From an uncultured Methanosarcinales archaeon (GTDB lineage Archaea > Nanobdellota > Nanobdellia > Woesearchaeales > UBA12501): a stretch of DNA of 64,000 nt. Within the stretch, counting starts at the first letter, position 1. Each line of letters opens with the position of its first letter. The notes under the pieces were generated by a model, which saw only the letters and a list, made by a program, of their open reading frames with translations, was not told where the DNA came from and did no database searches. Where the stretch lies: assembly GCA_964343705.1 (NCBI GenBank), contig CAYFJX010000004.1, positions 69,583 through 133,582 on the forward strand, written 5' to 3'. Shown here piece after piece: positions 1 through 64,000 of this stretch. The translations under genes were made by a program, and so were the position numbers.

Positions 1-61
1 GTGGTGGTGCTGCTGTGGCTTTACCACCTTCAACTAAGACATCAATACTTTCACTTGCCAT
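1..61 (-). CDS. rpl11: 50S ribosomal protein L11 (uL11), N-terminal fragment running off the window
   Basis: Minus-strand ATG at 61..59 translates MASESIDVLVEGGKATAAPP, the conserved uL11 N-terminus. It lies in the archaeal secE-spt5-rpl11 order. Confidence 0.7.
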   Translation of the reverse strand, partial: MASESIDVLVEGGKATAAPP

Positions 62-80
62 AGTGCTTTCGGAGAAACCA

Positions 81-96
81 GGGGTTTATAAAGCTT
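81..96 (-). promoter_or_regulatory. Archaeal BRE/TATA promoter (aagctttataaacccc on minus strand) for rpl11
   Basis: The TATA element tttataaa ends about 24 nt upstream of the rpl11 ATG. The identical 16-mer precedes rps7 at 59642..59657. Confidence 0.5.
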
Positions 97-132
97 GCGG
101 CTTTCTTGCTAGTAACGGCCAGAAATAGGGGT

Positions 133-627
133 TTACTCTTCGTTTTCTTCTTCACCCTCACGCCGAATAACCTTAACAGCGTCAAATTTAAGGGTGATAG
201 GGATAGGAACAGCAGCTTCAAGCAGTTCAACAACAACTTCTTCCTTGGTCTTATCAATACGTGTGATCTTACACTTTTCACGCTTGAAAGGACCAGAGAT
301 GATCTCAGCAATGTCATTCTTTTGAATGTTTACTTCGTGCTTTTTCTGCTCAACCATGTGTTCCATTTCAGAAAAGTCAACAGTATTAGGCAGTATTCCT
401 CGTGCGTATGGAATGTTTAATGCAGCTTGTTCAGCATCTGAACGTGTAGCAGCTTCAAGGAAGATATAGCCTCTCATACCATGTGGTCTAATAACTGAAT
501 ACACAGCGATTTTCTTCTTGTCTGCATTGCTTACAATAAAGTCCATGACTTGGTCTTCACGGTTTGCTGTAGTTCGCAGTGCAAAGATAGTGCTCTGTTT
601 TTCAGTTGTTGTTTCTGCTTCTGTCAT
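133..627 (-). CDS. spt5: Transcription elongation factor Spt5 (archaeal NusG homolog, NGN + KOW)
   Basis: 164 aa with a KOW-like C-terminus (KITRIDKTKEEVVVELLEAAVPIPITL) and an NGN-like N-terminus. It sits immediately downstream of secE and upstream of rpl11. Confidence 0.8.
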   Translation of the reverse strand: MTEAETTTEKQSTIFALRTTANREDQVMDFIVSNADKKKIAVYSVIRPHGMRGYIFLEAATRSDAEQAALNIPYARGILPNTVDFSEMEHMVEQKKHEVNIQKNDIAEIISGPFKREKCKITRIDKTKEEVVVELLEAAVPIPITLKFDAVKVIRREGEEENEE

Positions 628-628
628 T

Positions 629-835
629 TTAGATAATCAGTTTTGCAAGCATAAATATGAGGAATCCGAGCAAGCCAATAATTAGCATGCCAAGCGCTGA
701 AACCTTAACAATGGTCTTAAATTCCATGCCAGTTGGCTTTTGAGTCACTTTTAAGACTCGAAGGCATTCTTGGTAGTACGCCTGCAGCCATGTCCAGCTT
801 CGTTGGAGCTTGCTTTGCTTAATTTCGGTCTCCAT
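629..835 (-). CDS. secE: Protein translocase subunit SecE / Sec61-gamma
   Basis: 68 aa with a single C-terminal TM helix (LGMLIIGLLGFLIFMLAKLII). It is tightly coupled to spt5, with a 1-nt gap. Confidence 0.75.
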   Translation of the reverse strand: METEIKQSKLQRSWTWLQAYYQECLRVLKVTQKPTGMEFKTIVKVSALGMLIIGLLGFLIFMLAKLII

Positions 836-907
836 TATCCTCAGAGGTCTGTCATTATTTAAAAGTCTTTCTGTTTGTTAGGTATCTGAAAGCAGGTTAG
901 AAGGCGG

Positions 908-1951
908 TTATAACAGGTGTAGGGCGGTTACAATCTCTTGTGTGTCTTGTGTGTATTTTAGTGCTGCTGCCCTTGCTTGATCTACCTTGTCTTGGCCAAA
1001 ATTAATGTCATGAACGCGTTGTGCAGCATTAGTGAGTGCTGCCACACGCTGAGCCAAGTGAGATGTGTACGCTTCATCTGCCTTTGTTGTGCTTGGTTCA
1101 CCTAATTTTTCAATCTTATCTGCAAGCTCTTCAGCATATGCAGTTAATGCGACTGCATGTTGGAAGTGGGTGGATTCTAAGAGCTTTCTCAAACCTGGAA
1201 GTACATGATCATGTGCATATACCAGATCTTCGACGCCTATGTCATCTCCCATGCGAATACAGAAGGCATTGTTACCAGATGAACCAAGATTATATCTTTG
1301 GCCGTTACCTCCAGATCTATAAACTGGTTTCTGAAAACCATTGCCTGTAACTTCATTTAAGATGTAGCTAAACAGTACAGTGGCGTCTTCATAGCTGCTG
1401 TTTTGGCTGTGTAATCTTGGTCTTAGTGAGTAGGGCAATCCAGGTCTTCCACATTGAGTTACTGCCATTACTCCTAACAGCAGATTGTCAGGAAGCTTGT
1501 CTTGATTAAGGTCATGCTGTGACAAGCCTGCTCCTAAATTAAGCTTTTTTTCATCTCCTCGCATAAGTGTAGCATACACACGTAGTTCTGTTTCACCTCG
1601 TTCTTGTAATGGCGCACCACGTGTTTCTCGCGCATGGTCAAGATCAACACGCTTTCTTTTAAATGTGCGAAGTCTTCTTTTTTGCTTTGGAGTTGGTTGC
1701 AGGGCGAACATACCAACAGAATGTCTTCTTGAACCATTCTTATGTGACGCATAAAATGGGATGCTATCCTCATCAACAAGTCCTTGCTCAATAAGAAATG
1801 CGCGTACTCTATCCACTCCTTTTTTGGTGAGTGTAAGATGGCCAGGTTTGTCTTCTTTATGTATCTCACAAAGATGTCCAAGATCTCCTTGAAAAATCCT
1901 TTGATGAGGTGTCTCTAATTCTGGAACACGCTCAAGGTTCAGGTCTGCCAT
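908..1951 (-). CDS. Hypothetical protein, paralog A of a tandem pair (unknown family)
   Basis: 347 aa. Its N-terminus MADLNLERVPELETPHQRIFQGD closely matches the neighbouring ORF (MPDISFERVPELETPHQRIYKGD), and further similarity runs along the length (ELRVYA, NPY). Confidence 0.55.
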   Translation of the reverse strand: MADLNLERVPELETPHQRIFQGDLGHLCEIHKEDKPGHLTLTKKGVDRVRAFLIEQGLVDEDSIPFYASHKNGSRRHSVGMFALQPTPKQKRRLRTFKRKRVDLDHARETRGAPLQERGETELRVYATLMRGDEKKLNLGAGLSQHDLNQDKLPDNLLLGVMAVTQCGRPGLPYSLRPRLHSQNSSYEDATVLFSYILNEVTGNGFQKPVYRSGGNGQRYNLGSSGNNAFCIRMGDDIGVEDLVYAHDHVLPGLRKLLESTHFQHAVALTAYAEELADKIEKLGEPSTTKADEAYTSHLAQRVAALTNAAQRVHDINFGQDKVDQARAAALKYTQDTQEIVTALHLL

Positions 1952-2000
1952 GAAACAAAAGAAAAAAGAAGGTAGTTAAAAAGTTTGTGCATAGTGTTAA

Positions 2001-3071
2001 TTATATTCCCTGCAGCATCTGTGTGATGTCTTCGTGTTGTCGAGCATAGGTAAAAGCTGCTTCCATTGCTTTTACTTGTTCGTTCATGCCAAAATGTTCG
2101 TAGGCATTTGCATTCATGGTTGTACGGACAGTGTCTAACTTACCATCAAGATCTGCTCGCGCTTCATCGCTTAGCGGAGCTCTCACATTAAAAACATTAT
2201 CAGGTGTTAACTCTTTTAGTGCTTTTTGTACCTGTTGATTGTACCCTCTCAATGCAACAGCTTTTTGAAACTCTGCAGATCCCATAAGTTTTTGCAGACT
2301 CACAACATACGTGTCTCGTGCATTCACCAGTTTTTCAGCAGTTGTCTCGTCAGTAAGCCGTAAAAATAAGCCTTTGCCTGATGCAGGATTGAGTCGGTAG
2401 CGTTGATTATCTCTTCTTTGATCAAGCCAGGTGATTATAAAATCATTATTTCCTGTAATTTCTTCTTGGATTGCATGAAGCATTTGAGAAGCAAATGGTT
2501 CTCCTTCTTCATGCCGGTGTGCTTGGTCAATTGAGTAGGGGTTTGTTCCTCCACCAAAAACCAGCAAAGCAGAGACAGCAAGGTACAAGTTTTCAGGCAA
2601 GTTTCCTTTTGTTGGTCTGAGACGAGTGGGTAAACTAACTGAGTCACCTGATCCTTGTACAGGGTATGCATACACTCGTAATTCTACCATGCCTTTTTCA
2701 AGGGGTGGGAGTTCATCATTATAACGCCATACATCAAGATCTCTTCCTCTGAGTTCTGTTTTCATACGGCGTGCAATATCTTCATATCCTTGACGTAGTG
2801 CTGGTTGTGGGACAAGCACATAAGACCCTATCATCTTCCTTTCTCTAGCAACTTCTCGTGCTTCAAAAACAGGCTGGCTACCTTCAGGAACAAGGCCTTG
2901 GCCTGCAAGAAATGCAGCTATGTCTTCAAGTGCGTCATTTCCATGATCATTTTCATTCAACCAATCAAGTCCACCATGGGCATAGAACAGCAACTCTTCA
3001 AAGTCACCCTTGTATATTCGTTGATGTGGTGTTTCCAGTTCTGGAACACGCTCAAAAGAAATGTCTGGCAT
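2001..3071 (-). CDS. Hypothetical protein, paralog B of a tandem pair (unknown family)
   Basis: 356 aa. It shares its N-terminal motif and several internal motifs with 908..1951. Confidence 0.55.
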   Translation of the reverse strand: MPDISFERVPELETPHQRIYKGDFEELLFYAHGGLDWLNENDHGNDALEDIAAFLAGQGLVPEGSQPVFEAREVARERKMIGSYVLVPQPALRQGYEDIARRMKTELRGRDLDVWRYNDELPPLEKGMVELRVYAYPVQGSGDSVSLPTRLRPTKGNLPENLYLAVSALLVFGGGTNPYSIDQAHRHEEGEPFASQMLHAIQEEITGNNDFIITWLDQRRDNQRYRLNPASGKGLFLRLTDETTAEKLVNARDTYVVSLQKLMGSAEFQKAVALRGYNQQVQKALKELTPDNVFNVRAPLSDEARADLDGKLDTVRTTMNANAYEHFGMNEQVKAMEAAFTYARQHEDITQMLQGI

Positions 3072-3164
3072 GTGTATTTTCTAGTAAATAGACTATAAAA
3101 ATATGGTTGTAGTGGAGTATACAATTGGGAAGGTTTATATTGGGCCTGTTTTCCCTGTATTATT

Positions 3165-4016
3165 ATGCCAAGCAAACAACTCCAAGATTTAGTGGAACGC
3201 GTTGTAGCTGATATGCCTCTTGAAGATAGAACTTTTCCAAGAATACAAAATGAACTGATGGTTGAAGCTGGAGAGATTCAGCTTGTTCATGAAGCGTTGC
3301 AGGAGGATGACTTATATGAGCTTCTTGAAGACATTGCAGGGGAGTATGGTCTTCAGTTGTTCACTCCTGAACTTATACAACATATGGAATTAGAGTCAAT
3401 GAGTCGACGTCAAATTGAAGTCATGGGTTCATCAATGCAACATCTTCCTATTTTTTGGGAGAAAGTTAAAAACAAAAAGAGTCAGGCTACTCTTTTAGAT
3501 ATTGCAGAACGAGGTTTTGTATATCATGTTCGTGTCGGCAGGAAGAGGTATGTTGTGAAACCAATTCAAGGCGAGGAAGAACCAGAAATTGCACAGGTTG
3601 CTTCAGATATTGGTGTTGGGCCTGAGGTTGTAGAAGTTACACCTGAATGGATTGCTGAAGAATATGTTGAAGGTGTACCTTTGTATAAATCAGGCATAAC
3701 TAAACACCCTGCTGTTCCTTGGCTTGCTAAAGTTTTTGGTACACTTCACAGAAATGGTATTGCATACATTGATGACTTTAGTGATTCACGTGGCCATTTC
3801 ATTTTTAATCCTAAAGGTCCTAAACTTATTGATTATGGTGTTGCTTCTCGTCGTAGAAGTACAGAATATGACCTTGAGCATGTTGAGGTGTATCTTGAAA
3901 CAGATACGCTTTATGAACAATTTAAGGAAGTGTATCAACAGGTGTTGAAAGAAGAAAATAAACCCAAAGAAAAAAATAAAATTATTGCTGGACTGAAATC
4001 TTTGTTTCGACTTTGA
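3165..4016 (+). CDS. Atypical protein-kinase-like (RIO/Bud32-like fold) protein, possibly a pseudokinase
   Basis: The C-terminal half has a kinase-like layout: GFVYHVRVGRKRYVVKP (Gly-loop plus Lys), EYVEG hinge, IAYIDDFSDSRGHFIF...KLIDYGVA (catalytic-loop and DFG-like). The catalytic residues are non-canonical. Confidence 0.45.
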   Translation: MPSKQLQDLVERVVADMPLEDRTFPRIQNELMVEAGEIQLVHEALQEDDLYELLEDIAGEYGLQLFTPELIQHMELESMSRRQIEVMGSSMQHLPIFWEKVKNKKSQATLLDIAERGFVYHVRVGRKRYVVKPIQGEEEPEIAQVASDIGVGPEVVEVTPEWIAEEYVEGVPLYKSGITKHPAVPWLAKVFGTLHRNGIAYIDDFSDSRGHFIFNPKGPKLIDYGVASRRRSTEYDLEHVEVYLETDTLYEQFKEVYQQVLKEENKPKEKNKIIAGLKSLFRL

Positions 4017-4026
4017 TCCCTCAACA

Positions 4027-5304
4027 TTAATCAACAAATTCTATCCCAAGCTCAGTCTCAATCTCTTTTTTCCGTCGAGTACCAACCTTGCGCTCAGGCC
4101 CAAAGATCTGTGAGGACTTAACACCAGTCACAATAATCAATGTTCTCACAATGTTTTGTAGGTCGTCATTGATCAAGGCTCCCCAGATTATTTTTGCATC
4201 TTCATCAAGTCGTTCAGATACTTTTTCAACAATCTTACGAGCTTCATCTAGTGTCATGTCTGGACCACCAGCAACATTGATCAGTGCTCCATTAGCACCG
4301 CTAATGTCAACATCAAGAAGTGGGTTGGTGATTGCTTTTTCAACTGATTCAAGCGCACGGTTCTCAGTGTCACTTTCCCCTACACCAATCATTGCAACTC
4401 CGCCATTACCCATGATTGCTCGAATGTCTGCAAAGTCAAGGTTTACAAGACCAGCTTTAGTTACTAATTCTGCAACTCCTTTTACTGCGTTGGTAAGAAT
4501 TTCATCTGCAACTTTAAATGATGTATGTAGTGGCAGGTCTGGTGCTAATTCCAGAAGTTTGTCGTTAGGAATAACAATCAGTGTGTCAACAGTGTTTTCA
4601 AGTTTTTCAAGTCCAATCACTGCGTTTTCATATCGTCGTTGTCCTTCCATTGCAAATGGCATGGTCACAATTCCCACTGTGAGTGAGCCAAGTTTTTTAG
4701 CTATTTCTGCGATAACTGGTGCTGAACCTGTTCCAGTTCCCCCACCAAGACCGCATGTAATAAAGATCATATCAGATTCGCGGAGCATTTCTTTAAGTTC
4801 TGCCTCGCTTTCACGAGCAGCGTCTTCTCCAATTTTAGGTATGCTTCCTGCACCCATTCCTCGTGTAATATCCTTGCCAATAAGCAATTTCTTATCAGCA
4901 GTGGTGTACAAAAGATCTTGTGCATCAGTGTTGATTGCAATTGTTTCAGCACCGCGAATACCAACTTCAGCCATTCTGTTGACTGTGTTGTTTCCACCAC
5001 CACCACAGCCAATCACTTTGATCTTAGCTCGTTGGTGTTTGAGCATTTCTTCAAGTTCAAGATCTGCTGATCGTTGCTTTTCTGGTGTAATCTGTTTTGG
5101 AACAGGTGGAGCAGCTGGTTTTACCTCTTCTTTTGGCTTTATAGTAAAGCTAGAAGGTTGTGAAGGAGGCGTCGGCGTACTTGCTGGAGGAGTGTAGAAA
5201 GAACTACCTCCTGTACTACTTGGTGTTGTCGTTGTATTGCTTGTGCTTCCAAATGGTTTGTTAGATTCTTGATTAGGTTGTTGTTGAGAATGATTACTAT
5301 CCAT
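4027..5304 (-). CDS. ftsZ: Cell division GTPase FtsZ with an N-terminal Ser/Thr/Pro-rich low-complexity extension
   Basis: Carries the GGGTGTG tubulin signature and the [19 protein letters not shown]-terminal motif. The ORF is open to 5469, but the start at 5304 (MDSNHSQ) is preferred: it has a ggtgaggtg SD-like sequence 6 nt upstream and a tttatata box further upstream, and the longer ORF would overlap the FKBP gene. Confidence 0.85.
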
Positions 5305-5422
5305 GCACCTCACCCCAGGTTTTTCTCTTTTATTACTGTTAGTCCCCTCTTTTTTTAAACTTTCCAGTGTAAACGGAGACCGAGCTGGTATATAAAGTTT
5401 GTTGTGGTAGAAAAGAATGAAC

Positions 5423-6157
5423 TTATTGTTGTGGTGATGGCTCTGTAGGTTGCTCTGCTGGTTTTTCACTCTTTTTTTCTTCTTCCTTTTTCTGATCTTT
5501 GTCAGTTACAATCTTGACACCTTTAATTTCTTTGATAAGCTCGCTTGCTTTCTTACCAAAACCTTCTTCAAGTGTCTTATGTAACTCAGCAGGAATGTTT
5601 CCGCCCAGTTTTAGTTGAGCAATGCCATCTTTAATAGATACTTTAATGCCTTTTTGGTTAAATGTCAAATCCGCCAGTGCTTGTATTTTTTCTTCTGGCT
5701 TGTCAACCATGCGTTTTACATCAACGTCATAGATAACATCTCTTCCGGACAGAGGATGATTAAGATCAACAAGAATTCGGCCACCAGACACACTCTTAAT
5801 GGTTGCCATGTGATTATCAATATTTACCTGCAGCCCAGGTACTGGCTGAATATTTTGTTCTTTGAACTTTCTCAAGGGGATCATTTGTACAAGTTTTGCT
5901 GATTTCTTACCAAATGCTTGTTCAGGGGGCAGTTCAACACTATGCTTGCCGATTGCTTTTCCTTCAAGTTCCTCGTCAAGACCTTTGATTAAATGACCTT
6001 CACCAAGACAGATAACAACTGGGCCGTATACTTGGTTTGACTGAGCAATGCCTTCTTTTTCAGCTACAGCTTTGCTTGTGGTGTCAAAAACCATACCGCC
6101 TTCTTTGACTTTGCCAGTGTAATCAACTTCAATGAAGTCTCCTTTCTTGAGTGTCAT
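5423..6157 (-). CDS. FKBP-type peptidyl-prolyl cis-trans isomerase (long archaeal SlyD-like type) with a Lys/Glu-rich tail
   Basis: Contains [27 protein letters not shown] and [13 protein letters not shown], typical of archaeal FKBP. Confidence 0.75.
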
Positions 6158-6209
6158 ACTGCTTTGGAGAAAGAGGGGATATATAAAGGTATTTGCTGGG
6201 AGAGGGTCT

Positions 6210-6626
6210 TTAAACAGTAAGAACTTTTCTAAGCTCAGGAGTTGAGTGTACCATAATCACCGATTGTTGTTTTAACAGTGGCTCATTTGACCATATTTCT
6301 GCCTTAAGCTTCAATGCTAAGGCAAAGAAAGGAGCATCTTTTTCATCGGGTGAGATATCTTTTCCTTCTTCTTTCATATCACTGAAAAAAGATAAAGACT
6401 TTTTATCAACAAAGAGATCAAGTAATGTGAATATTTTTTCTAGTTCGTTTTCGTTTTTTAGTTTTGTGTATTTTAGGAGGTCATTTGCATTATTTTGTAA
6501 TTCTTCAAAAGCATATTCAGGTGTAAACAACTCTAACCCTAGCTGGTTTGCATTAACAATAATTGATCTTACTGGATTTTCCCTAAAAAATGAGAACAGG
6601 ATATTTGTATCTACAACGAGTCTCAT
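6210..6626 (-). CDS. vapC: PIN-domain ribonuclease toxin (VapC-like)
   Basis: Begins MRLVVDTNILFSFF (PIN N-terminal Asp motif), is 138 aa, and abuts the upstream RHH gene. Confidence 0.7.
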   Translation of the reverse strand: MRLVVDTNILFSFFRENPVRSIIVNANQLGLELFTPEYAFEELQNNANDLLKYTKLKNENELEKIFTLLDLFVDKKSLSFFSDMKEEGKDISPDEKDAPFFALALKLKAEIWSNEPLLKQQSVIMVHSTPELRKVLTV

Positions 6627-6866
6627 TTACCAACCTTGTGTTTTGTATTTTTTGAGCATGCTCTTTTTTGCTTTCTCTCCAAGTTTTAGGCATTGTTCTT
6701 CTGTAAGCTCAGAATTTTCAAGCATGCTGTCAAGTTTTTTGAGAACCATTGCTCGTTTTATTTTTTCTGATAGAAATCCTCTAATTACTTCAGACCAGTT
6801 CAATTCAGGAAGTTTGTCCATCTTATTCTTGAGTTCGTTGGGGATTGCTATAGTTAAATTTGGCAT
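6627..6866 (-). CDS. vapB: Ribbon-helix-helix / CopG-like antitoxin (VapB-like)
   Basis: 79 aa. Begins MPNLTIAIPNELKNKMDKL, an RHH beta-strand start, and sits directly upstream of the PIN gene with no gap. Confidence 0.6.
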   Translation of the reverse strand: MPNLTIAIPNELKNKMDKLPELNWSEVIRGFLSEKIKRAMVLKKLDSMLENSELTEEQCLKLGEKAKKSMLKKYKTQGW

Positions 6867-6943
6867 AAGGCACCTCCACAGTTCTCTGTGTAAATCGTGT
6901 AAGTTGTGAATGTATTTAAATGTTTTGTTTTCTGGGGGGTGTC

Positions 6944-7708
6944 TTACATGCTTGGACCAACAGGTGCTGCAACACGCTCCTCAAGTCCTTGTTCTTGAGG
7001 CTTTTCTGTTGGTTTTCGTTCACCCTTAGGTTGTCTTATTGCAACAAGAGTATTGCCTTTTGGTGTTACTTGGAAGATCGGTTCGTCAGTTATTCCTGTT
7101 ACTTCTAATGCCTGGGCGTATTGTTCATAAATTCCAAGTTTTCTATATGCTTCTCCATAGGTTGTTTGTTCTACAAGCCCATTGTCAATAGCGTATTGCA
7201 TACTTGGACACTCAAGATGCGCAATGTGATACGCATTCCATGGATTAAGAAGGTCATCTGGTGTATAAGTGGTGGCCTTGTTTTCTTTGATTTCAGACAG
7301 AATCATGGTGAACAACCTCCCTTCATATTTTTCTTGATCATACTTTCGCTTTCTCCGCTTTAAGTCAAAGCCACACCACCAACCTGCAACCTGTGCGTCA
7401 TAGCGTTTTAGTGTTTCTCCATCAGGGTTTGGGGTGTATAAGGGGTTTTGAATGATTGATCCTTCAAACAAACCACGATTTGTTCTGTTATCAAAAAATC
7501 GTCGCCAAACTCCCCTGTCAAAAGTCAAATCGGAATCCTGTAAGAATTTAGAGAAGAGTATTATTCTCCCAACAGTCGAGAGAAAGAAATTTAACATTGG
7601 ACGTACAATTCTACTTCTAGCAAGGCCCTCAATAAATTTTTCCTGCTTCTCGTCGCGGTACTTGTACTCCAAATCTTTCTTTGGTTCTGGTACTGGTTTC
7701 TCGTCCAT
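6944..7708 (-). CDS. Hypothetical protein
   Basis: 254-aa ORF with no recognisable motifs. It is transcribed divergently from the palindromic element. Confidence 0.4.
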   Translation of the reverse strand: MDEKPVPEPKKDLEYKYRDEKQEKFIEGLARSRIVRPMLNFFLSTVGRIILFSKFLQDSDLTFDRGVWRRFFDNRTNRGLFEGSIIQNPLYTPNPDGETLKRYDAQVAGWWCGFDLKRRKRKYDQEKYEGRLFTMILSEIKENKATTYTPDDLLNPWNAYHIAHLECPSMQYAIDNGLVEQTTYGEAYRKLGIYEQYAQALEVTGITDEPIFQVTPKGNTLVAIRQPKGERKPTEKPQEQGLEERVAAPVGPSM

Positions 7709-7744
7709 ATCATGCTGGTTTTCTGGATGATTTATATCTTTTTT

Positions 7745-7912
7745 GGGGTGTGTCCCGAATCTTGCTTTTTGTGCAGGAGGGATAGCACTGCGAAGGTTAA
7801 CGCTCGCATCCGCTCGCTGATTCTACGTCGGCACCCCTGCATAAATCGGGGTGCCTCCGAACAGACTTCAAGGCAGTGCTATCCCTCAGAAAGACTCTCG
7901 GGACATACCCTC
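7745..7912. repeat. GC-rich nested palindromic element (REP-B family, full copy) filling a divergent intergenic region
   Basis: Three nested inverted-repeat pairs: ggggtgtgtcccga(7745)/tcgggacatacccc(7898), gggatagcactgc(7779)/gcagtgctatccc(7873) and ggcacccc(7830)/ggggtgcc(7848). The right half recurs at 55503..55570. Confidence 0.7.
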
Positions 7913-7955
7913 TTTTTTGGCAAGGCTTAAATACATCCACCCTACACGCTCAATC

Positions 7956-8894
7956 ATGACACGCGTTGTAGTTGAAGGACGGCTTGCCACTCCAAGTATG
8001 CATCACGGCATGCCAGTTTGGCGAGAAGCTGGCACACACCCTATCACTTTGGCAAAAGTTCCAGTAACTGGTGACAAGCTTGAAGAATCAGTTCTGTTGC
8101 GTCCTGATTATGTGCCGCGCGGGGTTGAGCGTGAGCTTGTACAATTAGACTCGTTTCGTCGTGGCAGAACCATTGATGTCTTCCTTGATGAACCTATAGA
8201 GATTGGTGGCAAACCGTATACCATCCTTAATTTCAAAGGTGTTGGTGCAGATGCAGATCAACCAATGGCTATTCGCCGTGATGATTGGTGGGTTGGCGAA
8301 CTCGGTCGAGGTCATTGGGGTTGGAATGAAGAGCAAGGCGAGCGAATGTGGGGAGCAATGAAAACAGACAGAGCTGAAAAAGCATTTTCCTCAACAGTTC
8401 TTGCGAACTTGGCAGCTCCGGAAATCGGTTATGTTGCTTGCAATCCAATTCCAGAAAAAATTTTACCATTACTACACCCTTCTGAACCCTTAAGTCAGAT
8501 TGTTCGAGCATACAATACTAACATGCGCCATGATGATCCCTTTGCATACACGCAGTTGAAAGATGCAGGTGTTCAATTTGATCCTGTGGAAGTTGCAGAG
8601 CAAGACGCTGCTATGTTCAACAATATTAGGAAACTTGCAGAGCAAGGAAAAATGTTAATTGTTGGTGGAAGTATTGCAGGAAACCGCATGCTTACTGGCG
8701 AGTTTATTGATCGCCAAAATTATTGGGTTGAAAGCGCTGCAGGAAAGCCAGGACAATACTTGCAAACACACATGTGGCGATTTATCGGCGAGACTATTGA
8801 TACATCACAAAAAGCGCTTGGTCCTGAAGCTGAAAAAGTCTACAATGCTCACTTAAGAAAAAAAGTTACCTTCTCAGTCAGTCATATGTTGTGA
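7956..8894 (+). CDS. Hypothetical protein
   Basis: The ORF is open from 7851, but that stretch lies inside the repeat element. The start is called at MTRVVVEGRL (7956). Confidence 0.45.
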   Translation: MTRVVVEGRLATPSMHHGMPVWREAGTHPITLAKVPVTGDKLEESVLLRPDYVPRGVERELVQLDSFRRGRTIDVFLDEPIEIGGKPYTILNFKGVGADADQPMAIRRDDWWVGELGRGHWGWNEEQGERMWGAMKTDRAEKAFSSTVLANLAAPEIGYVACNPIPEKILPLLHPSEPLSQIVRAYNTNMRHDDPFAYTQLKDAGVQFDPVEVAEQDAAMFNNIRKLAEQGKMLIVGGSIAGNRMLTGEFIDRQNYWVESAAGKPGQYLQTHMWRFIGETIDTSQKALGPEAEKVYNAHLRKKVTFSVSHML

Positions 8895-8895
8895 T

Positions 8896-9630
8896 TTAGT
8901 CTTTTGACGTCATGGGTTTGGCAATCTTCCATAACAACTCAAAATGTTTTCTATATGACTCAGCAAGTTGTTTGTTCTTGATAAAAATAATCATGAGTGG
9001 TTCCCAGATCTCAATACAGACTGTATCACCAAAAATAAATGTGGGGGTTGGACTAAAATATCTTTTTGGAATTGTTCTATACTCCAAGTGGGGTTCGTCA
9101 TACACAAATGCTCCTTCCCAAGTTATGATTCTTTCATTTACCCCTGCTTCTTTTTCTTTTCGAAATACTTGTTTCATTTCAATGCTAAACTTTTTTTCAA
9201 ACTCTTTTTCATCAACACCAAAGATAAGCAGCTCTTTTCCTGTTTTTACAATTTCATTGCTTAATCGTCTAAAACCTTCAATTCCTCTGAATACTTCTAC
9301 GGTGCCTTCATGTTTTTCGTGTTTTTGTAAATTAATTAGTTTATTAAAGACTGTTTTGAGGTTTTCTTTTTTGCTTTCAAGCAGTTCAAAGAGTTTGTCT
9401 GGGTGTGCTGCGGTGTACACATGGGTGCCATGTTCTATTATGTCACTCACTAATCCTTTATTGCCCAGTTTTTCAAGAAAATCGTAGATTGTTGTTCTGT
9501 GCAGGTTTGTTGCTCGTTTTATGTTGTGAACATTACTTGGTCCAAGCTTGAGCAAGGCGAGGTATACTTTGGTCTCGCCAGTGCTTAGTCCAAGCTCATT
9601 GAGCACCTCATTGAGGGCATTCTCCATCAT
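8896..9630 (-). CDS. TrmB-family transcriptional regulator (HTH + C-terminal effector domain)
   Basis: N-terminal wHTH (LSTGETKVYLALLKLGPSNVHNIKRATNLHRTTIYDFLEKL), 244 aa. A truncated paralog lies at 23097..23399. Confidence 0.65.
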   Translation of the reverse strand: MMENALNEVLNELGLSTGETKVYLALLKLGPSNVHNIKRATNLHRTTIYDFLEKLGNKGLVSDIIEHGTHVYTAAHPDKLFELLESKKENLKTVFNKLINLQKHEKHEGTVEVFRGIEGFRRLSNEIVKTGKELLIFGVDEKEFEKKFSIEMKQVFRKEKEAGVNERIITWEGAFVYDEPHLEYRTIPKRYFSPTPTFIFGDTVCIEIWEPLMIIFIKNKQLAESYRKHFELLWKIAKPMTSKD

Positions 9631-9761
9631 TTTCTTGGGGTAAATAAGCCTTATTTATATGTTTTTCGTTTGTTGTCGGAAAAACGACAACTAATGTTTA
9701 AGTAGTTGATTGCCTCTTATTTGGTGTATATTTAGTTTATTATTGGAAAAAAGAGGTTATT

Positions 9762-10718
9762 ATGGCGCTTGAACGACTTATTTTGTGGAAACCCCTTCAA
9801 AAAACAACATTGGTCATGTATGCACTGGTGTTTTTTCTAGCCTTGCCTGCACCTAAACTAGCAACATTACTGCTGTTTGGTATTGTGGCGTTGTGGAGTC
9901 GAATTCCTGCAATGATGACTATGTTCACTCGTGACGTTGAAGTTGTTGACTTCTTTACTGTTATTATCGCAATCAATATGGGTGGCTTGGTTGCTGCATT
10001 ATTTGGCTCCTTACTTATTTTGTTTTCACGAATATTCGGGCCACTAGAAGATCTAGATTATACTATTAAGGAAAGTGTCTGCTTTTTTGTCGGTGCATTC
10101 TTTTCCTTAGCTGTGCATAACTTGTTTGGGAATGTGATGTGGACTATGTTTTCGTTCACGTTTATTAGGTATGGGTTTTATCCGGTGCTTGACTTGGTAA
10201 CAACACCGGGGAAAGTGTGGTTGACAGTAATAATTCTTGTGGTAAGTGCTCCTGTTGCCGTAATTTCAAACTTGTTGTTAGTGAACTTGTTTGGTGATGC
10301 GCTAGATGCGATTTTTGCAAAAGGGGCAGTACTAAGTTGGGAACTGTTGTTGTTTGTTACTGCTGTTATTGCTGGATTCTTTTTTGTGAGCAAATTTTTG
10401 TTTCGCGAAGAGCAGAAACGTGTAGAGTCTTATGGGGGTGATTTTGCAGAAAGCATGGCCAGTATTCCAGAACCGCATGAAGCATTGTTTAGTATGTTTA
10501 CCATTCCAGACGTCAACCCCTTCTTGTACGTCACACCAAATCTGTTTAAGGGATTCATGACAGTGATACTATTTATCCTTGTTCTTGTTGCAGGTTTTCA
10601 AACAGGTGTTACAGTCAACTGGGTGCAGATGGTATTCTTGCTGGTTAGTATCTATGCTGTTTTGTCGTCTGTAATCTGGGCGTTGAACAAAACAGTGGTT
10701 AAGAAAACATTGTATTAG
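9762..10718 (+). CDS. Polytopic membrane protein (about 8 TM helices), unknown function
   Basis: Hydrophobic helices throughout. No catalytic motifs recognised. Confidence 0.5.
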   Translation: MALERLILWKPLQKTTLVMYALVFFLALPAPKLATLLLFGIVALWSRIPAMMTMFTRDVEVVDFFTVIIAINMGGLVAALFGSLLILFSRIFGPLEDLDYTIKESVCFFVGAFFSLAVHNLFGNVMWTMFSFTFIRYGFYPVLDLVTTPGKVWLTVIILVVSAPVAVISNLLLVNLFGDALDAIFAKGAVLSWELLLFVTAVIAGFFFVSKFLFREEQKRVESYGGDFAESMASIPEPHEALFSMFTIPDVNPFLYVTPNLFKGFMTVILFILVLVAGFQTGVTVNWVQMVFLLVSIYAVLSSVIWALNKTVVKKTLY

Positions 10719-11071
10719 CTGCCAAGTTCAATTTCTATTTTCTTTTTGTCAACAGGAAAAATACGAGCTTGGTCTTTAACTTTAATCCCTGTAAATTTTG
10801 CAATTTCAGGGGGAATACGTACTACAAGTGAATTCCCTGACTTTCCAATATTAATTTTTTGATCAAGGCCAAAGAGTTTTTTCTTTTTTACTTCTTTTTC
10901 TATCTCTTCAAGTGTTGTGTCATCTAAGAATTCGCTATTGCATGAAGTACAGATTTCACATTCTCTTTCACCAAAGTCAATGCCAAAGAAGTTGACACTA
11001 CAAAAGCTTTTTTTTAATACTCCTCCGCAATTACAAGGATATTCACGTATTGTTTTTTCCATTTTTACCAT
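10715..11071 (-). CDS. Zn-ribbon + AbrB/SpoVT-like DNA-binding protein (putative antitoxin/regulator)
   Basis: Two Cys pairs (CNCGG...CEICTSC), then SLVVRIPPEIAKFTGIKVKDQARI, a swapped-hairpin AbrB-like motif. Confidence 0.5.
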   Translation of the reverse strand: MVKMEKTIREYPCNCGGVLKKSFCSVNFFGIDFGERECEICTSCNSEFLDDTTLEEIEKEVKKKKLFGLDQKINIGKSGNSLVVRIPPEIAKFTGIKVKDQARIFPVDKKKIEIELGS

Positions 11072-11304
11072 GTTTTTACTGTTATTGGATATATTTTTCT
11101 TACTTTTGCTTCCTTGTTGATGTATTCTTGATATACAATGGAATAATAGCGATGGAATGCTTCTGTAAGTCCTGTCTTTTTTTGTTTATGTTTTTGTCCC
11201 ATTTGTAATGCTGTGCGAACTTCATTCATTGAAATTCCTCGAAGCCACATACGTTCAAGTGCATGCTTTACTCTTTTATGTTCCCAATTGATTTTTAGTC
11301 TCAT
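11065..11304 (-). CDS. Small basic protein, possible toxin partner of 10715..11071
   Basis: 79 aa. Overlaps the downstream gene by 7 nt. No recognisable motifs. Confidence 0.35.
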   Translation of the reverse strand: MRLKINWEHKRVKHALERMWLRGISMNEVRTALQMGQKHKQKKTGLTEAFHRYYSIVYQEYINKEAKVRKIYPITVKTW

Positions 11305-11363
11305 GTATTACATGTAATACGCTGTAATTTATATAGTTTTCTGTTTTTTTTTTAAACATTGTA

Positions 11364-12059
11364 CTAATGATCTCTATTTCGAGCAAGTCTGTGTACATAC
11401 CTGCTTTGCCGTCCTAAGGGGGAAATCTCATCTTCCTCTGGAAGGTCAATTCCTTTGTACAATAGTCTGACCTGCCTCATGCCTTTTCCTTGCTTGTGCA
11501 TCTCAAGAACATTAACATATACATCCCCCACTAAAACATGGGGCTGCCAATGCACATCACTGTTTGCTTTAGTACCGGGGAATAAAATATCTCCTGATGG
11601 TTCGAGATGTCCTCTATGCAGGTGGAGAAATGCTCGACCACCGGGTTTTAAAACTCTATACGCTTCACGTATGGCACGTGCTTTGTCTACAACATACATT
11701 AATGCATAGGATGAGTATATGAGGTCAAAACTTCTTTTTGGAAATGGTAAATGGTGTGCATCAGCCTTAATACACTGTGCATCTTTATTTTGGCCATCAG
11801 GGTACGCAATATCAACACCTATTCCTTGCAGTCCTGGGAATTTCTTAACAAGGTCAGCAAGAGAATTTGCCTCACCGGTTCCTATGTCAAGAACACGTGG
11901 TTTGTCTATGGTTGCAAGAAATGCTTCCATGCGGTCTAAATTTTCTATACCGAGCGATTTATGTAATGTTGTCCATCCACGTTCTCGTCGTACGCCTGCA
12001 TCTTTCATCATTGCAATGCGTCGTTGGTTATCCTTTTCAAATTGTGTGTATGCAACCAT
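11364..12059 (-). CDS. Class I SAM-dependent methyltransferase
   Basis: Motif I is VLDIGTGEANSL, followed by IGVDIA and an acidic-loop pattern, consistent with a Rossmann-fold MTase. Confidence 0.7.
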   Translation of the reverse strand: MVAYTQFEKDNQRRIAMMKDAGVRRERGWTTLHKSLGIENLDRMEAFLATIDKPRVLDIGTGEANSLADLVKKFPGLQGIGVDIAYPDGQNKDAQCIKADAHHLPFPKRSFDLIYSSYALMYVVDKARAIREAYRVLKPGGRAFLHLHRGHLEPSGDILFPGTKANSDVHWQPHVLVGDVYVNVLEMHKQGKGMRQVRLLYKGIDLPEEDEISPLGRQSRYVHRLARNRDH

Positions 12060-12123
12060 ATCTGGTGGGGTGATTTCATCATATATAAGCTTTTCTATTT
12101 GTAATCACTAAGAAGTAGGTATT

Positions 12124-13809
12124 TTAGGCACTAAGTTTGTCGTCTTCATCTTCTTCAATATCATCAGCAAGTCGATCGAGGACAGTGGTTTCATCTTCTT
12201 CAGGGTGTTCATCCTCGGGCACTTCAGTATCTCCACCTGATGTATCTTCTATCTCACTATGTGCAGCCAATACGTGTCCAACCTCGTATTGCTCGGATCT
12301 TCTTTTAATGGCAGGCAAGGAGTGCATACAATGTCGTGCTCGTTCATCTAGAATGATGTATTTTCCTCCAAGAAATTCAGACGTCTCTGCTCGCTGCACA
12401 GTTGGATGGTGGTATCTATGCTTTAACATTGCAATAATCCCCTGGTCTAACTCGTCATGTGAAACAAATTTTCCTTCCTTGCTTGGAACCATACCGCCCC
12501 TTTGTAAACTGTACTTTGGCAAGAGCTCAAGTAATTCTCTACTCATCCATGGTTGGGGTGACACATGATACAATCCTTCAGCTTCTTGTATAAGTGTAAG
12601 TGCATCACCAAGTGGCATGTAAGCAAGCTCATCAAGATCAGGCAGCATGTCCTCTAAAACTTCTTCAACATATTGACCACTAAAATATAATGCACCCATA
12701 AACTCAACTGGTCTGCAACTAACAACAGCATCCTCAATTAAGCTTTCAGTAAACCGAACGCGGGACCGCTGAGCCTTATGGTGAACCAAATCAACAACAT
12801 CTGAAATAGTAAGTACATACATCTTCTGTATTAGCCCTTCATATGCTTCAACCAGTTTTGCCTTCGGTACAACAATCTTATCAGTTGGAGCAACAAACCC
12901 CATGACTTCTTTAAGTGCTTTGCGCATTGCCAGGCCAGAAATACCTGTGTCAACAGCATATTTTAACCTACGTGTTATCTGAGTGTATTCACTTGAATCA
13001 ATCAAATGTCCATAGTTGTCAAAAATCTCCCCACTGAGTTCACGTTCTTCTTCTATGTCATCAACAATGTCATCATCCATCTCACCCATACGTTCTTGTA
13101 ACTGCTTGTCTAATGAGGGGTCAGAAGTGCTTAGTGTCTTGTCAGTTTGTGCATGTGGATTCTTCGGTTTTCCAGCTTCTTCAATCGTTGCCCGCCTTTG
13201 TATTCGTCGTTCATTGTAGAACGTACTAACATCTAATTCACCTTCAACCTTTTTTTGTATTGTTCGTATTCTATCACCTTGTAAAAATTGCCGCTTCCGC
13301 AATGTAACTTGTTCTGTTGAATAAAAAAGAATTAATTCTGGATAGCTAGCATCCAAGACTTCCTCTGTGCCATTCCAGTGCTGGTATGTCCGAGGTATGC
13401 CAAGAGCAGCTGCTGCCACATCCTCAAGTAGAAAATCAAACTGGTCTGGACGTATCTTTCCATCTGTGACTGACAGTACTTCTCTTTCACCTAAATAATG
13501 AATACGCTCCTGCAAAAGACCAGGGGGGATTGGTACAAACCCAAGCTTAGGGATTTTCAAGGAATCAATTGGGATACTTTTCAATTGTTTTCCTAGTCCA
13601 GGGCTAAATCGTGTCAGTGCTGCCATTACTGATGCAGCATAATATGCAGTAGGCTTTCCAGGTTCTCGCAGCGCAAAAGCACCTTCAACATAAGGCAGAA
13701 GACCTTGCTCCTTTAATGTTTCTTCAGTTACTGTTTCCAGCGGCTGCCGAGAGTAAGCAAAACTCTTTGCATTGACCCCTGTTATAGTAACATCTAAAAT
13801 TTCTCCCAT
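12124..13809 (-). CDS. Hypothetical protein with a strongly acidic C-terminal tail; partner of the upstream GHKL ATPase
   Basis: 561 aa with no known motifs. C-terminus is DTSGGDTEVPEDEHPEEDETTVLDRLADDIEEDEDDKLSA. It is 93 nt downstream of the GHKL gene on the same strand. Confidence 0.5.
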   Translation of the reverse strand: MGEILDVTITGVNAKSFAYSRQPLETVTEETLKEQGLLPYVEGAFALREPGKPTAYYAASVMAALTRFSPGLGKQLKSIPIDSLKIPKLGFVPIPPGLLQERIHYLGEREVLSVTDGKIRPDQFDFLLEDVAAAALGIPRTYQHWNGTEEVLDASYPELILFYSTEQVTLRKRQFLQGDRIRTIQKKVEGELDVSTFYNERRIQRRATIEEAGKPKNPHAQTDKTLSTSDPSLDKQLQERMGEMDDDIVDDIEEERELSGEIFDNYGHLIDSSEYTQITRRLKYAVDTGISGLAMRKALKEVMGFVAPTDKIVVPKAKLVEAYEGLIQKMYVLTISDVVDLVHHKAQRSRVRFTESLIEDAVVSCRPVEFMGALYFSGQYVEEVLEDMLPDLDELAYMPLGDALTLIQEAEGLYHVSPQPWMSRELLELLPKYSLQRGGMVPSKEGKFVSHDELDQGIIAMLKHRYHHPTVQRAETSEFLGGKYIILDERARHCMHSLPAIKRRSEQYEVGHVLAAHSEIEDTSGGDTEVPEDEHPEEDETTVLDRLADDIEEDEDDKLSA

Positions 13810-13902
13810 CTGCCATAAGCTCCTGTGTTACACTACTTGTAGTGCTTCATGCTATAAATAAATACCTATTCTTGAATGCTAGCGGACTATACATTTCAAT
13901 CT

Positions 13903-16455
13903 CTAAACACGAACATGACCTAAAATAATATTTTCAGACTCAGCAACCCTTTGCATTGCATCAGCTTGATCCAGGCCACCTTGTATTAATGTGGCAACTG
14001 CATTGGTGAGAGGAAGATAGCCTAAGCTATCAAGCACAGCACTTCGGTCACCAGGCGTTTGTAACGCTTCCCCGGCATGGTCTAGCAAACGGTTGTACAA
14101 CATGTTTACATGCTTCCGTAACATACGAGGGTTGTTCACATTACCAAACATAACTCCACTTTTAAACCCAAACTCTACTAACTCTACGTCATCATCTGTG
14201 GTATATATTGTTGGATCAACTACAGTCATGTGTACTGACGCAGTTTGTTTTCCATAACAGAAAGAGCTTATTTCTAGACCATGTGCCAAAATTGCTGGTA
14301 CACCCTTGTTTGCTGAGCCAATCTGACGTAATCGTTGTCGAACTGCACTAATGTTTTTGCGTGTGTGTTCAGCAATCTCCTCTGCTGTAAGCACTGCATC
14401 AAGAGGGTATTCCTTTCCATTAAACACAACTCCTGTTGCATTAATTGCTCCTTTGTCAATAAGATCTTGAACATAGCGTTGTGTAAAATTATCACTGTAG
14501 GCACGCACTATGTCCAGTACAGCTTCATCTCCTTCTGTGTTTACATCTTCTAACTCATACCCTATAAGATTGCCTACTCTGTCCTCTTCAGGATCAAGCT
14601 CAACACTTGTTTTTCCTTTAAATCGTCGCTGATATGAAACAGGTAACTCATCAGTTAATGTTCCTTCTGCAAGAAGATGCACCAACTCTCCAAGATTTTC
14701 TTTAGGGAAGGTGTAAATTGGATGACTTCGAACTCTTGAAACATTCTTAACATACTTTGGCAGCTTTTTTGCTTTCTTAAGCTTTTCAATTTCTTTTGTT
14801 GCACGAGCCATGTGTGTTCTTCTAAAGTTAAATTCATCTGTTCCTTCTGGAACAGGCACATGTCGCACTCCTTCATGCAGAGTTACTTTGCCATCAAGGG
14901 TTTCAAGTAATGCTGACAAGTCCTTTCCTAAATATGTTTTTTCTCGGTATGGTTCAATAAGTCCTGCTTCTGCAAACCGTTTCAGCATCCACGCAGGATA
15001 CGTACGTGCTGTTGCATCACGCTGTTCATACAATCTATTGGGGTTTATGCTTTTTCTTGCTCTTTCTTGTTCTGGGGTTGTTTGTCCAGGTAAAATATTT
15101 GCCAGTCGTCGTCTTTCTCTACCACGTCCTATTTCCAGGTCAGTAAAAGCAGAAACTGCAGCTTCAGTTTTCTCATGGTCTTCAGATTCAAGTTTGCTAA
15201 AAGCAACAGCCATAACACCAAGTCTTCCAAGTACCCTGCGTGTTTCAGCTGGTCGATAGGTGGCAAGATCAAATGCTCTTGAAGTAGGATTAACATACAC
15301 AATACGAGCGCTTTCAGAAACATACAAAACTTTACCTGCATGCTCTTCACTGAACACAACTTTAAAAGGTGATCCTCCATCCATAAACTCACCCATCATA
15401 GCTTCTACAGTGGGTAAGTAATCAGTTAGTACTTCCTTACACTTTGCAATTTTGTTTTCTTTTACTTTGGCACTCATGTCACGGCGAGCTTGACGTAGAA
15501 CATCATGAATAATATCGCGTACTGCTCTTCCTTTTGCTGAAGCAAAAAACTGTTCACGGTCAATGGTGATGTACTCTTCTAAATCATCTACATGGACAAC
15601 ACCATAGATCCTGCTTTTAAGATCTTGTTCAGGAATAAGATCTTCGTTTTTTCCTCCAACAGCTCTATCGTTAACTTTTGTAAAAAGACCATTATCATCT
15701 CCAAGTTTTTTTGAAGCAAGAAAAATTGTTCCATGTACGTGGCCTGCCGCGGGATCATGAACATCAATGACATATTCAAGGGGTATCCCAAGATCTCGTC
15801 GTGGAACAAGATTATCATTCACGTATATCTCTGCTAACTTTCGAGGAAGTTCATCACGAAGAAGTCGCATTAAATTCATTTCATCAATGTATGTTTCGTC
15901 ATTGAGATCCATATCAAACAGTGTCAGGCGAGCACCATGTTTTTCAGGATTACATGGTTCCCTAGATACAACCAGTCTTTTTTCAATAGTGTCAGCATCA
16001 TCAAATGTTTCAGTGACTGTGTAGTGAGTACCTTCTTTCCATGACTCAACAGTCACTCCACCCCAAAATGCTCGTATACCAAGAACAGCAACACCAAATT
16101 TTCCTGTTCTCTTTCTTCCTTCTGGAGACAAGATTTCTTCTTTTTTGACACTATCGCCAATTCTTACAAATGATGTAAGACCTTCAACATCCATTCCTCT
16201 TCCGTTACCTTCAACAATCACCTTTCCTTCATCTTGATGCAGCCAGACTTTGTATACATCTGCATCTTCATCATGCTCATTTGAACCAAGTTCAAGAATA
16301 ATACGTTTAGGATGTTTAAAAAGTGATTTTCCCACAGTGACCATGAAGTCATCACCATAGGTGCGTTGGATAACTACATCTTCAAGTGTTTGATCTCCTG
16401 TGTTTGCAGCTGTGACTGCTTCTTCATGAGCCATGGATCTTAGTGTAGTAAGCAT
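13903..16455 (-). CDS. GHKL-superfamily ATPase (Bergerat fold; MORC/HSP90-like), 850 aa
   Basis: N-box ILELGSNEHDEDAD, G1 box VEGNGRGMDVEGL and G2 box GKFGVAVLG, in the canonical order within the first ~150 aa. There is no HisKA domain. Confidence 0.6.
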   Translation of the reverse strand: MLTTLRSMAHEEAVTAANTGDQTLEDVVIQRTYGDDFMVTVGKSLFKHPKRIILELGSNEHDEDADVYKVWLHQDEGKVIVEGNGRGMDVEGLTSFVRIGDSVKKEEILSPEGRKRTGKFGVAVLGIRAFWGGVTVESWKEGTHYTVTETFDDADTIEKRLVVSREPCNPEKHGARLTLFDMDLNDETYIDEMNLMRLLRDELPRKLAEIYVNDNLVPRRDLGIPLEYVIDVHDPAAGHVHGTIFLASKKLGDDNGLFTKVNDRAVGGKNEDLIPEQDLKSRIYGVVHVDDLEEYITIDREQFFASAKGRAVRDIIHDVLRQARRDMSAKVKENKIAKCKEVLTDYLPTVEAMMGEFMDGGSPFKVVFSEEHAGKVLYVSESARIVYVNPTSRAFDLATYRPAETRRVLGRLGVMAVAFSKLESEDHEKTEAAVSAFTDLEIGRGRERRRLANILPGQTTPEQERARKSINPNRLYEQRDATARTYPAWMLKRFAEAGLIEPYREKTYLGKDLSALLETLDGKVTLHEGVRHVPVPEGTDEFNFRRTHMARATKEIEKLKKAKKLPKYVKNVSRVRSHPIYTFPKENLGELVHLLAEGTLTDELPVSYQRRFKGKTSVELDPEEDRVGNLIGYELEDVNTEGDEAVLDIVRAYSDNFTQRYVQDLIDKGAINATGVVFNGKEYPLDAVLTAEEIAEHTRKNISAVRQRLRQIGSANKGVPAILAHGLEISSFCYGKQTASVHMTVVDPTIYTTDDDVELVEFGFKSGVMFGNVNNPRMLRKHVNMLYNRLLDHAGEALQTPGDRSAVLDSLGYLPLTNAVATLIQGGLDQADAMQRVAESENIILGHVRV

Positions 16456-16583
16456 CCTTAAAAAGATTCATGGTTTCTTGTATATACATGGGCTTGTTTG
16501 TATATGTTGGTAGTTCTTTTTCCACTTTCTGAGCCATGTTTGGAGAAACCTTTATAAACCAAATTCTTTCCCGAACAATGTAT

Positions 16584-16711
16584 CCCTCCATAGCTCAATT
16601 GGTAGAGCGCAGGGCTGTAGATAAACTCACCCACCGACTAGGCATATAGCCATGAATGAAAGTGGGACAGCCGATACCTTGAGGTTCCCGGTTCGAGTCC
16701 GGGTGGGGGGA
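16584..16711 (+). tRNA. tRNA-Tyr (anticodon GTA) with a 55-nt canonical intron (37/38) at 16621..16675
   Basis: Acceptor ccctcca/tgggggg (C1:G72). D arm gctc-aattggta-gagc. Anticodon stem caggg/ccttg with loop ctGTAg|intron|a. T arm cccgg-ttcgagt-ccggg. Discriminator A. Confidence 0.75.
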
Positions 16712-16856
16712 CTCTTATTTTTTTCTTATCGTTCCGAGAGGTTGAGCTTGCGAAACCTCTCATTGCATGCTAGGATGGTAAGGAGTGCAATCTCCTTACT
16801 CTTTGGTGGGGGGACTCATTTTCTTCTTATGGTTTTAAATACCATTACTAAATTCT

Positions 16857-18167
16857 GTGGACTATATGGCTGAGGATATACTAGAAGGTCGGTTAAAAGC
16901 ACTAAAAGGCAGCAGAGCTAGAAGACAGTTCCTTGAAGGACTATATGAAGAAGTGTGTAGACTAGAAGGTAATTTTAATTTTCCTTACATTGCTGTTGAA
17001 GCATTAGGTCAATTAGTACTGGATCTTACTAAGAAGCGGGAAAGAGGCAAGACCCCAACAGCAAAGAAGACGACTGTTGTGCTTAATACAACTCACTCTT
17101 TTAGATCCCAACCTGTTTTTGATACGCACCACAATCGGTTTGTATACTTTGCTCATTTTCTTGGAAACCAACACAGGCTTTACAATGATTCCTCTGGTAA
17201 TCCTGACCCCTCACCTTTGGAGGCAGTAGCACAAGTAGAAGGTAGAACCACCCGATACACGTTTCTAACTCCAGAGGGCTTACAGCAAAAAATATTTGAA
17301 ACAGATATGTATGAACCAGTACGGAGGATGCCCTCTTCAGTCTTTGCATCATCAGTAGGTGTAGCAACAAGAAAAGCAAACGCCAATGGCTCAATCAATT
17401 TCCGAAACGAATTATATGCCTTTGGCACTAGTCATAAAGGGAAAGATGTTCTTGTCTTTTACGCCCCAGGAGACAAATGCTACTTTTTTGATTTGTGGGG
17501 TGAGATGTTATTTGAGCGACTTAGTAATGAAGAGGTAATCCAACAGCGCAAGATACAAAAAATGCTTGCCATACAGGATGAGATGGAAGATCTTGATAGT
17601 CTTGATAGTAGCTCTGAGCTGCTTTATGCACAACTGAAAGAAGAATGGTCAAAAGATCCCCAAGAGTTTGCAACTCATTATGGTAGGACTTATGTTATAA
17701 CAGGGGAAGTACAAGGAACTATGAATGAGTTGGGAGAGGTTGGTTTTGCACACTTTCGAGACCAACACTTCCTTTCTCGAGTCCATGGAGCACGTGAACA
17801 TGCAGGTAAAGAAGCAAAGCTAGTTATACAAGGTCCATACATGACTGTTCATCATGAAGGGGAGATGATTAATGCTCATCGTCTTGGAGGTATCATTTAT
17901 TACACTAAAACAATGCGGCGGGTTAACAATGCTCACCTTGTTAATATCAGAACTGTTGGTAACACAAAACAACTCAAGCGTGATATCTCTGGTTCTCTTT
18001 ATCATTTCTCTATGCGTGCGTTTAAGAAAGAGTATTCTGGGGACCTTAAAGAAGCGCAAGCAGTGGGGATTATTGTTGACACACAACGAGAAAAGTATGA
18101 AGCTCTTATTATAGAAAAAGATGGTGCTTTTGTTAGTGTGCCATTGCAACTACATGCTGTGTATTAA
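16857..18167 (+). CDS. Hypothetical protein
   Basis: 436-aa ORF with no recognisable motifs. The true start may be internal. Confidence 0.4.
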   Translation: MDYMAEDILEGRLKALKGSRARRQFLEGLYEEVCRLEGNFNFPYIAVEALGQLVLDLTKKRERGKTPTAKKTTVVLNTTHSFRSQPVFDTHHNRFVYFAHFLGNQHRLYNDSSGNPDPSPLEAVAQVEGRTTRYTFLTPEGLQQKIFETDMYEPVRRMPSSVFASSVGVATRKANANGSINFRNELYAFGTSHKGKDVLVFYAPGDKCYFFDLWGEMLFERLSNEEVIQQRKIQKMLAIQDEMEDLDSLDSSSELLYAQLKEEWSKDPQEFATHYGRTYVITGEVQGTMNELGEVGFAHFRDQHFLSRVHGAREHAGKEAKLVIQGPYMTVHHEGEMINAHRLGGIIYYTKTMRRVNNAHLVNIRTVGNTKQLKRDISGSLYHFSMRAFKKEYSGDLKEAQAVGIIVDTQREKYEALIIEKDGAFVSVPLQLHAVY

Positions 18168-18177
18168 TAGAATGCAT

Positions 18178-20484
18178 TTAACGTGCTTCAACCCAAGCTT
18201 GATATTGATCATGGCGTTCTTTTACATCAGCCATCAATGAGGCAACTGCATCTTGTTTATCACCAGGATGACCAGGAATAAAGTTTGCAGCATTGGTGTG
18301 GTTTACAACTATTAAATTATGTTTTCCTACTGGGAGAATTAAAGAAGGTGTTTCTTGGGCACGCTTCATGATTTCATCTGACCCCACATAGGTTTTCTCA
18401 TGGCTTGCTATGTTCCTAATAGAGTACACTGCAAAGGGTCCGTCTTCACCATTTATTACAGGTGTTGTTTGTAGCCATGCCTGAAGTTCAAGAGGATTTC
18501 CAACCTGCCCAAGATCAGGTGCAGTTACATAAAATATATGTCGTTTGCGTTGATTTCCAATTGTTTGCTTATACACTTCTCCTTTCTTAAGTATGTCATC
18601 TACTCTCCCTCTTGTTATACCTTTTGCTTCACGGAGCTCTTTTGCTGTTACAAGCACTAATCCTTGATGATAATGTATTGCTTGAACCCTTCCAGTAGAC
18701 AGTGGCTCCTCGAGAGTTGGCTCGTGTTGTATAAGAGTGCCATCTGGTTCCATCTTCTGCCTCCAGCGCTGAAATTGTTCATAGCGCTGTCCAACATCAG
18801 CTAAAAGATCCTCAACAAATCCTCCTCTTTTTGTGTTGGTTGATACAAAGTGGCGAGCATTGTCTTTGTTAACAATGAAATATTTGCTTGCTCTTTGTTC
18901 TGAGTGTGTACCAATCACTCTTATTAGGTCTTGTTCAAAAACTTTTTCTAATGCTTCTACAGTTTTCATTCCTGGGATAGTGCCAAGTCTCACTGTGTTA
19001 TATAATGCAAAGGGTGTGTCTATACCAACAAAACGATTTGCCTTAACTTCGGAGAGAAGCTCATTATAACTTGATCCATGGCGTTCGAAAACAGCAGGAA
19101 GTATTTCAGGAGTGAGAAAGTAAACACGTATTGGTCGTTTCTCACCAAACTCTTCAGCATACAATAATCCTCCTTCAATAAGCCTTTGTAATTCCTTGCG
19201 GTTTTTGGTGTCCTTAATTTTGTGGAATACAACGTGGGTTATAGGGAAAAATCCATCTTGGTAACATGCGTCAACCTCATTGTTAAGTGATAAGGTTATT
19301 GAGGGGTTAGTTTTAGGTGGTTCCGGTTCTGTATTTGTTTTTTCTTCAAGACTTGCTGCTTCAGTAGGGGTAGCTGGTATACGAACTGCTGACAAAGCAG
19401 ATATTTCATCTACCTCTCCTGCATCATTCTGTTCTAGTTCTTCATCATGTTGCTCTTCATCAAGTCCTGCTTCATATGCTTCTAATGCTTTTAATTTTTC
19501 CCACAAGTTTTTCCTACTGATTCCAAGGAGTTTGGCAGCTTCTGCTTTTCTTCCTCCTGTGTGGGCGAGTGCAATTTTGATATAGCTAAGCTCTGCCTCA
19601 CGCATAACTTCTACCAACGGTCGAAATCCTCGACGTCTTCTGTATGTTTGTCCACCTGTTAAATCAAGAGAGTTTTGGTCAAAAATAATATGTTGCGCTC
19701 TGAGGCTTTCTCCGTCACTCAAGAGCACTGCCCGTTCAATAATATTTTCTAACTCCCTAACATTCCCACCCCACTCATAATTTTGTAAAATCACAGCTGC
19801 GTTTCCATCAATGCTAGTGACTCTTGTGCCATATTTTTTATTATTCTTAGCAACAAGATATGCGGCAATATCCAAAAGGTCACTTCCCCTATCTCGTAAG
19901 GGAGGTACATGTAATGGGAATACATTCAGTCGGTGAAATAGGTCTTGCCGAAACGTCCCTTTTTCAATTTCCTGCACAAGATCCTTATTTGTTGCTGCAA
20001 GCACACGTACATCAATAGATGCTGTTTGAGTTGCACCAACGGGGACTACTTCTCGTTCTTGTAACACATTAAGCAGCTTTGCTTGCATGTCAGGACTCAT
20101 TTCTGAAACTTCATCAAGGAATATAGTGCCTCTATCAGCTTCTCGGAAATGTCCTTTTCTTGCTTGACTTGCACCAGTAAACGCACCTTTAACATGACCA
20201 AACAATTCTGATTCCATGATTCCCTCAGGAATTGCAGGGCAATTTACATGGACAAACGGATTTTTCTTAGTTTGATTAGCTCCACTAGCATGTAATGCTT
20301 TAGCAATCAGTGTCTTCCCAGTTCCTGTTTCACCTGTAAGCAAAACACTAGCAGGCTTGCCTGCAAGAATGTTAAGAAATTGGTATAACTGCAGCATTGC
20401 AGGGCTTTTTCCTACAATCTCAAGATCTCCATTAATTTTGTAGATTCCCTGCTCAGCGTCATAATTGGCAATATCTCCTGTCAT
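18178..20484 (-). CDS. Sigma-54-interaction-domain AAA+ ATPase (bEBP-like, GAFTGA motif) + Fis-type HTH + duplicated C-terminal domain
   Basis: Walker A is LLTGETGTGKTLIAKA. ESELFGHVKGAFTGAS is the GAFTGA signature. Also has RVLAATNKDL...FRQDLFHRLNVFPLHVPPLRDR and the HTH GGRKAEAAKLLGISRKNLWEKLK. The last ~300 aa form two repeats of about 130 aa (..ADVGQRYEQFQRW.. / ..ADVKERHDQYQAW..). Confidence 0.75.
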   Translation of the reverse strand: MTGDIANYDAEQGIYKINGDLEIVGKSPAMLQLYQFLNILAGKPASVLLTGETGTGKTLIAKALHASGANQTKKNPFVHVNCPAIPEGIMESELFGHVKGAFTGASQARKGHFREADRGTIFLDEVSEMSPDMQAKLLNVLQEREVVPVGATQTASIDVRVLAATNKDLVQEIEKGTFRQDLFHRLNVFPLHVPPLRDRGSDLLDIAAYLVAKNNKKYGTRVTSIDGNAAVILQNYEWGGNVRELENIIERAVLLSDGESLRAQHIIFDQNSLDLTGGQTYRRRRGFRPLVEVMREAELSYIKIALAHTGGRKAEAAKLLGISRKNLWEKLKALEAYEAGLDEEQHDEELEQNDAGEVDEISALSAVRIPATPTEAASLEEKTNTEPEPPKTNPSITLSLNNEVDACYQDGFFPITHVVFHKIKDTKNRKELQRLIEGGLLYAEEFGEKRPIRVYFLTPEILPAVFERHGSSYNELLSEVKANRFVGIDTPFALYNTVRLGTIPGMKTVEALEKVFEQDLIRVIGTHSEQRASKYFIVNKDNARHFVSTNTKRGGFVEDLLADVGQRYEQFQRWRQKMEPDGTLIQHEPTLEEPLSTGRVQAIHYHQGLVLVTAKELREAKGITRGRVDDILKKGEVYKQTIGNQRKRHIFYVTAPDLGQVGNPLELQAWLQTTPVINGEDGPFAVYSIRNIASHEKTYVGSDEIMKRAQETPSLILPVGKHNLIVVNHTNAANFIPGHPGDKQDAVASLMADVKERHDQYQAWVEAR

Positions 20485-20505
20485 ATATGGATAAGCCTAT
20501 CTTAT

Positions 20506-21234
20506 TTAAGTGTTTCTGGTCTGTCCAACCATCTCTTTATAACAGTGATCCATGATGAACTTTAAATTCTCAATATCTTCTTTGTTATACTCCACTAACA
20601 ACTCTAAATACTCACGATCGCCACTGGCATGAAATGCTTTCCATAAGTCAACTGGATTGCCTCTTAGATTTTGTGGTCGTTGCAAGCCAAGCAGTTCTTC
20701 AACAACTTTTAATCCACCTTTCAAACCAAGTTTGACACACAGTGGTTTCAAATCAATGTGTGGTCCATTAAATTGTATGTTAAATTGCTTTCTTAATTTT
20801 GGAAGATCAAACGCTCCACCATTAAACGTCACGAGCACTTTAAACTGATCAAGTACTTTTTGCACCAGTGCAGCATCAAGATTAGCACCTGCAACAAACA
20901 CCTTAGTATCATAATAATTAGAAATGCCCACTATGGTTATCTCACCGCGTGAGTCTGTTTCAATATCAACAAAGCCAACATCATCACGAAAGTGCTCATA
21001 CAAACGCCAGTGCTCTGTACTGGGAAAACACCTAAAGAATGTTGCATCATCTGCAACAAGTGCATCCTGTGCCTCCTGGATCTTTCTGTCATAATGTGCT
21101 TTGCGTCCAGCAGAAAACCCTTTAATCTCACCAGCACGCAAGAAATCAGCCCAGTCAGTAATACCTTGCTTCCAAAGCTGGCGCTCTTTGCCAGCTCCGA
21201 TCTTATCCAGAAATACAAACGTGTTTCGTATCAT
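20506..21234 (-). CDS. RNase H-like 3'-5' exonuclease (YprB/DnaQ-like fold)
   Basis: FVDIETDSRGEITIVGI and FNGGAFDLPKL match the Exo I and Exo II motifs. It is 22 nt upstream of the AAA+ gene on the same strand. Confidence 0.55.
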   Translation of the reverse strand: MIRNTFVFLDKIGAGKERQLWKQGITDWADFLRAGEIKGFSAGRKAHYDRKIQEAQDALVADDATFFRCFPSTEHWRLYEHFRDDVGFVDIETDSRGEITIVGISNYYDTKVFVAGANLDAALVQKVLDQFKVLVTFNGGAFDLPKLRKQFNIQFNGPHIDLKPLCVKLGLKGGLKVVEELLGLQRPQNLRGNPVDLWKAFHASGDREYLELLVEYNKEDIENLKFIMDHCYKEMVGQTRNT

Positions 21235-21267
21235 AAAAAAAGAGAAAAAAAAGAAAGAATAAAAAAG

Positions 21268-21915
21268 TTACTTATGTAAGTTCTTGATGAACTTCTTTGC
21301 GTCCTCTTTTAGACCAAGTCCTAGGCTAATTCCTAGAGCAAGACCAATTCCAATTGCTAGCGCACCAACAATCGCAAGGATTATGTTTTCTAAGATTGAT
21401 ACATCAATGCCAATTTGTTTTAGAGCAATGATGCCAACTAAGATAACAATAGCAAAGTATAGTAGTTGACTTACCGCTTTAGCACCTTTGATGCGTGTAC
21501 TCATAACCTTAGCTCCTGTGTAATCCGCAAGGATTAGCGCTAAGATAATTAAGATTACTGCAACAATAAGGTTTGGTAACCAACCGACCACAAGGGTCAA
21601 GAACCCAGTTAAGACACCTAGGTCAACCAATTCAACTGCTTGGCCTAGAAACAGTATAAAGATATACCATTTTACAATAATGCCTACGAAATCTGATAAT
21701 TCAGCGTTTCGTATAACATCTGTCTTACAAATTCTCTGAACTCGCTTGTCTAGCTTCAATCGGTCAAGGAATTCTGTGACAACCCAGCCAATCAAAGCTG
21801 CGATGATATATCCCAGTATCAGAATAATTATCGCGGCAATAATGCCAGGTAGAGCTAGTAACGAGTTGTTGAGTAGGGTCTTTACAGCTGTGCCCACATT
21901 TGCAACAAACGCCAT
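21268..21915 (-). CDS. Membrane protein with repeated TM-helix modules (MscS-associated TM_helix-like)
   Basis: 215 aa with repeated hydrophobic helices separated by short charged loops. Confidence 0.45.
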   Translation of the reverse strand: MAFVANVGTAVKTLLNNSLLALPGIIAAIIILILGYIIAALIGWVVTEFLDRLKLDKRVQRICKTDVIRNAELSDFVGIIVKWYIFILFLGQAVELVDLGVLTGFLTLVVGWLPNLIVAVILIILALILADYTGAKVMSTRIKGAKAVSQLLYFAIVILVGIIALKQIGIDVSILENIILAIVGALAIGIGLALGISLGLGLKEDAKKFIKNLHK

Positions 21916-22203
21916 CTATAATCCACCTCTTTTTTCTTTTTTTTGTATTATCTTACATTATAAATAATACTACAGTCATTTTGTGAAACCTAGTATAAAA
22001 AGGTTTCTATAAAAAATGTACTTTTGTGTATACTAACTGGTTATAGTGTGTATGCACCTTGTTTGATTGTGTATTTTTAACTACATAAAAATTTAAATAA
22101 AAGATTATATCTCTTGAATAGCAACAAAGCTTTATGAATGACCTAGCTGAGGTGATGGGAATTCAGAAAAGAGATGATTAACTAGTGATAAAAAAGGTAA
22201 AAA

Positions 22204-23061
22204 ATGGGGGCTGTTGAAATGAAAAAGATAGTAGCATTCTTATTGTGTGTTCTTATGCTGACTCTAGTAGCTGGTTGTTACAACGCTGGATACTATGAAG
22301 AAGACAAAGAACAACAACCAGAAAAAGATTCTGGAGAACTAGGCGAGCAAGGCTTGCTTGAAATTCTAGAAGAAGCAGAAAAAGAAGAAGCTGCAGAAGA
22401 ACCTAAAGCTGAAGAAAAAGCTGAAGAAAAAGCTGAAGAGAAAGCTGCAGAAGAACCTAAAGCCGAAGAAAAAGAAGAAATGGCTGAAGAAAAGAAAGAT
22501 GATTCTGAAGAAAAACCTGAAGAAAAAGAAATGAAGAAAGCACCACTAAGACAAGACGTTACTGGTGATGTTACTGTAACAGAAGGTGACCTTGTTGAAG
22601 TAAAGCTTTCAGCATACGATCCAGACGGTGACAAAGTTACCTACTCATATGCTCGACCACTCGAAGCAGATGGTACATGGCAAACCAAAATTGGTGACGA
22701 AGGAACATACAAAGTGGATGTGACAGCTTCAGATGGCTCATCAAAAACAACAAAAACACTGACAATCCGTGTTCTACACAAGAACCGACCTCCAGTTATG
22801 GAGCCAATGAAAAAGATCGTTGTAAACGAAGGTGACACTATTAACCTTGCACCTCGAGTACGAGATCCAGAAGGACGAGATGTAACACTATCCTTCTCAG
22901 GCTGGATGACAGAAGCTAAGAAGAAAACAGGATTTGATGATGCAGGAAGTTACGAAGTAACCATCACAGCATCTGACGGTAAACTTAAAGACTCAATGGC
23001 AGTAAAAATTGATGTCTTGAACGTAAACCGAGCTCCTGTGTTTGAAACATCAGTCAACTAA
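22204..23061 (+). CDS. Secreted lipoprotein-like protein with an acidic EEKA-repeat linker and two Ig/cadherin-like repeat domains
   Basis: Signal plus lipobox-like LVAGC. (AEEKAEEK)n low-complexity region encoded by 18-bp tandem repeats. Two ~80-aa repeats carry DPDGD/DPEGRD...TY.V.VTASDG motifs. An alternative start lies at 22219. Confidence 0.55.
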   Translation: MGAVEMKKIVAFLLCVLMLTLVAGCYNAGYYEEDKEQQPEKDSGELGEQGLLEILEEAEKEEAAEEPKAEEKAEEKAEEKAAEEPKAEEKEEMAEEKKDDSEEKPEEKEMKKAPLRQDVTGDVTVTEGDLVEVKLSAYDPDGDKVTYSYARPLEADGTWQTKIGDEGTYKVDVTASDGSSKTTKTLTIRVLHKNRPPVMEPMKKIVVNEGDTINLAPRVRDPEGRDVTLSFSGWMTEAKKKTGFDDAGSYEVTITASDGKLKDSMAVKIDVLNVNRAPVFETSVN

Positions 23062-23096
23062 AGGTTTTTTTTACCTTTTTTATTTTCTATTTTTCT

Positions 23097-23399
23097 TTAT
23101 GATTTCCACAACAACTCAAACTGTTTTCTAAAAGAATCAGCCATTTCATTATTTCTAATAAGAACCATCATGGGATTAACACCTGCAGTGGTTGAAATTA
23201 GAACATTCTTGCCAATAATACAAATCTCCATTGGCACACGGAACTTCTCAGGCAGCATTTTACACTGACACCCTTTGATTTTCTCAATCTTGTCCTTTTC
23301 AGTAGATGGTTCATTAAATAACATCTTTGTCTTGCCAACATTGGCATTTCCAAGTATAAGTTGTATGGCGAGCGACACCGGGTGAGCTCCCTCTTGACG
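23097..23399 (-). pseudogene. Truncated TrmB-like regulator fragment (C-terminal domain only)
   Basis: ADSFRKQFELLWKS matches the C-terminus of the 8896..9630 TrmB (AESYRKHFELLWKIA). The ORF lacks the HTH half and is only 93 aa. Confidence 0.5.
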
Positions 23400-23685
23400 C
23401 TGATATTGTTAAGTACCATCGATCTGTTTTTGGCTACAGTCCAAATCAAATAAGTGATTTGTGTCCAGTACCCCATCCTGGGCCTACAGATTCTGTTCGA
23501 AGAATATCTACGGTGTATCATGCAACAGAGCAAGACACTCTTGCATTTGCAGAGCAAGCTCAAAACAAATGGGGTTCTTTTCCTGGGGCTGCAAAAATAG
23601 TTTCAGAACAAATTTGTGTAGTGAGTGAACCAATAAGGACCTAGTGCAAGCAAAGTTTATATAGTAGTTTAGCTTCTCTAGCCTT

Positions 23686-23970
23686 ATGGCAAAACAACTT
23701 GTATTAAAAGTGGCAGTAAAAGAAGAGCCAGAAGGAGGCTATTCTGTAATTTGTACTGATTTAGGCGTAGCAAGCCAGGGTGAAACAGTAGATGAAGCTC
23801 TGGAAAATATTAAAGAAGCTGTTGAATTATATTTAGAAAGTGCCAAGGAATTAGGTATTATGGACGAAGTTCTTGATAAGTTAGGCCTTACTAAAGAAGA
23901 TCTTGAGAAAGGAGGTCTTTCAGTACCTAAAGTGTTTACAACAGATATTCCTGTTGAGTTGACAGCTTGA
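23686..23970 (+). CDS. hicB: HicB-family antitoxin
   Basis: YSVICTDLGVASQGETVDEALENIKEAVELYLE is the HicB/UPF0150 N-domain signature. It overlaps hicA by 4 nt. Confidence 0.7.
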   Translation: MAKQLVLKVAVKEEPEGGYSVICTDLGVASQGETVDEALENIKEAVELYLESAKELGIMDEVLDKLGLTKEDLEKGGLSVPKVFTTDIPVELTA

Positions 23971-24194
23971 AACTGCCTCTTGTTTCTTCTGACAAAGTTG
24001 TGAAATGGTTAAGCAAGCGAGGATTTTCAGTTACGCGACAAAAAGGATCACATATTTCTCTTCACAAAAAAGAAGGAAATAAAACCTTATTAGTTGTTGT
24101 TCCAAGAAAAAATCCAATCAAGAAAGGAACAATGTTAAATATTTTAAAGCAGGCGGGTATAAGTAGGAAAGAATTTATTGGGGAGATTAATTAA
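23967..24194 (+). CDS. hicA: HicA-family mRNA interferase toxin
   Basis: VVKWLSKRGFSVTRQKGSHISLHKK is the HicA/YcfA motif. 75 aa. Confidence 0.7.
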   Translation: MKLPLVSSDKVVKWLSKRGFSVTRQKGSHISLHKKEGNKTLLVVVPRKNPIKKGTMLNILKQAGISRKEFIGEIN

Positions 24195-24246
24195 TGGAGA
24201 AGTCAAAATTAGAGCAGGGTTATCTTAATATAAAAAAATACTTTTC

Positions 24247-25608
24247 TCACGCAACTCTTCGTTCAGCTTCTGAAACAGCACGTCTTAGTACTCGATGCGG
24301 TGCTGTTTCAGGGTTGGCAAATACGTGTTGGATATCTCCCCAGCGGTACACTTGTAGTATTGCTTTATACACCTTCAGTTCATCGATGGGGCTGGCATCA
24401 GGTGCTTTTTCCTTGATTAAAGTATTGATTCTGCTAGTGGATTTTGCATACATCAATGCTAGGTTTCTTTGTGTTACTGGTGTGTCTTCATTCCACAACT
24501 CAGGTGACCAGTATTCATCTTGTTCACCATTAAAATATTTGAAAATTCTTTCTTTCATCTGAGCTGCTGAGTAATTACTTTCTACTTTTTCCTCTAACTG
24601 TGCTGTTATTGCATCAACATGAGGTGCAAGGTCTCCAAATTGGTATACTTCCACACCACCTACCATTGTTCGTTCTGAGGTAATACCACGAACTGCAAGC
24701 TCAGGAGCAACGTGCTTTGTCATTGGAGGATGAAACCACTCCTCAATATTGAAGTACTTCTTTGCATTCTTAAATTCGCCACTTTTCATACTTTCTTGAG
24801 CAGCGTCATATGCTTTTCTTAAAAAGCTTTGAACAGGAGAATGTCGAGGGAAAACTACAAAACTAGCAGCAAGATAGTGTGGAGCTCGCATCTCATACAA
24901 TGCTACTGCTGCTTCCATTTCTTGGGCCAGCGCCACTTCTTGCTCCGGAGTTAGGAGAGGTGCTTTTCCTGCTTCTCGCAACCATAATTTCACCAGGTCT
25001 TTAGTTACTGCAGCTCCTTCTTCATCTTGTCTTTGCCGGCTTTCCTTAAGTATCTTACTTTCCGGGATATTAGTCTCTGCAGCATACATTGATTCTGGAA
25101 TTTCCCCTTCATACCCCAGTGACTTCATGACTTCTTTAAGTTCTTCTTTGCTTATATCAACAGCTTCATCTTTTTCAGCTTCGTGTTCTTCATAAAAACT
25201 TTCAAGTTCATCACGAGTAGTAAATACTTGCGAAGGAGTGAAACCTTCTGCAGTCTTTTTTTCTCGGAAGTCAACTATGCTTACTCCTTTTTTTTCATAT
25301 GCAACTGTTACATGGTAGCTGTTTGGCCCTTTTTTTTTCTTGACTGGTTTTGCATTGAACATGGCTCCAGCAACAAACATACTATCACCATCTTGCATGC
25401 TGACCACAAGTGTGTCTCTAGTAAGTTGGTCAACTTGCACTTCTAAAGTGGCATACACTAAGAAATTCTTTGCATTATCAGAAGGCAGAGGTAATGTGGC
25501 CACGTATTCCTCGCCACTTTTTTGAAGGGGGATAGTGAGGTCTCCAAGAATTTTCAAATAGTCGCTTCTGCTTTGTACTGGCTCCATTATCTCAGCAGGC
25601 ATTCCCAT
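24247..25608 (-). CDS. Hypothetical protein (453 aa)
   Basis: Long ORF. Contains a short stretch resembling sigma-70 region 1.2 (LWLREAGKAPLLTPEQEVALAQ), but no further sigma regions. Confidence 0.4.
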   Translation of the reverse strand: MGMPAEIMEPVQSRSDYLKILGDLTIPLQKSGEEYVATLPLPSDNAKNFLVYATLEVQVDQLTRDTLVVSMQDGDSMFVAGAMFNAKPVKKKKGPNSYHVTVAYEKKGVSIVDFREKKTAEGFTPSQVFTTRDELESFYEEHEAEKDEAVDISKEELKEVMKSLGYEGEIPESMYAAETNIPESKILKESRQRQDEEGAAVTKDLVKLWLREAGKAPLLTPEQEVALAQEMEAAVALYEMRAPHYLAASFVVFPRHSPVQSFLRKAYDAAQESMKSGEFKNAKKYFNIEEWFHPPMTKHVAPELAVRGITSERTMVGGVEVYQFGDLAPHVDAITAQLEEKVESNYSAAQMKERIFKYFNGEQDEYWSPELWNEDTPVTQRNLALMYAKSTSRINTLIKEKAPDASPIDELKVYKAILQVYRWGDIQHVFANPETAPHRVLRRAVSEAERRVA

Positions 25609-25659
25609 AATTTGGAGGTGAAGAACATTTTTTATAAATATTGTTGTGGAGCATTTCTG

Positions 25660-27261
25660 TTATCTCACTTTCTTCTTAACATTCCACACATCCTTCAATA
25701 ACATATTCATGTGTTTTTTCTCTGTAAAAGGACTCATAGGATATGATTTCAAAGAAACAATTGTCCGTCCTTTTCTGGTTTTACGATACACATCAGTGTA
25801 TGAAATCATACTGCTTCCTTTTTGTTCAGCTTCATGAATCATTTTTTCAGCAAGCTTGACATTAAACTTGTTCACACGTTCGGTAAACGACTGCGGCAGT
25901 TTATCATGTAGTTCAAGATCAAACAATTCTTCTCCATTTTTACCATGCTTGGTTTTTGGATACACTCTGAAGTCTGTTACAAATGCAGGATTGTGCTTGT
26001 TCATTACTGCAATGTCTGCACTCTTTTCCATTTTGTCACGAAGATAATCAGCACAGCCAAGAAGGTGTACTAACAATGTTTCATACCCTTCCTTACCAAA
26101 TGCCATCATATTAACCAGGGCTTTCTGCGCATAGTTTGGCCTGCTGGATTCAAGAGTAAAACATCCGGGCTGGTATCCTGCACCGTGGTACAAGTAGGGC
26201 ATGTCTTTTTTTCCTTTTGTTAGTAATAAGAAATCTTTTTGATTTTTTACAACAATAGCACTGCACAAGTACGGACTCCACCCTGTTTTGTGAAAGTCAA
26301 TACCTACACTGTCAGCGTATTGTACACCCGTTATGTTTTTACATATGCTTTGTACTTCACTACGTAATCGTTTACTAAAACCGCGCAACAAGTGTGATCG
26401 TTTAAATGTCAAGTAGGGCCAGCCAATCACTGCGTCAGCATGTACGTGAATCTTGTACCTCAGCTTTTGTTGGATTCTGTTCCGTATCTTGACAATTTCC
26501 TTGACAGGATCAAGACCAAAAGCATCTGTTGTTCCCATTGTTGCGTACACTGTTCCAATTCTGCATCCTTGCTTGATTGCTTTTTTCATTTCACGCTCGA
26601 GAACATCAACTCTCATAACATTGTTGTCGTCAGTTGGAATTTTTACCACGTTTCGTCCACCAAGTCCTGTCCAGATAGCAGCAGACAAAATACTATAATG
26701 GCTAATGTCACTGCAAAACATCTTAATGCGATCGCGTATCCCTGTTACTTTTGCATTAGGGTCGGCTTTTTCAATACCTACACGAGCAGCGTACAAGTTA
26801 CAACCTGTTCCACCAAACGTGAAAATACCTCCAGCACGCTTTTTGTCATACCCAATGATGTCAGCAAGCATTGCAATACTCATAACCTCGCTTTGTGCAG
26901 CACTCACACCATAATGATCCCAAATACTATTCTCGTTATATCTCGCAGCAAGTGTTGCAGCTGCAATAGAAACATTAGTGGGTGGTGGAACTACATTTAC
27001 TTGGGTGCGAGGATCTGCCCACACACCAACACCCTGATAGATTTTCTTGAGCATGGCAAGTATTTGCTGCTCTGACTGCATCCTCTTTGGAAATCGCGTG
27101 GTGCGCATGATCTTTTTGTAGTTAATCTGCTTTTTCTTTCCAACAACAGTGCCATTCTTGTCACGGTCAATTGAGAAAAGTTGCTTAGAAATAGTTTTGA
27201 GCAGTTTGTGCTCATCACCTTTTGCTTTAGAAAACAGTTTACGTACTTTACTTATACCCAT
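25660..27261 (-). CDS. PLP-dependent amino-acid decarboxylase (group II, Tyr/Glu/DOPA decarboxylase family)
   Basis: HVHADAVIGWPYL matches the HVDAAxGG region. SVGIDFHKTGWSPY carries the PLP-lysine motif (S-x-x-x-HK). 533 aa. Confidence 0.65.
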   Translation of the reverse strand: MGISKVRKLFSKAKGDEHKLLKTISKQLFSIDRDKNGTVVGKKKQINYKKIMRTTRFPKRMQSEQQILAMLKKIYQGVGVWADPRTQVNVVPPPTNVSIAAATLAARYNENSIWDHYGVSAAQSEVMSIAMLADIIGYDKKRAGGIFTFGGTGCNLYAARVGIEKADPNAKVTGIRDRIKMFCSDISHYSILSAAIWTGLGGRNVVKIPTDDNNVMRVDVLEREMKKAIKQGCRIGTVYATMGTTDAFGLDPVKEIVKIRNRIQQKLRYKIHVHADAVIGWPYLTFKRSHLLRGFSKRLRSEVQSICKNITGVQYADSVGIDFHKTGWSPYLCSAIVVKNQKDFLLLTKGKKDMPYLYHGAGYQPGCFTLESSRPNYAQKALVNMMAFGKEGYETLLVHLLGCADYLRDKMEKSADIAVMNKHNPAFVTDFRVYPKTKHGKNGEELFDLELHDKLPQSFTERVNKFNVKLAEKMIHEAEQKGSSMISYTDVYRKTRKGRTIVSLKSYPMSPFTEKKHMNMLLKDVWNVKKKVR

Positions 27262-27314
27262 GGAATACCTCTTTTTTCTTCTCTAACACAACAATCTTTT
27301 TAAATTTTTTTCAT

Positions 27315-27914
27315 GTGGGTGGGTGTATGTCTCTTGAAGCGGAACTTGTTGAGGAAGGTCGTGGAATCGGCAATTCAAAAGATGATATTCTTCAAGCACT
27401 TATCAACCAATTTCATCACCAAATACGAGTTTGTATTGAACTGGGGATTGCACAAGCTAATAGGTCTCTTTACACTCGATTTGATCCTGCTGTTAAAGCG
27501 AGTATGGACTATGGTGAGATCTTTGTTGCAATCTATCAGAATGAGGAACAACCAGAAAATATTGTAATCGGTGGCAACATCTCCAGGGAACAATTCCTTG
27601 CAGCATTTGGTTCAACTGGGTGGCTGCAAGACTACAAGTTTACGCCACGTGGCTGGTACCGTGGACCTGCAGTTCTACAACCCAGTCTTGCTTATGTGAG
27701 GGAGCATCCGGATACACCAACAATAAACCTAACACTTATTGAAAGCATCCCATGGGTAAGAGAAGGAGACACACTTGCAGAACACCGACGCTACCATTGT
27801 ATTACTGCTGACGAGTTTGCTGAGAAACATGCTGGTTTACTAGAAGGAACTACGCTGGTCTACTCAGCACGATTCCCTGCAAAAGACCTTCCTTTGTGTG
27901 TTGAACAACCCTGA
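27315..27914 (+). CDS. Hypothetical protein
   Basis: 199-aa ORF with no recognisable motifs. Confidence 0.35.
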   Translation: MGGCMSLEAELVEEGRGIGNSKDDILQALINQFHHQIRVCIELGIAQANRSLYTRFDPAVKASMDYGEIFVAIYQNEEQPENIVIGGNISREQFLAAFGSTGWLQDYKFTPRGWYRGPAVLQPSLAYVREHPDTPTINLTLIESIPWVREGDTLAEHRRYHCITADEFAEKHAGLLEGTTLVYSARFPAKDLPLCVEQP

Positions 27915-27988
27915 TACGTCACAACAATCTTTATATACCTGCCATTCTTACCTTTTTAAGTAGTAAACAGATAAAAAGGGCTAAAAGA

Positions 27989-29464
27989 GTGGTTGATTTG
28001 TATCGTAAGCACGCATGGACTATGGTAGTATTTCTCTTATTACTTCTTCCAACAGTCAGTGCAACTCTTCCTGATGACATTGTTCTTGAAACAAAACTAA
28101 TCAAAAACCGTATAGGTCCAGCACAATGGGCAGAATTTGAACTCACCATCCACAATAATGGATTGGCTTTTGACGCATTTACCATTCTCAATGACTTGGA
28201 AGGCACTGAATGGAGCATGCTTACTGAACCACAAACCAGAACAGACTTGATTATCAAAGGAGGAACCAGTGAGTCAATCAAAATTCTTCTCAAAGATATC
28301 AATCTTCCACGTGACTACAAACGACCCTATTTTGTTAAAGTTTTTGTGTACACAAAAGATCGAAAAGTACGAAAGTATGTAAAACTCCCTGTGTACCTTA
28401 TGCCAGGCGATGTGCGTGAAGGAGTTCATTTTGAAGTAACTCCTGACTTTCCAAAACAACTTGACCCACGACGAAGTCACTCATTCATTGTAAATGTAAA
28501 AAATGAAAACTGGTATGATTACGAAGATATTCGCGTGTCTGTGAAAAGTGCAGATTTTGAACGTGTATCATTGCTTACCTTTGCACCTAATGAAACAAAG
28601 TCAGTTGAGTTTACTGTTTTTCTTCCTCCTGACACACCACCAAAAAATGAAAAAGTTGCTCTGACAGTTTCGAAAAAAGGTACAGTATACTTTCTTGACG
28701 AGCAAAGCTATACTGTCATTGGTTACAACACACCTTTTCAACAAAACCAAGAAGAAACAAGTAGTTTTTTGAAAACAAAGAAGACACTGTACATAAAAAA
28801 TGTTGATAATGATGCTCAAAGCCAGGAGATTACACAGCCTGTTTCAACTTTTGCCAGCTTTTTTACATCAACTGATCCAGAAACGCAAACTGAAACAATA
28901 AACAGCGAAAAACACTACGTGTGGGATATCTCATTAAACCCTAAAGAAGAAGTAAAAATTATCATAAACACTAATTATAGGGGGTTATTCTATGCTGGAA
29001 TCCTCCTTGCAATCGTTCTTTTCTTGTGGTACATGTTTCAGTCACCTGTGGTTGTAGTTAAACGCGCAGAGTTTGTAAAGACACAACAAGGAGGGATTAA
29101 CTCCATTGACATTCGATTAGTGATCTATAATAGGGGTGGTAGGGAGTTACGAGATGTCACCCTTGTTGAACATGTTCCAACACTTATGAAAACTCACTGG
29201 AAAAGTAAGCACACTTTTCACCCTAAACGTGTATCTCATGTGAAACATGGTAAGATTATGTACTGGGAGTTTGACTTAACACCTAAAGAAGAACGAATTA
29301 TTTCGTACACTCTTATTCCTCGCTTGAGTGTGATTGGTGATTTGACCTTGCCACGGACCATGTTACGGTACACCTGGGACAAACACAAACTCAAATCATA
29401 TTCTAATGAAGTGCGTGTGAGCAATCTTAAACTAGGTGAGCAAGAAGAAGACTTGTTGGATTAA
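27989..29464 (+). CDS. Membrane-anchored protein with a large extracellular N-terminal region (signal peptide + one TM near aa 335)
   Basis: N-terminal signal MVVFLLLLLPTVSA, internal TM GILLAIVLFLWYMF, 491 aa. Confidence 0.5.
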   Translation: MVDLYRKHAWTMVVFLLLLLPTVSATLPDDIVLETKLIKNRIGPAQWAEFELTIHNNGLAFDAFTILNDLEGTEWSMLTEPQTRTDLIIKGGTSESIKILLKDINLPRDYKRPYFVKVFVYTKDRKVRKYVKLPVYLMPGDVREGVHFEVTPDFPKQLDPRRSHSFIVNVKNENWYDYEDIRVSVKSADFERVSLLTFAPNETKSVEFTVFLPPDTPPKNEKVALTVSKKGTVYFLDEQSYTVIGYNTPFQQNQEETSSFLKTKKTLYIKNVDNDAQSQEITQPVSTFASFFTSTDPETQTETINSEKHYVWDISLNPKEEVKIIINTNYRGLFYAGILLAIVLFLWYMFQSPVVVVKRAEFVKTQQGGINSIDIRLVIYNRGGRELRDVTLVEHVPTLMKTHWKSKHTFHPKRVSHVKHGKIMYWEFDLTPKEERIISYTLIPRLSVIGDLTLPRTMLRYTWDKHKLKSYSNEVRVSNLKLGEQEEDLLD

Positions 29465-31602
29465 GACTGCACCAAGCTCTCATGCCCACGCTTTTCAACA
29501 CGAATAATGTTCTTCACAAAACTCTCTACCTTTGGTTCGTGGGAAACAATGATTGCTTGCCGTGCTTGGAGTTGGTGAAGCACATCACGTAGTTTGTCAA
29601 GTTGCTCATGACTAAAACCATCAGTTGGCTCGTCTAAGATAATAAGATCTTTTGTTCGAATGGTAGCAACAACGTCATTAATAACTTTGTTAAGTGCAAG
29701 TCTGTACGCAAGTGCCACTGCTGTTTTTTCACCGCCAGACAAGTTTTCAATGCTGGTCTCGTAGCCATTTTGGTCAACAATTACACTGAAGTCATCTGCA
29801 AGTCGTGCAGTGAGTATTTCATCTTCTACCAACATGCTGAACCATGTTCGGAATAGTTCATCAAATGCAAAATATACCTTGCGCATAACTTCTTTTTCCA
29901 TAATTGCAGCAACATTTACTAAATATTCTGTTATCCATGTGTGGTACTGGCTGAGTTGGTGTGTTTCTTTTGCGTGTTGTTCTTTTGCTGCAATGCCTTT
30001 TTGTAACTGCTCTATGTTTTTTTTACTGTGTTCAACTTCTTTCTCTAGTGAGGCGAGGGTGATTGATTCTTGTCGCTCACGTGCTTGAAGGGTTTCAAGT
30101 TGTTGTCGCGCAGTGTTAAACTTCGCTGTTATATCTTTGTAGCCTTCGAGTTCTTTTTGTAAAGCTCCTTGCTGCATTTGTAGTTTGCGAATATCTTCTG
30201 CCTTGCGTTGGGTCTGTTCTTCTTTTACTCTCACTGTTTTCTTTTTTTCTTCAATAAGTTGTGTGAGTTGTTCTACATGTTGTATCTCTTGTTGTATTTT
30301 TAGGATGTGGTGCTCAGCTTCTCGTATTTTTTGCAGTGACTGTTCGTGTTGCTTAGTTGCATGTGTTGCAGCTTCTTTCAGAGTAGCAATGTTTTGTACT
30401 TGTTTTCTGTATTGTTCAATGCCTTGTACTTCTTTGCCTGTAAGTCCTTGCTTGTGTTCGGGGGCAACCGTTTGCTTACAATAAGGACACTCACTTACAT
30501 CTCCAATTCGTTCAATCAACTTCTGTGCATGTTCAATATGTGTTTGTATCTCTTTTTCTTGTAGTCCCAAGTCTCTTGTTTTTCTTTGGTTTTCATCGCA
30601 TTGTTTTTGTACATCTTCTTTACATTGTATTTTTGCTTGGTAGGTTTGTAGTTGCACTTTTTTTTCTTCAATACTGTTTTGTTGCATGCTTTGTTCTTGT
30701 TCAACTATTGCTTTTCGTACCTGTGCTGTTTCCCGAGCAAGTAGTTCATACTGTGTTTCGTTTTCCTTGAGTTGGACAGAACAAATCTTAGCTTGCTGTT
30801 CTTTTTCTCTCTGTTGCTGTGTTTGTTTTTCAAGTGCTACTACTTGTTCTTTGTGTGTAAGTAGGTCTTTTCTTAGAGTTTCAACAAGTGGCTTTTTCTC
30901 TGCAACTAAGGTTTCATGTTGAGTCTTCTGTTCTTGTTCTTGTTGCAAAGCTCTTTTCTCATCGTCAAGTCCTTCAACAAGCATCTTTTTTTGCTTAATA
31001 CGCACGCGTAATTCTTTAGCATACAATTCACTATTTGTCCTGATTTGCTTATACTTGTCAATGCCAAATATTTTCCTGAGAATATCTAGGCGCTCTTCTG
31101 CAGGACTTGTTAAAATATGTTTCATATGTTCTTGCGGCGTGTACACAGTGTACCTGTATAAGAGCGACTTTGATTTAGTGAGTAACTCTTTAGGGTACCC
31201 AAGCGCAGTCAACATTTTAATTTTTAATTCAATAGGTGTTGCTTCTGTCTTGATCCAATCATTTGTGTCTTCTTGTTTTTCTGCAACCCACCCAGCGTCC
31301 TGCTTGATGCTGTCTTTTGTTCGTTTAAGCACACGTTTAATCATGATATCTTTGTTAGGTGTTCCACTTTGAGTAAGTGCAAAGTGCAGTTCAACACTTC
31401 CTTTTTGCGTGCCATGGCGTAACAAGTGGTTACTTGCAAGGTCATTTCCTCGTAAGCCAAACAATGCAAATTCAATTGCAAGCAAAATACTGGACTTACC
31501 ACTTCCAATATCACCGGAAAGAACCATGCTTGTTTCAGGAAATGTAATGTGTGCATTGGTGTAGCTTCTGATATTTTCCAGCTTTACTGACTTTAGAATC
31601 AT
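29461..31602 (-). CDS. rad50: Rad50 / SMC-family DNA double-strand-break repair ATPase (short form, zinc hook present)
   Basis: Walker A is LSGDIGSGKSSILLA. Long coiled coil with a CPYC zinc hook. Signature LSGGEKTAVALAYRLAL. Walker B/D-loop LIILDEPTDG. H-loop VSHEP. Confidence 0.8.
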   Translation of the reverse strand: MILKSVKLENIRSYTNAHITFPETSMVLSGDIGSGKSSILLAIEFALFGLRGNDLASNHLLRHGTQKGSVELHFALTQSGTPNKDIMIKRVLKRTKDSIKQDAGWVAEKQEDTNDWIKTEATPIELKIKMLTALGYPKELLTKSKSLLYRYTVYTPQEHMKHILTSPAEERLDILRKIFGIDKYKQIRTNSELYAKELRVRIKQKKMLVEGLDDEKRALQQEQEQKTQHETLVAEKKPLVETLRKDLLTHKEQVVALEKQTQQQREKEQQAKICSVQLKENETQYELLARETAQVRKAIVEQEQSMQQNSIEEKKVQLQTYQAKIQCKEDVQKQCDENQRKTRDLGLQEKEIQTHIEHAQKLIERIGDVSECPYCKQTVAPEHKQGLTGKEVQGIEQYRKQVQNIATLKEAATHATKQHEQSLQKIREAEHHILKIQQEIQHVEQLTQLIEEKKKTVRVKEEQTQRKAEDIRKLQMQQGALQKELEGYKDITAKFNTARQQLETLQARERQESITLASLEKEVEHSKKNIEQLQKGIAAKEQHAKETHQLSQYHTWITEYLVNVAAIMEKEVMRKVYFAFDELFRTWFSMLVEDEILTARLADDFSVIVDQNGYETSIENLSGGEKTAVALAYRLALNKVINDVVATIRTKDLIILDEPTDGFSHEQLDKLRDVLHQLQARQAIIVSHEPKVESFVKNIIRVEKRGHESLVQS

Positions 31603-31723
31603 GGTTGCATCAATGCTGGGCGTGTATAAAAAGATTATTGTACTCTGTTATTCTGCTTCATATCCCACATCCAATAACAATATTTATATATCCCCTAGTC
31701 CTAAAAGTCCTTAGAGGTGTTCA

Positions 31724-32431
31724 ATGAGCAGAAAAGAGGAACCACACAAGCTTCTATTCACAGCATTTGTGATTCTAGCCATTGGCAGCTTAACATTCAT
31801 GTTTTCTCAGCTATCTGGTGACGCTTCAGATGTTACTGGCAATGTTTTACGTGCGGAGCGTGAAGTAACTCTTCCAGAAGGATATGATTACAAAGGTGTA
31901 TTAAACAGGGGCCGGTTCCAAGGTCAAACTGGATGTAATGTCTGTGCTCAAGGAGCACTGCGGCCAGGCATGAGTAATATTGACTCATTATGTACTGGTG
32001 ATTATGCTATTCGTCTTAATCTTGTTGGTATGCACTCAGGCAGTGCATTGATGGATGTGAACGGAGAAATGTTTAACATGAAAGAAGGAGAAAAGTACTC
32101 GCTTCGTGATGGTATGCAGCTACAACTTCTTTCAGTAAGCAACAAAGATGGTCAAGAATCAGTTTCTTACAAGCTTGGTCTGCTCAGTTACCAAACTGAA
32201 ATGATGCAAGGTGACACCCGACACATGCGTGTCTGTGACAAAAAAGTGGATGTAACAGTAAATTCTTTTGAAACAGATCCAAAAACAGTACACCTTACAG
32301 CAAATGGTAAAGACTATGTGCTTGCTCCTGCAGAAGCTCGGAAGCTCAGCAATGGTGTCCCTCTTTACATAATGCACATTGATGCTAAAGAAGATCGATG
32401 GGGCTCAGTTGCCTTTGAAATTGGTAATTAA
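31724..32431 (+). CDS. Membrane-anchored/secreted hypothetical protein
   Basis: N-terminal TM LLFTAFVILAIGSLTFMF, 235 aa, several Cys. Confidence 0.4.
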   Translation: MSRKEEPHKLLFTAFVILAIGSLTFMFSQLSGDASDVTGNVLRAEREVTLPEGYDYKGVLNRGRFQGQTGCNVCAQGALRPGMSNIDSLCTGDYAIRLNLVGMHSGSALMDVNGEMFNMKEGEKYSLRDGMQLQLLSVSNKDGQESVSYKLGLLSYQTEMMQGDTRHMRVCDKKVDVTVNSFETDPKTVHLTANGKDYVLAPAEARKLSNGVPLYIMHIDAKEDRWGSVAFEIGN

Positions 32432-32470
32432 GCGTAAACTTTATCTACTCTAGGTTTTCTCTTCAATTCT

Positions 32471-33118
32471 ATGGTAACAGTAATCTTTGATATGGATGGT
32501 GTCATAGCAGACACTGAGAAGCTCCATGCGCAAACATCAGAAGAATTACTTAAAGAAGATTATGGCATTCTTATTCCTGGCCCTGAGCTTTCAGCAGAGT
32601 ATGCAGGAACTGACGATGCATTTATGTTTGCTGATCTCTTCAAAAAACACAATGTTGCAGGTGATCCTCACCAAGCATCAAAAAAAAGATGGGAAAAAAT
32701 GTATGGTGTTTTGGAAGGTAATATCAGGCCAATGCCTGGCTTTTTTTCGTTGTTTGATCAACTCAAAAAAAATGGAAATAAAATTGGTCTTGCATCTGGT
32801 TCCTTTCTACATTTTATTGACCTTGTTTTGGGCAGCTTGAATATAGCTGATCAATTCCACGCTCTTGCCAGCAGTGAGGAAGTACAAAATCCTAAACCTG
32901 CGCCTGATGTGTTCTTGCTTGCAGCAAAGCGTCTTGGGGTGAAGCCTGAAGAGTGTGTTGTGATTGAGGATGGCATTAATGGCATGCGTGGCGCTCGACA
33001 AGCTGGTATGAAAGTTGTTGCCTTGGTAGGAGATACATCAAAAGATTGGCCAGCTGATTTAGTTATTACACATCTTGGCAGCTTGACATTGGTTCAATTG
33101 CAAGCGCTTGTATCATAA
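32471..33118 (+). CDS. HAD-superfamily hydrolase (beta-phosphoglucomutase-like subfamily IA)
   Basis: Motif I is FDMDGVIADTE. Also has the IGLASGS motif II-like region and C-terminal EDGINGMRGARQAGM (motif IV). Confidence 0.7.
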   Translation: MVTVIFDMDGVIADTEKLHAQTSEELLKEDYGILIPGPELSAEYAGTDDAFMFADLFKKHNVAGDPHQASKKRWEKMYGVLEGNIRPMPGFFSLFDQLKKNGNKIGLASGSFLHFIDLVLGSLNIADQFHALASSEEVQNPKPAPDVFLLAAKRLGVKPEECVVIEDGINGMRGARQAGMKVVALVGDTSKDWPADLVITHLGSLTLVQLQALVS

Positions 33119-33136
33119 TTTTTCTTATTAGAATTC

Positions 33137-33592
33137 TTACATCAGGGCAATAAGGCTAGCTAATTGACCATCTTGTTCTTGTCGTGGGCTTGCGTACCCT
33201 GTTACTTGACGAAACAGGTCAAATCTTATCAGTAGGTCATTTATGGTATATCTTTTCCCTTCTTCCAACCCATATGCTTCCAGTCCCACTCTGTCAGGTG
33301 GATCATTGATTTCATTGCTTTCAGCAGGGCAACCTAGTGGTAGTTTAGGGCATGCAAGGCACACTGAATCAATACCAAAGGTAATCTTGATTTCTTGGTC
33401 TGGACTTTTTAAAAGAAGATCATATAGTTTTGTTATTGTTTCAACTTTTTCACTATCAGTATTATCTGCCATCGGGTCAAGATCGATCAAACCATAAGTT
33501 GGGTCTGCTTCATCGGTTGCTCCTTGCTTTTTAGCATAGTGCTCAGCAAGTGCTTCTACATGGTGGCCTCGTAGGGTAAGGGGTTGCATACC
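33137..33592 (-). CDS. Hypothetical protein
   Basis: The ORF is open to 33703, but that would overlap the divergent neighbour. Start called at MQPLTLRG. Confidence 0.35.
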   Translation of the reverse strand, partial: GMQPLTLRGHHVEALAEHYAKKQGATDEADPTYGLIDLDPMADNTDSEKVETITKLYDLLLKSPDQEIKITFGIDSVCLACPKLPLGCPAESNEINDPPDRVGLEAYGLEEGKRYTINDLLIRFDLFRQVTGYASPRQEQDGQLASLIALM

Positions 33593-33692
33593 TGTGTAAG
33601 GTGATTCCACTATATAAATCTTTCGGAAATTAATCACTAAACAGGGGTTACAGTAGCAAGGTTTATATACTAGTTTTTCTCCTCTTCTCCTT

Positions 33693-34481
33693 ATGACAAT
33701 CATTCATGGTGCTCCTGATAACTCTGCTGTTTTTGCACGTCTTGAAGAAGCCCAAGCAGCAGGAGATGCACGAACCTATGCTACAATTTGTCGCAGGCTT
33801 GCAATTACACAACCACCTGCTGGAAATCTCTTACTAGAAGGTATTGAACTCCTAGCACAAGATGAAGTAATTGACGCAGAAGCTGCAGAACACAGAGTCA
33901 CTATACAAATGCTTCAGAAGCGAGATGCAGAAGCTATTCTTGCAGCTCCAAGAAACTGGGGTATTAGAACAGCGGACATCGCGACACTTGCAAAAGACAA
34001 ACGTTACGGTTATACTGCTGCTCAAGATTTCTACTGGGCTGTACACAACATTGAAATTCCACCAGAAATGGCAGCGCGAATGACACATGTTGAAATCCTT
34101 GCTAAGTATTGGGGAACAGTCCTCACAAAAAGACGACCTTCACCTATTGCATCACCTACACCCACTGACTTTCGCGGAATATACAGGCAGTTGGACGGGG
34201 AGGCATACAAAAGTTGGCAGTTTAGAACTCTCAAAACTGAAGCTGTTGAACGTTTTCCTACAACAACAGGAGAACAGCAAAAACGATTAGAGGATTTGAG
34301 TGAGGTTCAAAGGAAAGTTTTTGTTGACTCATTCTTTGCGCCATCACATTCTGACTATCGCGACCCGAATGTGGATGGTGCTGACAAATCATTATATGTG
34401 CGAGATGCATTTACTATAATCAAGAACAGGTACCAGAGCGCAGTACAACAAGCCAAAGCTACCGTCGCATCTTTTTCTTAA
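33693..34481 (+). CDS. Hypothetical protein
   Basis: 262-aa ORF with no recognisable motifs. Confidence 0.4.
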   Translation: MTIIHGAPDNSAVFARLEEAQAAGDARTYATICRRLAITQPPAGNLLLEGIELLAQDEVIDAEAAEHRVTIQMLQKRDAEAILAAPRNWGIRTADIATLAKDKRYGYTAAQDFYWAVHNIEIPPEMAARMTHVEILAKYWGTVLTKRRPSPIASPTPTDFRGIYRQLDGEAYKSWQFRTLKTEAVERFPTTTGEQQKRLEDLSEVQRKVFVDSFFAPSHSDYRDPNVDGADKSLYVRDAFTIIKNRYQSAVQQAKATVASFS

Positions 34482-35433
34482 AATCCTCAACCATCTTAAT
34501 CGGAGTTGGATCAATTTCATATTCTAAAGCAAGATAGTAGCCAACATAACTACCGAGTAATGCTGTCGAGAAAATCCGTGCAAGCCTACTTGTTCCTGAA
34601 ACTTTCAATAACAAGACAGGAATGCCCTTGCTTTGCATAACTTGTTTAGTGATCTCCATACGTTTCTTGATCTCAGGAGCGTCATCAACATCTTCGATAA
34701 TGATAATGTAATAATCAGTAAGCGGGTTAGTAAAACCAACCATCTCATTATGGTTAAGCTCAGGGAATTCATTGGCAAAAGCCTGGACTTTGGCATTTTC
34801 ATTTATTTTTGCTTTCCAAATCTTTGCTAGGCATGCCATCTTTCTTGAAGAATAAATCATTGGTACTTTGTTTATCAGGCGTTCTGCAAGTGGCCTTGCT
34901 TTTTCTTTGTGATCTTTTTTCAAAACACGAATAAGACTTGCAAGCTCACTTGTTTTTGGGATTATGTTTGAGTTCATTAACACATTCAACATAGGGATTG
35001 TTTGATACCCCAACGAGTCACGTGGCATGATGCCCCCTGGTAATTCAACATGCGGGACTCCTTCACGAAGTGCTAGCTCCTTTAGTTTCCCACCACTCGA
35101 AAGGCAAACAACACGGCAGCCACGTTGTTTTACTTCTTTGTACATTGACAATGTTTCTTCAGTATTACCAGAATAAGATACAACAAACACCAAGGTGTTT
35201 TTGTTGAACCAGGGAGGTATGGTGTAGTCACGCACAATAAAAAATGGCAGTCGTTCTTGCAAGTATGATTGTAGTATCTCAGCACCAAGTGCCGACCCGC
35301 CCATGCCACACACTGCAATGGCGTTCACAGGGGGAACTATCTTAATGTGGTTTCCTAATTCAAGCGCGTGTTCACACTGTGCATAAAAGCCATCAAGAAC
35401 ACGTTTCATATCTGATTTGTCAACTCGAGCCAT
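34459..35433 (-). CDS. Bifunctional phosphoglucose/phosphomannose isomerase (SIS domain, archaeal PGI/PMI)
   Basis: SIS-domain motifs AIAVCGMGGSALGAEIL and VVSYSGNTEET. 324 aa. Confidence 0.6.
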   Translation of the reverse strand: MARVDKSDMKRVLDGFYAQCEHALELGNHIKIVPPVNAIAVCGMGGSALGAEILQSYLQERLPFFIVRDYTIPPWFNKNTLVFVVSYSGNTEETLSMYKEVKQRGCRVVCLSSGGKLKELALREGVPHVELPGGIMPRDSLGYQTIPMLNVLMNSNIIPKTSELASLIRVLKKDHKEKARPLAERLINKVPMIYSSRKMACLAKIWKAKINENAKVQAFANEFPELNHNEMVGFTNPLTDYYIIIIEDVDDAPEIKKRMEITKQVMQSKGIPVLLLKVSGTSRLARIFSTALLGSYVGYYLALEYEIDPTPIKMVEDFKKKMRR

Positions 35434-35598
35434 TGGTTACCCCCAGTCAAGGGAAACAGTGAACTCCTTATAAATATTATGTGCTCAGATAGTATGTATT
35501 CGGGTCTATAGGTTAAATGGACTAAGAAACTTTATAAAGCCAAGAATCAAGAAATAAATAATTCATACAAAAAAAGTTGTGTAAAAAAGGGATGGTAG

Positions 35599-36207
35599 AT
35601 GTCACGCTTAGACCACAAAATACTTGGGAAAAAACATCATAAGCAGTCAGTGCATCATATGCTTGTAAAGCATGCTGTCAAGCACCGAAAGAAGCATAAG
35701 CGTAAACAATCACATAATCCTTCAAAAAAACATTCTGACATGGCACTATTTATCATTAGTGTCATAGTTGTTCTCTGTATTGGTGGATTATTTATTTTAG
35801 ATGATTATGGTATGGTAACCTATGGGCATGCAGTAGCACCTCCAGCAGATGCAGCATGTGCATGTACTGGCGACGGCTGTACTGGTTTACTCCCAGTACA
35901 AGTTGGCGAATTTCTTGTTGCTGAAGAAATTAGAGGGCAAAAAAATATTTGTTCCACAAACTCTGCAGATCAGGTGTTTGGTCCAGAACTTAACATGCTT
36001 CTTATTGGAGAACGATGCATACTAGATGATACTAAGAAAGTTCAGTTCACCTATGGTGGTGGCAAAACTAAAACATTTCAAAACTATTGCATAAATAATC
36101 ATCGCACTATTGTTCCAAACTCAGACCGACTTGGTGTTATTGAGTGTGAGGGAAAAAACGTGCGTATTACAGAACGTGCATGTGATTGCAATGGTGGTAC
36201 TTGTTAA
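35599..36207 (+). CDS. Membrane protein with a His/Lys-rich cytoplasmic N-tail and a Cys-rich ectodomain
   Basis: N-terminus is HHKQSVHHMLVKHAVKHRKKHKRKQSH. One TM. The C-terminus has 12 Cys. Confidence 0.4.
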   Translation: MSRLDHKILGKKHHKQSVHHMLVKHAVKHRKKHKRKQSHNPSKKHSDMALFIISVIVVLCIGGLFILDDYGMVTYGHAVAPPADAACACTGDGCTGLLPVQVGEFLVAEEIRGQKNICSTNSADQVFGPELNMLLIGERCILDDTKKVQFTYGGGKTKTFQNYCINNHRTIVPNSDRLGVIECEGKNVRITERACDCNGGTC

Positions 36208-36407
36208 TGGAAAGAAAAGACATACTTTTTTGGGGAATAATGCTCCTTAGAGTAGGTTTCTACATTGGAGCTGACTTAACAGGTTTTGTTGTACAGGAAA
36301 CTCCTCGTTATCAAGAACTTACTAACTGTGTGAATGGAGAAATAACTAGTTTGCATGATTTGGGAAGAGATAGTAATTATAATTAATTTTTTTGCCCTTT
36401 AATTCTG

Positions 36408-36959
36408 TTACTTATTTTTCAGAAATTTTATAATCTTCTCAACAACTTGCTTAACATTTGACTTATTTGTATCAACAACAAGGTCATAATTCTTCTTGAC
36501 TAAATAATCAACCCCATAATACTTTTTGTAACGCTTACGTTCTATTGCAGTTCGCTTTTGTATTTCCTTTTTTGCTTCAGCAAGTGTCTTTGAAATTTCA
36601 ACACCACCACGCCTTGCATCAAAAATACGTTTTGCAGCAATGTCAGGATTAACATCAAGAAAAACGCGGATTGAGTGAGGAATAAAATGAAAACCAAGCC
36701 GGGCATCCATAACAAATCCATGTTTTGTCTTGCCAAGTTTTGCCAGCCGATCATCAAGGATCTTGTCAATTTTACCACCATCACTCTGCGCTTCCTTACT
36801 TAACTCCAGCAAAGTCATGCCACGTTTTGCAGCCATGTCTCGCATAAAATCTCCTGTAGAAAAATGATCAAGACTTAGTTTTTTTGCAAGCTCTTTTGCC
36901 ACTACACTCTTACCACTGCCTGGCCTGCCAGATATGGTTATAATGATGTCTTGTGCCAT
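36408..36959 (-). CDS. cmk: Cytidylate kinase (archaeal CMP kinase / adenylate-kinase fold)
   Basis: P-loop IIITISGRPGSGKSVVAKELA. 183 aa. A TATA box (tttataaa) lies about 25 nt upstream. Confidence 0.65.
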   Translation of the reverse strand: MAQDIIITISGRPGSGKSVVAKELAKKLSLDHFSTGDFMRDMAAKRGMTLLELSKEAQSDGGKIDKILDDRLAKLGKTKHGFVMDARLGFHFIPHSIRVFLDVNPDIAAKRIFDARRGGVEISKTLAEAKKEIQKRTAIERKRYKKYYGVDYLVKKNYDLVVDTNKSNVKQVVEKIIKFLKNK

Positions 36960-37095
36960 ACCGTCTTTTATAAATTAGCATTTATAAACTTTTCCTAATC
37001 CCTCCAAAAGCTTTAAATACAACCCTCAAATTCAGAAATGTAGCAAAAAGAGGAAAAACGCAATACAACAAACATGTCAGCGGGGTGACTATATT

Positions 37096-38748
37096 ATGAC
37101 TAATCAAGTACAACCTATATTTATTCTGCCAGAAGGCACACAACGTACCTCTGGAAAGACAGCTCAAAAAAATAATATCACAGCGGCAAAGCTCGTTGGT
37201 GACACAGTACGAACAACACTTGGTCCTAAAGGAATGGACAAGATGCTTGTTGATGGTATTGGAGATATTACTGTTACCAATGATGGAGTTACCATTCTTA
37301 ATGAAATGCAAATTGAACACCCTGCAGCAAAAATGGTTGTTGAAATTGCAAAAACCCAAGAAAAAGAAGTGGGAGATGGGACTACTACTGCAGTTGTACT
37401 TGCAGGAGAGTTTCTAAAAAAAGCAGAAGACCTTCTTGAACAAGATATTCATCCAAGTGTTTTGGCACGAGGTTACCGATTGGCAGCTGAAAAAGCACAG
37501 TCTATACTTCACGGACTTGCAGCAGATGTGACTGTTCAAGACACTGAAAACCTAAAGAAAATTGCAATGACTGCAATGACTGGTAAGGGTGCAGAAGCGT
37601 CAAAAGATAAACTATCTGAGCTTACTGTAAAAGGTGTTATGCAAATTATTGATACTAACCCACATGACATGTCTATTAACGCAGAAAATCTGAAAATAGA
37701 AAAGAAAGTTGGCGGCAGTGTAGAAGACACTGAGCTTGTTAGTGGTATTGTACTTGACAAAGAACGTGTACACCCACAAATGCCAAAGAAAATAGAGCAA
37801 GCAAAAATCGCATTACTTGACACAGCGCTTGAAATAAAAAATACTGAGATTGACGCTAAAATTCAGATCACTGATCCAAGCCAGATGCAGGCTTTTCTTG
37901 ATCAAGAAGAAAAAATGTTAACAAGTATGGTTGAAAAGGTTGCAGCATCTGGTGCAACAGTTATTTTCTGTCAAAAAGGTGTTGATGATATTGCACAACA
38001 CTTTCTTGCAAAAAAAGGAATCTTTGCAGCACGGAGAGTAAAGAAAAGTGATATTGAAGCACTTGCTCGGGCAACTGGTGCAAAGATCATTTCAAACATT
38101 GATGATCTTTCCGCAACTGATCTTGGTAGCGCAGGAGTTGTCGAAGAAGTGACTGTTGGTAGTGAAGAAATGATTTATGTAAAAGATTGCAGCAATCCAA
38201 AAACAGTTACCCTCCTTGTAAAAGGGGGAACTGAACACGTTGTTGATGAAGTAAAGCGAGCACTTGACGACGCTATTGGTGGTGTTGTAAGTGCACTTAA
38301 AAACAAGAAGATTGTTGCTGGTGCAGGAGCTCCTGAGATTGAAGTAACACGGGGCCTACACCAGTTCGCAAACACGCTTTCTGGACGAGAACAGCTTGCA
38401 GTGCAAGCATTTGCAAATGCAATGGAAATTATTCCACGAACTCTTGCTGAAAACGCAGGTCTGGATCCTATTGATGTGTTGACAGAGCTTAAGGCAGCGC
38501 ATGATCAAGGAAGTAAATGGGCTGGTGTTAATGTTGCTGACAATGGCAAAGTGTTTGACGCATGGCAAGCAGGAGTTATCGAACCACTCAAAATTAAAAC
38601 ACAAGCAGTAAGCAGTGCATCAGAAGTTGCAATTATGATTTTGCGTATTGATGATGTTATTGCTGGTCAAGCTGGTAGTGGCGGCGGTGCAGGCGGACCA
38701 CCTCCTGGTATGAGTATGGGTGGTATGGGCGGTATGCCTGGTATGTGA
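37096..38748 (+). CDS. ths: Thermosome subunit (group II chaperonin, CCT/TCP-1 family)
   Basis: Contains [21 protein letters not shown] and the ATP motif GDGTTT. C-terminal GGM repeat tail is [21 protein letters not shown]. Confidence 0.9.
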
Positions 38749-38806
38749 TCAAAATAATTAAAAATCTTATTTTTCTTTTTCTGACTTTTTGTAGGTGATC
38801 TGACTT

Positions 38807-38927
38807 CAGCAGATTCTACAAAATCAAAGAACATTTCAACTGCACAGATTAATTATTATTTAATCCGCCCTGAAGGGCGGTTAAAACTGTGCAATATAAG
38901 ATTTGATTAAGAAAAAGCTCAGGCTTT
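38807..38927 (-). repeat. REP-A intergenic element, copy 1 (reverse orientation; divergent inner hairpin ccgccc-tgaa-gggcgg)
   Basis: Aligns with the copies at 44728, 48681 and 52591. Shares the outer tgcacag...ctgtgca stem and the flanks ctttgattttgtagaat / cctgagc. Confidence 0.7.
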
Positions 38928-38957
38928 ACCTGATTTTACCTAATTCTCGTTATTTTC

Positions 38958-38972
38958 ATAAACTTTTTAAAG
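38958..38972 (+). promoter_or_regulatory. Putative BRE/TATA promoter (aaactttttaaag) for the 39014 gene
   Basis: The aaacttt(t)taaa motif recurs upstream of the 53591 and 53936 genes. Confidence 0.4.
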
Positions 38973-39013
38973 TACAGTGCTTACATTTCTTTATATTGTA
39001 GAGAGGTGTTATC

Positions 39014-39622
39014 ATGCCAAAAGTACCAAAACACGCTGTTGAAGAACCTGAAGAAGATTATGACATTGTTCCCCACAAACGATTGGTGGAATTAGAACAA
39101 CAAGTTTCTCACATACAAAAGAACCCTTTTGGGGCTGTTCCTTCTGGAAAAGAGATGGTTGAAGGAATGCGAGCACTAAACAGAAATCTACACGATCTTA
39201 CTGGCTTGTTCAAAGATGCTGCTGAAGAAATGAAAACAGAGCAGCATGATCTTGAACTTGTTGAAAAACAGATGGGGCCTGTTCTCCACAAGCTTGAGAT
39301 GATTCTTGATCAAAACAGAAAAATTGCAAAAGGCATTATTGCCATTGCAGATATGTTAAAGGATCACGGCCAAAAAATTCATGAAGTGCACAGAAGCACA
39401 GCAGGTCGTTCACCTTTAGGACCAAGTCCTGAAGCACCACCTGGGCATATTAATCCTTTGCCACCTGGTGATATTCCTCCGCCAATGGGGTTTGCACCTC
39501 CACCTGGTGGTGCACCAATGGGACCTCCAGGAATGATGCCTCCACCACGAGGAGCTGGCATGGGACAACCAAAGCCAGGACGAGTGCCACCCTTTGCTCC
39601 ACCACCACGTCCAAAGAGGTAA
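39014..39622 (+). CDS. Coiled-coil protein with a Pro/Gly/Met-rich C-terminal tail
   Basis: N-terminal heptad-rich region. Tail is PPGHINPLPPGDIPPPMGFAPPPGGAPMGPPGMMPPPRGAGMGQPKPGRVPPFAPPPRPKR. Confidence 0.5.
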   Translation: MPKVPKHAVEEPEEDYDIVPHKRLVELEQQVSHIQKNPFGAVPSGKEMVEGMRALNRNLHDLTGLFKDAAEEMKTEQHDLELVEKQMGPVLHKLEMILDQNRKIAKGIIAIADMLKDHGQKIHEVHRSTAGRSPLGPSPEAPPGHINPLPPGDIPPPMGFAPPPGGAPMGPPGMMPPPRGAGMGQPKPGRVPPFAPPPRPKR

Positions 39623-39623
39623 G

Positions 39624-40295
39624 ATGGCTTCTCCAGAACTTCTAATGGAGTCAGGTGAACTGAAAGTACACCCCTTTATTTACAAGCGTTTTATTCGTGC
39701 ACTAGCTCGTGCTGCAAACAAACGTAAGAAACCAAAGATAGGTCATCGTGTAAAAGGTATTCCAAAACAGATTTACACATTCCAAAATCAAGTGCTCAAA
39801 AGAAAAGCACCACCTAAATTGCTTCGGAAAGAACTCAATGAATTGCAACGAAGTATCAATGAAGTTATCAACCAAGAGAAATATGTCATCTCAATTCATG
39901 AACAAGAGCATAAAACACTTGACAAGATTCAAGAAAAGCTCGAACCAGTTTCTAAGGATGTTGCTAAAAAGCTAAGAGAATTAGACAGGAAAAAGAAAGT
40001 ATCACGACACAGAAAAGGCAAACCAATACTCTTGCCTGCTTTGCCAGCTCCGTCTGGGAAACCTGAGGAGCATGAGTCGTTACTGGGGGTTATGGAACCA
40101 GAAAAGCCTAGTTTCACTGTGCAGCATCGTTTTATCATGCAAATAGAAGAGCAGCTCGAGGAGATAGAAGCGCACAAAAAGCAACTCTCACGAAGAAAGA
40201 GCACTGATAAAAAGAAACTTGCTGCACTTGAAAAAACAATCAAAAAGTTCAAACAAAAGCTTTCTGAATTACGAGAAAAACACGTTGCTGGGTAA
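39624..40295 (+). CDS. Basic coiled-coil protein
   Basis: Lys/Arg-rich with long predicted coiled coils. Start chosen at MASPELL; the ORF is open from 39594 and overlaps the previous gene. Confidence 0.45.
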   Translation: MASPELLMESGELKVHPFIYKRFIRALARAANKRKKPKIGHRVKGIPKQIYTFQNQVLKRKAPPKLLRKELNELQRSINEVINQEKYVISIHEQEHKTLDKIQEKLEPVSKDVAKKLRELDRKKKVSRHRKGKPILLPALPAPSGKPEEHESLLGVMEPEKPSFTVQHRFIMQIEEQLEEIEAHKKQLSRRKSTDKKKLAALEKTIKKFKQKLSELREKHVAG

Positions 40296-40297
40296 TT

Positions 40298-40546
40298 TTA
40301 TTGTTCATCTTTATGGTATATGTCCAGAAAGATGAGTGTATTTTCAGCTGGATTATATGCATAAGCTAATCTATAAGGTACAATATATACCTCTCTTGTT
40401 CCTTTTCTGTTGTATCTCATAGGTTTTCCAATCTTTGGATTTTCAATTATCTTTTCAACATGCTTCTTGATTTTTGCTTTTACTGCTTGGTTCTTTATTT
40501 TACTAATTGCTTTTAAGAAATCTTTCTTGTAATCAATATTTAACAT
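40298..40546 (-). CDS. relE: RelE/ParE-family toxin
   Basis: 82 aa. Begins LNIDYKKDFLKAISKI and has the C-terminal YRLAYAYNPAENTLIFLDIYHKDE, a RelE-like pattern. Confidence 0.65.
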   Translation of the reverse strand: MLNIDYKKDFLKAISKIKNQAVKAKIKKHVEKIIENPKIGKPMRYNRKGTREVYIVPYRLAYAYNPAENTLIFLDIYHKDEQ

Positions 40547-40806
40547 GCATGTAACTCCTTAAGAAAATCATCCTTTGTTTTACGTTCAAATTTACCTTTA
40601 TCATGATCTTGCCATGCTTTTTCAACTCGCTCAGCAAAAACAAGATCTTCTTTTAGATCTTCAGCTAGGTCTTTGACATTTTTCATTATGAGTTTGCCCT
40701 TGTCCTCAACAATCAAAAATTCATCACCACTATGGATGTCTTTTCGTAACGGGCTTGGTATAACTATTTGTCCTTTTGTGCTTACTTTTGCAATCGCAAA
40801 TTTCAT
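40540..40806 (-). CDS. AbrB/MazE-type (SpoVT-AbrB) antitoxin
   Basis: AKVSTKGQIVIPSPLRKDIHSGDEFLIVED is a swapped-hairpin motif. It overlaps relE by 7 nt. Confidence 0.65.
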   Translation of the reverse strand: MKFAIAKVSTKGQIVIPSPLRKDIHSGDEFLIVEDKGKLIMKNVKDLAEDLKEDLVFAERVEKAWQDHDKGKFERKTKDDFLKELHAC

Positions 40807-40838
40807 AATATCACCTAGGTAAGGTATGTCTTACTTAC

Positions 40839-41312
40839 TTATAAAGCTTTCTTTTTTTGGATTAACTCATCAAATGAAACAGTGATGAATTGGGGGTTAT
40901 CTAGCCCTAGTTTGTTTGTAATCATTTCTTTGTTGATGTTCTCTCCTGTTAGGATCAAAAACTCACCAACATCTTCAATAAGCTCTATACTGATTTGATT
41001 TTCTTCAAAATCAAAAAATCTCCTTTTCTTTTTTAAAACACATTTTATTTCATGCTTTTTTACTAACTCTTTTTTAGTTTGTTCATTATCAGTAAGTGGC
41101 TGTTTTTCTTTTATTTCAAAACCACCGTCCTTTGCTTGTAATCTTACCAAGAAATTGCCTTTATCAGTTTCACTAACTTTTAGAACCAACCCAACTGGCT
41201 GTGGGTAGTAAGTATCAACTACAGCCACTTCTTCAGAAAATACAGCTCCAGCTGCAACTAGTTGTTTTTCTATTTTTTTATAATTCTCAATCCTAATTTT
41301 TAGTTCTTTCAT
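40839..41312 (-). CDS. CYTH-like domain protein (class IV adenylyl cyclase / triphosphatase fold)
   Basis: Begins MKELKIRIENY, an ExExK-like start, followed by alternating charged beta-strand patterns. 157 aa. Confidence 0.4.
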   Translation of the reverse strand: MKELKIRIENYKKIEKQLVAAGAVFSEEVAVVDTYYPQPVGLVLKVSETDKGNFLVRLQAKDGGFEIKEKQPLTDNEQTKKELVKKHEIKCVLKKKRRFFDFEENQISIELIEDVGEFLILTGENINKEMITNKLGLDNPQFITVSFDELIQKKKAL

Positions 41313-41336
41313 AGAATAAGAAAAAAGAAAAGAAAA

Positions 41337-41708
41337 TTATAAATCTTTTGCCATAACTGTACTTCGCTTGTTACCTTGTGCTCGCTCAACTGCGTTCTTA
41401 ACCATCATGTTTAGAACATTGTTAAGTCCTTCTGCTAGGTCACCTGCGACATTACATCCTTCGCATGCTTCCTTAAGCTTGGATCGCACTACTAGCATTG
41501 CTCCTGCCTTATCACAACAGTAATTGTAGCCAACATCCTTTGGCATAACAGTACTTCGTTTGTTGTCTTTTGCTCGAGCTACTGCGTCTTTAAGTAGTTC
41601 TCGTGCTTTTCCGTCAAGTGCTTGTGCTAGGTCTCCAGCAACATTTGCATTGCCAGCTACTTCTTTTATTTTTGCCTTTACAATTAATAGGTCTGCCATG
41701 TTTTTCAC
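41337..41708 (-). CDS. Doublet histone-fold protein (two tandem histone-like repeats in one polypeptide)
   Basis: Two ~60-aa repeats: ..AGNANVAGDLAQALDGKARELLKDAVARAKDNKRSTVMPKDV and ..CEGCNVAGDLAEGLNNVLNMMVKNAVERAQGNKRSTVMAKDL. The tail resembles the histone motif HAGRKTIKAEDI. Confidence 0.55.
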   Translation of the reverse strand: MKNMADLLIVKAKIKEVAGNANVAGDLAQALDGKARELLKDAVARAKDNKRSTVMPKDVGYNYCCDKAGAMLVVRSKLKEACEGCNVAGDLAEGLNNVLNMMVKNAVERAQGNKRSTVMAKDL

Positions 41709-41865
41709 CCCTCCATGAGTTTTACTTGTTTTATTGCCTGAAATTGCTGTTTTCAGACGTCTTACGCTTTTACGTGTTCGAATCTAATTTGTCATCTTAT
41801 ATAAAGATTGTGGAAACACACCGCAAACTATTTATATATGCCTCGATCATTATTCTATACAAAAA

Positions 41866-42075
41866 ATGGGCTCTCACAACGTACAAAAGCTGATTTTGCT
41901 TTTTTCAACTGTTATCCTTTTCTCAGGGTTAGTCCTCATCTTTGCAGATGGGGCTACTTTGACAGGGGCTGCAGTTACTGACTTGCCCGCCCCAAGCCCC
42001 TTAATTTTATTTGTGGTGTTGGGAATAACAATTTACATTATTTTAGGGATTACACAGACACATGGCAAAGATTGA
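41866..42075 (+). CDS. Small two-TM membrane protein
   Basis: 69 aa, hydrophobic. Overlaps the start of the downstream gene. Confidence 0.35.
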   Translation: MGSHNVQKLILLFSTVILFSGLVLIFADGATLTGAAVTDLPAPSPLILFVVLGITIYIILGITQTHGKD

Positions 42076-42949
42076 TTTAATTACAGCGGGTGGTCAAGCT
42101 GTTATAGAAGGCGTTATGATGCGTTCTACTGAGAAGGTTGCAGTAGCAGTTCGTACACCAAACAAAAAAATTGCCATGCAAGAAAAAACAATCAAACCAC
42201 TTAGTAAAAAATACAAATTTCTTGGCTGGCCACTTGTGCGTGGTGTAATTGGCATGGCTGAAATGATGGTGGTAGGTATCAAAGCACTGAACTGGTCTGC
42301 GAACCAAGCCCTTGGTGAGGAAGAAGAACTTTCATGGTATCAGCTTGCGATTACTATGATGATTTCTTTTGGTTTTGCGATTGTTATTTTCAAATTTGTT
42401 CCTTTGCTTATTGCAGAGTTTGCCAACAAGTCAAGCTCACTGGTGCAAGAAAACTATCTTTTGTTTAACCTGGTAGATGGTTTGTCACGAATTGCTTTAT
42501 TTTTGTTGTACATTTTTTGTATTTCGTTCATGGATGATATCAAACGATTGTTTATGTATCACGGCGCAGAACACAAAGCAGTGCACTGTTATGAACACTA
42601 CAAGGGTGACAAGAAAAAACTTACTGTGAAGAATGTGCAATCATTTACCACACTACATCCAAGATGTGGGACGAGTTTTATCCTTATTGTTCTTATTTTG
42701 AGTGTGATGGTGTATAGTTTCATCCCTAAGGATTTTGGCTTTTGGGGAAAGCTAGGATTACGACTTCTACTCCTCCCCATTCTAGCAGGTGTCTCTTATG
42801 AGGTACTGCGTTTCAGCGCAAAGTATCGTGAGAATTGGTTCATGAAAATTATTATTTGGCCAGGGCTTATGACACAGAAATTAACAACAAAAGAACCAGA
42901 AGATGACATGGTTACAGTAGCAATTAAAGCATTGAAGGCTGTAATTTAA
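42062..42949 (+). CDS. DUF1385-like membrane protein
   Basis: Conserved core AVIEGVMMR...YHGAEHKAVHCYE, characteristic of this family. Confidence 0.5.
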   Translation: MAKIDLITAGGQAVIEGVMMRSTEKVAVAVRTPNKKIAMQEKTIKPLSKKYKFLGWPLVRGVIGMAEMMVVGIKALNWSANQALGEEEELSWYQLAITMMISFGFAIVIFKFVPLLIAEFANKSSSLVQENYLLFNLVDGLSRIALFLLYIFCISFMDDIKRLFMYHGAEHKAVHCYEHYKGDKKKLTVKNVQSFTTLHPRCGTSFILIVLILSVMVYSFIPKDFGFWGKLGLRLLLLPILAGVSYEVLRFSAKYRENWFMKIIIWPGLMTQKLTTKEPEDDMVTVAIKALKAVI

Positions 42950-42952
42950 TTC

Positions 42953-44665
42953 TTACCTATGTCCAAAGCAGAACACGTGCACATCGCCTTCTCGTCGGTC
43001 AAGCCGACAGAATCCAACCCGCTCAAACTGGACAGTGCTGCCGATTTCAAGATCTTTTATTCTTTGCTCACCCAGGCCATCATGGTATTCACCATCTGGC
43101 ATTTGCAACTTTACTTTGATTAAGTCAGCGTCACCTGGTAGCCAGTGAATAATTGCCTTTCCTTGTTGCTTGAATTTTTCATAATCAAGGCTGTCAAACA
43201 CATACTCTGTTCCTTTCTTTGTGAAGTTGATGCAATCTATGAGTCGAATTAATGCTCCTTCATCTAGTTTTTGTATGCGTTCATAATCTTCTTTTGCAAG
43301 GTAAAACGTCTTGCCTGTCTTAAATTTCCTGCCACCCTTTCTATGTTCTGGGTGTATGTCAAGTTCTACCTCTTGTTCTGGTGCGCCCTGCACTGTTATT
43401 GCAATGGGTTCTTGAGCAAAGAAGAATCTGTTGGAGCTTGCGTCAATTATGTCTTTGTTAAACGCATTGATGGATTTGAAAAACTCATTGGCTTGCACTT
43501 TTTTGTCAACAAGTGTTACACCAACACTGAGTGCGTATTTTTTGAAGGCATTTGGTTGGTAGCCTCGACGCTTTAGTGCTTGGATAAACGGAATTCGTAT
43601 GTCTTCCCAGCCAGTGTATTGTCCTGTCTCAATTGCTTTCCTGGTTTCACTAGCAGACACTTTAAGTCCTTCAAAGTTGATTCTACCAATATGCAGGTAC
43701 TCTGGTTTTTTCCATTTTAAATACTCAAAAATGTATTCTTGTCGTTTAGTATTGTCATAATGATCTTTGCCTCGCAGTACATGGGTGAGTCCCATGTCAT
43801 GATCATCAATGGCAACAGCAAAGTTAAGCAAGGGCCACACCTTGTACTTTTTCCCTTGACGAGGATGTTCATTTTCATTTATTCGTAAAAGCGGGAAGTC
43901 TCGCATTGCGGGATTCTTATGTTTCATATCTGTCTTGAGTCGTACTACTGCGTCACCTTCAGTAAAGCCATTAAACATTTTACGCCATAACTCCTCATTG
44001 GTTTTGACACCATTTTTTCGACAGGGGCATTCTTCTTGTTTCTTGGACATTTCTCTAAATTCATCACCAGTACAAGTACACACATACGAAAATCCTTTTT
44101 CAATAAGCTGTAATGCATGCGTGTAATACAACTCCATGCGGTCAGATTGAATAAGTGTTTGGTGTGGAACATCGTTACACAGCCAGTTAAAGTCTTGCTC
44201 AAGTAATGCATAAGCATTTGGGTCAATATTGTCAGGGTTAGTATCTGCAATTCTCAGAATGAGTCGTCCTTTGTATTTTTGTGCATACGCAAAGTTCAAC
44301 ATCAAAGGGTAGGCGTGACCAATGTGCATTGGACCGGAAGGTGATGGCTCAAACCGAAGAACCACTCTGCCTTCTTGCACGTTTTCTAGTTCTTTAATTT
44401 CTTTTTTTGTTGTTTCTTTTTTAGCAACAAGATCTGCACTTGCTTCTAATTCTTTTTGTTGGTCTTCAAGTGACATGGCATTTACTTCTTGGACTATTGC
44501 CTGGATTCGTTGCATGACAGTAGCCATGTCTTCCTTGTTCTTTTTCAGATCAGGGTATTGCCCAAGTATTTTCCCTACAATTTTCCCAGGGTTTGCTTTG
44601 CCTTCGTACTGCACTGCGTTCTGGAGTGCGAGTGCTCGTATTGTTTTTTCAATGACTCCTTTCAT
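42953..44665 (-). CDS. gltX: Glutamyl-tRNA synthetase, archaeal/eukaryal type
   Basis: HIGH motif in RFEPSPSGPMHIGHAYPLMLNFAYAQ. 570 aa with a class I catalytic core and an archaeal-type C-terminal anticodon-binding region. Confidence 0.85.
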   Translation of the reverse strand: MKGVIEKTIRALALQNAVQYEGKANPGKIVGKILGQYPDLKKNKEDMATVMQRIQAIVQEVNAMSLEDQQKELEASADLVAKKETTKKEIKELENVQEGRVVLRFEPSPSGPMHIGHAYPLMLNFAYAQKYKGRLILRIADTNPDNIDPNAYALLEQDFNWLCNDVPHQTLIQSDRMELYYTHALQLIEKGFSYVCTCTGDEFREMSKKQEECPCRKNGVKTNEELWRKMFNGFTEGDAVVRLKTDMKHKNPAMRDFPLLRINENEHPRQGKKYKVWPLLNFAVAIDDHDMGLTHVLRGKDHYDNTKRQEYIFEYLKWKKPEYLHIGRINFEGLKVSASETRKAIETGQYTGWEDIRIPFIQALKRRGYQPNAFKKYALSVGVTLVDKKVQANEFFKSINAFNKDIIDASSNRFFFAQEPIAITVQGAPEQEVELDIHPEHRKGGRKFKTGKTFYLAKEDYERIQKLDEGALIRLIDCINFTKKGTEYVFDSLDYEKFKQQGKAIIHWLPGDADLIKVKLQMPDGEYHDGLGEQRIKDLEIGSTVQFERVGFCRLDRREGDVHVFCFGHR

Positions 44666-44727
44666 GGGTTGTTGGGGTTATTTGGGGTTTTTATAGTTTG
44701 TTATTGGGTGTGCTTTGGGTAAAATTA

Positions 44728-44862
44728 GTTTCAGCTGGGGCTGTTTCAAAACCATATCTGACATTGCACAGTTTTAACCGGGCCGTGTTCCGGCCCGGAT
44801 TTAACGGCAAAGCCGTTCTATCTGTGCGTTTGAAATACTCTTTGACTTTGAAGAACTTGCAG
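44728..44862 (+). repeat. REP-A intergenic element, copy 2
   Basis: gtttcagctggggctgtttcaaaa...tgcacagttttaaccgggccgtgttccggcccgg...ctgtgcg...ctttgactttgaagaacttgc. Confidence 0.7.
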
Positions 44863-44953
44863 ATGTCAGATCCCAACCGTATCCTGCCTTATTTTTGTTT
44901 CATGCCTTTAACTTGCCGAAATACTTATAAACTATTACAACCTTGCATCTTTC

Positions 44954-45181
44954 ATGGGACAGAAACAATCAACCATTATTCCAAAGGCACCTGTGGGCAG
45001 AATTATTTTGAATTCTGGTGCAAAGCGGGTAAGCCAGGATGCCATTGATGTGTTTACTGACGTGCTTGAAGATCTTGCTGAGCAAATTGGCACGCACGCA
45101 GTGAGTATTGCAAAGCATGCTGGTAGAAAAACTGTTCATGATTCTGATATTAAACTTGCAGCTAATAGTTTAAGAAGGTGA
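44954..45181 (+). CDS. Archaeal histone (HMf family)
   Basis: LPKAPVGRIILNSGAKRVSQDAIDVFTDVLEDLAEQIGTHAVSIAKHAGRKTVHDSDIKLAA is a canonical archaeal histone fold. 75 aa. Confidence 0.85.
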   Translation: MGQKQSTIIPKAPVGRIILNSGAKRVSQDAIDVFTDVLEDLAEQIGTHAVSIAKHAGRKTVHDSDIKLAANSLRR

Positions 45182-45994
45182 TTATACTTGATCTGCTATA
45201 ACATGTTTTGCAATGTATTGTTCATTGCACGTTCTGGTCCTGTCTAATTCTCCAATAATTCTTTCTGGTTGACTCCCAAAGCGTTGCATCATCAAGTTGA
45301 GCATCAAATCACGACGTTCTTGGTAAGAAATTCCTTCAAATAAAGCATGGTCTTCTGCAGTAACAGGTCTATATTGAGGTGCTCCTATTTCTCCAGTGAG
45401 GGGATCATAACCTTTTTGCGTTAAGTCCATTACAAGGACTTCCATGTGTACTTGTTCGCCATACTGTTTGATTTCATCTGGTGTAAACTCTCGAGCACCA
45501 GCTCGTAAGTACATGGCACGTAATTGGTCAGTTGTTAAAGGGTATCGTGAGTCTCCTTGTCCTGGTTTTTTTGGTTCACCAACAAGTTGCATGTCCCGAC
45601 CATTTGCAAGCTTAACTGATTGGAGCAAAAGTATTTTTGCAATGCCACTTTTGAAATGGTCTGGGTCAGTAGTAAGCATGCTTAATTCAAGAAAGCGTGG
45701 ATCAAGACGAGCAATTCCTGCATTTTCCATAAATCCAGCATACCCAAGAACATCACCTTTGTATCCTGGCATTGCGGTTGCCACATTTCGTGCCACTAAT
45801 GCAAATTCATATGCTGTGCATGAAGAACAGTTTTTGTTTGCTGTGTTAATTCCAGTAGGTATTGTTTCAGCAAGTGATATGCCTACTTCTACAGGTGTTC
45901 GCTCATCAGAAAAAGGCTTGGTTCGTAAATTTAATACTACAGAATCTAAGTCATGCTCATGCACAATTCTACCTGGTAAATGTATTCCACCCAT
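45182..45994 (-). CDS. Hypothetical protein
   Basis: 270-aa ORF with no confident motif. Confidence 0.4.
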   Translation of the reverse strand: MGGIHLPGRIVHEHDLDSVVLNLRTKPFSDERTPVEVGISLAETIPTGINTANKNCSSCTAYEFALVARNVATAMPGYKGDVLGYAGFMENAGIARLDPRFLELSMLTTDPDHFKSGIAKILLLQSVKLANGRDMQLVGEPKKPGQGDSRYPLTTDQLRAMYLRAGAREFTPDEIKQYGEQVHMEVLVMDLTQKGYDPLTGEIGAPQYRPVTAEDHALFEGISYQERRDLMLNLMMQRFGSQPERIIGELDRTRTCNEQYIAKHVIADQV

Positions 45995-46098
45995 TGTCTC
46001 TCAGTTTCACCTTTATTTAGGTATTAGAACATTGTTGCATATATGAACTTAATGTTATTATGGTAACAGAATTAGCTAAAAAGTGTTATTCTTGCTGA

Positions 46099-46575
46099 CT
46101 AGGCAGCCTGGTCTATGTTATATGCTTGGAGCTGTGGTGTATTGAGCGAAACAACATCTGCTTCAAGCGTGGGTTGGTCATATCTTGTATTCCTATAATC
46201 CAATGCCTGTGCCCATCCACCGCGAACTTCAATAACTGGTCGTGGTATGCCGTTATACCCTGCTCTAGGAGAAAACGCACCTGTACTTCTCATGGCAAGC
46301 CTATATGCTTCATCACGACGCAAGCCTTTAGGTAGCTCCACACGCTCACCATTGCGACACGCTTTTTGTATACTTTGCACTAGCTCGGATTGCCCTATTT
46401 GTTCACAAGCCTCGTCAACACTAGTGCCTATCATGCAAAATACACTCACAGACAATATCTTAGATGGATTGTTGTCTGTTCGTAATAGTAAAGGCCATCT
46501 AATATTTTTGTCCTTTACTAAACCTGGGGGTTTTAGTCCTTCTTCCGCACCATCACCTCTTTGATCAGTGCCCAC
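46099..46575 (-). CDS. Hypothetical protein
   Basis: 158-aa ORF with no recognisable motifs. Confidence 0.35.
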   Translation of the reverse strand: MGTDQRGDGAEEGLKPPGLVKDKNIRWPLLLRTDNNPSKILSVSVFCMIGTSVDEACEQIGQSELVQSIQKACRNGERVELPKGLRRDEAYRLAMRSTGAFSPRAGYNGIPRPVIEVRGGWAQALDYRNTRYDQPTLEADVVSLNTPQLQAYNIDQAA

Positions 46576-46800
46576 ATTACTATATTGGTCTAGCTATTTA
46601 ATATGTTGGTATAGGGAGTATATACCTAGAATTACTTATTCAACAATACTTTTCTCAATGCTTGGTAACGAGCATTACCTTCTTTCAGAATTTTCAAAGA
46701 GTTTTTGTAATTGAGCTTCAAGCTCTGACGTGTCTGTATAACTAGTATCTGCAGTCATACATGTGGAAAATTTTTAAGATATTTAAGGCTTTCTAGATGC

Positions 46801-47733
46801 TTAAAAATGATCCCTATGCCCACCATTAGGAAAACATTGCTGGTAGAAGTCACACTGGCCAGTTGACCATCGACAGAGAGGACTTGGCTTCATGGGGTAC
46901 TCTTTAATCTCTTTTGTTTGTGTTGCAAAATGTATTTGTTCAATTTCAAACTTTGCAAAGTCAACAAGTTCTTGGTCAACATCAAGACATACTTCTTTGC
47001 CTGACTTGAGAAATACAATCCCTACGCGGTGGGGCTTGCTGCCATGTTTTTGCTCGTACAGCAATGCGTAAATAGCAAGTTGCAATTTGTAATTGTCAGT
47101 CATTTTACTTGACTTACTTGTCTTATAATCCATTAATGCAATCTTGTTCTCGCCTTTTGTATCTTGGTATTCTTCGATGTAATCAATAAAACCACGCACC
47201 ATGTGTTCTTCACACTTAACACCTTGTTCTAATGCAATTGGCTTAAGTTTTTCAAATGCTTCTTTGACTGTTTTTCCTTCTAGTTCACCGCGAAGACGCA
47301 CTAAGAAATTATTTAACCAGTTCGCAAGCATCATAATTGTTTCTTCATAGTAAAAAACAATCTTGTCTTCAGTCAAGCCAAGAGTGATTATTTTTTTTCG
47401 GTTCTTGTTCCACAGTGCCGTAAACAAATTTTTTACATAGTGTGTCATGTACTCCACATAGTTCTCAGGATTCATGTTGTCTGTGTTGATTTCAAAGAAT
47501 TTTTCAAGAACAGTGTGTGCAATTTTTCCACGGACAAGGTGGATGTTTTCCTTGCCTGGCAGTTTCAAAACATATTGGTAGTAATATTTTCGTGGGCATT
47601 GCTTGTGTGTGAGAATGGAACTAGGAGATTGTACTCTACTTGCGATTTCTTTCATTGACTTCTTTGGTGTGAAGTCTTTGTTAATAACATTGAGTTCAGA
47701 ACCTGCCTCCATTTTTTGCATCACCTCTCCCAT
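46801..47733 (-). CDS. Cas4-like PD-(D/E)xK nuclease with a 4Fe-4S cluster (RecB-family exonuclease, DUF83-like); stand-alone
   Basis: N-terminal Cys in HKQCPRKYYYQYVL. RGFIDYIE...ALMDYKTSK matches the D...E-x-K core. C-terminal CRWSTGQCDFYQQC provides three further Cys. Confidence 0.65.
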   Translation of the reverse strand: MGEVMQKMEAGSELNVINKDFTPKKSMKEIASRVQSPSSILTHKQCPRKYYYQYVLKLPGKENIHLVRGKIAHTVLEKFFEINTDNMNPENYVEYMTHYVKNLFTALWNKNRKKIITLGLTEDKIVFYYEETIMMLANWLNNFLVRLRGELEGKTVKEAFEKLKPIALEQGVKCEEHMVRGFIDYIEEYQDTKGENKIALMDYKTSKSSKMTDNYKLQLAIYALLYEQKHGSKPHRVGIVFLKSGKEVCLDVDQELVDFAKFEIEQIHFATQTKEIKEYPMKPSPLCRWSTGQCDFYQQCFPNGGHRDHF

Positions 47734-47826
47734 TCTGCTTTGTGCTGGTTTATAAATTTTTTCAGCTTTGGATAATATGTTTTTAGCATAAACTAAATAA
47801 ATGGGCTATTATTCTTAGCGTGTTAT

Positions 47827-47954
47827 GGGCTGGTAGTTAAATCTGGTATAACGCTCGGCTGGCAGCCGAGACCGAGACAAACTCGGCGGTTAAGGCTCCG
47901 GGTTCAAATATCCATGGGGGGACTCCTCGGGAATTGAAAGTCCCGGCCAGTCCA
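47827..47954 (+). tRNA. tRNA-Ala (anticodon GGC) with two putative non-canonical introns (variable region and T-loop)
   Basis: Acceptor gggctgg/ccagtcc with G3:U70. Anticodon stem ctcgg/ccgag, loop ctGGCag. ~18-nt insert accgagacaaactcggcg in the variable region. T stem ccggg/cccgg is interrupted after ttcaaa(t) by about 31 nt. Discriminator A. Confidence 0.55.
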
Positions 47955-47978
47955 TATTTTTTTCTTTGATAATAAGGG

Positions 47979-48097
47979 CGCCCGCCCCGGGATTTTCATC
48001 CAAACACTTGTTGTTGCCTAGATTTTGAACCCGGATAGCTGGTAAACCAGCAGCTGGGATCTCAACCCAGTGCAATACCAAGTTATGCGAAGCGGGC
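47979..48097 (-). tRNA. tRNA-Leu (anticodon GAG), class II, with a putative ~31-nt intron in the T-loop
   Basis: Minus-strand acceptor gcccgct/ggcgggc. Anticodon stem ctggg/cccag, loop ttGAGat. Long variable hairpin gctgg-ttta-ccagc. T stem ccggg/cccgg separated by ttcaaa + insert + at. Confidence 0.55.
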
Positions 48098-48157
48098 ATT
48101 TTCATATGGTTCTTATTTAGTTTTACGAAAAATATTTATACTTCATTACATCTAAGT

Positions 48158-48199
48158 GCTTTGGATCTCAACTCAGTGCGTCCAAGTTATACGATGCGC
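48158..48199 (-). pseudogene. Partial tRNA-Leu-like fragment (5' two-thirds: acceptor/D/anticodon arm), degenerate
   Basis: Minus strand ..gcgcatcgtataacttggacgcactgagttgagatccaaag aligns with the tRNA-Leu 5' part (..cgcataacttggtattgcactgggttgagatcccag). Confidence 0.45.
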
Positions 48200-48233
48200 T
48201 TTTTTTCTTTTCATTTTTTCTTTAATTATAATG

Positions 48234-48355
48234 AGGCGAGGGCGGGATTTTCATCCGCGGTAGATACTTCCACTCACACTTTTGAACCCGCGTGATACGG
48301 ATGTATCATCCTGACCTTCAACCAGGTGCCTTAGACCTGACTCGGCCACCTCGCC
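48234..48355 (-). tRNA. Class II tRNA (Ser/Leu-type long variable arm) with a putative T-loop intron; anticodon assignment uncertain
   Basis: Acceptor ggcgagg/cctcgcc is a perfect stem. Anticodon arm cctgg-ttgaagg-tcagg reads GAA under standard framing, which is atypical for class II. Variable hairpin gatac-atcc-gtatc. T stem gcggg/cccgc is interrupted by about 31 nt. Confidence 0.45.
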
Positions 48356-48394
48356 AGATGGAAAATTATTTATAGTTGTATTATTTTACAAGTG

Positions 48395-48446
48395 ATTGGA
48401 TGTATCATCCTGATTTCCAATCAGGTACTTGACCAAACTCAGTCAC
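48395..48446 (-). pseudogene. Partial tRNA-Ser-like fragment (anticodon arm cctga-ttGGAaa-tcagg plus start of variable arm), no T arm or 3' acceptor
   Basis: Shares tcaggatgatacatcc with the adjacent class II tRNA. Confidence 0.45.
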
Positions 48447-48680
48447 TTTTTTTCTTTTTTTCTTTACTTTTCGTATAGTTTTCGAGCTATTTAAGTTCTG
48501 GGTCCACAGATGTCCAGTGTCCAGTGGGTGTTTCGGTTTCGTCGGAAAATTTTCAAAACAGTAGTAGAAGCTTTCTAAAAGATGTCTAGTAAAAGAAATC
48601 GAAGATGTTCTGTTAAAATTCGTAAAGTATCCGGAAAAAAGCCTGTCCAGTAGAAAAACAAAAATGAGTGTGCAAAGTTA

Positions 48681-48812
48681 GTTTCAGCCTGAGCTGTTTC
48701 AAAAACCTTGCCTAACATTGCACAGTTGTAACCGGGTCGGGTTCCGACCCGGATTTAAAATTATTAATCTGTGCATTTGAAAATATTCTTTGATTTTGAT
48801 GAATTTGCTGCC
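48681..48812 (+). repeat. REP-A intergenic element, copy 3
   Basis: gtttcagcctgagctgtttcaaaaa...tgcacagttgtaaccgggtcgggttccgacccgg...ctgtgca...ctttgattttgatgaatttgc. Confidence 0.7.
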
Positions 48813-48910
48813 CCTTATTCACCTACAAAACCCCAGATACCCAGTTTGACCTTACTCCCAAACCCTTACCATCACAAACTATAAAAAGGCTGTATCCTAA
48901 AACTAATTTC

Positions 48911-49669
48911 ATGTTCCAGCAAAACATAACCTTTGAAAACGAAAAAGGCCAGCATTACTCTGGTGTGCTTCGTGTTCCAAAAGAAGATGGCAAGCATCCA
49001 GCTGTTCTAATCTGTCACGGTTTTTTAGAGAATAAAGACAATGGGCTTATTGCAGATATTGCCAACGGTCTTTCGTACTATGGCTTTGTTACTATGCGTT
49101 TTGACTTTTTGTTTCATGGTGAAAGTCATGGTGCTGCTGAAGAAATGACACTCACACAACAAGTGCAAGATATTCGTCAAGCAGTTGACTATCTTAAAAC
49201 AATTGAACAAGTTGACACACGAAAAATAATCCTACTTGGCCATGACCTCGGAGGTGTTGGATGTTTGCTGGCTAATCATGAAGAAGTTGATGGGATCATT
49301 CTATTGAATGTACGCGTTGATACTAAGAAATTTATTATGTCGTTTATGACTGACATGGACTTGCGTGAATGGTTGCGCACTGGATGGTTGGTGATTAATG
49401 ATGTTAATCTTCGCAAAGAGTTTTACCAAGACCTTGTCCGTTATGATGTTATCAAAGAAATTCAAGATGAGAAAATTCCTATTTTAATTATTCATGGTAC
49501 CAATGATAAACGGGTTCCAGAACATGAAGCTCGGGAATTATTTCACCAAGCTGCACAGGCAGAACTTGAATTAGTTGAAGGTGCTGATCATCACTTTTCT
49601 AACCAAGAACATAAAATGTATGTGATAGAATTTATGGCAGATTGGGTAAATAAGATATTAGGGACGTGA
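48911..49669 (+). CDS. Alpha/beta-hydrolase fold protein
   Basis: HGF oxyanion region LICHGFLENKD. Nucleophile-elbow-like ILLGHDLGG (G-H-D-L-G, Ser replaced). Late HG/Asp and His (IIHGTNDKRV...ADHHF). Confidence 0.55.
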   Translation: MFQQNITFENEKGQHYSGVLRVPKEDGKHPAVLICHGFLENKDNGLIADIANGLSYYGFVTMRFDFLFHGESHGAAEEMTLTQQVQDIRQAVDYLKTIEQVDTRKIILLGHDLGGVGCLLANHEEVDGIILLNVRVDTKKFIMSFMTDMDLREWLRTGWLVINDVNLRKEFYQDLVRYDVIKEIQDEKIPILIIHGTNDKRVPEHEARELFHQAAQAELELVEGADHHFSNQEHKMYVIEFMADWVNKILGT

Positions 49670-49670
49670 T

Positions 49671-50777
49671 TTATTTCCCCTGAATTACATCTTTCTGTAC
49701 TTGCTTGAATCGAGCATCAGCTTGTTTTAGAATGTCTGTTGTTTCTTTTTGATATCTGGTGTGTAATGCTTCACTGTTCTTACTTGGTTTGTCAAGGTCT
49801 ACAAGAGTGCCACGCATACATGCGTATCCTCGCGCTATCCATCCATCAGATGAAATAACAGCGTCTCGTTCTGGATTGTCAATCTTTCCATCCATGTCTC
49901 CATCGACAATATAGTCTGGGGTGCTCGACAAGCCTCCATCACTAGAATGTCTGATCTCAACAAGGTCGCCATACCATGAGACTGGTGTGTGGGTGTGGTT
50001 TACTAATCGGTCACATGTTTTTTTTGGATGGTGTTTTTGTCCACCGTTCATTGGTTGTGTGGTGCACGATGCTTTTCTATTTACTGATTCTTCATAGGTA
50101 CCAACTGCTTTTGTAGCTACAACTTTTCCATCTTTTATTTTGTTTCCAGTATATTCTTTTTCTCCAACTCTATGTCGAAGTTTAATGGGTTTCTCAATAA
50201 GATCATGAATTAAAAAATTATGTTTACCTGGATTTGGTGCGAGATTGTTAACTCCATCAATTGAAAATGCACAGTTTTTGTCAACTGGGTAATATTCATC
50301 TTCTTCAATTAAGGGTCCTTGTGTTGCAATTCCTGGTGTTAAATCTCTGATTGGTGGGTGGTATGGTTCTGCAAATGTATTACCTACTAAATGTGTTGCT
50401 GCTGCAACTGCAATAGCAAGTCCTACAGCACTAATTTTAGTCAATATGTGCATGTTATCATATCCTTCAGCCACGCTTCCTAGTATTTGCTTATGCCATG
50501 GCATTGCCTTGTTTGCTTTTTGTTCCCAGTGTTGCTGTGCATAGCCAACAACTTCTTCTGGTGTCATATGTTCTAGTAATCCAGAAAGTTCTTGTATTGA
50601 GTGGGTGGTTGCTTCATCTCTGTTGGTATCATCCAACTGAGCGTGTAGTGCTAAGTCTAGGATAGCGTCATGATCTGCTGCATCAAATTGGTCTAAAGGG
50701 ATGCCTGATCGGCGAAGAAGGTCTTCAAGTTGTTTATCCAGCTCAGCTGTTCTAGATTTAGTTTTGGTGCTCATCAC
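49671..50777 (-). CDS. Membrane-anchored hypothetical protein (one central TM, large C-terminal ectodomain)
   Basis: 368 aa. TM helix ISAVGLAIAVAAATHLV. Confidence 0.4.
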   Translation of the reverse strand: MMSTKTKSRTAELDKQLEDLLRRSGIPLDQFDAADHDAILDLALHAQLDDTNRDEATTHSIQELSGLLEHMTPEEVVGYAQQHWEQKANKAMPWHKQILGSVAEGYDNMHILTKISAVGLAIAVAAATHLVGNTFAEPYHPPIRDLTPGIATQGPLIEEDEYYPVDKNCAFSIDGVNNLAPNPGKHNFLIHDLIEKPIKLRHRVGEKEYTGNKIKDGKVVATKAVGTYEESVNRKASCTTQPMNGGQKHHPKKTCDRLVNHTHTPVSWYGDLVEIRHSSDGGLSSTPDYIVDGDMDGKIDNPERDAVISSDGWIARGYACMRGTLVDLDKPSKNSEALHTRYQKETTDILKQADARFKQVQKDVIQGK

Positions 50778-50899
50778 TCTTGGGGATAAAATAACCCTAT
50801 TTAAACCTTTCGGTTTTTACCACTAATAAGTGGTCTTTTGGGGTGTTTTTCGGCTGTTTCACCACTAAGCTTAAATACGACCAGCAAGCCCTCATTTTC

Positions 50900-52114
50900 A
50901 TGAAAGCAGTCATACTTTGCGCAGGAAAATCAACCAGAACGTATCCTTTGACAGTTACACGGCCAAAACCAATGGTCATGGCAGGCAATAAAACACTGCT
51001 TGAGCTCACACTCACACAACTTGCTCAGCTAGGCACTGTCAATGAAGTAATTCTAGTGGTGGGGTATCGAAAAGAAATGTTGCAAGAACATGCATTGCAC
51101 CTAAGAGCCAAACTAAACTTGCCCTTTATTATTAGCTTTGCTGAGCAAACAGAACAAAACGGAACAGCACACGCACTGCTCAGTGCAAAAGACAAGCTCA
51201 CTGAAGAATTCCTCCTGCTCCATGGGGATGACTTGTACTTTGCAGATGATATGAAAAACTTACTACAACACAACAACGCATTCTTGGTAAAAAAAGTTGC
51301 TGACCCAAGCCAATTTGGTGTCTGTATTACCAACGAAAATAACACACTCAAACACATCCATGAAAAACCAACAGAGTTTGTTGGTGATCTTGTAAACATA
51401 GGGTGTTACAAACTACAACCAAACATACTAACTCTTCCAAACATTCAACCTTCTGGCAGAGGAGAACTTGAAATAGTTGATTACCTCACAGCTCATGCGC
51501 AACAAACACCCGTTATGTGTGTTGAAGCACAAACATGGATTCCTATCCCATTCTCATGGAGCTTGCTTGAAGCAAACAAGTTCCTCCTTTCACAACTACA
51601 ACCAAACAACACAGGAATTATTGAACACAATGTCACACTCAAAGGTGCAGTGAGCATTGGAAAAAACACCATCATAAAAGCAGGCACCTACATTGAAGGG
51701 CCAGTTAGTATTGGGGACAATGCAGTTATCGGTCCAAACGCCTACATCCGTGGTCCAACAAGTATTGGTAACAACTGTAAAATTGGAGCAAGCGTAGAAA
51801 TCAAAAACTGCATTATTATGAACAACAGCAATGTTCCTCACCTCTCATACATGGGTGATTCAATTCTCAGTGAAAACGTTAACATTGGTGCTGGCTCAAT
51901 TACTGCAAATGTCCGCCACGATGAAGGAACCATCAAGACCATGCTCAAAGGTCAACTAGTTGACACTGGCCTGAAAAAGTTTGGCACTGTTGTTGGCGAC
52001 AATGCACGCATAGGAATCAACACATGTATCTACCCTGGTAGGAAAATCTGGCCAAGTCAAGGTACGGTACCAGGAGCTCAGGTTACACAAGACCTCAATG
52101 AGGACAAAACATAA
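50900..52114 (+). CDS. Sugar-phosphate nucleotidyltransferase with a C-terminal left-handed beta-helix (GlmU-like bifunctional architecture)
   Basis: MKAVILCAGKSTR and TVTRPKPMV match the NTP-transferase Gly-rich loop. The C-terminal hexapeptide repeats are (I/V)G.N..IG. Confidence 0.7.
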   Translation: MKAVILCAGKSTRTYPLTVTRPKPMVMAGNKTLLELTLTQLAQLGTVNEVILVVGYRKEMLQEHALHLRAKLNLPFIISFAEQTEQNGTAHALLSAKDKLTEEFLLLHGDDLYFADDMKNLLQHNNAFLVKKVADPSQFGVCITNENNTLKHIHEKPTEFVGDLVNIGCYKLQPNILTLPNIQPSGRGELEIVDYLTAHAQQTPVMCVEAQTWIPIPFSWSLLEANKFLLSQLQPNNTGIIEHNVTLKGAVSIGKNTIIKAGTYIEGPVSIGDNAVIGPNAYIRGPTSIGNNCKIGASVEIKNCIIMNNSNVPHLSYMGDSILSENVNIGAGSITANVRHDEGTIKTMLKGQLVDTGLKKFGTVVGDNARIGINTCIYPGRKIWPSQGTVPGAQVTQDLNEDKT

Positions 52115-52556
52115 AAACAATGAGTTCCAGCTGATCACAATGACAGGCAAAGACTGCTTATTTTGTAAAATAATCAAAGGAGAACTTCCTTGTTCTAAAA
52201 TCTATGAGGATGAACAAACTTTTGCATTCTTAGATATTAGTCCAGTAAATCCAGGGCATACACTTGTTATCCCAAAAGCGCATTGCAAAAATCTTCTAGA
52301 CATGCCAGAAGATGATGCAGGTGCTGTATACAAGACTGCAAAGAAAGTTGCAATTGCAGTTAAAGAAGGTACTGGCGCAGGAGGCGTTACTGTCACCATG
52401 AGTAATGAGAAACCTGCAGGTCAAGTAGTGTGGCACGCGCATGTTCATGTTATTCCTCGGTTTGAAAATGATGGCTTTAAGTTATGGCCAGGCAAGCCGT
52501 ACAAAGAAGGTCAGCAAGAAGAAATGTTAAAGAGAATTAGTGAGAAATTGAATTAA
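52098..52556 (+). CDS. HIT-family hydrolase (histidine triad)
   Basis: Contains CLFCKII, NPGHTLVIPKAH and the triad WHAHVHVIPR. The start may be internal, MTGKD at 52140. Confidence 0.7.
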   Translation: MRTKHKNNEFQLITMTGKDCLFCKIIKGELPCSKIYEDEQTFAFLDISPVNPGHTLVIPKAHCKNLLDMPEDDAGAVYKTAKKVAIAVKEGTGAGGVTVTMSNEKPAGQVVWHAHVHVIPRFENDGFKLWPGKPYKEGQQEEMLKRISEKLN

Positions 52557-52590
52557 AGAGTATTCTAACTTTTTGTAAGTGAGCTAGGAG

Positions 52591-52722
52591 CGGCAAATTC
52601 TACAAAATCAAAGAGAATTTCAACTGCACAGATTGAATAAATTTAAATCCGGGTCGGAACCCGACCCGGTTAAAACTGTGCATGCTTGATATGATTATGA
52701 AACAGTCCAAGCTGAAACTAAC
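52591..52722 (-). repeat. REP-A intergenic element, copy 4 (reverse orientation)
   Basis: The reverse complement reads gtttcagcttggactgtttcataat...tgcacagttttaaccgggtcgggttccgacccgg...ctgtgcag...ctttgattttgtagaatttgc. Confidence 0.7.
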
Positions 52723-52862
52723 TTTGCTCATTGCTCAAAACAGATTTTTTATCCAGATCTTACCTCTTTCTTTGTCCAGGCTGAAACTGATTCTGCTTTA
52801 TTACTGTTGCTTAAGCACAAAATATATAAAACTAAGACACATTACTCATGTAAGGTGATAGC

Positions 52863-53108
52863 ATGCCCCAGAAAAGAGGAACAATTTTAACACGACGCCA
52901 AGTGAAACTAAGCACAGACTGGCGAGCAAGTCCTTCTCAACGAAAAGCACCAACCAAGTTTGTTGGTAAACTCCAACCTTTTGGTGGTGGAGATCCTATA
53001 ACATATACTTCACGAATTCGCGTTAACAAAAATGATAAGGTATTATACACTGGCGCAAAGCGTGCTACTGTTGTGAAAGCTGAAAGCATGGCCACAACAA
53101 ACGTGTAA
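52863..53108 (+). CDS. Small basic hypothetical protein
   Basis: 81 aa, Lys/Arg-rich. Confidence 0.35.
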   Translation: MPQKRGTILTRRQVKLSTDWRASPSQRKAPTKFVGKLQPFGGGDPITYTSRIRVNKNDKVLYTGAKRATVVKAESMATTNV

Positions 53109-53130
53109 GTACAATAAAGTAATTTAATGG

Positions 53131-53511
53131 GTGGTGGAAATGAAAACAATATATCTAGTACTTTGTCTACTTTTTGTATTCAGTATGGTGCCAGGCTGTG
53201 CACAACAAGCACCTGAGCAAGAAACCATTGTGTACAAGCACATTCTTATAAGTCCAAAAGAGTACACTGTTGTGCACGATGAGCCAGTGGTTGCAGAAAT
53301 GCAAACAATGCCTCAAGCAAAAGCTGCACCAATACCAATGTGGCATCTTGGTGATGCAGGAGATATTTGTTTTGATACAACGCATTGCCAAGGATTTTGT
53401 TTAAGCTACAGAGGAAATGTCAGTCGAGGGTTCTGCTCTGACACGCACCATCCTCAAGGATGTTACTGGTTGTTACACCAAGGCAATGCAAGTTTGCGTG
53501 TGTGTTCCTAA
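53131..53511 (+). CDS. Cys-rich secreted lipoprotein-like protein
   Basis: Signal plus lipobox-like VPGC. Mature region has 8 Cys (CFDTTHCQGFC...GFCSD...GCYW...RVC). Confidence 0.45.
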   Translation: MVEMKTIYLVLCLLFVFSMVPGCAQQAPEQETIVYKHILISPKEYTVVHDEPVVAEMQTMPQAKAAPIPMWHLGDAGDICFDTTHCQGFCLSYRGNVSRGFCSDTHHPQGCYWLLHQGNASLRVCS

Positions 53512-53590
53512 ATTCCTTTTTCCTTTTTTTCAATAAACTTTTTAAACAGCACAAGCTATAGTTTATCTATTATACTAAACAGGTGATACA

Positions 53591-53845
53591 ATGGATGATC
53601 GAAAATTTGCACGATACGCGTTTCTGATTGTTGCTGCAGTAGCAATTGTTGGCATGCTCAGTGCTGGTGGAAACCAGACAGCAGTTGGGAAAGCCACTAA
53701 TATACCAATGCCGGCTGCACTTGAAGCTGCAATGGACAAATGTGTTCCGCAACACGATGATGTAAGTCTTGACAAAGCAGAAAAATATTGTGAATGCGTT
53801 TACCTTTACGGTGGCGACGAAGACTGCGCAAAACATCTTGCATAA
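53591..53845 (+). CDS. Small secreted protein, paralog 1 of the YCEC...DC family
   Basis: N-terminus MDDRKFARYAFLIVAAVAIVGMLSAGG. C-terminus KYCECVYLYGGDEDCAKHL. SD-like aggtga and aaactttttaaa lie upstream. Confidence 0.55.
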   Translation: MDDRKFARYAFLIVAAVAIVGMLSAGGNQTAVGKATNIPMPAALEAAMDKCVPQHDDVSLDKAEKYCECVYLYGGDEDCAKHLA

Positions 53846-53935
53846 TTCTTTTTTTTTCTTTTCTCTTTATTTCTTCAACAAACTTTATAAACAGTAATGC
53901 CTATACTATCTTTATTATTAAAAAAAGGTGATTGC

Positions 53936-54214
53936 ATGAATGATCGAGACTTTGGAAAATATGCATTTCTTATTGTAGCTGTTGTTGCAGTTGTTGGCCT
54001 ACTAAGTACAGGTGGTCAGGATATGACAGGGTTTGCAACAAAAGTAGCTAAAGAAACACAAACTGCTGCTGAACCTGCTCCAAGGACAGCTGCGAATTAC
54101 TGGTGTGAAAAAGCAAAAGCAAACTATGCTAATGTGGGTTGTGATCACTTAACTAAACCAACCCCTAAGTGTCAAGTACTTGAAAAAGATGTAGAAGAAC
54201 ATTGCGAGAACTAA
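53936..54214 (+). CDS. Small secreted protein, paralog 2 (same N-terminal signal family)
   Basis: N-terminus MNDRDFGKYAFLIVAVVAVVGLLSTGG. Cys pairs WCEK...GCDH...KCQ...HCEN. aaactttataaa lies upstream. Confidence 0.55.
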   Translation: MNDRDFGKYAFLIVAVVAVVGLLSTGGQDMTGFATKVAKETQTAAEPAPRTAANYWCEKAKANYANVGCDHLTKPTPKCQVLEKDVEEHCEN

Positions 54215-54729
54215 AAATGGAAAACAGACACTTTGCACGGAATGTATTGTTGCTTATTGTAGCAGTATCACTTGTTGGAGTGCTTCAAGGAAATGACATT
54301 GCTGAAGGAGGAGAGATCACTGGCAGTGCGATTGTGTCAGGCCACACTGATATGGACGACGAAGCTGCTTACTTCCAATGGGAACAGCGATGTGCTCTTG
54401 ACACTGCAAAATACGAAGAAAAATGTGCTGTTGTATATGATAGTTCTGATAAAAGACTTCGTACTGAGAGGCCAGGATGTAATAATTTACGTAACAGAAT
54501 GCGTAAGTCTTGTGCAATGAAAGAAAATTCAGAACGAAACATGGCAGGTACCCAAACTGACAGGGAATTCTTTGCAAAGAACAACGAAGAAGAACGACGT
54601 CTTGTTGCTAAATCAACTCCCACTGGAGCAGTAATTGGGGTTGGTGCAGGGGCTGTACCATTTAGCTTCCTTATTATTGTGGCTGGCTTTGTCGGCTTAT
54701 TATTATACATACGAAAAGATTCGAGGTGA
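54202..54729 (+). CDS. Secreted/anchored protein, paralog 3, with a C-terminal TM anchor
   Basis: N-terminus MENRHFARNVLLLIVAVSLVGVLQG. C-terminal GAVPFSFLIIVAGFVGLLLYIRKD resembles an archaeosortase-type C-terminal sorting tail. Confidence 0.5.
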   Translation: MRELKMENRHFARNVLLLIVAVSLVGVLQGNDIAEGGEITGSAIVSGHTDMDDEAAYFQWEQRCALDTAKYEEKCAVVYDSSDKRLRTERPGCNNLRNRMRKSCAMKENSERNMAGTQTDREFFAKNNEEERRLVAKSTPTGAVIGVGAGAVPFSFLIIVAGFVGLLLYIRKDSR

Positions 54730-54733
54730 ATGC

Positions 54734-54994
54734 ATGGATTCAAAATACTTACTTAGTGCAGTGGCCATTGTTGCTCTCTTAAGCATGAGTATGATGTTTA
54801 TGGAGGCAGGCGTGTCACCAGTTGGTAAAGCAACTGGGACACCCAGTCTGGGATTGCAACAAGATATTGCTGACTGTACAGAAAGGACTGTTGCAGAAAC
54901 AGGAGACGATGAAAATGCTGCGTACCGCTACTGTGAGTGTATAACTGTATACAGTAATAAACTTGACTGTGAGCGATACCTAGGTGTGGAATAA
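54734..54994 (+). CDS. Small secreted protein, paralog 4 of the YCEC...DC family
   Basis: C-terminal YRYCECITVYSNKLDCERYL matches paralog 1. N-terminal hydrophobic signal. Confidence 0.5.
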   Translation: MDSKYLLSAVAIVALLSMSMMFMEAGVSPVGKATGTPSLGLQQDIADCTERTVAETGDDENAAYRYCECITVYSNKLDCERYLGVE

Positions 54995-55502
54995 TTTTTT
55001 TTATTCTCTTTCCACTTCTTTTTTTTCTTAGTAGTAATCTTCAAAATCGTAGTATGTGTTGTCGTCTAATTCGTGTTCTGCAAGCTCTTCATCAAACTCG
55101 TAATCTATTAGCTTGTCAACACGTGGATGGGCAATCCATTGTTCCCACTCTTCACGTCGCATTGGCATAGTTTACACCCCCATGTAATGCCTTAATTAGG
55201 GTGAATAAAATATAATAAAGTGATGTATATATGGTATAACCAAGGTTTCCTAAACTTTAGGTGATGGTCCTTTTTACTTCCTCAATAAATATCAATCTTT
55301 CGGAACAGACACCGCTATGAAGTGATGGTTGACCTTACCTCGCAGAATTCTTGCTGTAGAACGCTTAATTCGCTTTTTGTTGTTTGAAATTTTTGCGAAC
55401 TTATCTTCAACTCTTTTGGCTCAATTTGGAGAGTGTTACACATTGCTTTTGTAATGAAGCAACATTTTGTTATATGGTCTGCATACCCTCAACATTTTGG
55501 GA

Positions 55503-55570
55503 ATCGGGGTGCCTCCGAACAGACTTCAAGGCAGTGCTACCCCTCAGAAAGACTCTTGGGACACACCCCT
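55503..55570. repeat. REP-B element, half copy (matches 7845..7912 with 3 mismatches in 68 nt)
   Basis: atcggggtgcctccgaacagacttcaaggcagtgctacccctcagaaagactcttgggacacacccct. Internal ggggtg/cacccc inverted repeat. Confidence 0.7.
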
Positions 55571-55695
55571 TTATTTTGTGAGAAATTGCGTCAACCAGAT
55601 CGCGAGAGTTGTTGTTATTCTTAAGTAATTAAAAAAGAAAAACTTATAAATAATCAGCACTTTTCAATACCAAAAAGTATGATTGAGGTATACTC

Positions 55696-55845
55696 ATGTC
55701 ACAAAAGCAATATATCATAACAAAAAAGATAGCCAAACAAGGCGATAAGGCAGTTATCTGTATTCCTGCTTTGCTTCAGGAAGAATTAAAACCTTCAACA
55801 GTTGTGAAAGTAACTATTGACGTAATTAAGGAGGCAGGGCAATGA
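55696..55845 (+). CDS. AbrB/SpoVT-like small DNA-binding protein (49 aa), first gene of a three-gene operon
   Basis: MSQKQYIITKKIAKQGDKAVICIPALLQEELKPSTVVKVTIDVIKEAGQ is a swapped-hairpin-like pattern. Its stop overlaps the next ATG (ATGA). It is too short for the ORF track. Confidence 0.45.
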   Translation: MSQKQYIITKKIAKQGDKAVICIPALLQEELKPSTVVKVTIDVIKEAGQ

Positions 55846-56897
55846 ACGATAATACAAACGACACTTCATTAGTTCCTGTTGATCCTTGGCAAGGAATTTT
55901 GGGACAAGCTTATGATGGTAGTATGGAAAAAGTTTTAAGTGCACATTTTCGCAATGGTTTAGAAGAACTTACTGTTGACGCAAGCACATTAGAGCGACAA
56001 AAATCAAAGCTGGAAGAGTCACGCAGAAAAGATGCTGAAATGCATAAAGTTGCTGTGCTAACTGAAAAAGCAGATTTCAAAGAAAAAAATAGATTGCTTG
56101 CACGATTAACTCGTAAAGTAGTTTTTATAGAACCTGATCATAAACCTTCACTTGAAACGTCTGTTTATGAAAAGGCAGTTGAAGTTGGGCAAACATTGAC
56201 AGAATATCTTGATAATCTTAGAAAGTTTGCTTCACAGTTTTCTGTGCTGGGAGAAAGATATCAAAAACTCTGTGAACAACAAACTGAATTGGAACTGAGA
56301 AGAGAACAGATAGAACGGCGTGCTTCAACATATGAGAATGAAGAAAGATTAACAGCCGATTTTATTGGCAAAGTAACAGGTTATTCTAGTTTAGCAGATG
56401 CTGATCAGGATGCTTTGGCTCAATCTGTCAGAGAAGCGACTAATGGTGTTGATATTAGTGACGAAAATGTAAGAGAAATTTTTGTTCAACAGTTGAAAAG
56501 AGGACAGTTTACTTTGCGTCAAACCCATATTACTGACCAAGCTGATCATGAAGAGATAAGTATACGGCTTGCTTCTGTTTCCAGACAGTTGGAGGGAGTA
56601 AATAAAGATGCTGGAAGGTTGTGGGATCTATATAATCCTGCAAGGACCGAAGCTGTTCATTTAAGTGTAACATATCAGGAATTAAGTTCTGCTGCGGAAA
56701 CAGGAACAGCAATTTATGGTGTTGCACAAATGCTTGGGTCAGCAAGAGAATTATGTGAATCTGCCAGAGAAATGCAAGATGCCTTAGAAGCTGCAGTAGA
56801 AGGGCAGTTGGAAGTATTAAGTGCGTTTAGGGGAGTAAATGATGGAAGAGGATCTTATCAATTATCAACTGGAGACACAAGGAGGGGTGAAGAGTAA
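55842..56897 (+). CDS. Coiled-coil hypothetical protein (351 aa)
   Basis: Long heptad-rich central region. No catalytic motifs. Confidence 0.45.
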   Translation: MNDNTNDTSLVPVDPWQGILGQAYDGSMEKVLSAHFRNGLEELTVDASTLERQKSKLEESRRKDAEMHKVAVLTEKADFKEKNRLLARLTRKVVFIEPDHKPSLETSVYEKAVEVGQTLTEYLDNLRKFASQFSVLGERYQKLCEQQTELELRREQIERRASTYENEERLTADFIGKVTGYSSLADADQDALAQSVREATNGVDISDENVREIFVQQLKRGQFTLRQTHITDQADHEEISIRLASVSRQLEGVNKDAGRLWDLYNPARTEAVHLSVTYQELSSAAETGTAIYGVAQMLGSARELCESAREMQDALEAAVEGQLEVLSAFRGVNDGRGSYQLSTGDTRRGEE

Positions 56898-56898
56898 A

Positions 56899-57912
56899 AT
56901 GGATGAAGTAAGATTTCCTACGATTGTTAGTGTGATTAGTGAAAAGTTTGGTGCTTATACCAAGGCTTTAACTGAAGCGCAGAACTTAGCTGGCAGAGAC
57001 GAGTTAGATGCTGATGAACGAAGAAGATTTGATGAGTTGATGCAACATTTAAGAAAAGATGAAGCGACTGCTGGTTTGCTTTCCTCTGAGCAGCGTGTTG
57101 GTCTTGATGCTGTTTTTGATGCTCATGTACAATTATCAAATGTTCCTTTTCCTGCTTGTATCAGTAAGATCACCCAAAACTATGTTGTTTTGAATAATAT
57201 TAGGCCTGTTGATGCTGATGATACTGTTCTTTGGAGTCATCCTAAGCTGTATATTCCTAAAAACATTATTAAGGATGCGAATGGCAATCACGTTAATAAA
57301 ACCCCTTATGAGTGGGCTGTTTTTTTTGAACAACAAGAGCAAAATGGCTGGTTTTTACCAAGTCCTGCAGACACTTGTAACATTCTGGCTGTTTTGTTTA
57401 AAAATAGGGAGGATAAGGAAGTAAGAAGAGTGTTTATGCAGTATAAAGACCAAGGCTATGGTTCTGGCCTGCACGCTCAGAATGGCCTTGTTGATTTTGG
57501 TGTAAGGCAATTTATTCATTACCCTAATGCTGCTGATTTTGGTAAGTCGGGAAGTGTTAATGCTGGCAGGAGAAGAACTGCTTTAAGTTTTGACAAGTTT
57601 GTTTTGCGAAGTGAGAGGTTAGAGGATGCCTTGCGTGTTCCTGAAAAAGCAAGGTATGTTCGGCAGTGGAGTTGTTTAAAAGATCCTTCTGTTTTGGTTG
57701 AGATTGGAGAGGAGTATGGCAATCCTGCTAGGTTGTGGTTTCCTTGGAACAGAAAGAATAGTACAGGATATAACAAGAAAATGCTGGCCTGGGTTGGTCA
57801 CATCGCCGATATCTTCACACTTTATGCCAGCGGCAATCTTTCCTTCTATTATGCTACTCGTGGGGTACTTCAGGCGCCGCAGGCGCGCAAACGAAAAAAT
57901 AGTTCCACCTGA
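56899..57912 (+). CDS. Hypothetical protein (338 aa) with Cys...His...Asp order suggestive of a papain/transglutaminase-like fold (speculative)
   Basis: PADTCNILAV ... WVGHIADIF ... D. The ATG is 2 nt after the stop of the previous gene. Confidence 0.4.
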   Translation: MDEVRFPTIVSVISEKFGAYTKALTEAQNLAGRDELDADERRRFDELMQHLRKDEATAGLLSSEQRVGLDAVFDAHVQLSNVPFPACISKITQNYVVLNNIRPVDADDTVLWSHPKLYIPKNIIKDANGNHVNKTPYEWAVFFEQQEQNGWFLPSPADTCNILAVLFKNREDKEVRRVFMQYKDQGYGSGLHAQNGLVDFGVRQFIHYPNAADFGKSGSVNAGRRRTALSFDKFVLRSERLEDALRVPEKARYVRQWSCLKDPSVLVEIGEEYGNPARLWFPWNRKNSTGYNKKMLAWVGHIADIFTLYASGNLSFYYATRGVLQAPQARKRKNSST

Positions 57913-58397
57913 AATAAAGGTTAGGTAAATCTTTATAAACACCAGCAACTTCTTTATTTTTGTCCTCATTGCTCTACTTCTTTGGTGGAACGGCATGGGC
58001 TCTACACGTCTCTTTGCTAGCGCCTCTTATTCAAGAGGACATAAAATTCAACCACAACAGCAAATGCCTGAAGTGGTGGTGCTAGAAACAGCAAGGAGGC
58101 TACTTAAGGGCGGCCTGGCTCGGTTGCAGCAACAATAACTTCAACCTTAATGCCAACAACAATCTTAACAGCAATAATACTGCTCGTGGAATAGCCCTAC
58201 CTCAGCGAGGACTTTTCTTTAAACTATTTAAGAGAGTTCTCTTCCCAATCACTAAAGCTAGTTTTCAGTTCAATAACATCATTTTCGAGATTTTTCAGTC
58301 CATCCAAAAGCTCTTTATAGTCCATACATGTCAGGTATAAATTAGAACTTTTAAAATTTTCTTCTATTTATGTTATCTAGGGTAGCTACCTGCTAGA

Positions 58398-58485
58398 ATC
58401 AGCTTGCCGCTCAAGCTCTAACTTCTTAGCGATTGCAGCAGAATTATTACTTAGGTTGAAAGCATGTGTGATCTCGTCAGCAAGG
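58398..58485. repeat. 88-bp exact direct repeat of the rps7 3'-terminal coding sequence (second copy at 59036..59123)
   Basis: Identical 88-mer atcagcttgccgctcaag...ctcgtcagcaagg. Flanking codons at both copies encode SSR-stop using different codons. Confidence 0.8.
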
Positions 58486-58492
58486 TACTTGA

Positions 58493-58615
58493 CTATAGCT
58501 TACCTATTGCTTCAAGAATCTTTTCATGTCCTTTGACTAAACTCATAAATCGATCTAGTTCATGTGATACAATTTTATATGCTTCTTTATCTTTTAAATT
58601 CTCTGATTTTGCCAT
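58493..58615 (-). CDS. Small ORF (40 aa), possible antitoxin partner of the Fic/Doc gene
   Basis: MAKSENLKDKEAYKIVSHELDRFMSLVKGHEKILEAIGKL. Overlaps the 3' end of the Doc gene by 29 nt. Confidence 0.3.
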   Translation of the reverse strand: MAKSENLKDKEAYKIVSHELDRFMSLVKGHEKILEAIGKL

Positions 58616-58979
58616 GTTTTAACCACTCTTTTATTTCACTATCCTGATAGTATCTTTCTCTGATGCCAAGCATAACGCGTGCCTGTTTTGGGTTGTTTTT
58701 TACTGCAAAACGCGCCTTGTTTTTACGTAAAAATTCTTTTGTTACAATAAATGCAGTTCTTCGATTTCCGCTAGCAAAAGGGTGTTCTCTGATGAGACCC
58801 TTGCAAAGCACTACTGCTTTATCATACATGTCTCCTCTTTCTTGTTTGCACAAATTAATTACTTTGTTTAATTTTGATTTATTTAAAACTTTAGGGGAAT
58901 CTGCTTTTTTAGTTTTCAAAAAAGCGATTGCAAGTAGATTATATTCAATAATTCGTTCTGGTGTTGGGTAATAAAGCAT
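58587..58979 (-). CDS. doc: Fic/Doc-family toxin (death-on-curing)
   Basis: The Fic motif HPFxxGNKRTA is present as HPFASGNRRTAF. 130 aa. Its own TATA (tttataaa) lies about 27 nt upstream. Confidence 0.7.
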   Translation of the reverse strand: MLYYPTPERIIEYNLLAIAFLKTKKADSPKVLNKSKLNKVINLCKQERGDMYDKAVVLCKGLIREHPFASGNRRTAFIVTKEFLRKNKARFAVKNNPKQARVMLGIRERYYQDSEIKEWLKHGKIREFKR

Positions 58980-59005
58980 TATAAGAAATTAATAGCTAAA
59001 ACTCT

Positions 59006-59013
59006 TTATAAAT
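59006..59013 (-). promoter_or_regulatory. TATA box for the doc cassette
   Basis: Minus strand reads gatttataaagagt, 27-34 nt upstream of the doc ATG, inside the rps7-doc spacer. Confidence 0.4.
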
Positions 59014-59023
59014 CTTCTTTTCT

Positions 59024-59623
59024 TTATCGACTACTATCAGCTTGCCGCTCAAGCTCTAACTTCTTAGCGATTGCAGCAGAATTATTACTTAGGTTGAAAG
59101 CATGTGTGATCTCGTCAGCAAGGCAGTCAACCATTGACTTTTTTCCATTGAAACTTTTGTGGAATGAACCTTGTGCCATAACACGTAGTGCAAAATCAAT
59201 GCGTCGTTGTGGTGAGCACTCAACTGCCTTTGGGTATCGAGCTCCACCATATTCAATGGTGATGATCTCTTCTCGTGGTGCAGCGTTTTCAATTGCTTTT
59301 ACCAGTGCTTCAACAGGGTTCTTGCCTGTTTTTTGCTCAACTTTGATAAGTGCTTTTTTGAGAATGTCTGCAGCAGTAGCATACTTGCCGGTGATACGGC
59401 CAGAGCTTTTGAAGTGTTTTTTGCTCTTGTGACCAGGTACCATTAGTTTGTTGATAAGTCGTTCAACAATAAATGACTTTGATTTGTGGAATCTGCTTCC
59501 TGCGTATTTTCCAGAACTCTTTGGTACAATACGTGGTTCTAAACAGATGTAATCTTTAAGCCCAAGGTCTTCTACTACGATATCTGTGGTAGGCCACTTG
59601 TTGAATGCTAATACTTCAGTCAT
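59024..59623 (-). CDS. rps7: 30S ribosomal protein S7 (uS7)
   Basis: 199 aa ending KAVECSPQRRIDFALRVMAQG. Typical archaeal uS7. Confidence 0.85.
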   Translation of the reverse strand: MTEVLAFNKWPTTDIVVEDLGLKDYICLEPRIVPKSSGKYAGSRFHKSKSFIVERLINKLMVPGHKSKKHFKSSGRITGKYATAADILKKALIKVEQKTGKNPVEALVKAIENAAPREEIITIEYGGARYPKAVECSPQRRIDFALRVMAQGSFHKSFNGKKSMVDCLADEITHAFNLSNNSAAIAKKLELERQADSSR

Positions 59624-59641
59624 AGCAATGCAGAAAAGCAG

Positions 59642-59657
59642 GGGGTTTATAAAGCTT
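59642..59657 (-). promoter_or_regulatory. BRE/TATA promoter of rps7 (aagctttataaacccc)
   Basis: The same 16-mer as upstream of rpl11. The TATA box is 23-30 nt from the ATG. Confidence 0.5.
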
Positions 59658-60022
59658 TTTGTTAGTTGTGTTCAGAATAAGCAGTAGGCTTATAAACTCT
59701 TTATCTACTCCTGCTTGATTAATGGCTGGATCAAAGAGTAAAGCTGGGGTGATACGTATGTTCCTCTATTTGGTGGTGAGCTCCAACGTGAACGAGCATT
59801 ATGGGTTGTTCCATTGCATATGGGGTATAAAGACAAGATACATCCTGATACAGAAGAACGATTAGTATCTATTGCAGTGGATCATCCTGATGTGGCAACT
59901 GCAACCTCTGCTCGGGTCTATCTGGAGAGGTGTGATATTCCTGCCCCCCAAGCAGTAAAATGACCACTATTTGGTGATTAAAAATAGGAAGGTTTAAATG
60001 TGGTGAGGTTACTTTCAGACGT

Positions 60023-61282
60023 ATGAATAAGCGTATTAAGATACAAGACAACCGTATTCGAGCACAAAGGCAAAATGGAACTACAGAGGGTTCAGTGCTC
60101 ATTGACTTTTTCAAGGAAAAATGGGGTTATTTTGCAGCAACTGGAGCTCTTATTGCATTACTAGCTGGTGGAATATACGCTCTTGGGGGAAAATCACCAT
60201 CAGAGGTGTGGGATGAACAATTCCCAGCAGTGGCAACTGTGCAATGTGGTGATTCAACATGTCTTGATATTAGTGATTATGTCAAAGGAGAGAATCTTAT
60301 TCAAATTCCACAAGGGGATTATTCAATATTCTTTGTAACCGATGTGCACTCAGACGCTGGACAACTTAAAGATATATTTGAACAAAATGATCTTGTAGCA
60401 CGCTTAGAATCAGGTGATTATGTTGTTATACAGGGAGATATGATTGATACAAAATTTATCTACACACGAGTTCCAGGACCAATTCCTGGAAAACACGTTG
60501 TACAACGAAAAATTGATGACGACACTGTAGCATTTTATGAAGTTAGTCAACCAAAAGAAATGGGCCAAGACAAAGCAGTAATAAAATTCTTGCAAGCAGT
60601 ACAAGAACAGCACCCACAAAATCTTGTTGTACTTCGGGGTAACCACGAAGAAATTGCAGTACAATACTACAAGCGGATTGCAGAAATTGCAGACCGTCAT
60701 GATCTCTCATTTGAAGACGCAGTTACTGCAGTTGCAAAAGGTTTAGTTGGTGTGCCTCAGGATTCGATGCTAGCAAATGAAAACGCGCGCATGCCAAAAG
60801 CTCCTGGGTTATTTCGTTCACAACTTGACCTTCTTAACTTTGACTTTGTCACACGAATGAGTGAAGCTGACTATGACTTTCTTGAAGCATTGCCTCATGG
60901 AGTTGTTTTTGGCAATGGTGTTGCAGCATTCCACGCCAAATGTCCACTGAGTCTTGAAGATCTTGAAGGTGTGTACCGAGGACGAGAATTAGATCGTTCT
61001 TCATACAAAACAACAGCATCAGAGTATACAACCTTGTGGCAACGTGAAGGTTCATGTGATCTTCCAGGTGTAACACTAGTACTTAATGGTCATTCAGAAC
61101 CACAAGAATTCAAGCATGGATACGATGCGGAACGAGGTATTGCAATCCAAAAAGATCGTGTTATCTTTGCGTCAGGAACACATGGTGTACATTCAAAAGA
61201 ACAGATTGTAAAACTTAAGGGTGATCAATCCTACACTCCTGCAGCATTGCAATCAGGTCAAGAACTTGTAGCAGTACAATAA
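60023..61282 (+). CDS. Calcineurin-like metallophosphoesterase with an N-terminal TM anchor
   Basis: Motifs FFVTDVHSD, GDMID and VLRGNHEE (D-x-H, GD-x-x-D, GNHE). Confidence 0.6.
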   Translation: MNKRIKIQDNRIRAQRQNGTTEGSVLIDFFKEKWGYFAATGALIALLAGGIYALGGKSPSEVWDEQFPAVATVQCGDSTCLDISDYVKGENLIQIPQGDYSIFFVTDVHSDAGQLKDIFEQNDLVARLESGDYVVIQGDMIDTKFIYTRVPGPIPGKHVVQRKIDDDTVAFYEVSQPKEMGQDKAVIKFLQAVQEQHPQNLVVLRGNHEEIAVQYYKRIAEIADRHDLSFEDAVTAVAKGLVGVPQDSMLANENARMPKAPGLFRSQLDLLNFDFVTRMSEADYDFLEALPHGVVFGNGVAAFHAKCPLSLEDLEGVYRGRELDRSSYKTTASEYTTLWQREGSCDLPGVTLVLNGHSEPQEFKHGYDAERGIAIQKDRVIFASGTHGVHSKEQIVKLKGDQSYTPAALQSGQELVAVQ

Positions 61283-61284
61283 TT

Positions 61285-61488
61285 CTACACATCAACAGCA
61301 ACAGCGCGATTCCAAAACCACGTAAACGCACTGATAATAATTATGGAAAGAACCACAGCTTCAATACTATGCAAGACAACGGTCTTAATCAGTGTTGTGC
61401 CAAACATACCTGTCTTCTTAAAATAGAAAAAGATAATGCCCATCATAAGCAAGGTCATCAGGCCAAAGTTCTTCATGATTACTTCCAT
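61285..61488 (-). CDS. Small two-TM membrane protein
   Basis: 67 aa, hydrophobic. Confidence 0.3.
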   Translation of the reverse strand: MEVIMKNFGLMTLLMMGIIFFYFKKTGMFGTTLIKTVVLHSIEAVVLSIIIISAFTWFWNRAVAVDV

Positions 61489-61565
61489 GTGTACTCTTTA
61501 ATGTTTGCTCTTAATAAATATTTCCTGCCGCAACCTTTTTAAATCATCTCCCTCAACTCTAGCTC

Positions 61566-64000
61566 ATGAAATCAACACCTAATGAAGGCACTAGTGATCG
61601 AGGACCCTTCTTTAGTCCGCGCTATAATGCACCAGAACTTGAACCACAAATAATGACATTCTGGGAAAAACAAGACACCTACGCAGCACTACAAAAAATG
61701 CGAAGCAAAGGAAAAGAGTTCTACTTTCTTGACGGACCCCCCTACACTAGTGGTCGTGTCCACATTGGAACAGCATGGAATAAATCACTCAAAGACATGG
61801 TGCTACGGTACAAACGAATGCAGGGCTTTAATGTGTGGGATCGAGCAGGCTATGACATGCATGGTCTTCCCACAGAGCACGCAACAGAAAAAAAACTAGG
61901 CATCAAAGGAAAAAAAGGCATACAACACATAGGTGTAAAAAAATTCATTGACGAATGTAAAACCCTATGCGTAGAAAACATGAAAGTAATGAACAAAGAT
62001 TTCCAACGCCTTGGAGCTTGGATGGACTTTGACAACGCCTATCAAACAATTAGCAAAGAATACATGGAAGGTGTTTGGTGGCTGGTAAAAAAAGCACATG
62101 ACAAAAAACGCTTGTATGAAGGAAAGCGAGCAATGACTTGGTGCGGGCATTGTGCAACAGCAATAGCTAAACACGAACTAGAATACAAAAACATAACAGA
62201 TACATCACTCTTTGTAAAATTTCCAGTTAAAGGGAAAGAAAACACATTTCTTCTTATCTGGACAACAACACCTTGGACAATACCATTCAACCTTGCAGTC
62301 ATGGTTAATCCAGAACTTGACTACTTAACTGTTGAAGTGCAAGACGGTGAAGAAAAAGGGCAGCATTGGATACTTGCCAAAGCACTTGCAGGGCCAGTCA
62401 TGAACATGATTGCAGAACGAAAGTATAAAGTTGTTGAGGAATACAAGGGAGAAAAACTTGAAGGAATACAATACACTCACCCACTTGAAAAAGATATACC
62501 TTACCTCAAAGAAATTGCAAAAGACAAAACTGCCGCAAAAAAATTACATACTGTTCTCATGAGTAATGAGTATGTAACAACAACTGCAGGAACAGGACTA
62601 GTGCACTGCGCACCGGGGTGCGGAGCTGAAGACTATGAAGTAGGTCACCGCAATGGTCTTCCAGCGTTTAACAACATTAATGACCATGCTGTTTTCGAAA
62701 ACATGGGTAAGTTTGACAAGCTTGTTGCTAAAAAAGATGACTTACAATTTGTAGAACATATTGAAGAATCAGGTTTTCTCCTTGGAAAAACAAAAATAGA
62801 TCACGATTACCCACACTGTGACCGGTGTCACAAGCCAGTTGTCTTCAAAGCAACAAAGCAATGGTTCTTCAAAGTTGAAGACCTAAAAAAACAAATGATT
62901 GCAGAAAATAAGAAAATAGGTTGGGTACCTGAAGCAGCATTCAACGCGTTCAATTCATGGCTAGAAAACCTACGTGATAATTCTATAACAAAACAACGAT
63001 ACTGGGGAACAGCAATTCCAGTATGGCGATGTGAAAAAGAAGATTGTGAAAAATACGACGTGTTTGGATCTGTTGCAGAACTTGAAAAAGCAGCAAAAAC
63101 AACAGTCAAAGACATGCATAAGCCTGCAATTGATGAGGTAACAGTACCTTGTGAGTGTGGCGGTACAAAAAAACGACTTCCTGACATTCTTGACGTTTGG
63201 GTAGATGCGGGTTCAGCATCATGGAACTGCCTTGACTATCCAGCAAGTGATAAGAATTTCAAACTCTGGCCTGCTGAATTCATTATGGAGGGTAAGGATC
63301 AAATACGTGGTTGGTTTAACTTGCTTATGGTTGGCTCAATCATAGCACTTGATAAGCCTTCATTCAAGAACTGTTACATGCATGGCTTTGTGCAAGATGC
63401 TCTCGGCAGAAAAATGTCAAAAAGCTTGGGCAATGTTATAAGTCCTTACGAAGTTATTGATGAGTATGGTGCAGACACATTCCGTTATTATAGTATAGGC
63501 GGGTGTCCCCCAGCAACAGACCTCAAATACAACTTTGAGGATATGAAACTAAAACACAAGAACCTCATGGTATTGTGGAACTTACACAAGTATGTGTTAG
63601 ACATAAGTAGAACAATGGGTGTTTTGCCTTCTGACATTGACGAAAAGACAATGGCAAAAAGTGTTGAAGAGAAATACATGCTTTCCTATCTTAACAACAC
63701 TTTAAAGAAATTAACACAAGCTCATGACACTTATGCACTCAATGAAATCCCTTGGCTTGTTGAAGGGCTCTTCCTAGAACTTTCACGAACATACATTCAA
63801 CTTATCAGAGAAAAAACAGTGCTTGGTACTAATGAAGAAAAACAAGCAGTACTCTTTGTTTTATCAAAGACAATGCTTGAAACACTTAAACTATTTGCAC
63901 CTGTTGCTCCCTTTATCAGTGAAGCAATGTATCAGAACATGCGACACGAATTCGGTGAAAAATGGTCACAACCTGACAGTATACATCATTGTGACTGGCC
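61566..64000 (+). CDS. ileS: Isoleucyl-tRNA synthetase (class Ia), 3'-truncated by the window end
   Basis: HIGH region PPYTSGRVHIGTAWN, WDRAGYDMHGLPTE, Zn-knuckle CDRCHKPVVFKATKQWF and KMSKSLGN. No stop before the window end. ValRS cannot be fully excluded. Confidence 0.65.
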   Translation, partial: MKSTPNEGTSDRGPFFSPRYNAPELEPQIMTFWEKQDTYAALQKMRSKGKEFYFLDGPPYTSGRVHIGTAWNKSLKDMVLRYKRMQGFNVWDRAGYDMHGLPTEHATEKKLGIKGKKGIQHIGVKKFIDECKTLCVENMKVMNKDFQRLGAWMDFDNAYQTISKEYMEGVWWLVKKAHDKKRLYEGKRAMTWCGHCATAIAKHELEYKNITDTSLFVKFPVKGKENTFLLIWTTTPWTIPFNLAVMVNPELDYLTVEVQDGEEKGQHWILAKALAGPVMNMIAERKYKVVEEYKGEKLEGIQYTHPLEKDIPYLKEIAKDKTAAKKLHTVLMSNEYVTTTAGTGLVHCAPGCGAEDYEVGHRNGLPAFNNINDHAVFENMGKFDKLVAKKDDLQFVEHIEESGFLLGKTKIDHDYPHCDRCHKPVVFKATKQWFFKVEDLKKQMIAENKKIGWVPEAAFNAFNSWLENLRDNSITKQRYWGTAIPVWRCEKEDCEKYDVFGSVAELEKAAKTTVKDMHKPAIDEVTVPCECGGTKKRLPDILDVWVDAGSASWNCLDYPASDKNFKLWPAEFIMEGKDQIRGWFNLLMVGSIIALDKPSFKNCYMHGFVQDALGRKMSKSLGNVISPYEVIDEYGADTFRYYSIGGCPPATDLKYNFEDMKLKHKNLMVLWNLHKYVLDISRTMGVLPSDIDEKTMAKSVEEKYMLSYLNNTLKKLTQAHDTYALNEIPWLVEGLFLELSRTYIQLIREKTVLGTNEEKQAVLFVLSKTMLETLKLFAPVAPFISEAMYQNMRHEFGEKWSQPDSIHHCDW

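Follow-up and report, generated by a model that had tools for sequence, protein, structure and literature searches.

The ERIC (IRU) sequences of enterobacteria are imperfect palindromes of about 127 nt, which lie between genes in either orientation, form a long irregular stem-loop and vary in presence between related genomes. In Streptococcus pneumoniae, BOX elements are intergenic repeats 100-200 nt long and built of modules, in which conserved end modules pair with each other around a variable middle. They occur in more than 100 copies per genome and can affect the expression of neighbouring genes. REP sequences and BIMEs are extragenic hairpin repeats, often located just past stop codons; there they have a stabilising or terminating effect on the upstream mRNA. 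The genomes of DPANN archaea are tiny and tightly packed. We analysed a 64,000-nt stretch of DNA (the window) from one DPANN archaeon, a Woesearchaeota-like MAG, and found in it a family that resembles these short non-coding, hairpin-forming repeats more than it does a gene or a classical transposon. On present evidence it is a modest, lineage-restricted repeat family.

Copies of the element

A sequence-only reading of the window had listed four copies of an intergenic element and proposed a covariance model built from them. With such a model (R1), exactly four copies were found in the window and no others, at 165-185 bits (E 1e-26 to 7e-30), while the next match reached 15 bits with filters off. 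An nhmmer scan agreed with the covariance model on the copies, and the tail pattern TCTTTGATTTTGWWGAAYYTGC matched only the four element sites at up to three mismatches, against 0.00 expected in 100 shuffles. Both the places given for the copies and the claim that they exceed chance were thus borne out. The limits and likeness of the copies are as follows.

38784-38940, minus strand: copy c1, 157 nt, the most diverged copy; covariance model 165.3 bits, E 1.6e-26
44718-44885, plus strand: copy c2, 168 nt; covariance model 171.7 bits
48671-48833, plus strand: copy c3, 163 nt; covariance model 176.8 bits
52568-52728, minus strand: copy c4, 161 nt; covariance model 184.7 bits
52774-52796, minus strand: possible fragment of the element about 50 nt upstream of c4; it is a 15-nt copy of the 5' flank, AGTTTCAGCCTGGAC

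Homology runs further than the unit of about 135 nt first described, and the four units are 157-168 nt long. Their pairwise identity is 69-83%, so that "near-identical" was an overstatement. Both orientations are represented, and the sequences flanking the four copies are unrelated. The possible fragment was matched by nhmmer to model positions 2-24 with an E value of 4.3, which is not significant alone. All four copies lie inside 14 kb and none in the other 60 kb sampled, which is odd for a dispersed repeat; four copies in about 74 kb of a single genome also give a weak basis for statistics and for statements on copy number and distribution.

Each copy contains the following parts.

38915-38926, minus strand: c1 5' hairpin, AAGC-CTGA-GCTT
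38887-38893 and 38841-38847, minus strand: c1 outer stem, TGCACAG and CTGTGCA
38865-38880, minus strand: c1 inner hairpin, CCGCCC-TTCA-GGGCGG
38819-38830, minus strand: c1 block, TCTTTGATTTTG
38787-38798, minus strand: c1 tail, TCACCTACAAAA
44732-44743, plus strand: c2 5' hairpin, CAGC-TGGG-GCTG
44765-44771 and 44822-44828, plus strand: c2 outer stem, TGCACAG and CTGTGCG
44778-44798, plus strand: c2 inner hairpin, CCGGGCCG-TGTTC-CGGCCCGG
in the linker, plus strand: c2 additional hairpin, CGGCAAAGCCG
44839-44850, plus strand: c2 block, TCTTTGACTTTG; the c2 tail is diverged
48685-48696, plus strand: c3 5' hairpin, CAGC-CTGA-GCTG
48719-48725 and 48769-48775, plus strand: c3 outer stem
48732-48752, plus strand: c3 inner hairpin, CCGGGTCGG-GTT-CCGACCCGG
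48787-48798, plus strand: c3 block, TCTTTGATTTTG
48819-48830, plus strand: c3 tail, TCACCTACAAAA
52703-52714, minus strand: c4 5' hairpin, CAGC-TTGGA-CTG
52676-52682 and 52625-52631, minus strand: c4 outer stem
52649-52669, minus strand: c4 inner hairpin, identical to that of c3
52603-52614, minus strand: c4 block, TCTTTGATTTTG
52571-52582, minus strand: c4 tail, TCACTTACAAAA

The consensus proposed earlier for the 5' flank describes c2 to c4 but not c1, which is diverged there. The outer stem TGCACAG/CTGTGCA is as described in c1, c3 and c4, whereas the 3' arm in c2 reads CTGTGCG. The inner hairpin attributed to the whole family is found only in c3 and c4 (CCGGGTCGG/CCGACCCGG); c2 has CCGGGCCG/CGGCCCGG and c1 has CCGCCC/GGGCGG in its place. 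The 8-mer AAAGTTAG occurs at both ends of c4, with a 7/8 match in c1 and none in c2 or c3.

Fold and constraint

The 7-bp outer stem (TGCACAG/CTGTGCA) encloses a GC-rich hairpin whose stem differs in sequence between copies and retains its complementarity. The small 5' hairpin and several invariant blocks are also retained in each copy, and the linkers have drifted. Standard pairs filled 98.2% of the pair cells, compared with 21-43% when the partners were slid, in counts taken from four sequences and a covariance-model-fitted alignment and hence biased towards structure. Compensatory double changes were seen at five pairs, four of them in the GC hairpin and one in the small 5' hairpin.

Variable columns are clustered along the alignment (runs test P=0.001), and a column that varies between c3 and c4 is more likely to vary between c1 and c2 as well (odds ratio 3.4, P=0.004). 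This coincidence of variable sites in independent copy pairs suggests constraint on each copy, and from these comparisons the fold looks to be under selection. Neither strand stands out: the opposite strand is predicted to form the same three helices, folding energies show no consistent strand asymmetry, and wobble pairs in the well-supported helices favour each strand once.

Genomic context and relatives

The neighbourhoods named in the sequence-only reading (thermosome, gltX/histone, HIT and an intron-bearing tRNA cluster) were confirmed by Pfam labels and tRNA matches; ARAGORN reported no tRNAs. The spacers that hold the copies are 265, 288, 306 and 1177 nt long, at least five to six times the median spacer of 51 nt, and most mRNAs in the host genome appear to be leaderless. 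Because spacers are so short and mRNAs mostly leaderless, units of 160 nt at four places are probably not just passengers.

Copy c1 lies 36 nt past the thermosome stop codon (38748); on its other side, the promoter motif of the gene that starts at 39014 is 19 nt away. Copy c2 is flanked by the divergent promoter motifs of gltX (44687-44700, minus strand) and of the histone gene (44919-44932, plus strand), which are 218 nt apart in the window. Copy c3 has the intron-bearing tRNA cluster on one side and, on the other, the promoter motif (48875-48888) of an alpha/beta-hydrolase gene starting at 48911, and c4 begins 12 nt past the HIT gene stop codon (52556). All copies are outside the 35-nt promoter-to-ATG interval.

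The syntenic relative L042 has 72 nt between gltX and the histone gene, with the two TATA boxes (by eye) back to back and no c2. The thermosome gene in L042 and in a further relative, L044, is followed by the next gene after 10 and 36 nt, respectively, which leaves no room for c1. A scan of related loci, about 0.5 Mb in all, with the covariance model gave no copy; the relatives compared are distant, with thermosome identities of 77-80% and, for L042, a GltX identity of about 60%. Since the syntenic spacers of relatives are without the element, the copies are lineage-specific gains or losses; lineage-specific insertion is supported, though loss in the relatives could also explain the absence.

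At the gathering threshold, Rfam matched only RT-16 and one tRNA in the whole window, both elsewhere than the copies, and at E<=5 no family matched any copy between 38600 and 53000. Searches of public genomes, metagenomes, viruses, plasmids and phages gave no relatives of the element. Two Logan contigs terminate inside c1 (38849) and c2 (44772), a hint of further copies or of assembly ambiguity. The family matches no known element class.

What the element may be

We tentatively favour, among the explanations considered, a lineage-specific structured intergenic repeat of the REP/ERIC/BOX kind that acts through its hairpin. The unit would act as a folded form in a single-stranded nucleic acid, most probably RNA, which could come from read-through of the upstream gene at c1 (thermosome gene) and c4 (HIT operon) and from weak or bidirectional promoter activity at c2 and c3. 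Its likely role would be that of a 3'-end, stability or insulating module, or of a protein-binding hairpin; it would probably not be an sRNA gene in its own right with a strong promoter. The sequence-only reading had offered three options, a structured small RNA, a MITE-like element and a palindromic protein site. A selected fold now speaks for structure, while MITE hallmarks are missing and the small RNA with its own promoter is weakened.

That the copies are four paralogous sRNA genes with their own promoters is possible but rather doubtful. Each would make a rod-like RNA of about 135-165 nt acting in trans, as an antisense RNA or a protein scaffold. The compensatory changes and the conserved unpaired blocks are consistent with this, and on the forward strand RNAalifold closes the structure with a 9-bp helix, which pairs the 5' end with TTGATTTTG and is rich in G-U pairs that can form on that strand only. 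However, this helix lacks compensatory changes, and the prediction for the opposite strand does not contain it. Also in favour are the T5 runs after c1 and c2 and, by eye, A/T-rich boxes 20-29 nt before the 5' border of every copy. We scored the promoters with a PWM built from the window's own promoters, in which the genome motif CAAACTTTATAAAC, starting at -35 from the ATG, has a median of 11.5 bits at protein genes. In forward orientation c1 scored 8.3-9.2 bits, and its 9.2-bit motif puts the predicted start 8 nt inside the 5' border, but c2, c3 and c4 scored 2.5, -2.4 and 0.7 bits. The reverse scores were also poor (6.5, 0.2, -2.7 and -0.9 bits for c1 to c4), so that the strong motif is absent from three of the four copies, c2, c3 and c4, in either orientation. 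Moreover, the promoter region is outside the repeated unit, and the element shows neither conservation in the relatives nor an Rfam match.

A MITE, that is, a non-autonomous DNA transposon that has lost its terminal repeats and target duplications by decay and was moved by a transposase from elsewhere in the genome, is unlikely. The element is small, non-coding and intergenic, occurs in both orientations, is absent from the orthologous sites of L042 and L044, and has the overall imperfect-palindrome, rod-like fold typical of MITEs; the Logan contigs that end inside c1 and c2 fit as well. When one end was aligned with the reverse complement of the other, however, the best local alignments were of 6-12 nt, A/T-rich and at a different position in each copy. 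A check for target-site duplications at the copy ends, suggested with the earlier reading, gave no consistent duplication: the longest common junction k-mers are 6-8 nt at inconsistent offsets, and the 5' occurrence of AAAGTTAG is inside sequence conserved among the copies. Pfam searches of the ORFs of the 64-kb window, together with the labels of flanking genes (about 74 kb), revealed no transposase or integrase. The copies diverge by 17-31%, yet the same blocks are kept in independent pairs, a pattern unlike neutral decay after insertion.

It is improbable that the family acts as DNA, as clustered binding platforms for a chromosomal protein (origin-recognition-like, segregation or regulatory) in one 14-kb region. 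The four copies adjoin the cumulative GC-skew minimum at about 50-52 kb, c1 and c2 lie 18-19 nt from promoter motifs, the 5' part contains inverted TGAAAC-type motifs, and the invariant GCAGTTGAAAT recalls mini-ORB motifs. In the ORB and mini-ORB repeats of Pyrococcus, TTCC and GAA motifs are perfectly conserved (PMC1904270); unlike them, the element is without TTCC. The GC skew across the 64 kb mostly tracks gene orientation, Pfam detected no orc1/cdc6 in the window, and origins hold their repeats in one spacer whereas the copies span 14 kb. Replacement of the hairpin stem by other complementary sequence further argues for structure and not for a sequence-specific duplex or palindromic protein site.

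Elements of the IS200/IS605 type carry hairpins but no terminal inverted repeats or target duplication. A relic or derivative of one, such as a PATE-like or omega-RNA-like right end, would account for the asymmetric ends, the internal hairpins and the lack of both hallmarks, and is nonetheless very improbable. In c1 and c4 the reverse strand looks like an ORF tail (..FYKIKE.FNCTD, stop) followed by hairpins, which recalls omega-RNAs overlapping the 3' end of tnpB. But stop codons precede this stretch by 17 codons or fewer, c3 has a frameshift in it, c2 reads on past its end, and the Pfam searches of the window gave neither TnpA nor TnpB. The hairpins are central, with a small 5' one; they are dissimilar and not subterminal, two orientations are present inside 14 kb, and Rfam at E<=5 placed no family on the elements.

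We give equally little credence to RNA-mediated copying, by which a functional structured RNA private to this lineage would have spread as a SINE-like, retro-mobile small RNA of an archaeon. Hints of it are the ends without inverted repeats, an A-rich 3' tail CTACAAAAAG followed by the 5'-terminal octamer again (exact in c4, 7/8 in c1), and the reverse-transcriptase-associated RNA motif RT-16 5 kb away; against it, c2 and c3 are without the terminal repeats, and nothing in the window was recognised as a reverse transcriptase.

A small ORF, or pieces of a duplicated gene end, is effectively refuted: single copies have open frames (about 60 codons stop-free across c2 on the forward strand), but no frame is open in all four, indels shift the frames, inspection shows no three-base substitution periodicity, and the concatenated six-frame translation matched nothing at E<=10 among 5.8 billion proteins. 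Integron attC sites, which form arrays of one orientation around cassettes, were also rejected, as the R''/R' cores (RYYYAAC/GTTRRRY) are absent by inspection, the copies lie in both orientations beside housekeeping genes, and the window has no integrase.

Comparison with known systems

If its fold is selected, the family would join a very short list of candidate structured non-coding elements reported from Woesearchaeota, and it would give a handle on transcription termination, insulation and regulation in such genomes. If it is mobile without inverted ends, it would point to an unrecognised mobilisation route in these organisms.

Like multi-copy bacterial sRNA families such as Qrr and LhrC, the copies are diverged relatives that keep hairpins and blocks; in those families each copy includes its promoter, whereas here the genome promoter motif is missing at three of four. 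MITEs such as Correia/NEMIS, and archaeal ones, for example of Sulfolobus, are likewise short, non-coding, intergenic, lineage-specific and rod-folding, but are defined by terminal inverted repeats and target-site duplications, which were looked for here and not found. ERIC sequences are bacterial and have recognisable inverted ends, while the present element belongs to a DPANN archaeon, its ends are not inverted repeats and sequence similarity to ERIC was not found. REP units measure 20-40 nt and are spread by RAYT (IS200-like) transposases; here the unit is about 160 nt and the window has no RAYT-type gene, and the likeness lies in c1 and c4, which start 36 and 12 nt after stop codons. With BOX elements there is no sequence relation, and the present element is seen in four copies only, all within 14 kb. 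Nevertheless, like them, it combines conserved blocks around a variable linker with, in c2, an extra hairpin module.

Four copies of one intergenic repeat

Reading the sequence showed clearly related copies at all four places where a sequence-only reading had put a repeat family. Gene labels are those of Pfam.

c1, 38784-38940 (-), copy preceded by the thermosome gene
c2, 44718-44885 (+), copy flanked by the divergent gltX and histone genes
c3, 48671-48833 (+), copy beside a tRNA cluster, followed by an alpha/beta-hydrolase gene
c4, 52568-52728 (-), copy preceded by NTP-transferase and HIT genes

The MAFFT alignment of c1-c4 had a mean column identity of 78%. The tail pattern TCTTTGATTTTGWWGAAYYTGC, with 3 mismatches allowed, matched at these four sites alone (expected in shuffles, 0.00). 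R1, a covariance model whose source was the same four sequences (n=4), scanned the entire window with its filters disabled and returned c1-c4 at 165-185 bits (E 1e-26 to 7e-30), with everything else at 15 bits or less; nhmmer agreed with R1 on the four copies. The family is therefore real and chance is ruled out, as had been claimed. Its size and uniformity had been misjudged: the units are not near-identical and ~135 nt long, since homology in the R1 matches reaches 157-168 nt and pairwise identity is 69-83%. The inner hairpin ccgggtcgg/ccgacccgg holds for c3 and c4 and not for c1 and c2, and the proposed 5'-flank pattern matches c2, c3 and c4 but not c1, where the flank has diverged. In the forward orientation of that reading, the unit is built as follows.

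5' segment, first in the unit: G(G/C)(T/A)AAA(A/G)T(T/C)AG
Small 5' hairpin: CAGC-N4-GCTG (AAGC...GCTT in c1)
After the small hairpin: TTTCA(A/T)AA, then a variable stretch of ~14 nt
Invariant 7-nt arm: TGCACAG, then TT(T/G)TAA
GC-rich hairpin: 3' of TT(T/G)TAA
After the GC-rich hairpin: ATT(T/A)AA, then an A/T-rich variable linker
Linker of c2: a second small hairpin, CGGCAAAGCCG, in place of the A/T-rich linker
After the linker: ATCTGTGC(A/G), then TTGAAAT
3' block: TCTTTGA(T/C)TTTG, then GAA..TGC
Tail of c1, c3 and c4: TCAC(C/T)TACAAAA

Gene context

The top GTDB relatives of the window GltX, at 55% identity or less, come from Woesearchaeota MAGs, and window proteins have exact copies in ENA assemblies of PRJEB17505 and in a 170-kb NCBI contig. 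The genome is compact: the spacers holding c1-c4 measure 265, 288, 1177 and 306 nt, against a median of 51 nt. Pfam labels agree with the surroundings first described for the thermosome, gltX/histone and HIT genes. The tRNA cluster beside c3 is likewise genuine and is made up of intron-bearing tRNAs, which were missed by ARAGORN and matched by Rfam at a relaxed threshold only.

47820-48480, cluster of intron-bearing tRNA genes
47827-47906 (+), Rfam tRNA match, 22 bits
~47963-48095 (-), Leu-like tRNA gene
~48140-48195 (-) and ~48395-48445 (-), truncated pieces like tRNA 5' halves, each with A/T-rich boxes (by eye)
48234-48355 (-), Rfam tRNA match, 40.8 bits
16584-16711 (+), outside the cluster, 128-nt tRNA gene with a long intron; Rfam 51.6 bits, none by ARAGORN

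The truncated pieces may be split tRNA genes or else pseudogenes. From the window start, cumulative GC skew declines to a minimum at ~50000-52000 and rises after it. Beyond 52.8 kb the genes form a plus-strand run that coincides with this turn, which may mark an origin or terminus or reflect gene orientation alone.

Fold and sequence constraint

On the forward strand RNAalifold gave four helices, namely the small 5' hairpin, the 7-bp outer stem (TGCACAG/CTGTGCA), the GC hairpin and a 9-bp closing helix; on the reverse strand only the first three were obtained. In an alignment fitted to the model, standard pairs filled 98.2% of pair cells, against 21-43% with slid partners, and both-sided changes occurred at five pairs, of which the small hairpin has one and the GC hairpin the other four. 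Across copies the outer stem varied only by a U-G pair in c2. No covariation was seen in the four-copy alignment for the closing helix or for two further candidate helices, GTTTCAA/TTGAAAT and TTTTGTAG/CTACAAAA, which were 78-88% paired and were rejected. Folding energy and wobble pairs favoured neither strand consistently across the copies. On inspection, C/D-box, H/ACA, K-turn and bulge-helix-bulge motifs were not conserved across the copies.

Invariant columns made up 87 of the 155 ungapped ones, and variation was clustered (runs test, P=0.001). Columns differing within c3/c4 were enriched among those differing within c1/c2 (odds ratio 3.4, P=0.004). Since decay after insertion should not make substitutions in independent pairs coincide, this is suggestive, not proof, that each copy may be under constraint (n=4 sequences). 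We tentatively read c1-c4 as a lineage-specific structured intergenic repeat that is kept for its fold and is predicted to act as a hairpin in transcripts arising by read-through or weak initiation, a reading that we place somewhat below an even chance.

Promoters and transcription

A strong motif, CAAACTTTATAAAC, is common to the upstream regions of window genes and in most of them begins 35-36 nt ahead of the ATG, so that the mRNAs would be largely leaderless. CAAACTATAAAAA, common to the flanks of c2 and c3, proved to be the general promoter consensus of the genome and no part of the element.

A family of small RNA genes, one of the earlier proposals, is unlikely. The forward promoter of c1 is plausible, scoring 9.2 bits with the window-motif matrix and predicting a start 8 nt inside the unit, but the same matrix gave 2.5, -2.4 and 0.7 bits for c2, c3 and c4, and scores in the reverse orientation were likewise poor, so the idea of four independently promoted genes is weakened. 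All strong promoter motifs near the elements belong to adjoining protein genes. A T5 run opens both c1 and c4 on the reverse strand, and because these copies begin 36 and 12 nt past the thermosome and HIT stop codons, respectively, the mRNAs of these genes would read into them.

Comparison with mobile elements and other sites

That the copies are a decayed MITE is improbable. The octamer AAAGTTAG stands at both ends of c4 and in a 7/8 version in c1, and is absent from c2 and c3; its 5' copy falls inside sequence common to the copies. Target-site duplications at the copy ends, which the sequence-only reading had thought worth seeking, were thus not found in consistent form, and c1-c4 have no terminal inverted repeats, so that two sequence features that define MITEs were lacking. 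Pfam found no transposase, integrase, reverse transcriptase or Orc1/Cdc6 in the window. A platform for proteins acting at the DNA level, the palindromic site of the earlier proposals, is more doubtful still; a resemblance to ORB sites was rejected, as the element lacks the TTCC core (core motif from PMC1904270). An IS200/IS605-type relic is highly improbable, tests of c1-c4 for IS200/IS605 membership being negative. The test for attC sites was negative too. A small ORF or peptide in the unit can practically be dismissed: peptide-like readings occur on both strands, but no frame is free of stop codons and frameshifts in all four copies, the peptides are absent from every full-length gene of the window, and a protein search with the six translated frames concatenated, meant to catch spurious ORFs on other copies, found no protein.

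Other repeats and probable acquisitions were seen in the window.

7844-7918 and 55502-55576 (both +), 75-nt repeat, 92% identical, with sharp borders and a T run at its end; no Rfam match
18178-20484 (-) and 24247-25608 (-), two bacterial-type domains in an archaeal genome: sigma-54 interaction (AAA+ activator) with Fis-type HTH (E 3e-65), and a Sigma70 region 1.2 match
57965-58108 (+), full-length Rfam match (71.7 bits) to RT-16 RNA, a motif associated with reverse-transcriptase genes
58393-58496 and 59031-59134, two copies of the 3' end of the gene for ribosomal protein S7, identical over ~88 nt and with 93% identity over 104 nt
58587-58979 (-), small Fic/DOC gene bracketed by the two S7 3'-end copies

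The 75-nt repeat is a candidate two-copy small RNA, and the two bacterial-type domains are probably horizontal acquisitions. ORFs 55842-56897 and 56839-57912 (~350 aa), beside RT-16, had no reverse transcriptase match in Pfam, PADLOC or PDB. The Fic/DOC stretch looks like an insertion into the end of the S7 gene with the reading frame restored.

Searches for further copies

Exact patterns, the covariance model, nhmmer and blastn found no further relatives of the element in the sets scanned, and the evidence base is four copies from ~74 kb of one uncultured genome. The 3'-block pattern CTGTGCNNTTGAAAN{2,5}TCTTTGANTTTG had no exact match in GTDB genomes, JGI metagenomes or IMG/VR, nor had the central-domain pattern TGCACAGTTNTAACCGN{8,30}CGGATTNAA in IMG/VR or JGI metagenomes. 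A covariance model of the four copies, as first suggested, could be built and recovers them in the window; with nhmmer, it found no copy in 46 fetched loci, which included 10 kb beyond the left window edge, 30 GTDB gltX loci, the JGI contig L033 (84% GltX identity) and the thermosome relatives L042-L044. A tail-like sequence at the start of L033, similar by eye, gave nothing with either method and was an over-reading of A/C-rich sequence. Rfam had no match to the element, and blastn against plasmids and phages returned chance fragments only. Two Logan contigs, both short, break off within c1 (38849) and c2 (44772) at the outer-stem edges, which hints weakly at additional copies or at difficulty in assembling the hairpin.

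Syntenic relatives and comparison with known repeats

The closest available relatives are distant: after L033 the next GltX identity is ~60%, and thermosome identities are 80% and 77%. L042 (GCA_030651375.1) has the core order of the window (thermosome, 202-aa gene, histone-like, DUF1385, gltX, histone, Cas4-like). Its gltX-histone spacer is 72 nt, with two TATA boxes back to back (by eye), while in the window 218 nt separate the promoter motifs of the two genes, and the 168-nt c2 lies in that gap. The next gene begins 10 nt (L042) and 36 nt (L044) past the thermosome stop codon, so neither has room for c1. From these spacers we infer that c1-c4 would be lineage-specific gains, repeated losses in the relatives being the less parsimonious alternative. 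A composite transposon or cassette was rejected: copy pairs differ in relative orientation, and L042 synteny is unbroken across the c1 and c2 positions.

Between the thermosome and histone genes lies an insertion hot spot. Compared with L042 11637-15374, the window at 40298-41312 has in addition a ParE/MazE toxin-antitoxin pair and a gene of 157 aa; directly past its thermosome gene, L042 instead carries an island with Bro-N, an IS240-type transposase and restriction-modification. The ENA contig L036 (ERZ930062), at 5405-6045, folds back on itself at window ~42497-42511, probably as an assembly chimera and no real variant.

With the Rfam, IS200/IS605, attC and ORB tests and those for the two MITE sequence features negative, what remains is a putative functional resemblance of c1-c4 to the structured intergenic repeats described in the literature for bacteria, namely ERIC, BOX and REP/BIME.

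Follow-up and report, generated by a model that had tools for sequence, protein, structure and literature searches.

We found a non-coding intergenic repeat of ~170 nt, here called REP-A, with four full copies inside 14 kb of the window, by which we mean the whole 64,000 nt stretch of DNA analysed. The copies were identified by repeat finding, alignment and a covariance model, and the repeat is much longer than the 36 nt feature (38855-38890) of the original prediction. The preservation of structure across the copies is sound. We tentatively suggest that REP-A is a REP/PATE-like, non-autonomous and lineage-restricted interspersed DNA repeat, whose hairpin would be kept by structure-dependent propagation along with palindrome-templated mutation; this is our best reading, and we place it a little short of probable. 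As it stands, REP-A is a small species-restricted repeat family of an ordinary kind in an unusual host, and not a demonstrated new RNA.

The covariance model (R1) was built from the REP-A alignment and used together with repeat finding and alignment to delimit the copies. It gives the four copies 170-197 bits, and the rest of the window at most 18 bits with filters off (Table 1). The 5' end of copy 2 is truncated or divergent, and the decayed 3' fragment begins 71 nt downstream of the corresponding segment of copy 4. Pairwise identity between the copies is 70-81%, that is a divergence of 19-30%, hence the copies are old, and the original prediction was right in holding that they represent more than recent duplication. 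They occupy unrelated intergenic sites, in both orientations.

Table 1. Positions in the window of the REP-A copies, their hairpins and the locus adjoining copy 3.
Feature	Positions	Strand	Remarks
REP-A copy 1	38785-38950	+	R1 180 bits; alignments
Nested hairpin, copy 1	38841-38893	+	7-bp outer stem, AT-rich 5' loop, inner hairpin, 3' loop TTAAAA
Inner hairpin, copy 1	38865-38880	+	CCGCCC-TGAA-GGGCGG (6 bp); variant flagged in the original prediction
Small third helix, copy 1	38915-38926	+	AAGC-tcag-GCTT; one pair changed on both sides relative to CAGC..GCTG
REP-A copy 2	44708-44884	-	R1 170 bits
Inner hairpin, copy 2	44778-44798	-	CCGGGCCG-GAACA-CGGCCCGG (8 bp)
Extra perfect hairpin, copy 2 only	44803-44817	-	AACGGC-TTT-GCCGTT; inserted in the AT-rich loop
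REP-A copy 3	48661-48832	-	R1 188 bits
Inner hairpin, copy 3	48732-48752	-	CCGGGTCGG-AAC-CCGACCCGG (9 bp)
REP-A copy 4	52569-52738	+	R1 197 bits
Inner hairpin, copy 4	52649-52669	+	CCGGGTCGG-AAC-CCGACCCGG, same as copy 3
Decayed partial copy of REP-A 3' end	52773-52805	+	GTCCAGGCTGAAACTGATTCTGCT...; direct sequence reading
Small-RNA-like conserved locus	48510-48655	+	tail to tail with copy 3; TATA-like box ~20 nt upstream

REP-A consists of a 5' module that holds the conserved block ATTCTACAAAATCAAAGA..TTTCAA, a nested hairpin in the middle, and a 3' module in which the small helix CAGC-nnnn-GCTG (helix 3) is followed by AAACTAA. The central hairpin is flanked by a conserved ~55 nt on each side, and its foot is bordered by TTTCAAN and AAT. 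The nested hairpin is 53-64 nt long, with a pocket of 17-23 nt against 6 nt, and in copy 1 it reads TGCACAG-ATTAATTATTATTTAAT-CCGCCC-TGAA-GGGCGG-TTAAAA-CTGTGCA (53 nt). The pattern TGCACAG..CTGTGCA gave one match where 0.05 are expected by chance. The conserved outer tgcacag/ctgtgca stem described originally holds in all four copies as six base pairs, GCACAG/CTGTGC; the seventh pair is lost in copy 2, whose outer stem starts with C and not T. The inner stems are perfectly paired in all copies though they are 50-86% identical, and come in three variants. Copy 2 has a C-G in place of one U-A pair of copies 3 and 4, while in copy 1 the inner hairpin is block-replaced relative to the other copies and its length goes from 21 to 16 nt.

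We confirmed from the sequence that these differing inner hairpins, as claimed, are all perfect GC hairpins at the same position inside the outer stem: with 18 consensus pairs in the four-copy alignment, 70 of 70 cells are paired. Double-sided changes occur at four pairs among the four sequences, the inner stem holding three of them and helix 3 the fourth. None of 500 shuffles matched the observed pairing or covariation score, and when the partner columns were slid out of register pairing was only 15-34%. Perfect hairpins whose stem is 6 bp or longer and 80% GC or richer number five in the 64 kb against 0.9 expected from shuffles, and four of the five are REP-A inner hairpins. All 12 outer-stem bases are invariant, as compared with ~55% of the other columns (p ~0.001).

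The further claim, that the hairpin structure itself is under selection, stands in part. The pairing is kept non-randomly and the outer stem is invariant, but palindrome-templated mutation and the REP habit of forming sub-families can give such a pattern as well. Template-switch mutation during replication creates and maintains perfect hairpins and produces 'compensatory' changes in one event (PMC8794818, PMC5453318). The new perfect palindrome in copy 2 and the block replacement in copy 1 are as expected from template switching (PMC8794818), and the copy 1 stem, being a block replacement with a change in length, could be a single event. This documented mechanism (PMC8794818, PMC5453318) could also act alone, in which case the REP-A copies would be inert relics of old local duplications and their hairpins the product of palindrome mutational bias, without selection or mobility. 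The confinement of the copies to 14 kb, the tandem partial duplicate after copy 4, the novelties in copies 1 and 2 and the wholly Watson-Crick pairing agree with such relics. Mutational bias, however, does not account for the fixed sequence of the 12 outer-stem bases and of the 3' loop beside drifting flanks, nor for the arrival at four unrelated sites in both orientations without the flanking genes. We find this explanation unlikely.

The ~65 pairs in the outer, inner and copy 2-specific hairpins are all Watson-Crick with no G-U among them; in helix 3 a single G-U pair occurs, in copy 4 and on the sense strand. Folding of each copy gave RNA z-scores for the hairpin of -4.5 to -5.7 on either strand, far more stable than shuffles. 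With DNA parameters the z-scores were -5.9 to -6.7 for the nested hairpins of copies 1, 3 and 4, and -5.1 for the inner and extra hairpins of copy 2 without the outer stem. Several of these observations would suit a structured RNA, either a paralogous sRNA family or a UTR stabiliser or processing module, where selection on RNA folding keeps the hairpin and helix 3. The complete pairing and the four double-sided changes, one of them in the independent helix 3, the sense-strand G-U of copy 4, the stable RNA fold and the presence of a GC-rich hairpin in an AT-rich genome (39% GC) all point in this direction. Nevertheless, the large stems are without G-U and the antisense strand folds equally well, and beyond the hairpin there is no fold consistent across the copies. 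Rfam 15 gave no REP-A match at gathering thresholds (best 15-20 bits against thresholds of 39-115 bits), and no homologue was seen in any relative searched, which is unusual for a functional RNA.

The genomic neighbourhood bears on the same alternative. Copy 1 begins 37 nt past the thermosome stop codon, ends 64 nt ahead of the next gene and is co-oriented with the thermosome gene; copy 4 begins 13 nt past the stop codon of a HIT-family gene, likewise co-oriented. Lying directly after co-oriented genes, these two copies would be co-transcribed as 3' UTRs, and the next downstream gene is co-oriented with REP-A in all four cases (p ~0.06). Copy 2 lies in the spacer from which the GluRS and histone promoters diverge, and copy 3 sits between an alpha/beta-hydrolase promoter and the 3' end of the convergent small-RNA-like locus. 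The promoters of this genome are regular, with a BRE/TATA motif (AAAnTTTATAAAcc) ~34 nt ahead of start codons, and most mRNAs of the host appear to be leaderless. We scanned for promoters with a position weight matrix derived from this genome's own BRE/TATA sites, and found no conserved promoter within or ahead of REP-A in any copy; the strong promoter sites near the copies all belong to neighbouring genes. In the same scan no canonical BRE/TATA was found to read into copy 2 or copy 3, both lying between divergent promoters, and the one transcript likely to run into copy 3 would read it in antisense. These promoter findings go against a structured RNA, which we hold to be possible yet rather unlikely. 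The original prediction left it between RNA and cruciform DNA where the hairpin acts, and here the evidence leans towards DNA: the Watson-Crick-only stems, the equal folding of both strands, the lack of canonical promoters reading into copies 2 and 3, a fold limited to the hairpin and the lack of homologues in relatives with the surrounding genes all favour it.

Known kinds of RNA and other expressed elements were compared with REP-A and rejected. As an independent archaeal transcription unit it is without BRE/TATA 25-35 nt before its conserved 5' end. H/ACA RNAs are marked by a symmetric pocket, by a K-turn or K-loop within the upper stem and by an ACA box that follows the lower one, and C/D RNAs by RUGAUGA and CUGA boxes. 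By sequence reading these H/ACA, C/D and K-turn features are absent from REP-A, a further point against a structured RNA: REP-A ends in AAU/AUG and has no GA-AG motif, its pocket has the unequal lengths given above, and no C box is conserved. An intrinsic terminator does not fit either, as no T-run follows the hairpin and copy 2 has nothing to terminate. We found no conserved reading frame in REP-A and, by a count of differences, no third-position bias in the best antisense frame; a coding peptide was dismissed on these grounds, with one copy frameshifted and no consistent start. The segment GTTTTGAAAC..GCTGAAAC resembles a solo CRISPR-like repeat, but the similarity between the 3' end of copy 4 and the neighbouring fragment continues beyond GAAAC, which indicates duplication and not an array. 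A long-range pairing of the 5' and 3' ends, ATCTGACAT/ATGTCAGAT, is possible in copy 2 only and is not kept elsewhere.

REP-A might also be a host element acting at the DNA level, such as a protein-binding site, a promoter insulator or something linked to a replication origin. The sequence block CGGTTAMAACTGTGCA is invariant across the copies, the AT-rich loop is TATA-like in copies 3 and 4, copy 3 adjoins a conserved locus with an ORB-like core (TCCAGTGG), and the minimum of the cumulative GC skew lies at ~48-54 kb. Against this, the TATA-like loop is destroyed in copy 2 and scores poorly in copies 1 and 3, and as it is not conserved we discarded a promoter cassette. A palindromic operator would keep its sequence and not the pairing alone. 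For an ORB or origin element we found no Orc1/Cdc6 gene, relatives with these genes and the same TCCAGTG locus lack the repeat, and the copy orientations (+, -, -, +) are without symmetry about any point. We consider a host element of this kind very improbable.

The small-RNA-like locus next to copy 3 has the 5' end GTCCAGTGTCCAGTG and the 3' end TGTCCAGT(A/G)G, and it is the one that holds the ORB-like core. It has counterparts at L014 15446-15575, L021 2634-2770 and L056 1069-1150, and in L021 and L056 the 3' end is followed by a T-run. Three other Woesearchaeota lineages have the locus close to the thermosome gene, and Rfam gave no match to it. An intron-bearing tRNA gene (48234-48355, -; 40.8 bits in a local scan) lies ~300 nt further on from copy 3, and there is more tRNA-like sequence at ~47827-48100 (-), where a 71-aa ORF (47890-48105) is probably spurious. 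The tRNA sequences in 47827-48355 were missed by both ARAGORN and the whole-window Rfam scan. Another tRNA of 128 nt, at 16584-16711 (+; Rfam 51.6 bits), must contain an intron and was likewise not called by ARAGORN.

Among known repeats, the closest likeness is to REP and REPIN elements, which are mobilised by RAYT/TnpA_REP; the cognate RAYT/Y1 gene often has REPs on its flanks. REP sequences are 20-40 bp long and usually present in tens to thousands of copies, and to our knowledge they have so far been found in bacteria. Like them, REP-A is an intergenic GC-rich stem-loop, multicopy, in both orientations and often just downstream of genes, with the hairpin as the conserved unit. Sub-families with alternative complementary stem residues are routine in REP families (PMC3733652), and the three inner stem variants of REP-A follow this habit. 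REP palindromes carry an unpaired GTAG or CGTC tetranucleotide at one end (PMC3733652); REP-A has no such tag at the hairpin foot, and its sole GTAG (TTTTGTAGGTGA) is ~45 nt upstream of the hairpin and lacking in copy 2. REP-A further differs from REP by its ~170 nt length, nested hairpin and conserved ~55-nt flanks in place of a single stem-loop, and from REP/REPIN by the four copies seen, the archaeal host and the lack of a visible RAYT gene in the sequence read, which spans 64 kb plus 9 kb of the genome.

The haloarchaeal PATEs, derived from IS200/IS605, are alike REP-A in being archaeal, non-coding, palindrome-bearing and too short for a transposase. PATEs are transposase-free palindrome-bearing elements without inverted terminal repeats or target duplications, and their families are heterogeneous, with core-deleted versions that keep a single fused palindrome (PMC3119063). 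REP-A too is without these terminal features. No terminal inverted or direct repeats are common to the copies, those of copies 1, 3 and 4 being no better than shuffles, and a 9-nt terminal inverted match in copy 2 (ATCTGACAT/ATGTCAGAT; 3 of 200 shuffles) is unshared; from reading the flanks, no target-site duplications are present at any copy. PATE palindromes, however, lie near both termini and are alike, whereas REP-A has one central nested hairpin and a 4-bp helix. PATE ends also match resident IS605-type transposons, with a 4-6-nt target sequence beside the left end; in the available sequence we found neither an IS605 partner nor a conserved flanking tetranucleotide for REP-A, and its left boundaries are ragged. 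No transposase was found in the 36 Pfam-scanned ORFs of the window, which include all larger ORFs of 37-61 kb, or in the precomputed Pfam families of called genes at 27-49 kb, and Y1_Tnp had no match in either set.

MITEs resemble REP-A in being 100-200 bp long, intergenic, non-coding, lineage-specific and absent from orthologous sites in relatives, but they are defined by terminal inverted repeats, and usually target-site duplications, both of which REP-A lacks. The attC sites of integrons, which are recognised as a folded single strand, share with REP-A the nested outer and inner stems and a structure more conserved than the sequence. As an attC site REP-A was rejected, having no R''/R' (RYYYAAC/GTTRRRY) core, no IntI, and core syntenic genes (thermosome, GluRS) instead of cassettes as neighbours.

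Under the reading of REP-A as a REP/PATE-like repeat, the nested stem-loop would be the functional core. The outer stem and the 3' loop (CGGTTAMAACTGTGC), conserved as sequence, may be the part that is specifically recognised, while the inner GC hairpin is conserved as structure only; such a combination is the pattern expected of a protein that recognises a folded single strand. We speculate that the hairpin, formed on single-stranded DNA, could serve as the handle for a trans-acting enzyme encoded elsewhere when copies are made. The perfect pairing might then be kept in two ways: only hairpin-competent masters would propagate, and intra-strand template switching would correct or create palindromes, giving 'compensatory' changes at a single stroke. 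That REP-A is mobile, acts as DNA and depends on a trans-acting enzyme is what we infer, and as the copies are 19-30% diverged any spread is old. Some observations run counter to a REP/PATE-like repeat. It gives no account of why all copies cluster within 14 kb, a single nested hairpin in the centre with ~55-nt flanks fits neither REP nor PATE, and in a genome of 39% GC such a GC-rich hairpin is what one would also expect of a structured RNA. The absence of transposases from the sets scanned and of presence/absence polymorphism among samples likewise counts against it.

Contigs of ENA project PRJEB17505 match the flanking thermosome gene at 100%, and the nearest named relatives are Woesearchaeota/Nanoarchaeota (DPANN). 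Contigs of the same population from other samples hold identical REP-A copies; among five such samples there was no presence/absence polymorphism, and no precise empty site could be aligned. The closest long relative, the syntenic GCA_030651375.1 (thermosome 77% identical), is without REP-A: only 72 nt separate GluRS from the histone gene there, where the window has 289 nt, and there is nothing after the thermosome gene. REP-A is also absent from a relative of 80% identity. Searches with R1 gave no copy in 80 metagenomic Woesearchaeota loci (780 kb) or in the 9 kb past the left window edge. Exact-pattern scans gave nine chance matches in GTDB representative genomes, none of them confirmed by R1, and no copy in JGI metagenomes or, with three patterns, in IMG/VR; nor did blastn find one in phage and plasmid collections. 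We also searched with REP-A pseudo-peptides, aiming at ORFs miscalled by gene callers across other copies. There was no match in a word index of 5.8 billion proteins, and in a representative set of 1.84 billion only three unrelated large repeat proteins were hit. As far as can be seen, the family is species-specific with four members.

In one of the same-population samples (L019 1993-2199) an extra 68-aa gene stands between a 347-aa gene and the Spt5-NGN gene, corresponding to window ~630-900; it is a strain-level insertion or deletion in which no REP-A copy is involved.

DPANN archaea have very small genomes, which are generally regarded as repeat-poor. If REP-A is a hairpin-dependent mobile or domesticated repeat, it would extend REP/PATE-type biology to DPANN archaea and would point to a single-strand DNA enzyme of this genome that has so far gone unrecognised. 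A still stronger interpretation would make it either the first archaeal (DPANN) REP-like system, with a single-stranded DNA hairpin and a dedicated, possibly domesticated HUH/Y1-type enzyme, or a Woesearchaeota-specific structured RNA under purifying selection; we judge this distinctly unlikely. The family also gives a caution for RNA discovery based on covariation, as palindromes in DNA repeats mimic 'compensatory' patterns without selection at the RNA level.

The window holds other repeated and structured sequences. An 89-nt perfect direct repeat (58397-58485 and 59035-59123) is a second copy of the last part of the ribosomal protein S7 gene, with a Fic/DOC-family gene (58587-58979, -; Pfam E-value 6e-7) between the two units; the arrangement resembles the insertion of a toxin cassette at the 3' end of S7 with a target duplication. 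An RT-16 RNA match (57965-58108, +) scores 71.7 bits in Rfam, where the gathering score is 50. The RT-16 motif is normally linked to reverse transcriptases, and no RT domain was detected in the adjoining ORFs (55842-57912). We looked at whether REP-A could be linked to this RNA or to the Fic/DOC cassette, and there is no sequence relation to either. A 75-nt repeat of 92% identity occurs at 7844-7918 and 55502-55576; the former copy is within a GC-rich self-complementary stretch (~7775-7915) that ends in a T-run and may be a structured RNA. At the right end, neither strand of the ~2.5 kb of 61500-64000 shows a convincing ORF, and Rfam gave no match there; this may be non-coding DNA or a gene that continues past the window edge. 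Finally, a bacterial-type sigma-54 activator (18178-20484, -; Sigma54_activat and HTH_8, E-value 3e-65) and a protein that matches Sigma70 region 1.2 (24247-25608, -) probably reflect horizontal transfer into an otherwise archaeal genome.

Follow-up and report, generated by a model that had tools for sequence, protein, structure and literature searches.

Intron-disrupted tRNA genes, upstream 5′ partial copies and a long-variable-arm tRNA(GAA) clustered in a Woesearchaeota-like genome

Positions 47,827 to 48,452 of the window, the 64,000-nucleotide stretch of DNA analysed here, hold three tRNA genes interrupted at unusual places, and the locus raises the question of whether these genes can give rise to tRNAs and what the partial tRNA copies lying beside two of them represent. 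The contig is Woesearchaeota-like (DPANN). An earlier note, made from the sequence alone, had proposed that the three tRNAs fold only if inserts of about 30 nt are removed from their T-loops. ARAGORN with default settings gave no tRNA calls across the whole window, and relaxed scores combined with long-intron options gave spurious calls only. The program misses the three genes because each carries a 31- to 33-nt insert between T-loop positions 59 and 60. Scanning with the Rfam tRNA model recovered the class II gene (48234-48355(-), 40.8 bits), but only because a 34-nt insertion in the T-loop was skipped; the Ala and "Leu" genes scored under threshold. In line with the note, ARAGORN called the genes only after the inserts were removed: a 74-nt tRNA-Ala(GGC) and two class II tRNAs, one with anticodon GAG and the other with GAA. 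With the correct junctions, all three genes acquired the 7-nt T-loop UUCAAAU and clean cloverleaves. All elements of the described cluster were thus confirmed, at the same coordinates or a few bases off.

The proposed exon-intron junctions were searched for BHB motifs, and the geometry (two 3-nt bulges and a 4-bp helix, in strict or relaxed form) was found at all four, with the cloverleaf restored by the predicted splice sites. A scan of the whole window for T-loop BHB geometry returned 6 matches, and the only ones that become tRNAs are the 3 of the cluster. Each gene would be transcribed as a precursor, introns included, in which the T stem, the pairing of UUCA (the first four T-loop bases) with a UGAA at the insert's 3′ end, and a pair of 3-nt bulges would build a BHB that has the geometry of a canonical anticodon-loop intron shifted to 59/60. 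The archaeal splicing endonuclease would then cut each bulge between its second and third base, and the exons would be joined by an RNA ligase, restoring the loop UUCAAAU; the Ala precursor would lose an additional relaxed-BHB intron at 43/44. What is observed here is the geometry and the recovery of the cloverleaves, and cleavage and ligation would follow from known enzymology. A tRNA-Tyr gene in the same window has a canonical 55-nt intron; therefore, the organism must splice tRNAs, implying an endonuclease.

The tRNA-Ala(GGC) gene (47827..47954, plus strand) is 128 nt long and contains two introns; the mature tRNA of 74 nt has the features of tRNA-Ala, namely the G3:U70 pair, A73 and an NGC anticodon. 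The T-loop intron at 59/60 (47909..47940, 32 nt) lies in the motif ccgggUUCA[AA^U]..UGAA[AG^U]cccgg, with an outer helix of 5 bp and an inner helix of 2 bp. The insert suspected in the variable region proved in the BHB scan to be a 22-nt intron at 43/44 (47871..47892) with a relaxed motif, GCCG[AG^A]ccgag...ctcggCGGU[UA^A], that has a central helix of 4 bp, an inner helix of 5 bp and no outer helix. This is the weakest of the four BHB motifs; its BHB conformer competes with the anticodon stem, and the intron could equally be placed at 44/45 because A flanks both sides. Nevertheless, the minimum free energy fold of the precursor reproduced the cloverleaf and the BHB, and the spliced tRNA aligns end to end with an intron-less orthologue in a relative (L125:2518-2590(-)), whose identical variable loop AGGCU backs the boundary of intron 1. 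Our literature search confirmed no published counterpart for the 43/44 position of the second Ala intron. A variable-region intron is therefore present in the Ala gene and is not a general feature of the cluster, since the long arms of the other two tRNAs are genuine variable arms.

We compared the cluster with other genomes using the T-loop signature GGGTTCAAAA-N15-45-TGAAAATCCC as a search pattern in GTDB genomes. It matched more than 120 stretches, mostly in archaeal MAGs, and 90 of 120 matches become tRNAs after the same splice. Because the signature is common in archaeal MAGs and an hBH intron at 59/60 has been published for the ARMAN-2 pre-tRNA-Cys (PMC5829648; PMC4033280), we regard the introns as a known kind. 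The expectation that non-canonical BHB introns occur in some archaea fits the DPANN/Woesearchaeota host, a lineage with documented cases of tRNA gene disruption; such disruption has been linked to be more frequent with DPANN endonucleases that have a specific loop (PMC5829648; PMC4033280). The introns share with known archaeal T-loop introns their position, the strict or relaxed BHB logic, a DPANN host, a short length (20-35 nt) and an occurrence of up to two per gene. They differ in that three neighbouring genes carry near-identical T-arm/BHB sequence (GGGUUCAAA...UGAAARUCCC) and in that the lineage is Woesearchaeota-like, not Micrarchaeota or Crenarchaeota.

It is scarcely credible that the three loci are decaying pseudogenes or assembly artefacts with inserts of junk. 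Standard finders do reject them, their discriminator bases are unusual and the CCA end is absent, but the cluster is base-for-base identical between two independent assemblies, all stems are intact, G3:U70 and A73 are retained in Ala, the inserts lie at the same position with BHB geometry in 3/3 genes, and the design recurs in 90 tRNAs from many archaeal phyla. We consider it likely, instead, that the locus is a cluster of disrupted tRNA genes in a Woesearchaeota-like DPANN chromosome, spliced at BHB motifs, accompanied by relic fragments and including a tRNA(GAA) that is paralogous to a class II tRNA of the Ser(GGA) type and has undergone an anticodon shift. Because of introns at 59/60, tRNA genes can escape both ARAGORN and the Rfam threshold, and a single pattern recovered 90 such genes; the "missing" tRNAs reported in Nanobdellota genomes (bioRxiv 10.64898/2026.05.13.725050) could partly be T-loop-intron genes.

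Both class II genes lie on the minus strand. The tRNA(GAG) gene (47979..48097) is 119 nt long and 88 nt once spliced, and its T-loop intron at 59/60 (47993..48023, 31 nt) has the strict hBHBh′ form with outer, central and inner helices of 6, 4 and 8 bp. The only BHB candidate around its long arm would excise the 3′ strand of the anticodon stem, and an intron there was rejected; no BHB was seen by eye around the long arms of two related DPANN loci discussed below (L056 and L014). The label "Leu-GAG" given in the earlier note holds for the anticodon and not for the body, which has G73, A37 and a 4-bp D stem. A73 together with a long variable arm is the Haloferax-type tRNA-Leu pattern, and G73 is an antideterminant for the H. 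volcanii LeuRS (PMC9976931). The GAG and CAG tRNAs of other Woesearchaeota (L096, L012 and L133-L141) have the same architecture with the G73 design, and tRNA(GAG) probably works as the Leu(CUY) tRNA of the lineage, outside the textbook rule.

The second class II gene (48234..48355) is 122 nt long and 89 nt once spliced. Its T-loop intron at 59/60 (48248..48280, 33 nt) shows the relaxed form gcgggUUCA[AA^A]..UGAA[AA^U]cccgc, with an outer helix of 5 bp and no inner helix. The anomalous GAA anticodon on a long-variable-arm body is real: the gene reads UUGAAGG in its loop, with G37, and a canonical Ser anticodon is absent from the full gene. The archaeal tRNA-Phe identity set consists of GAA, A73, G20 and C13-G22 (PMC9976931), on a class I body; the gene fits by its anticodon alone, and has U73, U20, G13/A22 and a 6-bp variable stem. 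An intact class II tRNA with a Phe anticodon, together with Leu-anticodon tRNAs bearing G73, suggests that textbook identity rules may fail in this lineage.

Such an anticodon raises the possibility that Phe codons are read differently, and codons were compared with the residues of distant homologues, the M. maripaludis chaperonin and the M. thermautotrophicus GluRS (PDB sequences from methanogens). The 51 CTY codons align with 24 L, 10 I, 9 V, 3 M and 1 S, and the 37 TTY codons with 11 F, 6 Y, 2 W, 5 L and 1 S. Since UUY is thus Phe and CUY is Leu against these references, nothing is reassigned, and a reassignment of UUY or CUY was ruled out. A nuclease alignment (nearest homologue 68% identical, an identical protein aside) agrees with standard decoding; its homologues are themselves conceptual translations from DPANN archaea, which makes this test partly circular. 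No bulk effect of the class II tRNA(GAA) appeared in the codon-homologue comparison.

Bacterial allo-tRNAs and yeast tRNA-Ser(CAG) join a Ser/Leu-class long variable arm to a class I anticodon. Nematode nev-tRNAs likewise carry the long variable arm of the Ser/Leu class with the anticodon of a class I amino acid, and the window's tRNA(GAA) has this same combination; it differs from nev-tRNAs in being archaeal, in its T-loop intron, in U73 and in the codon evidence, which shows no reassignment. We consider it doubtful that the gene is a working ambiguous decoder of this kind, bringing Ser or Leu to Phe codons, with the neighbouring relic recording its origin from tRNA-Ser(GGA). Its cloverleaf and BHB are perfect, G37 stands beside A36 as in UUY/UUR readers, serine identity is set by the variable arm and does not need the anticodon (PMC9976931), related DPANN loci have long-variable-arm tRNAs with GAA (L014), UAC (L056) and GCG (L136), and nev-tRNAs set a precedent (PMC4033280). 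However, TTY codons align with Phe, Tyr and Trp in distant homologues and with Ser in just 1 of 37, so that any such decoding of Phe codons must be minor; U73 departs from tRNA-Ser, which has G73, as well as from tRNA-Leu and tRNA-Phe, which have A73, and the gene is present in one genome only. Given that UUY still means Phe and CUY still means Leu in this genome, the GAA tRNA is less probably a device dedicated to recoding than an evolutionary by-product whose charging U73 would weaken or alter, although the structurally flawless gene (stems and BHB intact) and a G37 that suits a UUY reader argue for selection and against a by-product. A broader proposal, also unlikely in our judgement, is that DPANN archaea have their own class of long-variable-arm tRNAs shifted to class I codons, spreading as promoter-plus-tRNA cassettes that leave 5′ stumps, with the window's GAA tRNA charged with Ser or Leu and decoding Phe codons. 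If true, the gene would be an archaeal counterpart of nev-/allo-tRNAs beside its ancestral GGA copy. The examples gathered for such cassettes, which would recombine into resident tRNA genes, are GAA (window and L014), UAC (L056) and GCG (L136).

Upstream of each minus-strand gene lies a partial copy of its 5′ part, as the earlier note had observed. The Leu-like segment (48163..48198, minus strand) is a degenerate copy of positions ~4-40 of the GAG tRNA, identical in 32/38 columns, and aligns to its gene with a score of 48, compared to 18.4 ± 3.2 for shuffled sequences. It has the anticodon loop UUGAGAU of the gene, its stems are partly broken and its folding is on par with shuffles (z = −0.3); an A-rich run lies directly 5′ of it (48201..48220, a T-run on the plus strand). 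The Ser-type segment (48392..48446, minus strand) copies positions ~7-57 of the tRNA(GAA) with 45/58 identical columns (score 58; shuffles 16.6 ± 2.7), and an A-rich run likewise abuts its 5′ end (48447..48463, minus strand). The Ser-GGA anticodon arm noticed there is borne out by the canonical loop UUGGAAA on an intact anticodon stem, and the 16-mer UCAGGAUGAUACAUCC is identical in fragment and gene. Its D stem has been kept through two double changes (G10-C25 to A10-U25 and C12-G23 to U12-A23), with z = −1.6 for the whole fragment. Identity of each fragment to its own gene is 78-84%, and cross-comparisons between fragments and genes gave background scores. No comparable partial copy accompanies the Ala gene. 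A second Woesearchaeon (L056, identical to L140) repeats this arrangement, with a fragment, an AT-rich spacer of 39 nt and then the full gene; in all three fragments the tRNA sequence sets in abruptly at position ~4-8, after an A-run. The one syntenic relative among those compared (L125; L126 and L127 are not syntenic) has in the same gap a single intron-less tRNA-Ala(GGC) and no class II tRNAs.

The earlier suggestion of split or alternative tRNA halves did not hold up. In real split tRNAs, each half has its acceptor strand together with a complementary leader from which the BHB is built. The split and tri-split tRNAs of Nanoarchaeum equitans and Caldivirga maquilingensis share with the window a DPANN or archaeal context, separately encoded pieces and BHB joining, but both fragments lack the acceptor strand and any such leader, having AAAAAAG in place of the required GGCGAGG and nothing that would pair with CCUCGCC or GGCGGGC; a complete gene adjoins each, and a partner half was not seen. 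Because the T arm is missing as well, we read them as relics. A variant in which the GGA fragment and the GAA gene are alternative 5′ exons sharing one 3′ part, cis- or trans-spliced into two tRNAs in the manner of the Caldivirga tri-split tRNA-Gly, is very improbable. The two copies do differ in anticodon, and their anticodon arms can pair in a BHB-like form (5′ site after 48415, 3′ site after 48316) with outer and inner helices of 5 bp each. Yet such pairing is automatic for homologous stem-loops, its central helix consists of three G-U pairs and one A-U pair, and the Leu-type and L056 fragments share the anticodon of their own genes and would add nothing. Splicing at 48415/48316 was rejected, the product beginning AAAAAAG opposite CCUCGCC and so having no acceptor stem. 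Moreover, the 31-nt spacer before the GAA gene contains a TATA-like AAAATAAT at −32 to −25, which would place the fragment upstream of the gene's transcription start. It is also improbable that the fragments are functional, giving antisense transcripts that start in the AT-rich spacer and end at the T-run (short anti-tRNA RNAs), or regulating the neighbouring tRNA gene by serving as decoys or as binding sites for proteins. Oligo-T is the usual archaeal termination signal, and the A-run on the tRNA strand would supply it after an antisense copy; the geometry of A-run and fragment abutting a promoter region recurs three times (two in the window, one in L056), and the Ser-type fragment has kept its anticodon stem and D-stem pairing. 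Against this stand the broken stems of the Leu-type fragment, the folding z-scores of both, the limited identity to the genes, the lack of an equivalent in L125, and a flank scan in which L012, L096 and L014 had no upstream match to their own 5′ part scoring at least 30 (median best 25).

An integration or recombination scar, one of the origins that the earlier note had listed, is the best available reading of fragments that resemble their own genes far above shuffles. The fragments would be non-functional relics of recombination at the GAG and GAA genes, left in one of two ways: the 5′ part of a gene formerly resident there would have been displaced, or an att-like duplication would have lost the DNA between its copies down to the promoter. 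The Ser-type relic would preserve the presumed older GGA state of the tRNA(GAA). In Caldiarchaeum subterraneum, tRNA-Thr-F is a 5′ fragment of tRNA-Thr(GGU) upstream of the intron-gaining tRNA-Thr-II, an arrangement attributed to site-specific integration and subsequent recombination (Sugahara et al. 2012, PMC3293823). Both cases have an upstream 5′ partial copy in direct repeat with an intact gene that is of the same type and contains an intron; however, the Caldiarchaeum copies enclose a 1.8-kb element with a recombinase gene, and those of the window enclose 31-62 nt of promoter-like DNA with no recombinase near, and the Caldiarchaeum fragment is identical to positions 1-27 of tRNA-Thr-I, while those of the window diverge by 16-22% and have lost positions 1 to ~4-7. 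The fragment-gene alignments and the 16-nt identical core of the Ser-type pair are consistent with att-site duplication, but neither an intervening element with an integrase nor a viral or plasmid attP was found. Family-library scans covered about 30 of the window's 67 ORFs of at least 120 aa, and the Pfam scans showed no integrase among the neighbouring ORFs tested. Searches for an attP or donor gave 4 matches to the T-loop pattern in IMG/VR, none of them a tRNA, 22 viral chance matches to the 16-mer core with no extended similarity, and 0 matches to the Leu-type pattern; BLAST against phage and plasmid collections found nothing. The abrupt fragment starts behind an A-run are not predicted by simple attB x attP integration.

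With stumps beside intact genes in two Woesearchaeota, the one published example that links intron gain, recombination and tRNA fragments is joined by further cases. One further significant similarity, absent for the GAG gene and L056, connects the T-loop intron of the GAA gene with the fragment upstream of it, in a gappy alignment that scores 34 compared to 18.6 ± 3.5 for shuffled sequences.

The window (G+C 39.8%) is archaeal chromosomal DNA encoding a thermosome, Rad50, histones, and an archaeal-type GluRS, and two ENA assemblies of PRJEB17505 contain the same contig with an identical tRNA cluster. The homologues of the PD-(D/E)XK nuclease flanking the cluster are labelled Woesearchaeota or Nanoarchaeota by their sources, which places the organism in that group within DPANN. 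ARAGORN at default settings reported no tRNA in the whole 64 kb, and Rfam at the gathering score returned nothing beyond an RT-16 RNA and a tRNA-Tyr(GUA) (about 16584-16712, plus strand), in which ARAGORN reads a 55-nt canonical 37/38 intron and which is the sole window tRNA recovered by standard tools. Run permissively, the Rfam model for tRNA matched 48234-48355 on the minus strand (40.8 bits) by skipping a 34-nt T-loop insertion, and it scored the Ala gene, the GAG gene, and the Ser-type fragment upstream below threshold.

We scanned both strands for bulge-helix-bulge (BHB) motifs, defined by a 4-bp central helix, each strand of which is followed on its 3' side by a 3-nt bulge that is cleaved after its second base. 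The motif occurs at the same place in all three genes of the cluster: the T stem serves as the outer helix, a UGAA at the insert's 3' end is paired to T-loop bases 54-57 (UUCA), and the bulges read AA^N. The resulting 59/60 introns measure 32 nt in the Ala gene (47909-47940, plus strand; outer helix 5 bp, inner 2 bp), 31 nt in the GAG gene (47993-48023, minus strand; strict hBHBh', outer 6, inner 8 bp), and 33 nt in the GAA gene (48248-48280, minus strand; relaxed BHB, outer 5, inner 0). The second Ala insert, proposed for the variable region, corresponds to a 22-nt 43/44 intron (47871-47892, plus strand) at a relaxed BHB with central helix GCCG/CGGU, inner helix CCGAG/CUCGG, and no outer helix, so that all four proposed junction sites carry the motif. 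Once spliced, every T-loop reads UUCAAAU, and ARAGORN reports a tRNA-Ala(GGC) of 74 nt with G3:U70 and A73, a class II tRNA(GAG), and a class II tRNA(GAA). When the whole Ala precursor is folded, its minimum free energy structure contains the cloverleaf together with the intron hairpin and the T-arm BHB, and the T arms of the Ala and GAA genes also adopt the motif when folded in isolation. The T-loop BHB geometry has 6 matches in the entire window, and only the 3 in the cluster become tRNAs. These results confirm in full what the earlier note had observed of the cluster, including its reading of the T-loop inserts as introns.

The pattern GGGTTCAAAA-N15-45-TGAAAATCCC matched at least 120 stretches in GTDB (one genome per species). 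Among the matches listed, most are archaeal metagenome-assembled genomes (Micrarchaeota, Bathyarchaeia, Asgard lineages, Woesearchaeota, Thermoplasmatota, and others), and the same splice rule yielded tRNAs of many isotypes in 90 of 120. A 59/60 intron has been published for ARMAN-2 pre-tRNA-Cys, and increased tRNA gene disruption has been linked to DPANN endonucleases with a specific loop (PMC5829648; PMC4033280); the introns are therefore of a known kind in an expected lineage. They are ordinary for the lineage, yet invisible to standard finders.

The closest syntenic locus, L125 (GCA_053532235.1; nuclease 68% identical), shares the gene order hydrolase, nuclease, histone, GluRS, and DUF1385; no closer relative was found in the protein database searched. 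Its corresponding intergenic gap holds one intron-less tRNA-Ala(GGC) (2519-2590, minus strand), whose orientation with respect to the nuclease is the same, and no other tRNA-like feature. Most stem sequences differ between the two orthologues, and the L125 variable loop, AGGCU, is identical to that produced by the 43/44 splice, supporting the Ala exon boundaries. Since the L125 gene has no introns, both Ala introns were gained or lost after the lineages split. The comparison also reveals a difference between these lineages in the Ala introns, in both class II genes, and in the fragments.

The full class II gene at 48234-48355 carries GAA in both the Rfam alignment and ARAGORN (loop UUGAAGG, G37, U73), as the earlier note had read it. 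Its body is of a different class II type from that of the GAG gene and resembles Ser(NGA) or Leu (3-bp D stem, 6-bp variable stem), and it fits neither the archaeal Phe identity set of A73, G20, and C13-G22 (PMC9976931) nor the Ser or Leu discriminators. We compared codons with residues in two distant homologues from outside DPANN whose sequences are known (the M. maripaludis chaperonin, 3kfb, and the GluRS of M. thermautotrophicus, 3aii). CTY codons (n = 51) aligned with 24 L, 10 I, 9 V, 3 M, 1 S, and 4 other residues, and TTY codons (n = 37) with 11 F, 6 Y, 2 W, 5 L, 1 S, and 12 other, indicating a standard genetic code. The pairing of a GAA anticodon with a class II body is real, if anomalous, amid standard decoding.

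The discriminator of the GAG gene is G73; the gene also has A37, a D stem of 4 bp, and a short variable arm. Archaeal tRNA-Leu, where characterised, requires A73, and the H. volcanii LeuRS is blocked by G73 (PMC9976931). The design combining G73, a 4-bp D stem, and a T-loop intron recurs with GAG or CAG in Woesearchaeota genomes and metagenomes (L012, L062, L096, L133, L135, L139, and L141); therefore, the window gene would most simply be the lineage's Leu(CUY) tRNA despite its non-textbook discriminator. The tRNAs at these other loci have a Woesearchaeota-type long variable arm, a GCCGGNG acceptor stem, and a 59/60 intron. The G73 design also occurs with Phe, Val, and Arg anticodons, namely GAA (L014), UAC (L056, identical to metagenome locus L140), and GCG (L136), the last in a ~190-bp promoter-plus-tRNA duplicate of the L135/L139 GAG gene with a single anticodon change, A35 to C. 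Thus, anticodon shifts in long-variable-arm tRNAs seem recurrent in this group. The closest known analogues of the GAA tRNA are the nematode nev-tRNAs (PMC4033280), and we consider it unlikely that in archaea this tRNA and its relatives make up a functional class of long-variable-arm tRNAs with mis-matched anticodons.

The 5'-partial copies reported upstream of both minus-strand tRNAs are real. Fragment S (48392-48446, minus strand) matches positions ~7-57 of the GAA gene (45/58 columns identical; score 58 versus 16.6 ± 2.7 for shuffles), and fragment L (48163-48198, minus strand) matches positions ~4-40 of the GAG gene (32/38; 48 versus 18.4 ± 3.2). Each resembles its own gene only, and the window contains no partial copy of Ala and no additional fragment copies. 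Each begins abruptly after an A-run, has neither the acceptor 5' strand nor the T arm, and stops 31-62 nt short of the intact gene, adjoining its AT-rich promoter region. Fragment S, with anticodon GGA, retains a perfect anticodon stem, a UUGGAAA loop canonical for Ser, and a D stem kept via two double substitutions; therefore, its ancestor was a once-functional distinct gene copy, and it did not arise by recent, sloppy duplication. Decay has gone further in fragment L, which folds no better than shuffles. The same layout occurs in the independent Woesearchaeon L056: an A-rich run, a copy of positions ~5-40 (~4639-4675, plus strand) with the gene's own anticodon UAC, a 39-nt AT-rich spacer, and an intact T-loop-intron gene (~4715-4830). 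Weaker candidate partial copies lie upstream of the L085 and L062 tRNAs. The GAA T-loop intron also aligns, with many gaps, along the whole of 48392-48463 on the minus strand, including the A-run (34 versus 18.6 ± 3.5), a similarity absent for the GAG gene and L056.

The suggestion that the fragments are split or alternative tRNA halves failed: joining a fragment to its gene would give a product lacking an acceptor stem, and no BHB can be drawn except by letting two homologous anticodon arms cross-pair, which is trivial. Among published cases, the nearest is a tRNA-Thr 5' fragment in Caldiarchaeum, attributed to the integration of an element with an intron-containing attP and subsequent recombination (PMC3293823). 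Like it, the window fragments are 5' tRNA pieces and, carrying that explanation over, we infer that they are most likely recombination relics, an incomplete account. A simple attB x attP exchange does not predict the shared 5' boundary behind an A-run; no mobile element or integrase was found among the neighbouring ORFs, nor any viral or plasmid counterpart.

An intergenic repeat of ~170 nt is present in four copies (38770-38950 and 52555-52745, plus strand; 44700-44870 and 48665-48840, minus strand; mean column identity 75%), one directly adjoining the tRNA cluster. It forms a long hairpin, TGCACAG...CTGTGCA, around a G+C-rich inner stem that covaries among copies (CCGCCC/GGGCGG versus CCGGGTCGG/CCGACCCGG); it has no Rfam match, and its possible identities include a MITE and a structured small RNA. 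The RT-16 RNA (57965-58108, plus strand; 71.7 bits) belongs to a motif whose name reflects an association with reverse-transcriptase genes; immediately upstream of it are two ORFs (55842-56897 and 56839-57912), neither with a Pfam match. A 768-aa protein (18178-20484, minus strand) matches, over its N-terminal ~335 residues, the AAA+ domains of bacterial sigma-54-dependent activators (337 bits against the NorR model, below its cut-off); to our knowledge, sigma-54 is absent from archaea, hence such a domain is unexpected. Two repeat pairs were also seen, one of 75 nt (7844-7918 and 55502-55576; 92% identity) and one of 104 nt (58393-58496 and 59031-59134; 93% identity), the latter with one copy overlapping the gene for ribosomal protein S7 at its 3' end and its partner beyond a Fic-domain ORF.

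Follow-up and report, generated by a model that had tools for sequence, protein, structure and literature searches.

The window, a 64-kb stretch of DNA from a woesearchaeote (a DPANN archaeon), carries rps7, the 199-codon gene for archaeal uS7, at 59024..59623; this gene and all other features given below with coordinates lie on the reverse strand. The open reading frame matches the Pfam profile Ribosomal_S7 (129.7 bits, E=9e-38), and its product is 100% identical to the database protein P0001, with its closest relatives in Woesearchaeota at 75–76% identity. The 3′ end of the gene is present twice. As the original prediction stated, 58398-58485 and 59036-59123 form an exact 88-bp direct repeat: the two copies agree at 88/88 bases, and their sharp edges cannot be extended by even one base on either side. 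The copy in the working gene (59036..59123) comprises the third base of Cys166 and codons 167–195, and the displaced copy (58398..58485), which has no start codon and is preceded by in-frame stops, is judged to be a non-coding rps7 3′ fragment. The repeat ends at the codon boundary immediately before the last four codons of the gene. Each copy is then followed by a tail encoding Ser-Ser-Arg-stop, i.e., T1 (AGT AGT CGA TAA, 59024..59035) in the working gene and T2 (TCT AGC AGG TAG, 58386..58397) behind the displaced copy, and here too the prediction of the same residues in differing codons was correct, with 6/12 bases and 4/4 codons different.

Since the longest chance matches in shuffled flanks reached only 12–17 nt, chance is excluded as the source of the 88-bp repeat, and the same pair appears in a separate repeat listing (104 nt at 93%, spacing 638 nt). 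No third copy of the 88-mer is present on either strand of the window (k=15, 20 and 30), and k-mer, blastn-short and tblastn searches found neither further copies nor a degenerate third rps7 end elsewhere in it, for example on the far side of a 3.2-kb island. The only other duplicated gene end in the window, a distant TrmB-like fragment, does not form a flanking repeat. Folding of the 88-bp repeat gave no indication of a structured RNA (z-score +0.75). An exact repeat with copies only 638 nt apart might be produced by a local tandem duplication or an assembly artefact that made the second rps7 end, with the cassette between the copies unrelated to it. To this we attach almost no probability. 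The doubt about assembly raised in the original prediction is answered by contigs separately assembled from three sequencing runs (L001-L003), in which the arrangement is base-for-base identical; furthermore, the contig names (k127_...) presumably reflect an assembly k-mer of 127 (MEGAHIT naming), which is longer than the repeat. The same SSR-stop in four different codons is impossible from duplication or a mis-join, and six further genomes, taken from other studies, show this architecture too.

Comparison with relatives, which the original prediction had proposed, bears on which of the two ends is the original one. In the relatives at 75–76% S7 identity, rps7 stands directly before a 46-aa ORF, the orthologues of which lie 68–176 nt after rps7 (L009-L012). 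In the window, this ancestral downstream neighbour is found at 55028..55168, with neighbouring 86-aa and 170-aa genes that are likewise syntenic in the relatives; it marks the outer limit of whatever DNA has been inserted after rps7 in this lineage. The rps7 tails of the nearest relatives are TCA AGC AGG TAA (L009/L010) and GCA AGC AGA TAA (L011/L012), a codon type that is that of the displaced copy and not that of the working gene. T1 is unlike these tails at every codon; T1-like codon combinations occur in the rps7 genes of other Woesearchaeota (AGT AGT AGA, AGT AGT CGT). The direct order of rps7 and the 46-aa ORF in the relatives, together with their displaced-type tail codons, indicates that the working rps7 ends in cassette-borne codons and that the downstream fragment is the original 3′ end, in support of the earlier reading of an element that carries its own gene-3′ replacement and leaves the original end displaced. 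Judged from the sequence, a two-gene Doc module sits inside the essential rps7 at 12 nt from its end, and the original 100-nt gene end (core plus ancestral-type tail) is a dead fragment right behind the cassette. Neither an excised circle, nor an empty site, nor a polymorphic population was found in the contigs with this S7 (6/6) or with the 86-aa gene (8/8), all of which were occupied or, as short contigs, uninformative.

The cassette interval (58486-59035; 550 nt including the four rps7-type terminal codons) contains only a Doc gene with a TATA box and a partner ORF. This is the content that had been predicted, a Fic/Doc toxin with its own TATA box and a 40-codon overlapping ORF, and it is borne out by the Pfam and NCBIfam matches and the ORF list. 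The TATA box (TTTATAAA, 59005..59012) is located 25 nt upstream of the Doc ATG; when homologous Doc cassettes from other genomes are aligned, its counterpart is a TTTAAATA box. The Doc-family (Fic/Doc) toxin gene (58587..58979; 130 aa, motif HPFASGNRRTAF) scores above the curated thresholds of Pfam Fic PF02661 (30.7 bits vs a cut-off of 24) and, barely, of NCBIfam TIGR01550 DOC_P1 (38.7 vs 38.65). The catalytic motif H-x-F-x-x-x-N-(K/R)-R is present as HPFASGNRR at residues 66–74 and is invariant in 33 homologues, with a basic residue at the position of the Gly in canonical Fic. A single-sequence search found no direct relative of Doc in the PDB; it took the family profile to recover one, PDB 9vzc (‘Death-on-curing family protein’), in which the motif aligns to HCFYNANKR.

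The 40-aa partner ORF (58493..58615) has a 29-nt overlap with the 3′ end of Doc, and only a 7-nt spacer (58486..58492), the distal insert junction, separates its stop codon from the displaced rps7 fragment. At every Doc homologue examined, in 7 other genomic contexts, an ORF of 40–52 aa overlaps the Doc 3′ end, and the alignment shows the peptide to be conserved among the sequences compared. The partner has no match in Pfam or NCBIfam, and none to Phd or another antitoxin family. Two small overlapping co-oriented genes that are inherited together, here with the toxin first and the partner downstream, have the layout of a type II toxin-antitoxin system, and the 40-aa ORF is presumed to be the antitoxin. 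The TATA box, Doc and the overlapping partner form a self-contained, conserved module that recurs in 7 other genomic contexts. Flanking repeats above the shuffled background were not found at the Doc cassettes of L006, L007/L008, L181/L182 and L183/L185. A virus- or plasmid-borne source or a free copy was not found either, with IMG/VR containing neither the S7 C-terminal pattern nor a relative of Doc.

We further searched for recombinases and other hallmarks of mobile elements. Pfam matches to an integrase, transposase or RT were absent from the 44 ORFs scanned in the 64-kb window (39 of at least 180 aa; 18 without any Pfam match) and from 19 scanned cassette and flank proteins of the six other occupied rps7 loci; the families common in the 148 ORFs that follow rps7 include no integrase, and no cognate integrase-bearing element was present at the same site in 126 rps7 loci (3–10 kb searched). 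The check for an integrase and for extra copies of the 88-mer that had been suggested at the outset, run within the window, found neither, and the description as a minimal toxin cassette has stood up, given the occurrence of the Doc-partner module in many contexts and no integrase in 64 kb. No IntI was found near the array, the flanking genes in the window being a metallophosphoesterase, IleRS and small ORFs. A tRNA or tmRNA target was rejected, as ARAGORN found none in the window and Rfam a single intron-bearing tRNA 42 kb off. A neighbouring DGR-like repeat pair was also considered, and no connection to the rps7 duplication was found.

The sharp repeat edges exactly flank the insert, and the repeat ends at a codon boundary just ahead of four terminal codons, as might be seen if a staggered break or a transposition-like step had created an 88-bp target-site duplication, with the leading SSR-stop of the insert left over from an earlier stay there. 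We consider this improbable. The same rps7 codon boundary would need to be struck twice, duplication lengths vary between loci, no transposase or casposase was found among the 44 window ORFs scanned, and there is no inverted repeat of at least 20 nt in the cassette or at the insert ends, so that the terminal inverted repeats of a transposon, insertion sequence or casposon are missing. In addition, 88 bp far exceeds known target-site duplications; those of casposons are 14–15 bp.

The original prediction regarded ribosomal-protein genes as an unusual target, and to this has to be added that rps7 is no one-off. A survey covered a further 126 rps7 loci from Woesearchaeota, each with 1 kb or more of downstream sequence (3–10 kb searched). 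Displaced rps7 3′ ends were found in six of them (L026, L059, L103, L106, L115 and L129), representing at least three further lineages. Each of the six has one or two displaced ends, eight in total, all on the same strand as the gene, and in 7/8 the stop codon is still in place. The displaced ends bound cassettes of 1–3.4 kb, mostly with toxin-antitoxin-like genes (HEPN/MNT, AbiE-like, PIN), the genes identified being NTase, HEPN-MNT, DUF6036-NTase plus wHTH, and PIN. Relatives with the duplication and no toxin had been named as grounds for refutation; the opposite was found, namely other toxin-antitoxin-like cassettes between duplicated rps7 ends. In a control of 1130 genes in the same loci, duplicated C-termini occurred only in rps7 and one neighbour. 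rps7 is a recurrent target in this phylum.

The duplicated arm at rps7 ranges from 45 to 100 nt in length, the other events being old and diverged with blurred edges. Tandem arrays are present in L026, L103 and L115, and accretion is seen in L103, where a newer cassette stands before an L106-type cassette. In L115, the two displaced copies have another 50 bases in common that are not from rps7 and that include a 12-bp inverted repeat; as a general signature this hairpin arm was rejected, being absent in the other 184 loci. A second Doc cassette with the same topology was found at an unrelated 249-aa gene (L175/L179), with the cassette antisense and a duplicated gene end of about 172 nt at about 85% identity. 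The presence of this topology at an unrelated gene makes it unlikely that the mechanism is specific to the rps7 sequence.

Direct repeats that bound an insert, and a target gene restored with a substitute tail, are features of site-specific elements. The locus might therefore hold an integrase-less, cis-mobilisable element, or the internally deleted stump of a larger one, moved by a tyrosine recombinase from elsewhere (another element, or host XerA), for which attB would be the rps7 end, with the 88-mer providing the att identity block. Bounding repeats and an element-borne 3′ end that restores the target are known from e14/icd (PMC13626634), and archaeal elements likewise integrate in 3′-distal parts of protein genes (PMC6563490). 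The repeated use of rps7, its strong enrichment over other genes, the tandem arrays, and the conserved L115 arm with its inverted repeat beside both displaced copies would also fit. However, the insert encodes Doc and the 40-aa ORF only, and no integrase was found in the scanned cassette proteins, the scanned window ORFs or the common families downstream of rps7. The duplicated arms are unequal, the same Doc cassette family occurs with the same topology at a sequence-unrelated gene, and 88 bp is longer than crenarchaeal att sites (29–69 bp) and much longer than thaumarchaeal ones (mostly <26 bp) (PMC6563490). We regard mobilisation by such a recombinase as possible but doubtful, and host homologous recombination is favoured over a dedicated integrase.

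Our best explanation, which we would put at about an even chance, is that a portable copy of the gene end allowed entry by recombination across the arm, with retention by toxin addiction. A copy of the rps7 3′ end would already have been present on the incoming DNA, immediately ahead of the cassette. Recombination over this homologous arm would then have brought the DNA in, either as a circular form through a Campbell-type single crossover or by an equivalent event. Such a crossover would duplicate the arm, leave S7 intact and require no cassette-encoded enzyme. The conserved rps7 end would act as a docking arm common to lineages, with rps7 last in its transcription unit and adjoining variable DNA. 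The core may have been repeatedly exchanged or converted between copies, which would fit a core identical at 88/88 bases beside tails that differ at 6/12, and the tail, at the edge of homology, would stay as a fossil of an earlier donor lineage. A fixed att sequence seems less likely, because the same cassette family and topology are found at the unrelated 249-aa gene; and the variation in arm length, from 45 to 100 nt, is what homology-driven joints would be expected to give, rather than one fixed joint.

Several observations count against recombination over the homologous arm. Neither excision, an empty site or a mixed population nor a free, plasmid- or virus-borne copy was found. The L115 arm looks element-specific, for which site-specific recombination is the better fit, and a site-specific system would likewise be expected to produce a strong enrichment at a single gene such as rps7. 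Finally, the abrupt change from a core matching at 88/88 bases to a tail differing at 6/12 requires gene conversion or a donor of the same species.

The direct repeats should also delete the cassette. The predicted pop-out chromosome would read from the rps7 body (...GGTTGACTG) through the 88-mer to TCTAGCAGGTAG, and the predicted 638-bp circle from ...GCTATAGTCAAGTA through the 88-mer to AGTAGTCGATAAAGAAAAG. Cells that deleted the cassette would lose the labile partner while the stable Doc persists, and this may account for the frequency of toxin-antitoxin-like genes among the cargo retained between repeats of this kind.

The arrangement is a new form of gene-3′-end integration, and this locus is a young, perfectly preserved case with both junctions intact, in which a two-gene toxin module that has no recombinase appears to have become inserted in an essential gene for a ribosomal protein by supplying a replacement for the gene end. 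Judging from the survey, this seems to be habitual across an entire archaeal phylum, with rps7 as a common docking site and cassette arrays behind it. Toxin-antitoxin loci are among the most mobile prokaryotic genes and are often found outside recognisable mobile elements, and their movement is poorly explained. Tentatively, and as a proposal less likely to hold than to fail, DPANN archaea would harbour an integrase-free system in which toxin-antitoxin and other small cassettes, each with a portable host-gene 3′ end (above all that of rps7) as attachment site, move between lineages by host homologous recombination alone and are stacked in arrays held by toxin addiction. If true, this would correspond functionally to integron arrays that have neither integrase nor attC, and would offer a concrete route by which toxin-antitoxin genes spread outside recognisable mobile elements. 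If host recombination alone drives insertion, then minimal mobile DNA would consist of a homology arm and an addiction module, and there would be an explanation of why defence and addiction genes gather at conserved gene ends beside variable DNA in small DPANN genomes.

Several known systems share parts of this arrangement. The element e14, of about 15 kb, encodes its own integrase. At icd of Escherichia coli, e14 and phage 21 supply a substitute gene end with mostly synonymous differences, the original C-terminal fragment stays as a pseudogene (icdC) at the far end, and excision recombines the two copies (PMC13626634). Our locus is like e14/icd in that a housekeeping protein gene is the target, with integration inside its 3′ end, an element-supplied end and a displaced original; it is unlike it in a DPANN host, an insert of 0.55 kb without a recombinase, and two gene-end copies that are identical over 88 nt and differ in the last four codons. 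In one study of archaeal integrative elements, 14/68 are located in the 3′-distal part of a gene that encodes a protein. The elements have direct repeats at their boundaries, with cases of one site occupied in tandem; they are 2.6–98 kb in size and defined by an integrase, and have att sites of mostly <26 bp, and ribosomal proteins are not named as targets in the text of that study (0 occurrences of the term) (PMC6563490). The archaeal host, the type of target and the direct repeats are shared with these elements, whereas the lack of an integrase and the longer repeat are not.

In the toxin module itself, the H-x-F-x-x-x-N-(K/R)-R motif and a small overlapping gene recall Doc/Phd of P1, but the partner lies downstream and not upstream, is only 40 aa long and has no match to Phd. 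Cis-mobilisable elements (CIMEs), and the arrays that streptococcal ICEs build by accretion at the fda 3′ end, are att-flanked, lack recombination genes and accrete in tandem; they are bacterial, are derived from and dependent on the integrase of a known cognate ICE, and use fixed att sites. The present cassettes resemble them in att-like flanks without recombination genes, location at a protein-gene end and arrays, and differ in being archaeal with no cognate integrase found. Integron cassettes, including the toxin-antitoxin cassettes of chromosomal integrons, carry one or two genes, often a toxin-antitoxin pair, and are stacked with the newest nearest the docking site. The same stacking, with the newest cassette beside the docking site, is seen here (L103 vs L106), but neither IntI nor a recognisable attC is seen (the cassette contains no inverted repeat of at least 20 nt), the repeat unit is the 3′ end of a host gene, and the cassettes have their own promoters. 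The minimal mobile elements of Neisseria are integrase-free cargo (toxin-antitoxin, restriction) swapped at a fixed spot by homologous recombination with conserved flanking genes; these are double-crossover replacements that leave no duplicated gene end, and the Doc cassette, likewise integrase-free, differs from them in the duplicated end of rps7 that bounds it.

The rps7 gene, which encodes archaeal uS7, is an ORF of 199 codons on the minus strand (59024-59623; Pfam Ribosomal_S7, E=9e-38). The third base of its codon 166 and codons 167-195 (59036-59123, minus strand) recur downstream at 58398-58485, with 88 of 88 bases shared in an exact comparison within the window. As the original prediction had claimed, the duplication of the rps7 3' end is exact, and identity ends sharply at both edges. 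In repeat-finder output the pair spans 104 nt at 93% identity and is spaced by 638 nt; the longest matches from shuffled flanks were 12-17 nt, never more. A search for other copies of the 88-mer, suggested at the outset, found no third copy on either strand of the 64-kb window, in which rps7 is the only gene with a duplicated C-terminus. Each copy is followed by the predicted Ser-Ser-Arg-stop in differing codons: AGT AGT CGA TAA in the working gene vs TCT AGC AGG TAG downstream, different in all four codons and in 6 of 12 bases. S198 and R199 are invariant among the 39 S7 proteins compared. Because the downstream copy lacks a start codon and in-frame stops lie just 5' of it, it is a dead fragment.

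The 550 nt separating the copies consist of the four substitute codons, a TATA-type box, a 130-aa ORF, a 40-aa ORF and a 7-nt spacer. The box (TTTATAAA, 59005-59012, minus strand) lies 25 nt upstream of an ATG. The 130-aa Doc ORF (minus strand) scores above the Pfam Fic/Doc threshold and barely passes that of NCBIfam DOC_P1; its motif HPFASGNRRTAF is unchanged across 33 homologues and aligns to the catalytic HxFxxxNKR of a solved structure, 'Death-on-curing family protein'. The 40-aa ORF, on the same strand and 3' of Doc, overlaps the Doc end by 29 nt and precedes the spacer. ORFs, box and family thresholds thus agree with the predicted Fic/Doc toxin with its own TATA box and an overlapping 40-codon ORF.

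The contig names (k127_...) presumably point to a MEGAHIT k-mer longer than the 88-bp repeat. Contigs from three separately assembled runs (ENA PRJEB17505) are 100% identical in the arrangement of the locus. Because these assemblies agree and the implied k-mer exceeds the repeat, an assembly artefact, the reservation attached to the original prediction, is not a credible source of the arrangement. A database entry present on several contigs matches the S7 protein at 100%, and the next relatives, Woesearchaeota/Nanoarchaeota, are at most 76% identical.

The host contig has seemingly TATA-type promoters and a tRNA, presumably archaeal and intron-containing, that Rfam matches over 128 nt at 16584-16711 (51.6 bits) and ARAGORN misses. 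Elsewhere in the window, two ORFs are unexpected for an archaeal contig: one of 768 aa (18178-20484), with an AAA+ domain of the bacterial sigma-54 activator type plus a Fis-type HTH (E=3e-65), and one of 453 aa (24247-25608) that matches Sigma70 region 1.2. A 76-nt non-coding element with a possible GC-rich hairpin and no Rfam family occurs twice on the same strand (7844-7918 and 55502-55576, 93% identity), and a Logan contig from the same sample ends within it. The segment 23079-23171 resembles the C-terminal 31 residues of a TrmB-family ORF (8896-9630) 13.5 kb away, at 45% identity and with an internal stop, and is possibly a pseudogene remnant. Two paralogous ORFs in tandem, of 347 aa (908-1951) and 356 aa (2001-3071), are 31% identical with a conserved N-terminus and received no family assignment.

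The comparison of the rps7 locus with its relatives, also proposed initially, used the four nearest loci (S7 75-76% identical). Their order is IleRS, a 69-aa ORF, rps7, a 42-46-aa ORF terminating in ...YYDFD..Y, an 86-aa gene and a ~160-aa gene, and orthologues of all these neighbours are present in the window. The cassette is absent from the relatives, where the small ORF follows rps7 by 68-176 nt, vs 3.85 kb to the 46-aa ORF (55028-55168) of the window. Their rps7 tails, the last four codons, are TCA AGC AGG TAA or GCA AGC AGA TAA; in codon type they match the displaced fragment and differ from the working gene. Because of this match, the original rps7 3' end is the displaced fragment, and AGT AGT CGA TAA arrived with the cassette, in line with the cassette-borne gene-end replacement first put forward. 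Tails AGT AGT AGA and AGT AGT CGT are found in other Woesearchaeota rps7 genes, so the foreign tail may plausibly derive from the rps7 of another lineage.

Compared with its nearest relatives, the window has a separate 3.2-kb insertion (55169-58385) behind the displaced end. It holds 49-, 351- and 357-aa ORFs without family matches and repeats like those of a diversity-generating retroelement (DGR), and its far side bears no rps7 fragment. A second extra insertion (60023-61282) places a 419-aa metallophosphoesterase between a 67-aa ORF and rps7; neither insertion has bounding repeats. Immediately behind the displaced rps7 end, the DGR-like pair comprises a variable repeat (57786-57867) at the 3' end of ORF 56839-57912 and an AAC-rich, template-like repeat of 82 nt (58112-58193) downstream of an RT-16 RNA (57965-58108; Rfam, 71.7 bits). 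The repeats differ at 25 positions, 17 at template adenines and 8 elsewhere. The 44 window ORFs scanned include no reverse transcriptase; the pair is probably a decaying or trans-served DGR.

Species-representative genomes and JGI metagenomes yielded 165 further rps7 loci whose gene end is complete, and we counted the 126 that extend 1 kb or more downstream. Six of these (L026, L059, L103, L106, L115 and L129), from at least three lineages besides the window's by S7 identity, carry one or two extra rps7 ends, so rps7, as a ribosomal-protein gene an unusual target in the original prediction, is a recurrent one. The eight extra copies comprise the last 15-28 codons of the locus's own rps7, downstream on the same strand, and seven keep the stop codon at the same position. 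Each unit encloses 1-3.4 kb: nucleotidyltransferases with a small partner (L026 and L059; in the second L026 unit, a 131-aa partner without family match), HEPN and MNT (L106), a DUF6036 nucleotidyltransferase with a winged-helix protein, an AbiE-like pair (L103 and L129), or a PIN protein with a 74-aa partner (L115), together with a few other genes. Nucleotidyltransferases are also the most frequent families in 148 ORFs downstream of rps7. As a control, 1130 genes in the surveyed loci showed duplicated C-termini only in rps7 and one L115 neighbour. In L103, where the flank behind the displaced end equals that behind the working gene of L106, a newer unit stands in front of an L106-type unit; the gene end is therefore where arrays grow. 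L115 (SDBV01000017.1, 9900-19800) has an island between convergent rps7 and permease-methyltransferase genes with interleaved 3'-end copies of both, two of rps7 and two full plus one partial of the other. The two rps7 copies there have in common a 116-nt unit (91% identity), within which lies a 12-bp inverted repeat. The copy order differs from that expected of independent insertions at each gene end, and the interleaved copies fit no simple model.

About 500 Doc homologues were found (E<=1e-5), those named being annotated Woesearchaeota or Nanoarchaeota. An overlapping 40-52-aa ORF follows Doc in every homologous locus inspected, and in those that were aligned to the window a TTTAAATA box also precedes Doc. 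Doc with its small ORF is a module that turns up in contexts with no relation to one another, among them behind a thymidylate-synthase-like gene and behind a 197-aa gene. Most homologous loci inspected lack flanking repeats. One population (L175-L180; Doc at 64% identity) has a flanking gene-end copy: in L175/L179 (2734-3940), a 249-aa membrane-protein gene has its working 3' end on one side of the Doc and 40-aa cassette, and a displaced duplicate of that end stands on the other (~172 nt, ~85% identical, with a 66-aa ORF as its annotation). Relative to this target gene the cassette runs antisense; the topology is that of the window, and the target sequence is unrelated. In the L176 scaffold, a run of N falls exactly within the displaced copy.

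The end state in the window is gene body, core, foreign tail, cassette, core, original tail. Because the conserved residues encoded by the foreign tail are those of the original, the incoming DNA appears to have carried a real rps7 end, not chance sequence. The recoded tail is not explained by an extended target-site duplication, by simple tandem duplication or by an artefact. The simplest route would be a single crossover between that incoming rps7 arm and chromosomal rps7. The integrase search called for earlier covered 64 kb of this genome; neither the window ORFs scanned, nor the scanned cassette proteins, nor the common families in the 148 downstream ORFs included an integrase, transposase or reverse transcriptase. 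We favour host homologous recombination as the driver of entry because no recombinase accompanies any cassette among the scanned proteins, because the arm can be an unrelated gene, because 88 bp of perfect identity far exceeds the need of a site-specific core, and because arm lengths vary (45-100 nt at rps7 and ~172 nt elsewhere, all events other than the window's being older and diverged with blurred edges). A site-specific recombinase supplied in trans, CIME-like (cis-mobilisable element) or Xer-exploiting, is a serious alternative; the strong preference for rps7 as target speaks for it, as do the 50 extra bases with the 12-bp inverted repeat shared by both L115 displaced copies, an arm absent from other loci. 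The mosaic of 0/88 vs 6/12 differences cannot reflect uniform divergence, and requires either a core homogenised by conversion or repeated crossover, or a donor strain of the same species. Lying at the outer margin of the homology, the tail would then have kept an older origin. An insert between direct repeats spaced 638 nt should be prone to deletion; if the toxin is stable and its partner labile, cassette loss would be penalised, and such a penalty would account for the toxin-antitoxin-like cargo bias.

Among known systems, e14 is kilobases long and integrase-defined. In E. coli icd it brings a substitute gene end, with icdC as the displaced original (PMC13626634), the same architecture as here. 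This architecture is shared by archaeal elements in 3'-distal parts of protein genes, to which 14 of 68 integrated elements of Thaumarchaeota belong; the thaumarchaeal elements are kilobases long and integrase-defined, with short att sites (PMC6563490). The array behaviour of the rps7 units resembles that of integron cassettes and CIME accretion, and integrase-free exchange resembles that of Neisseria minimal mobile elements. The locus has the defining enzyme or site of none of these, and we rate it as a new, variant form of gene-end integration.
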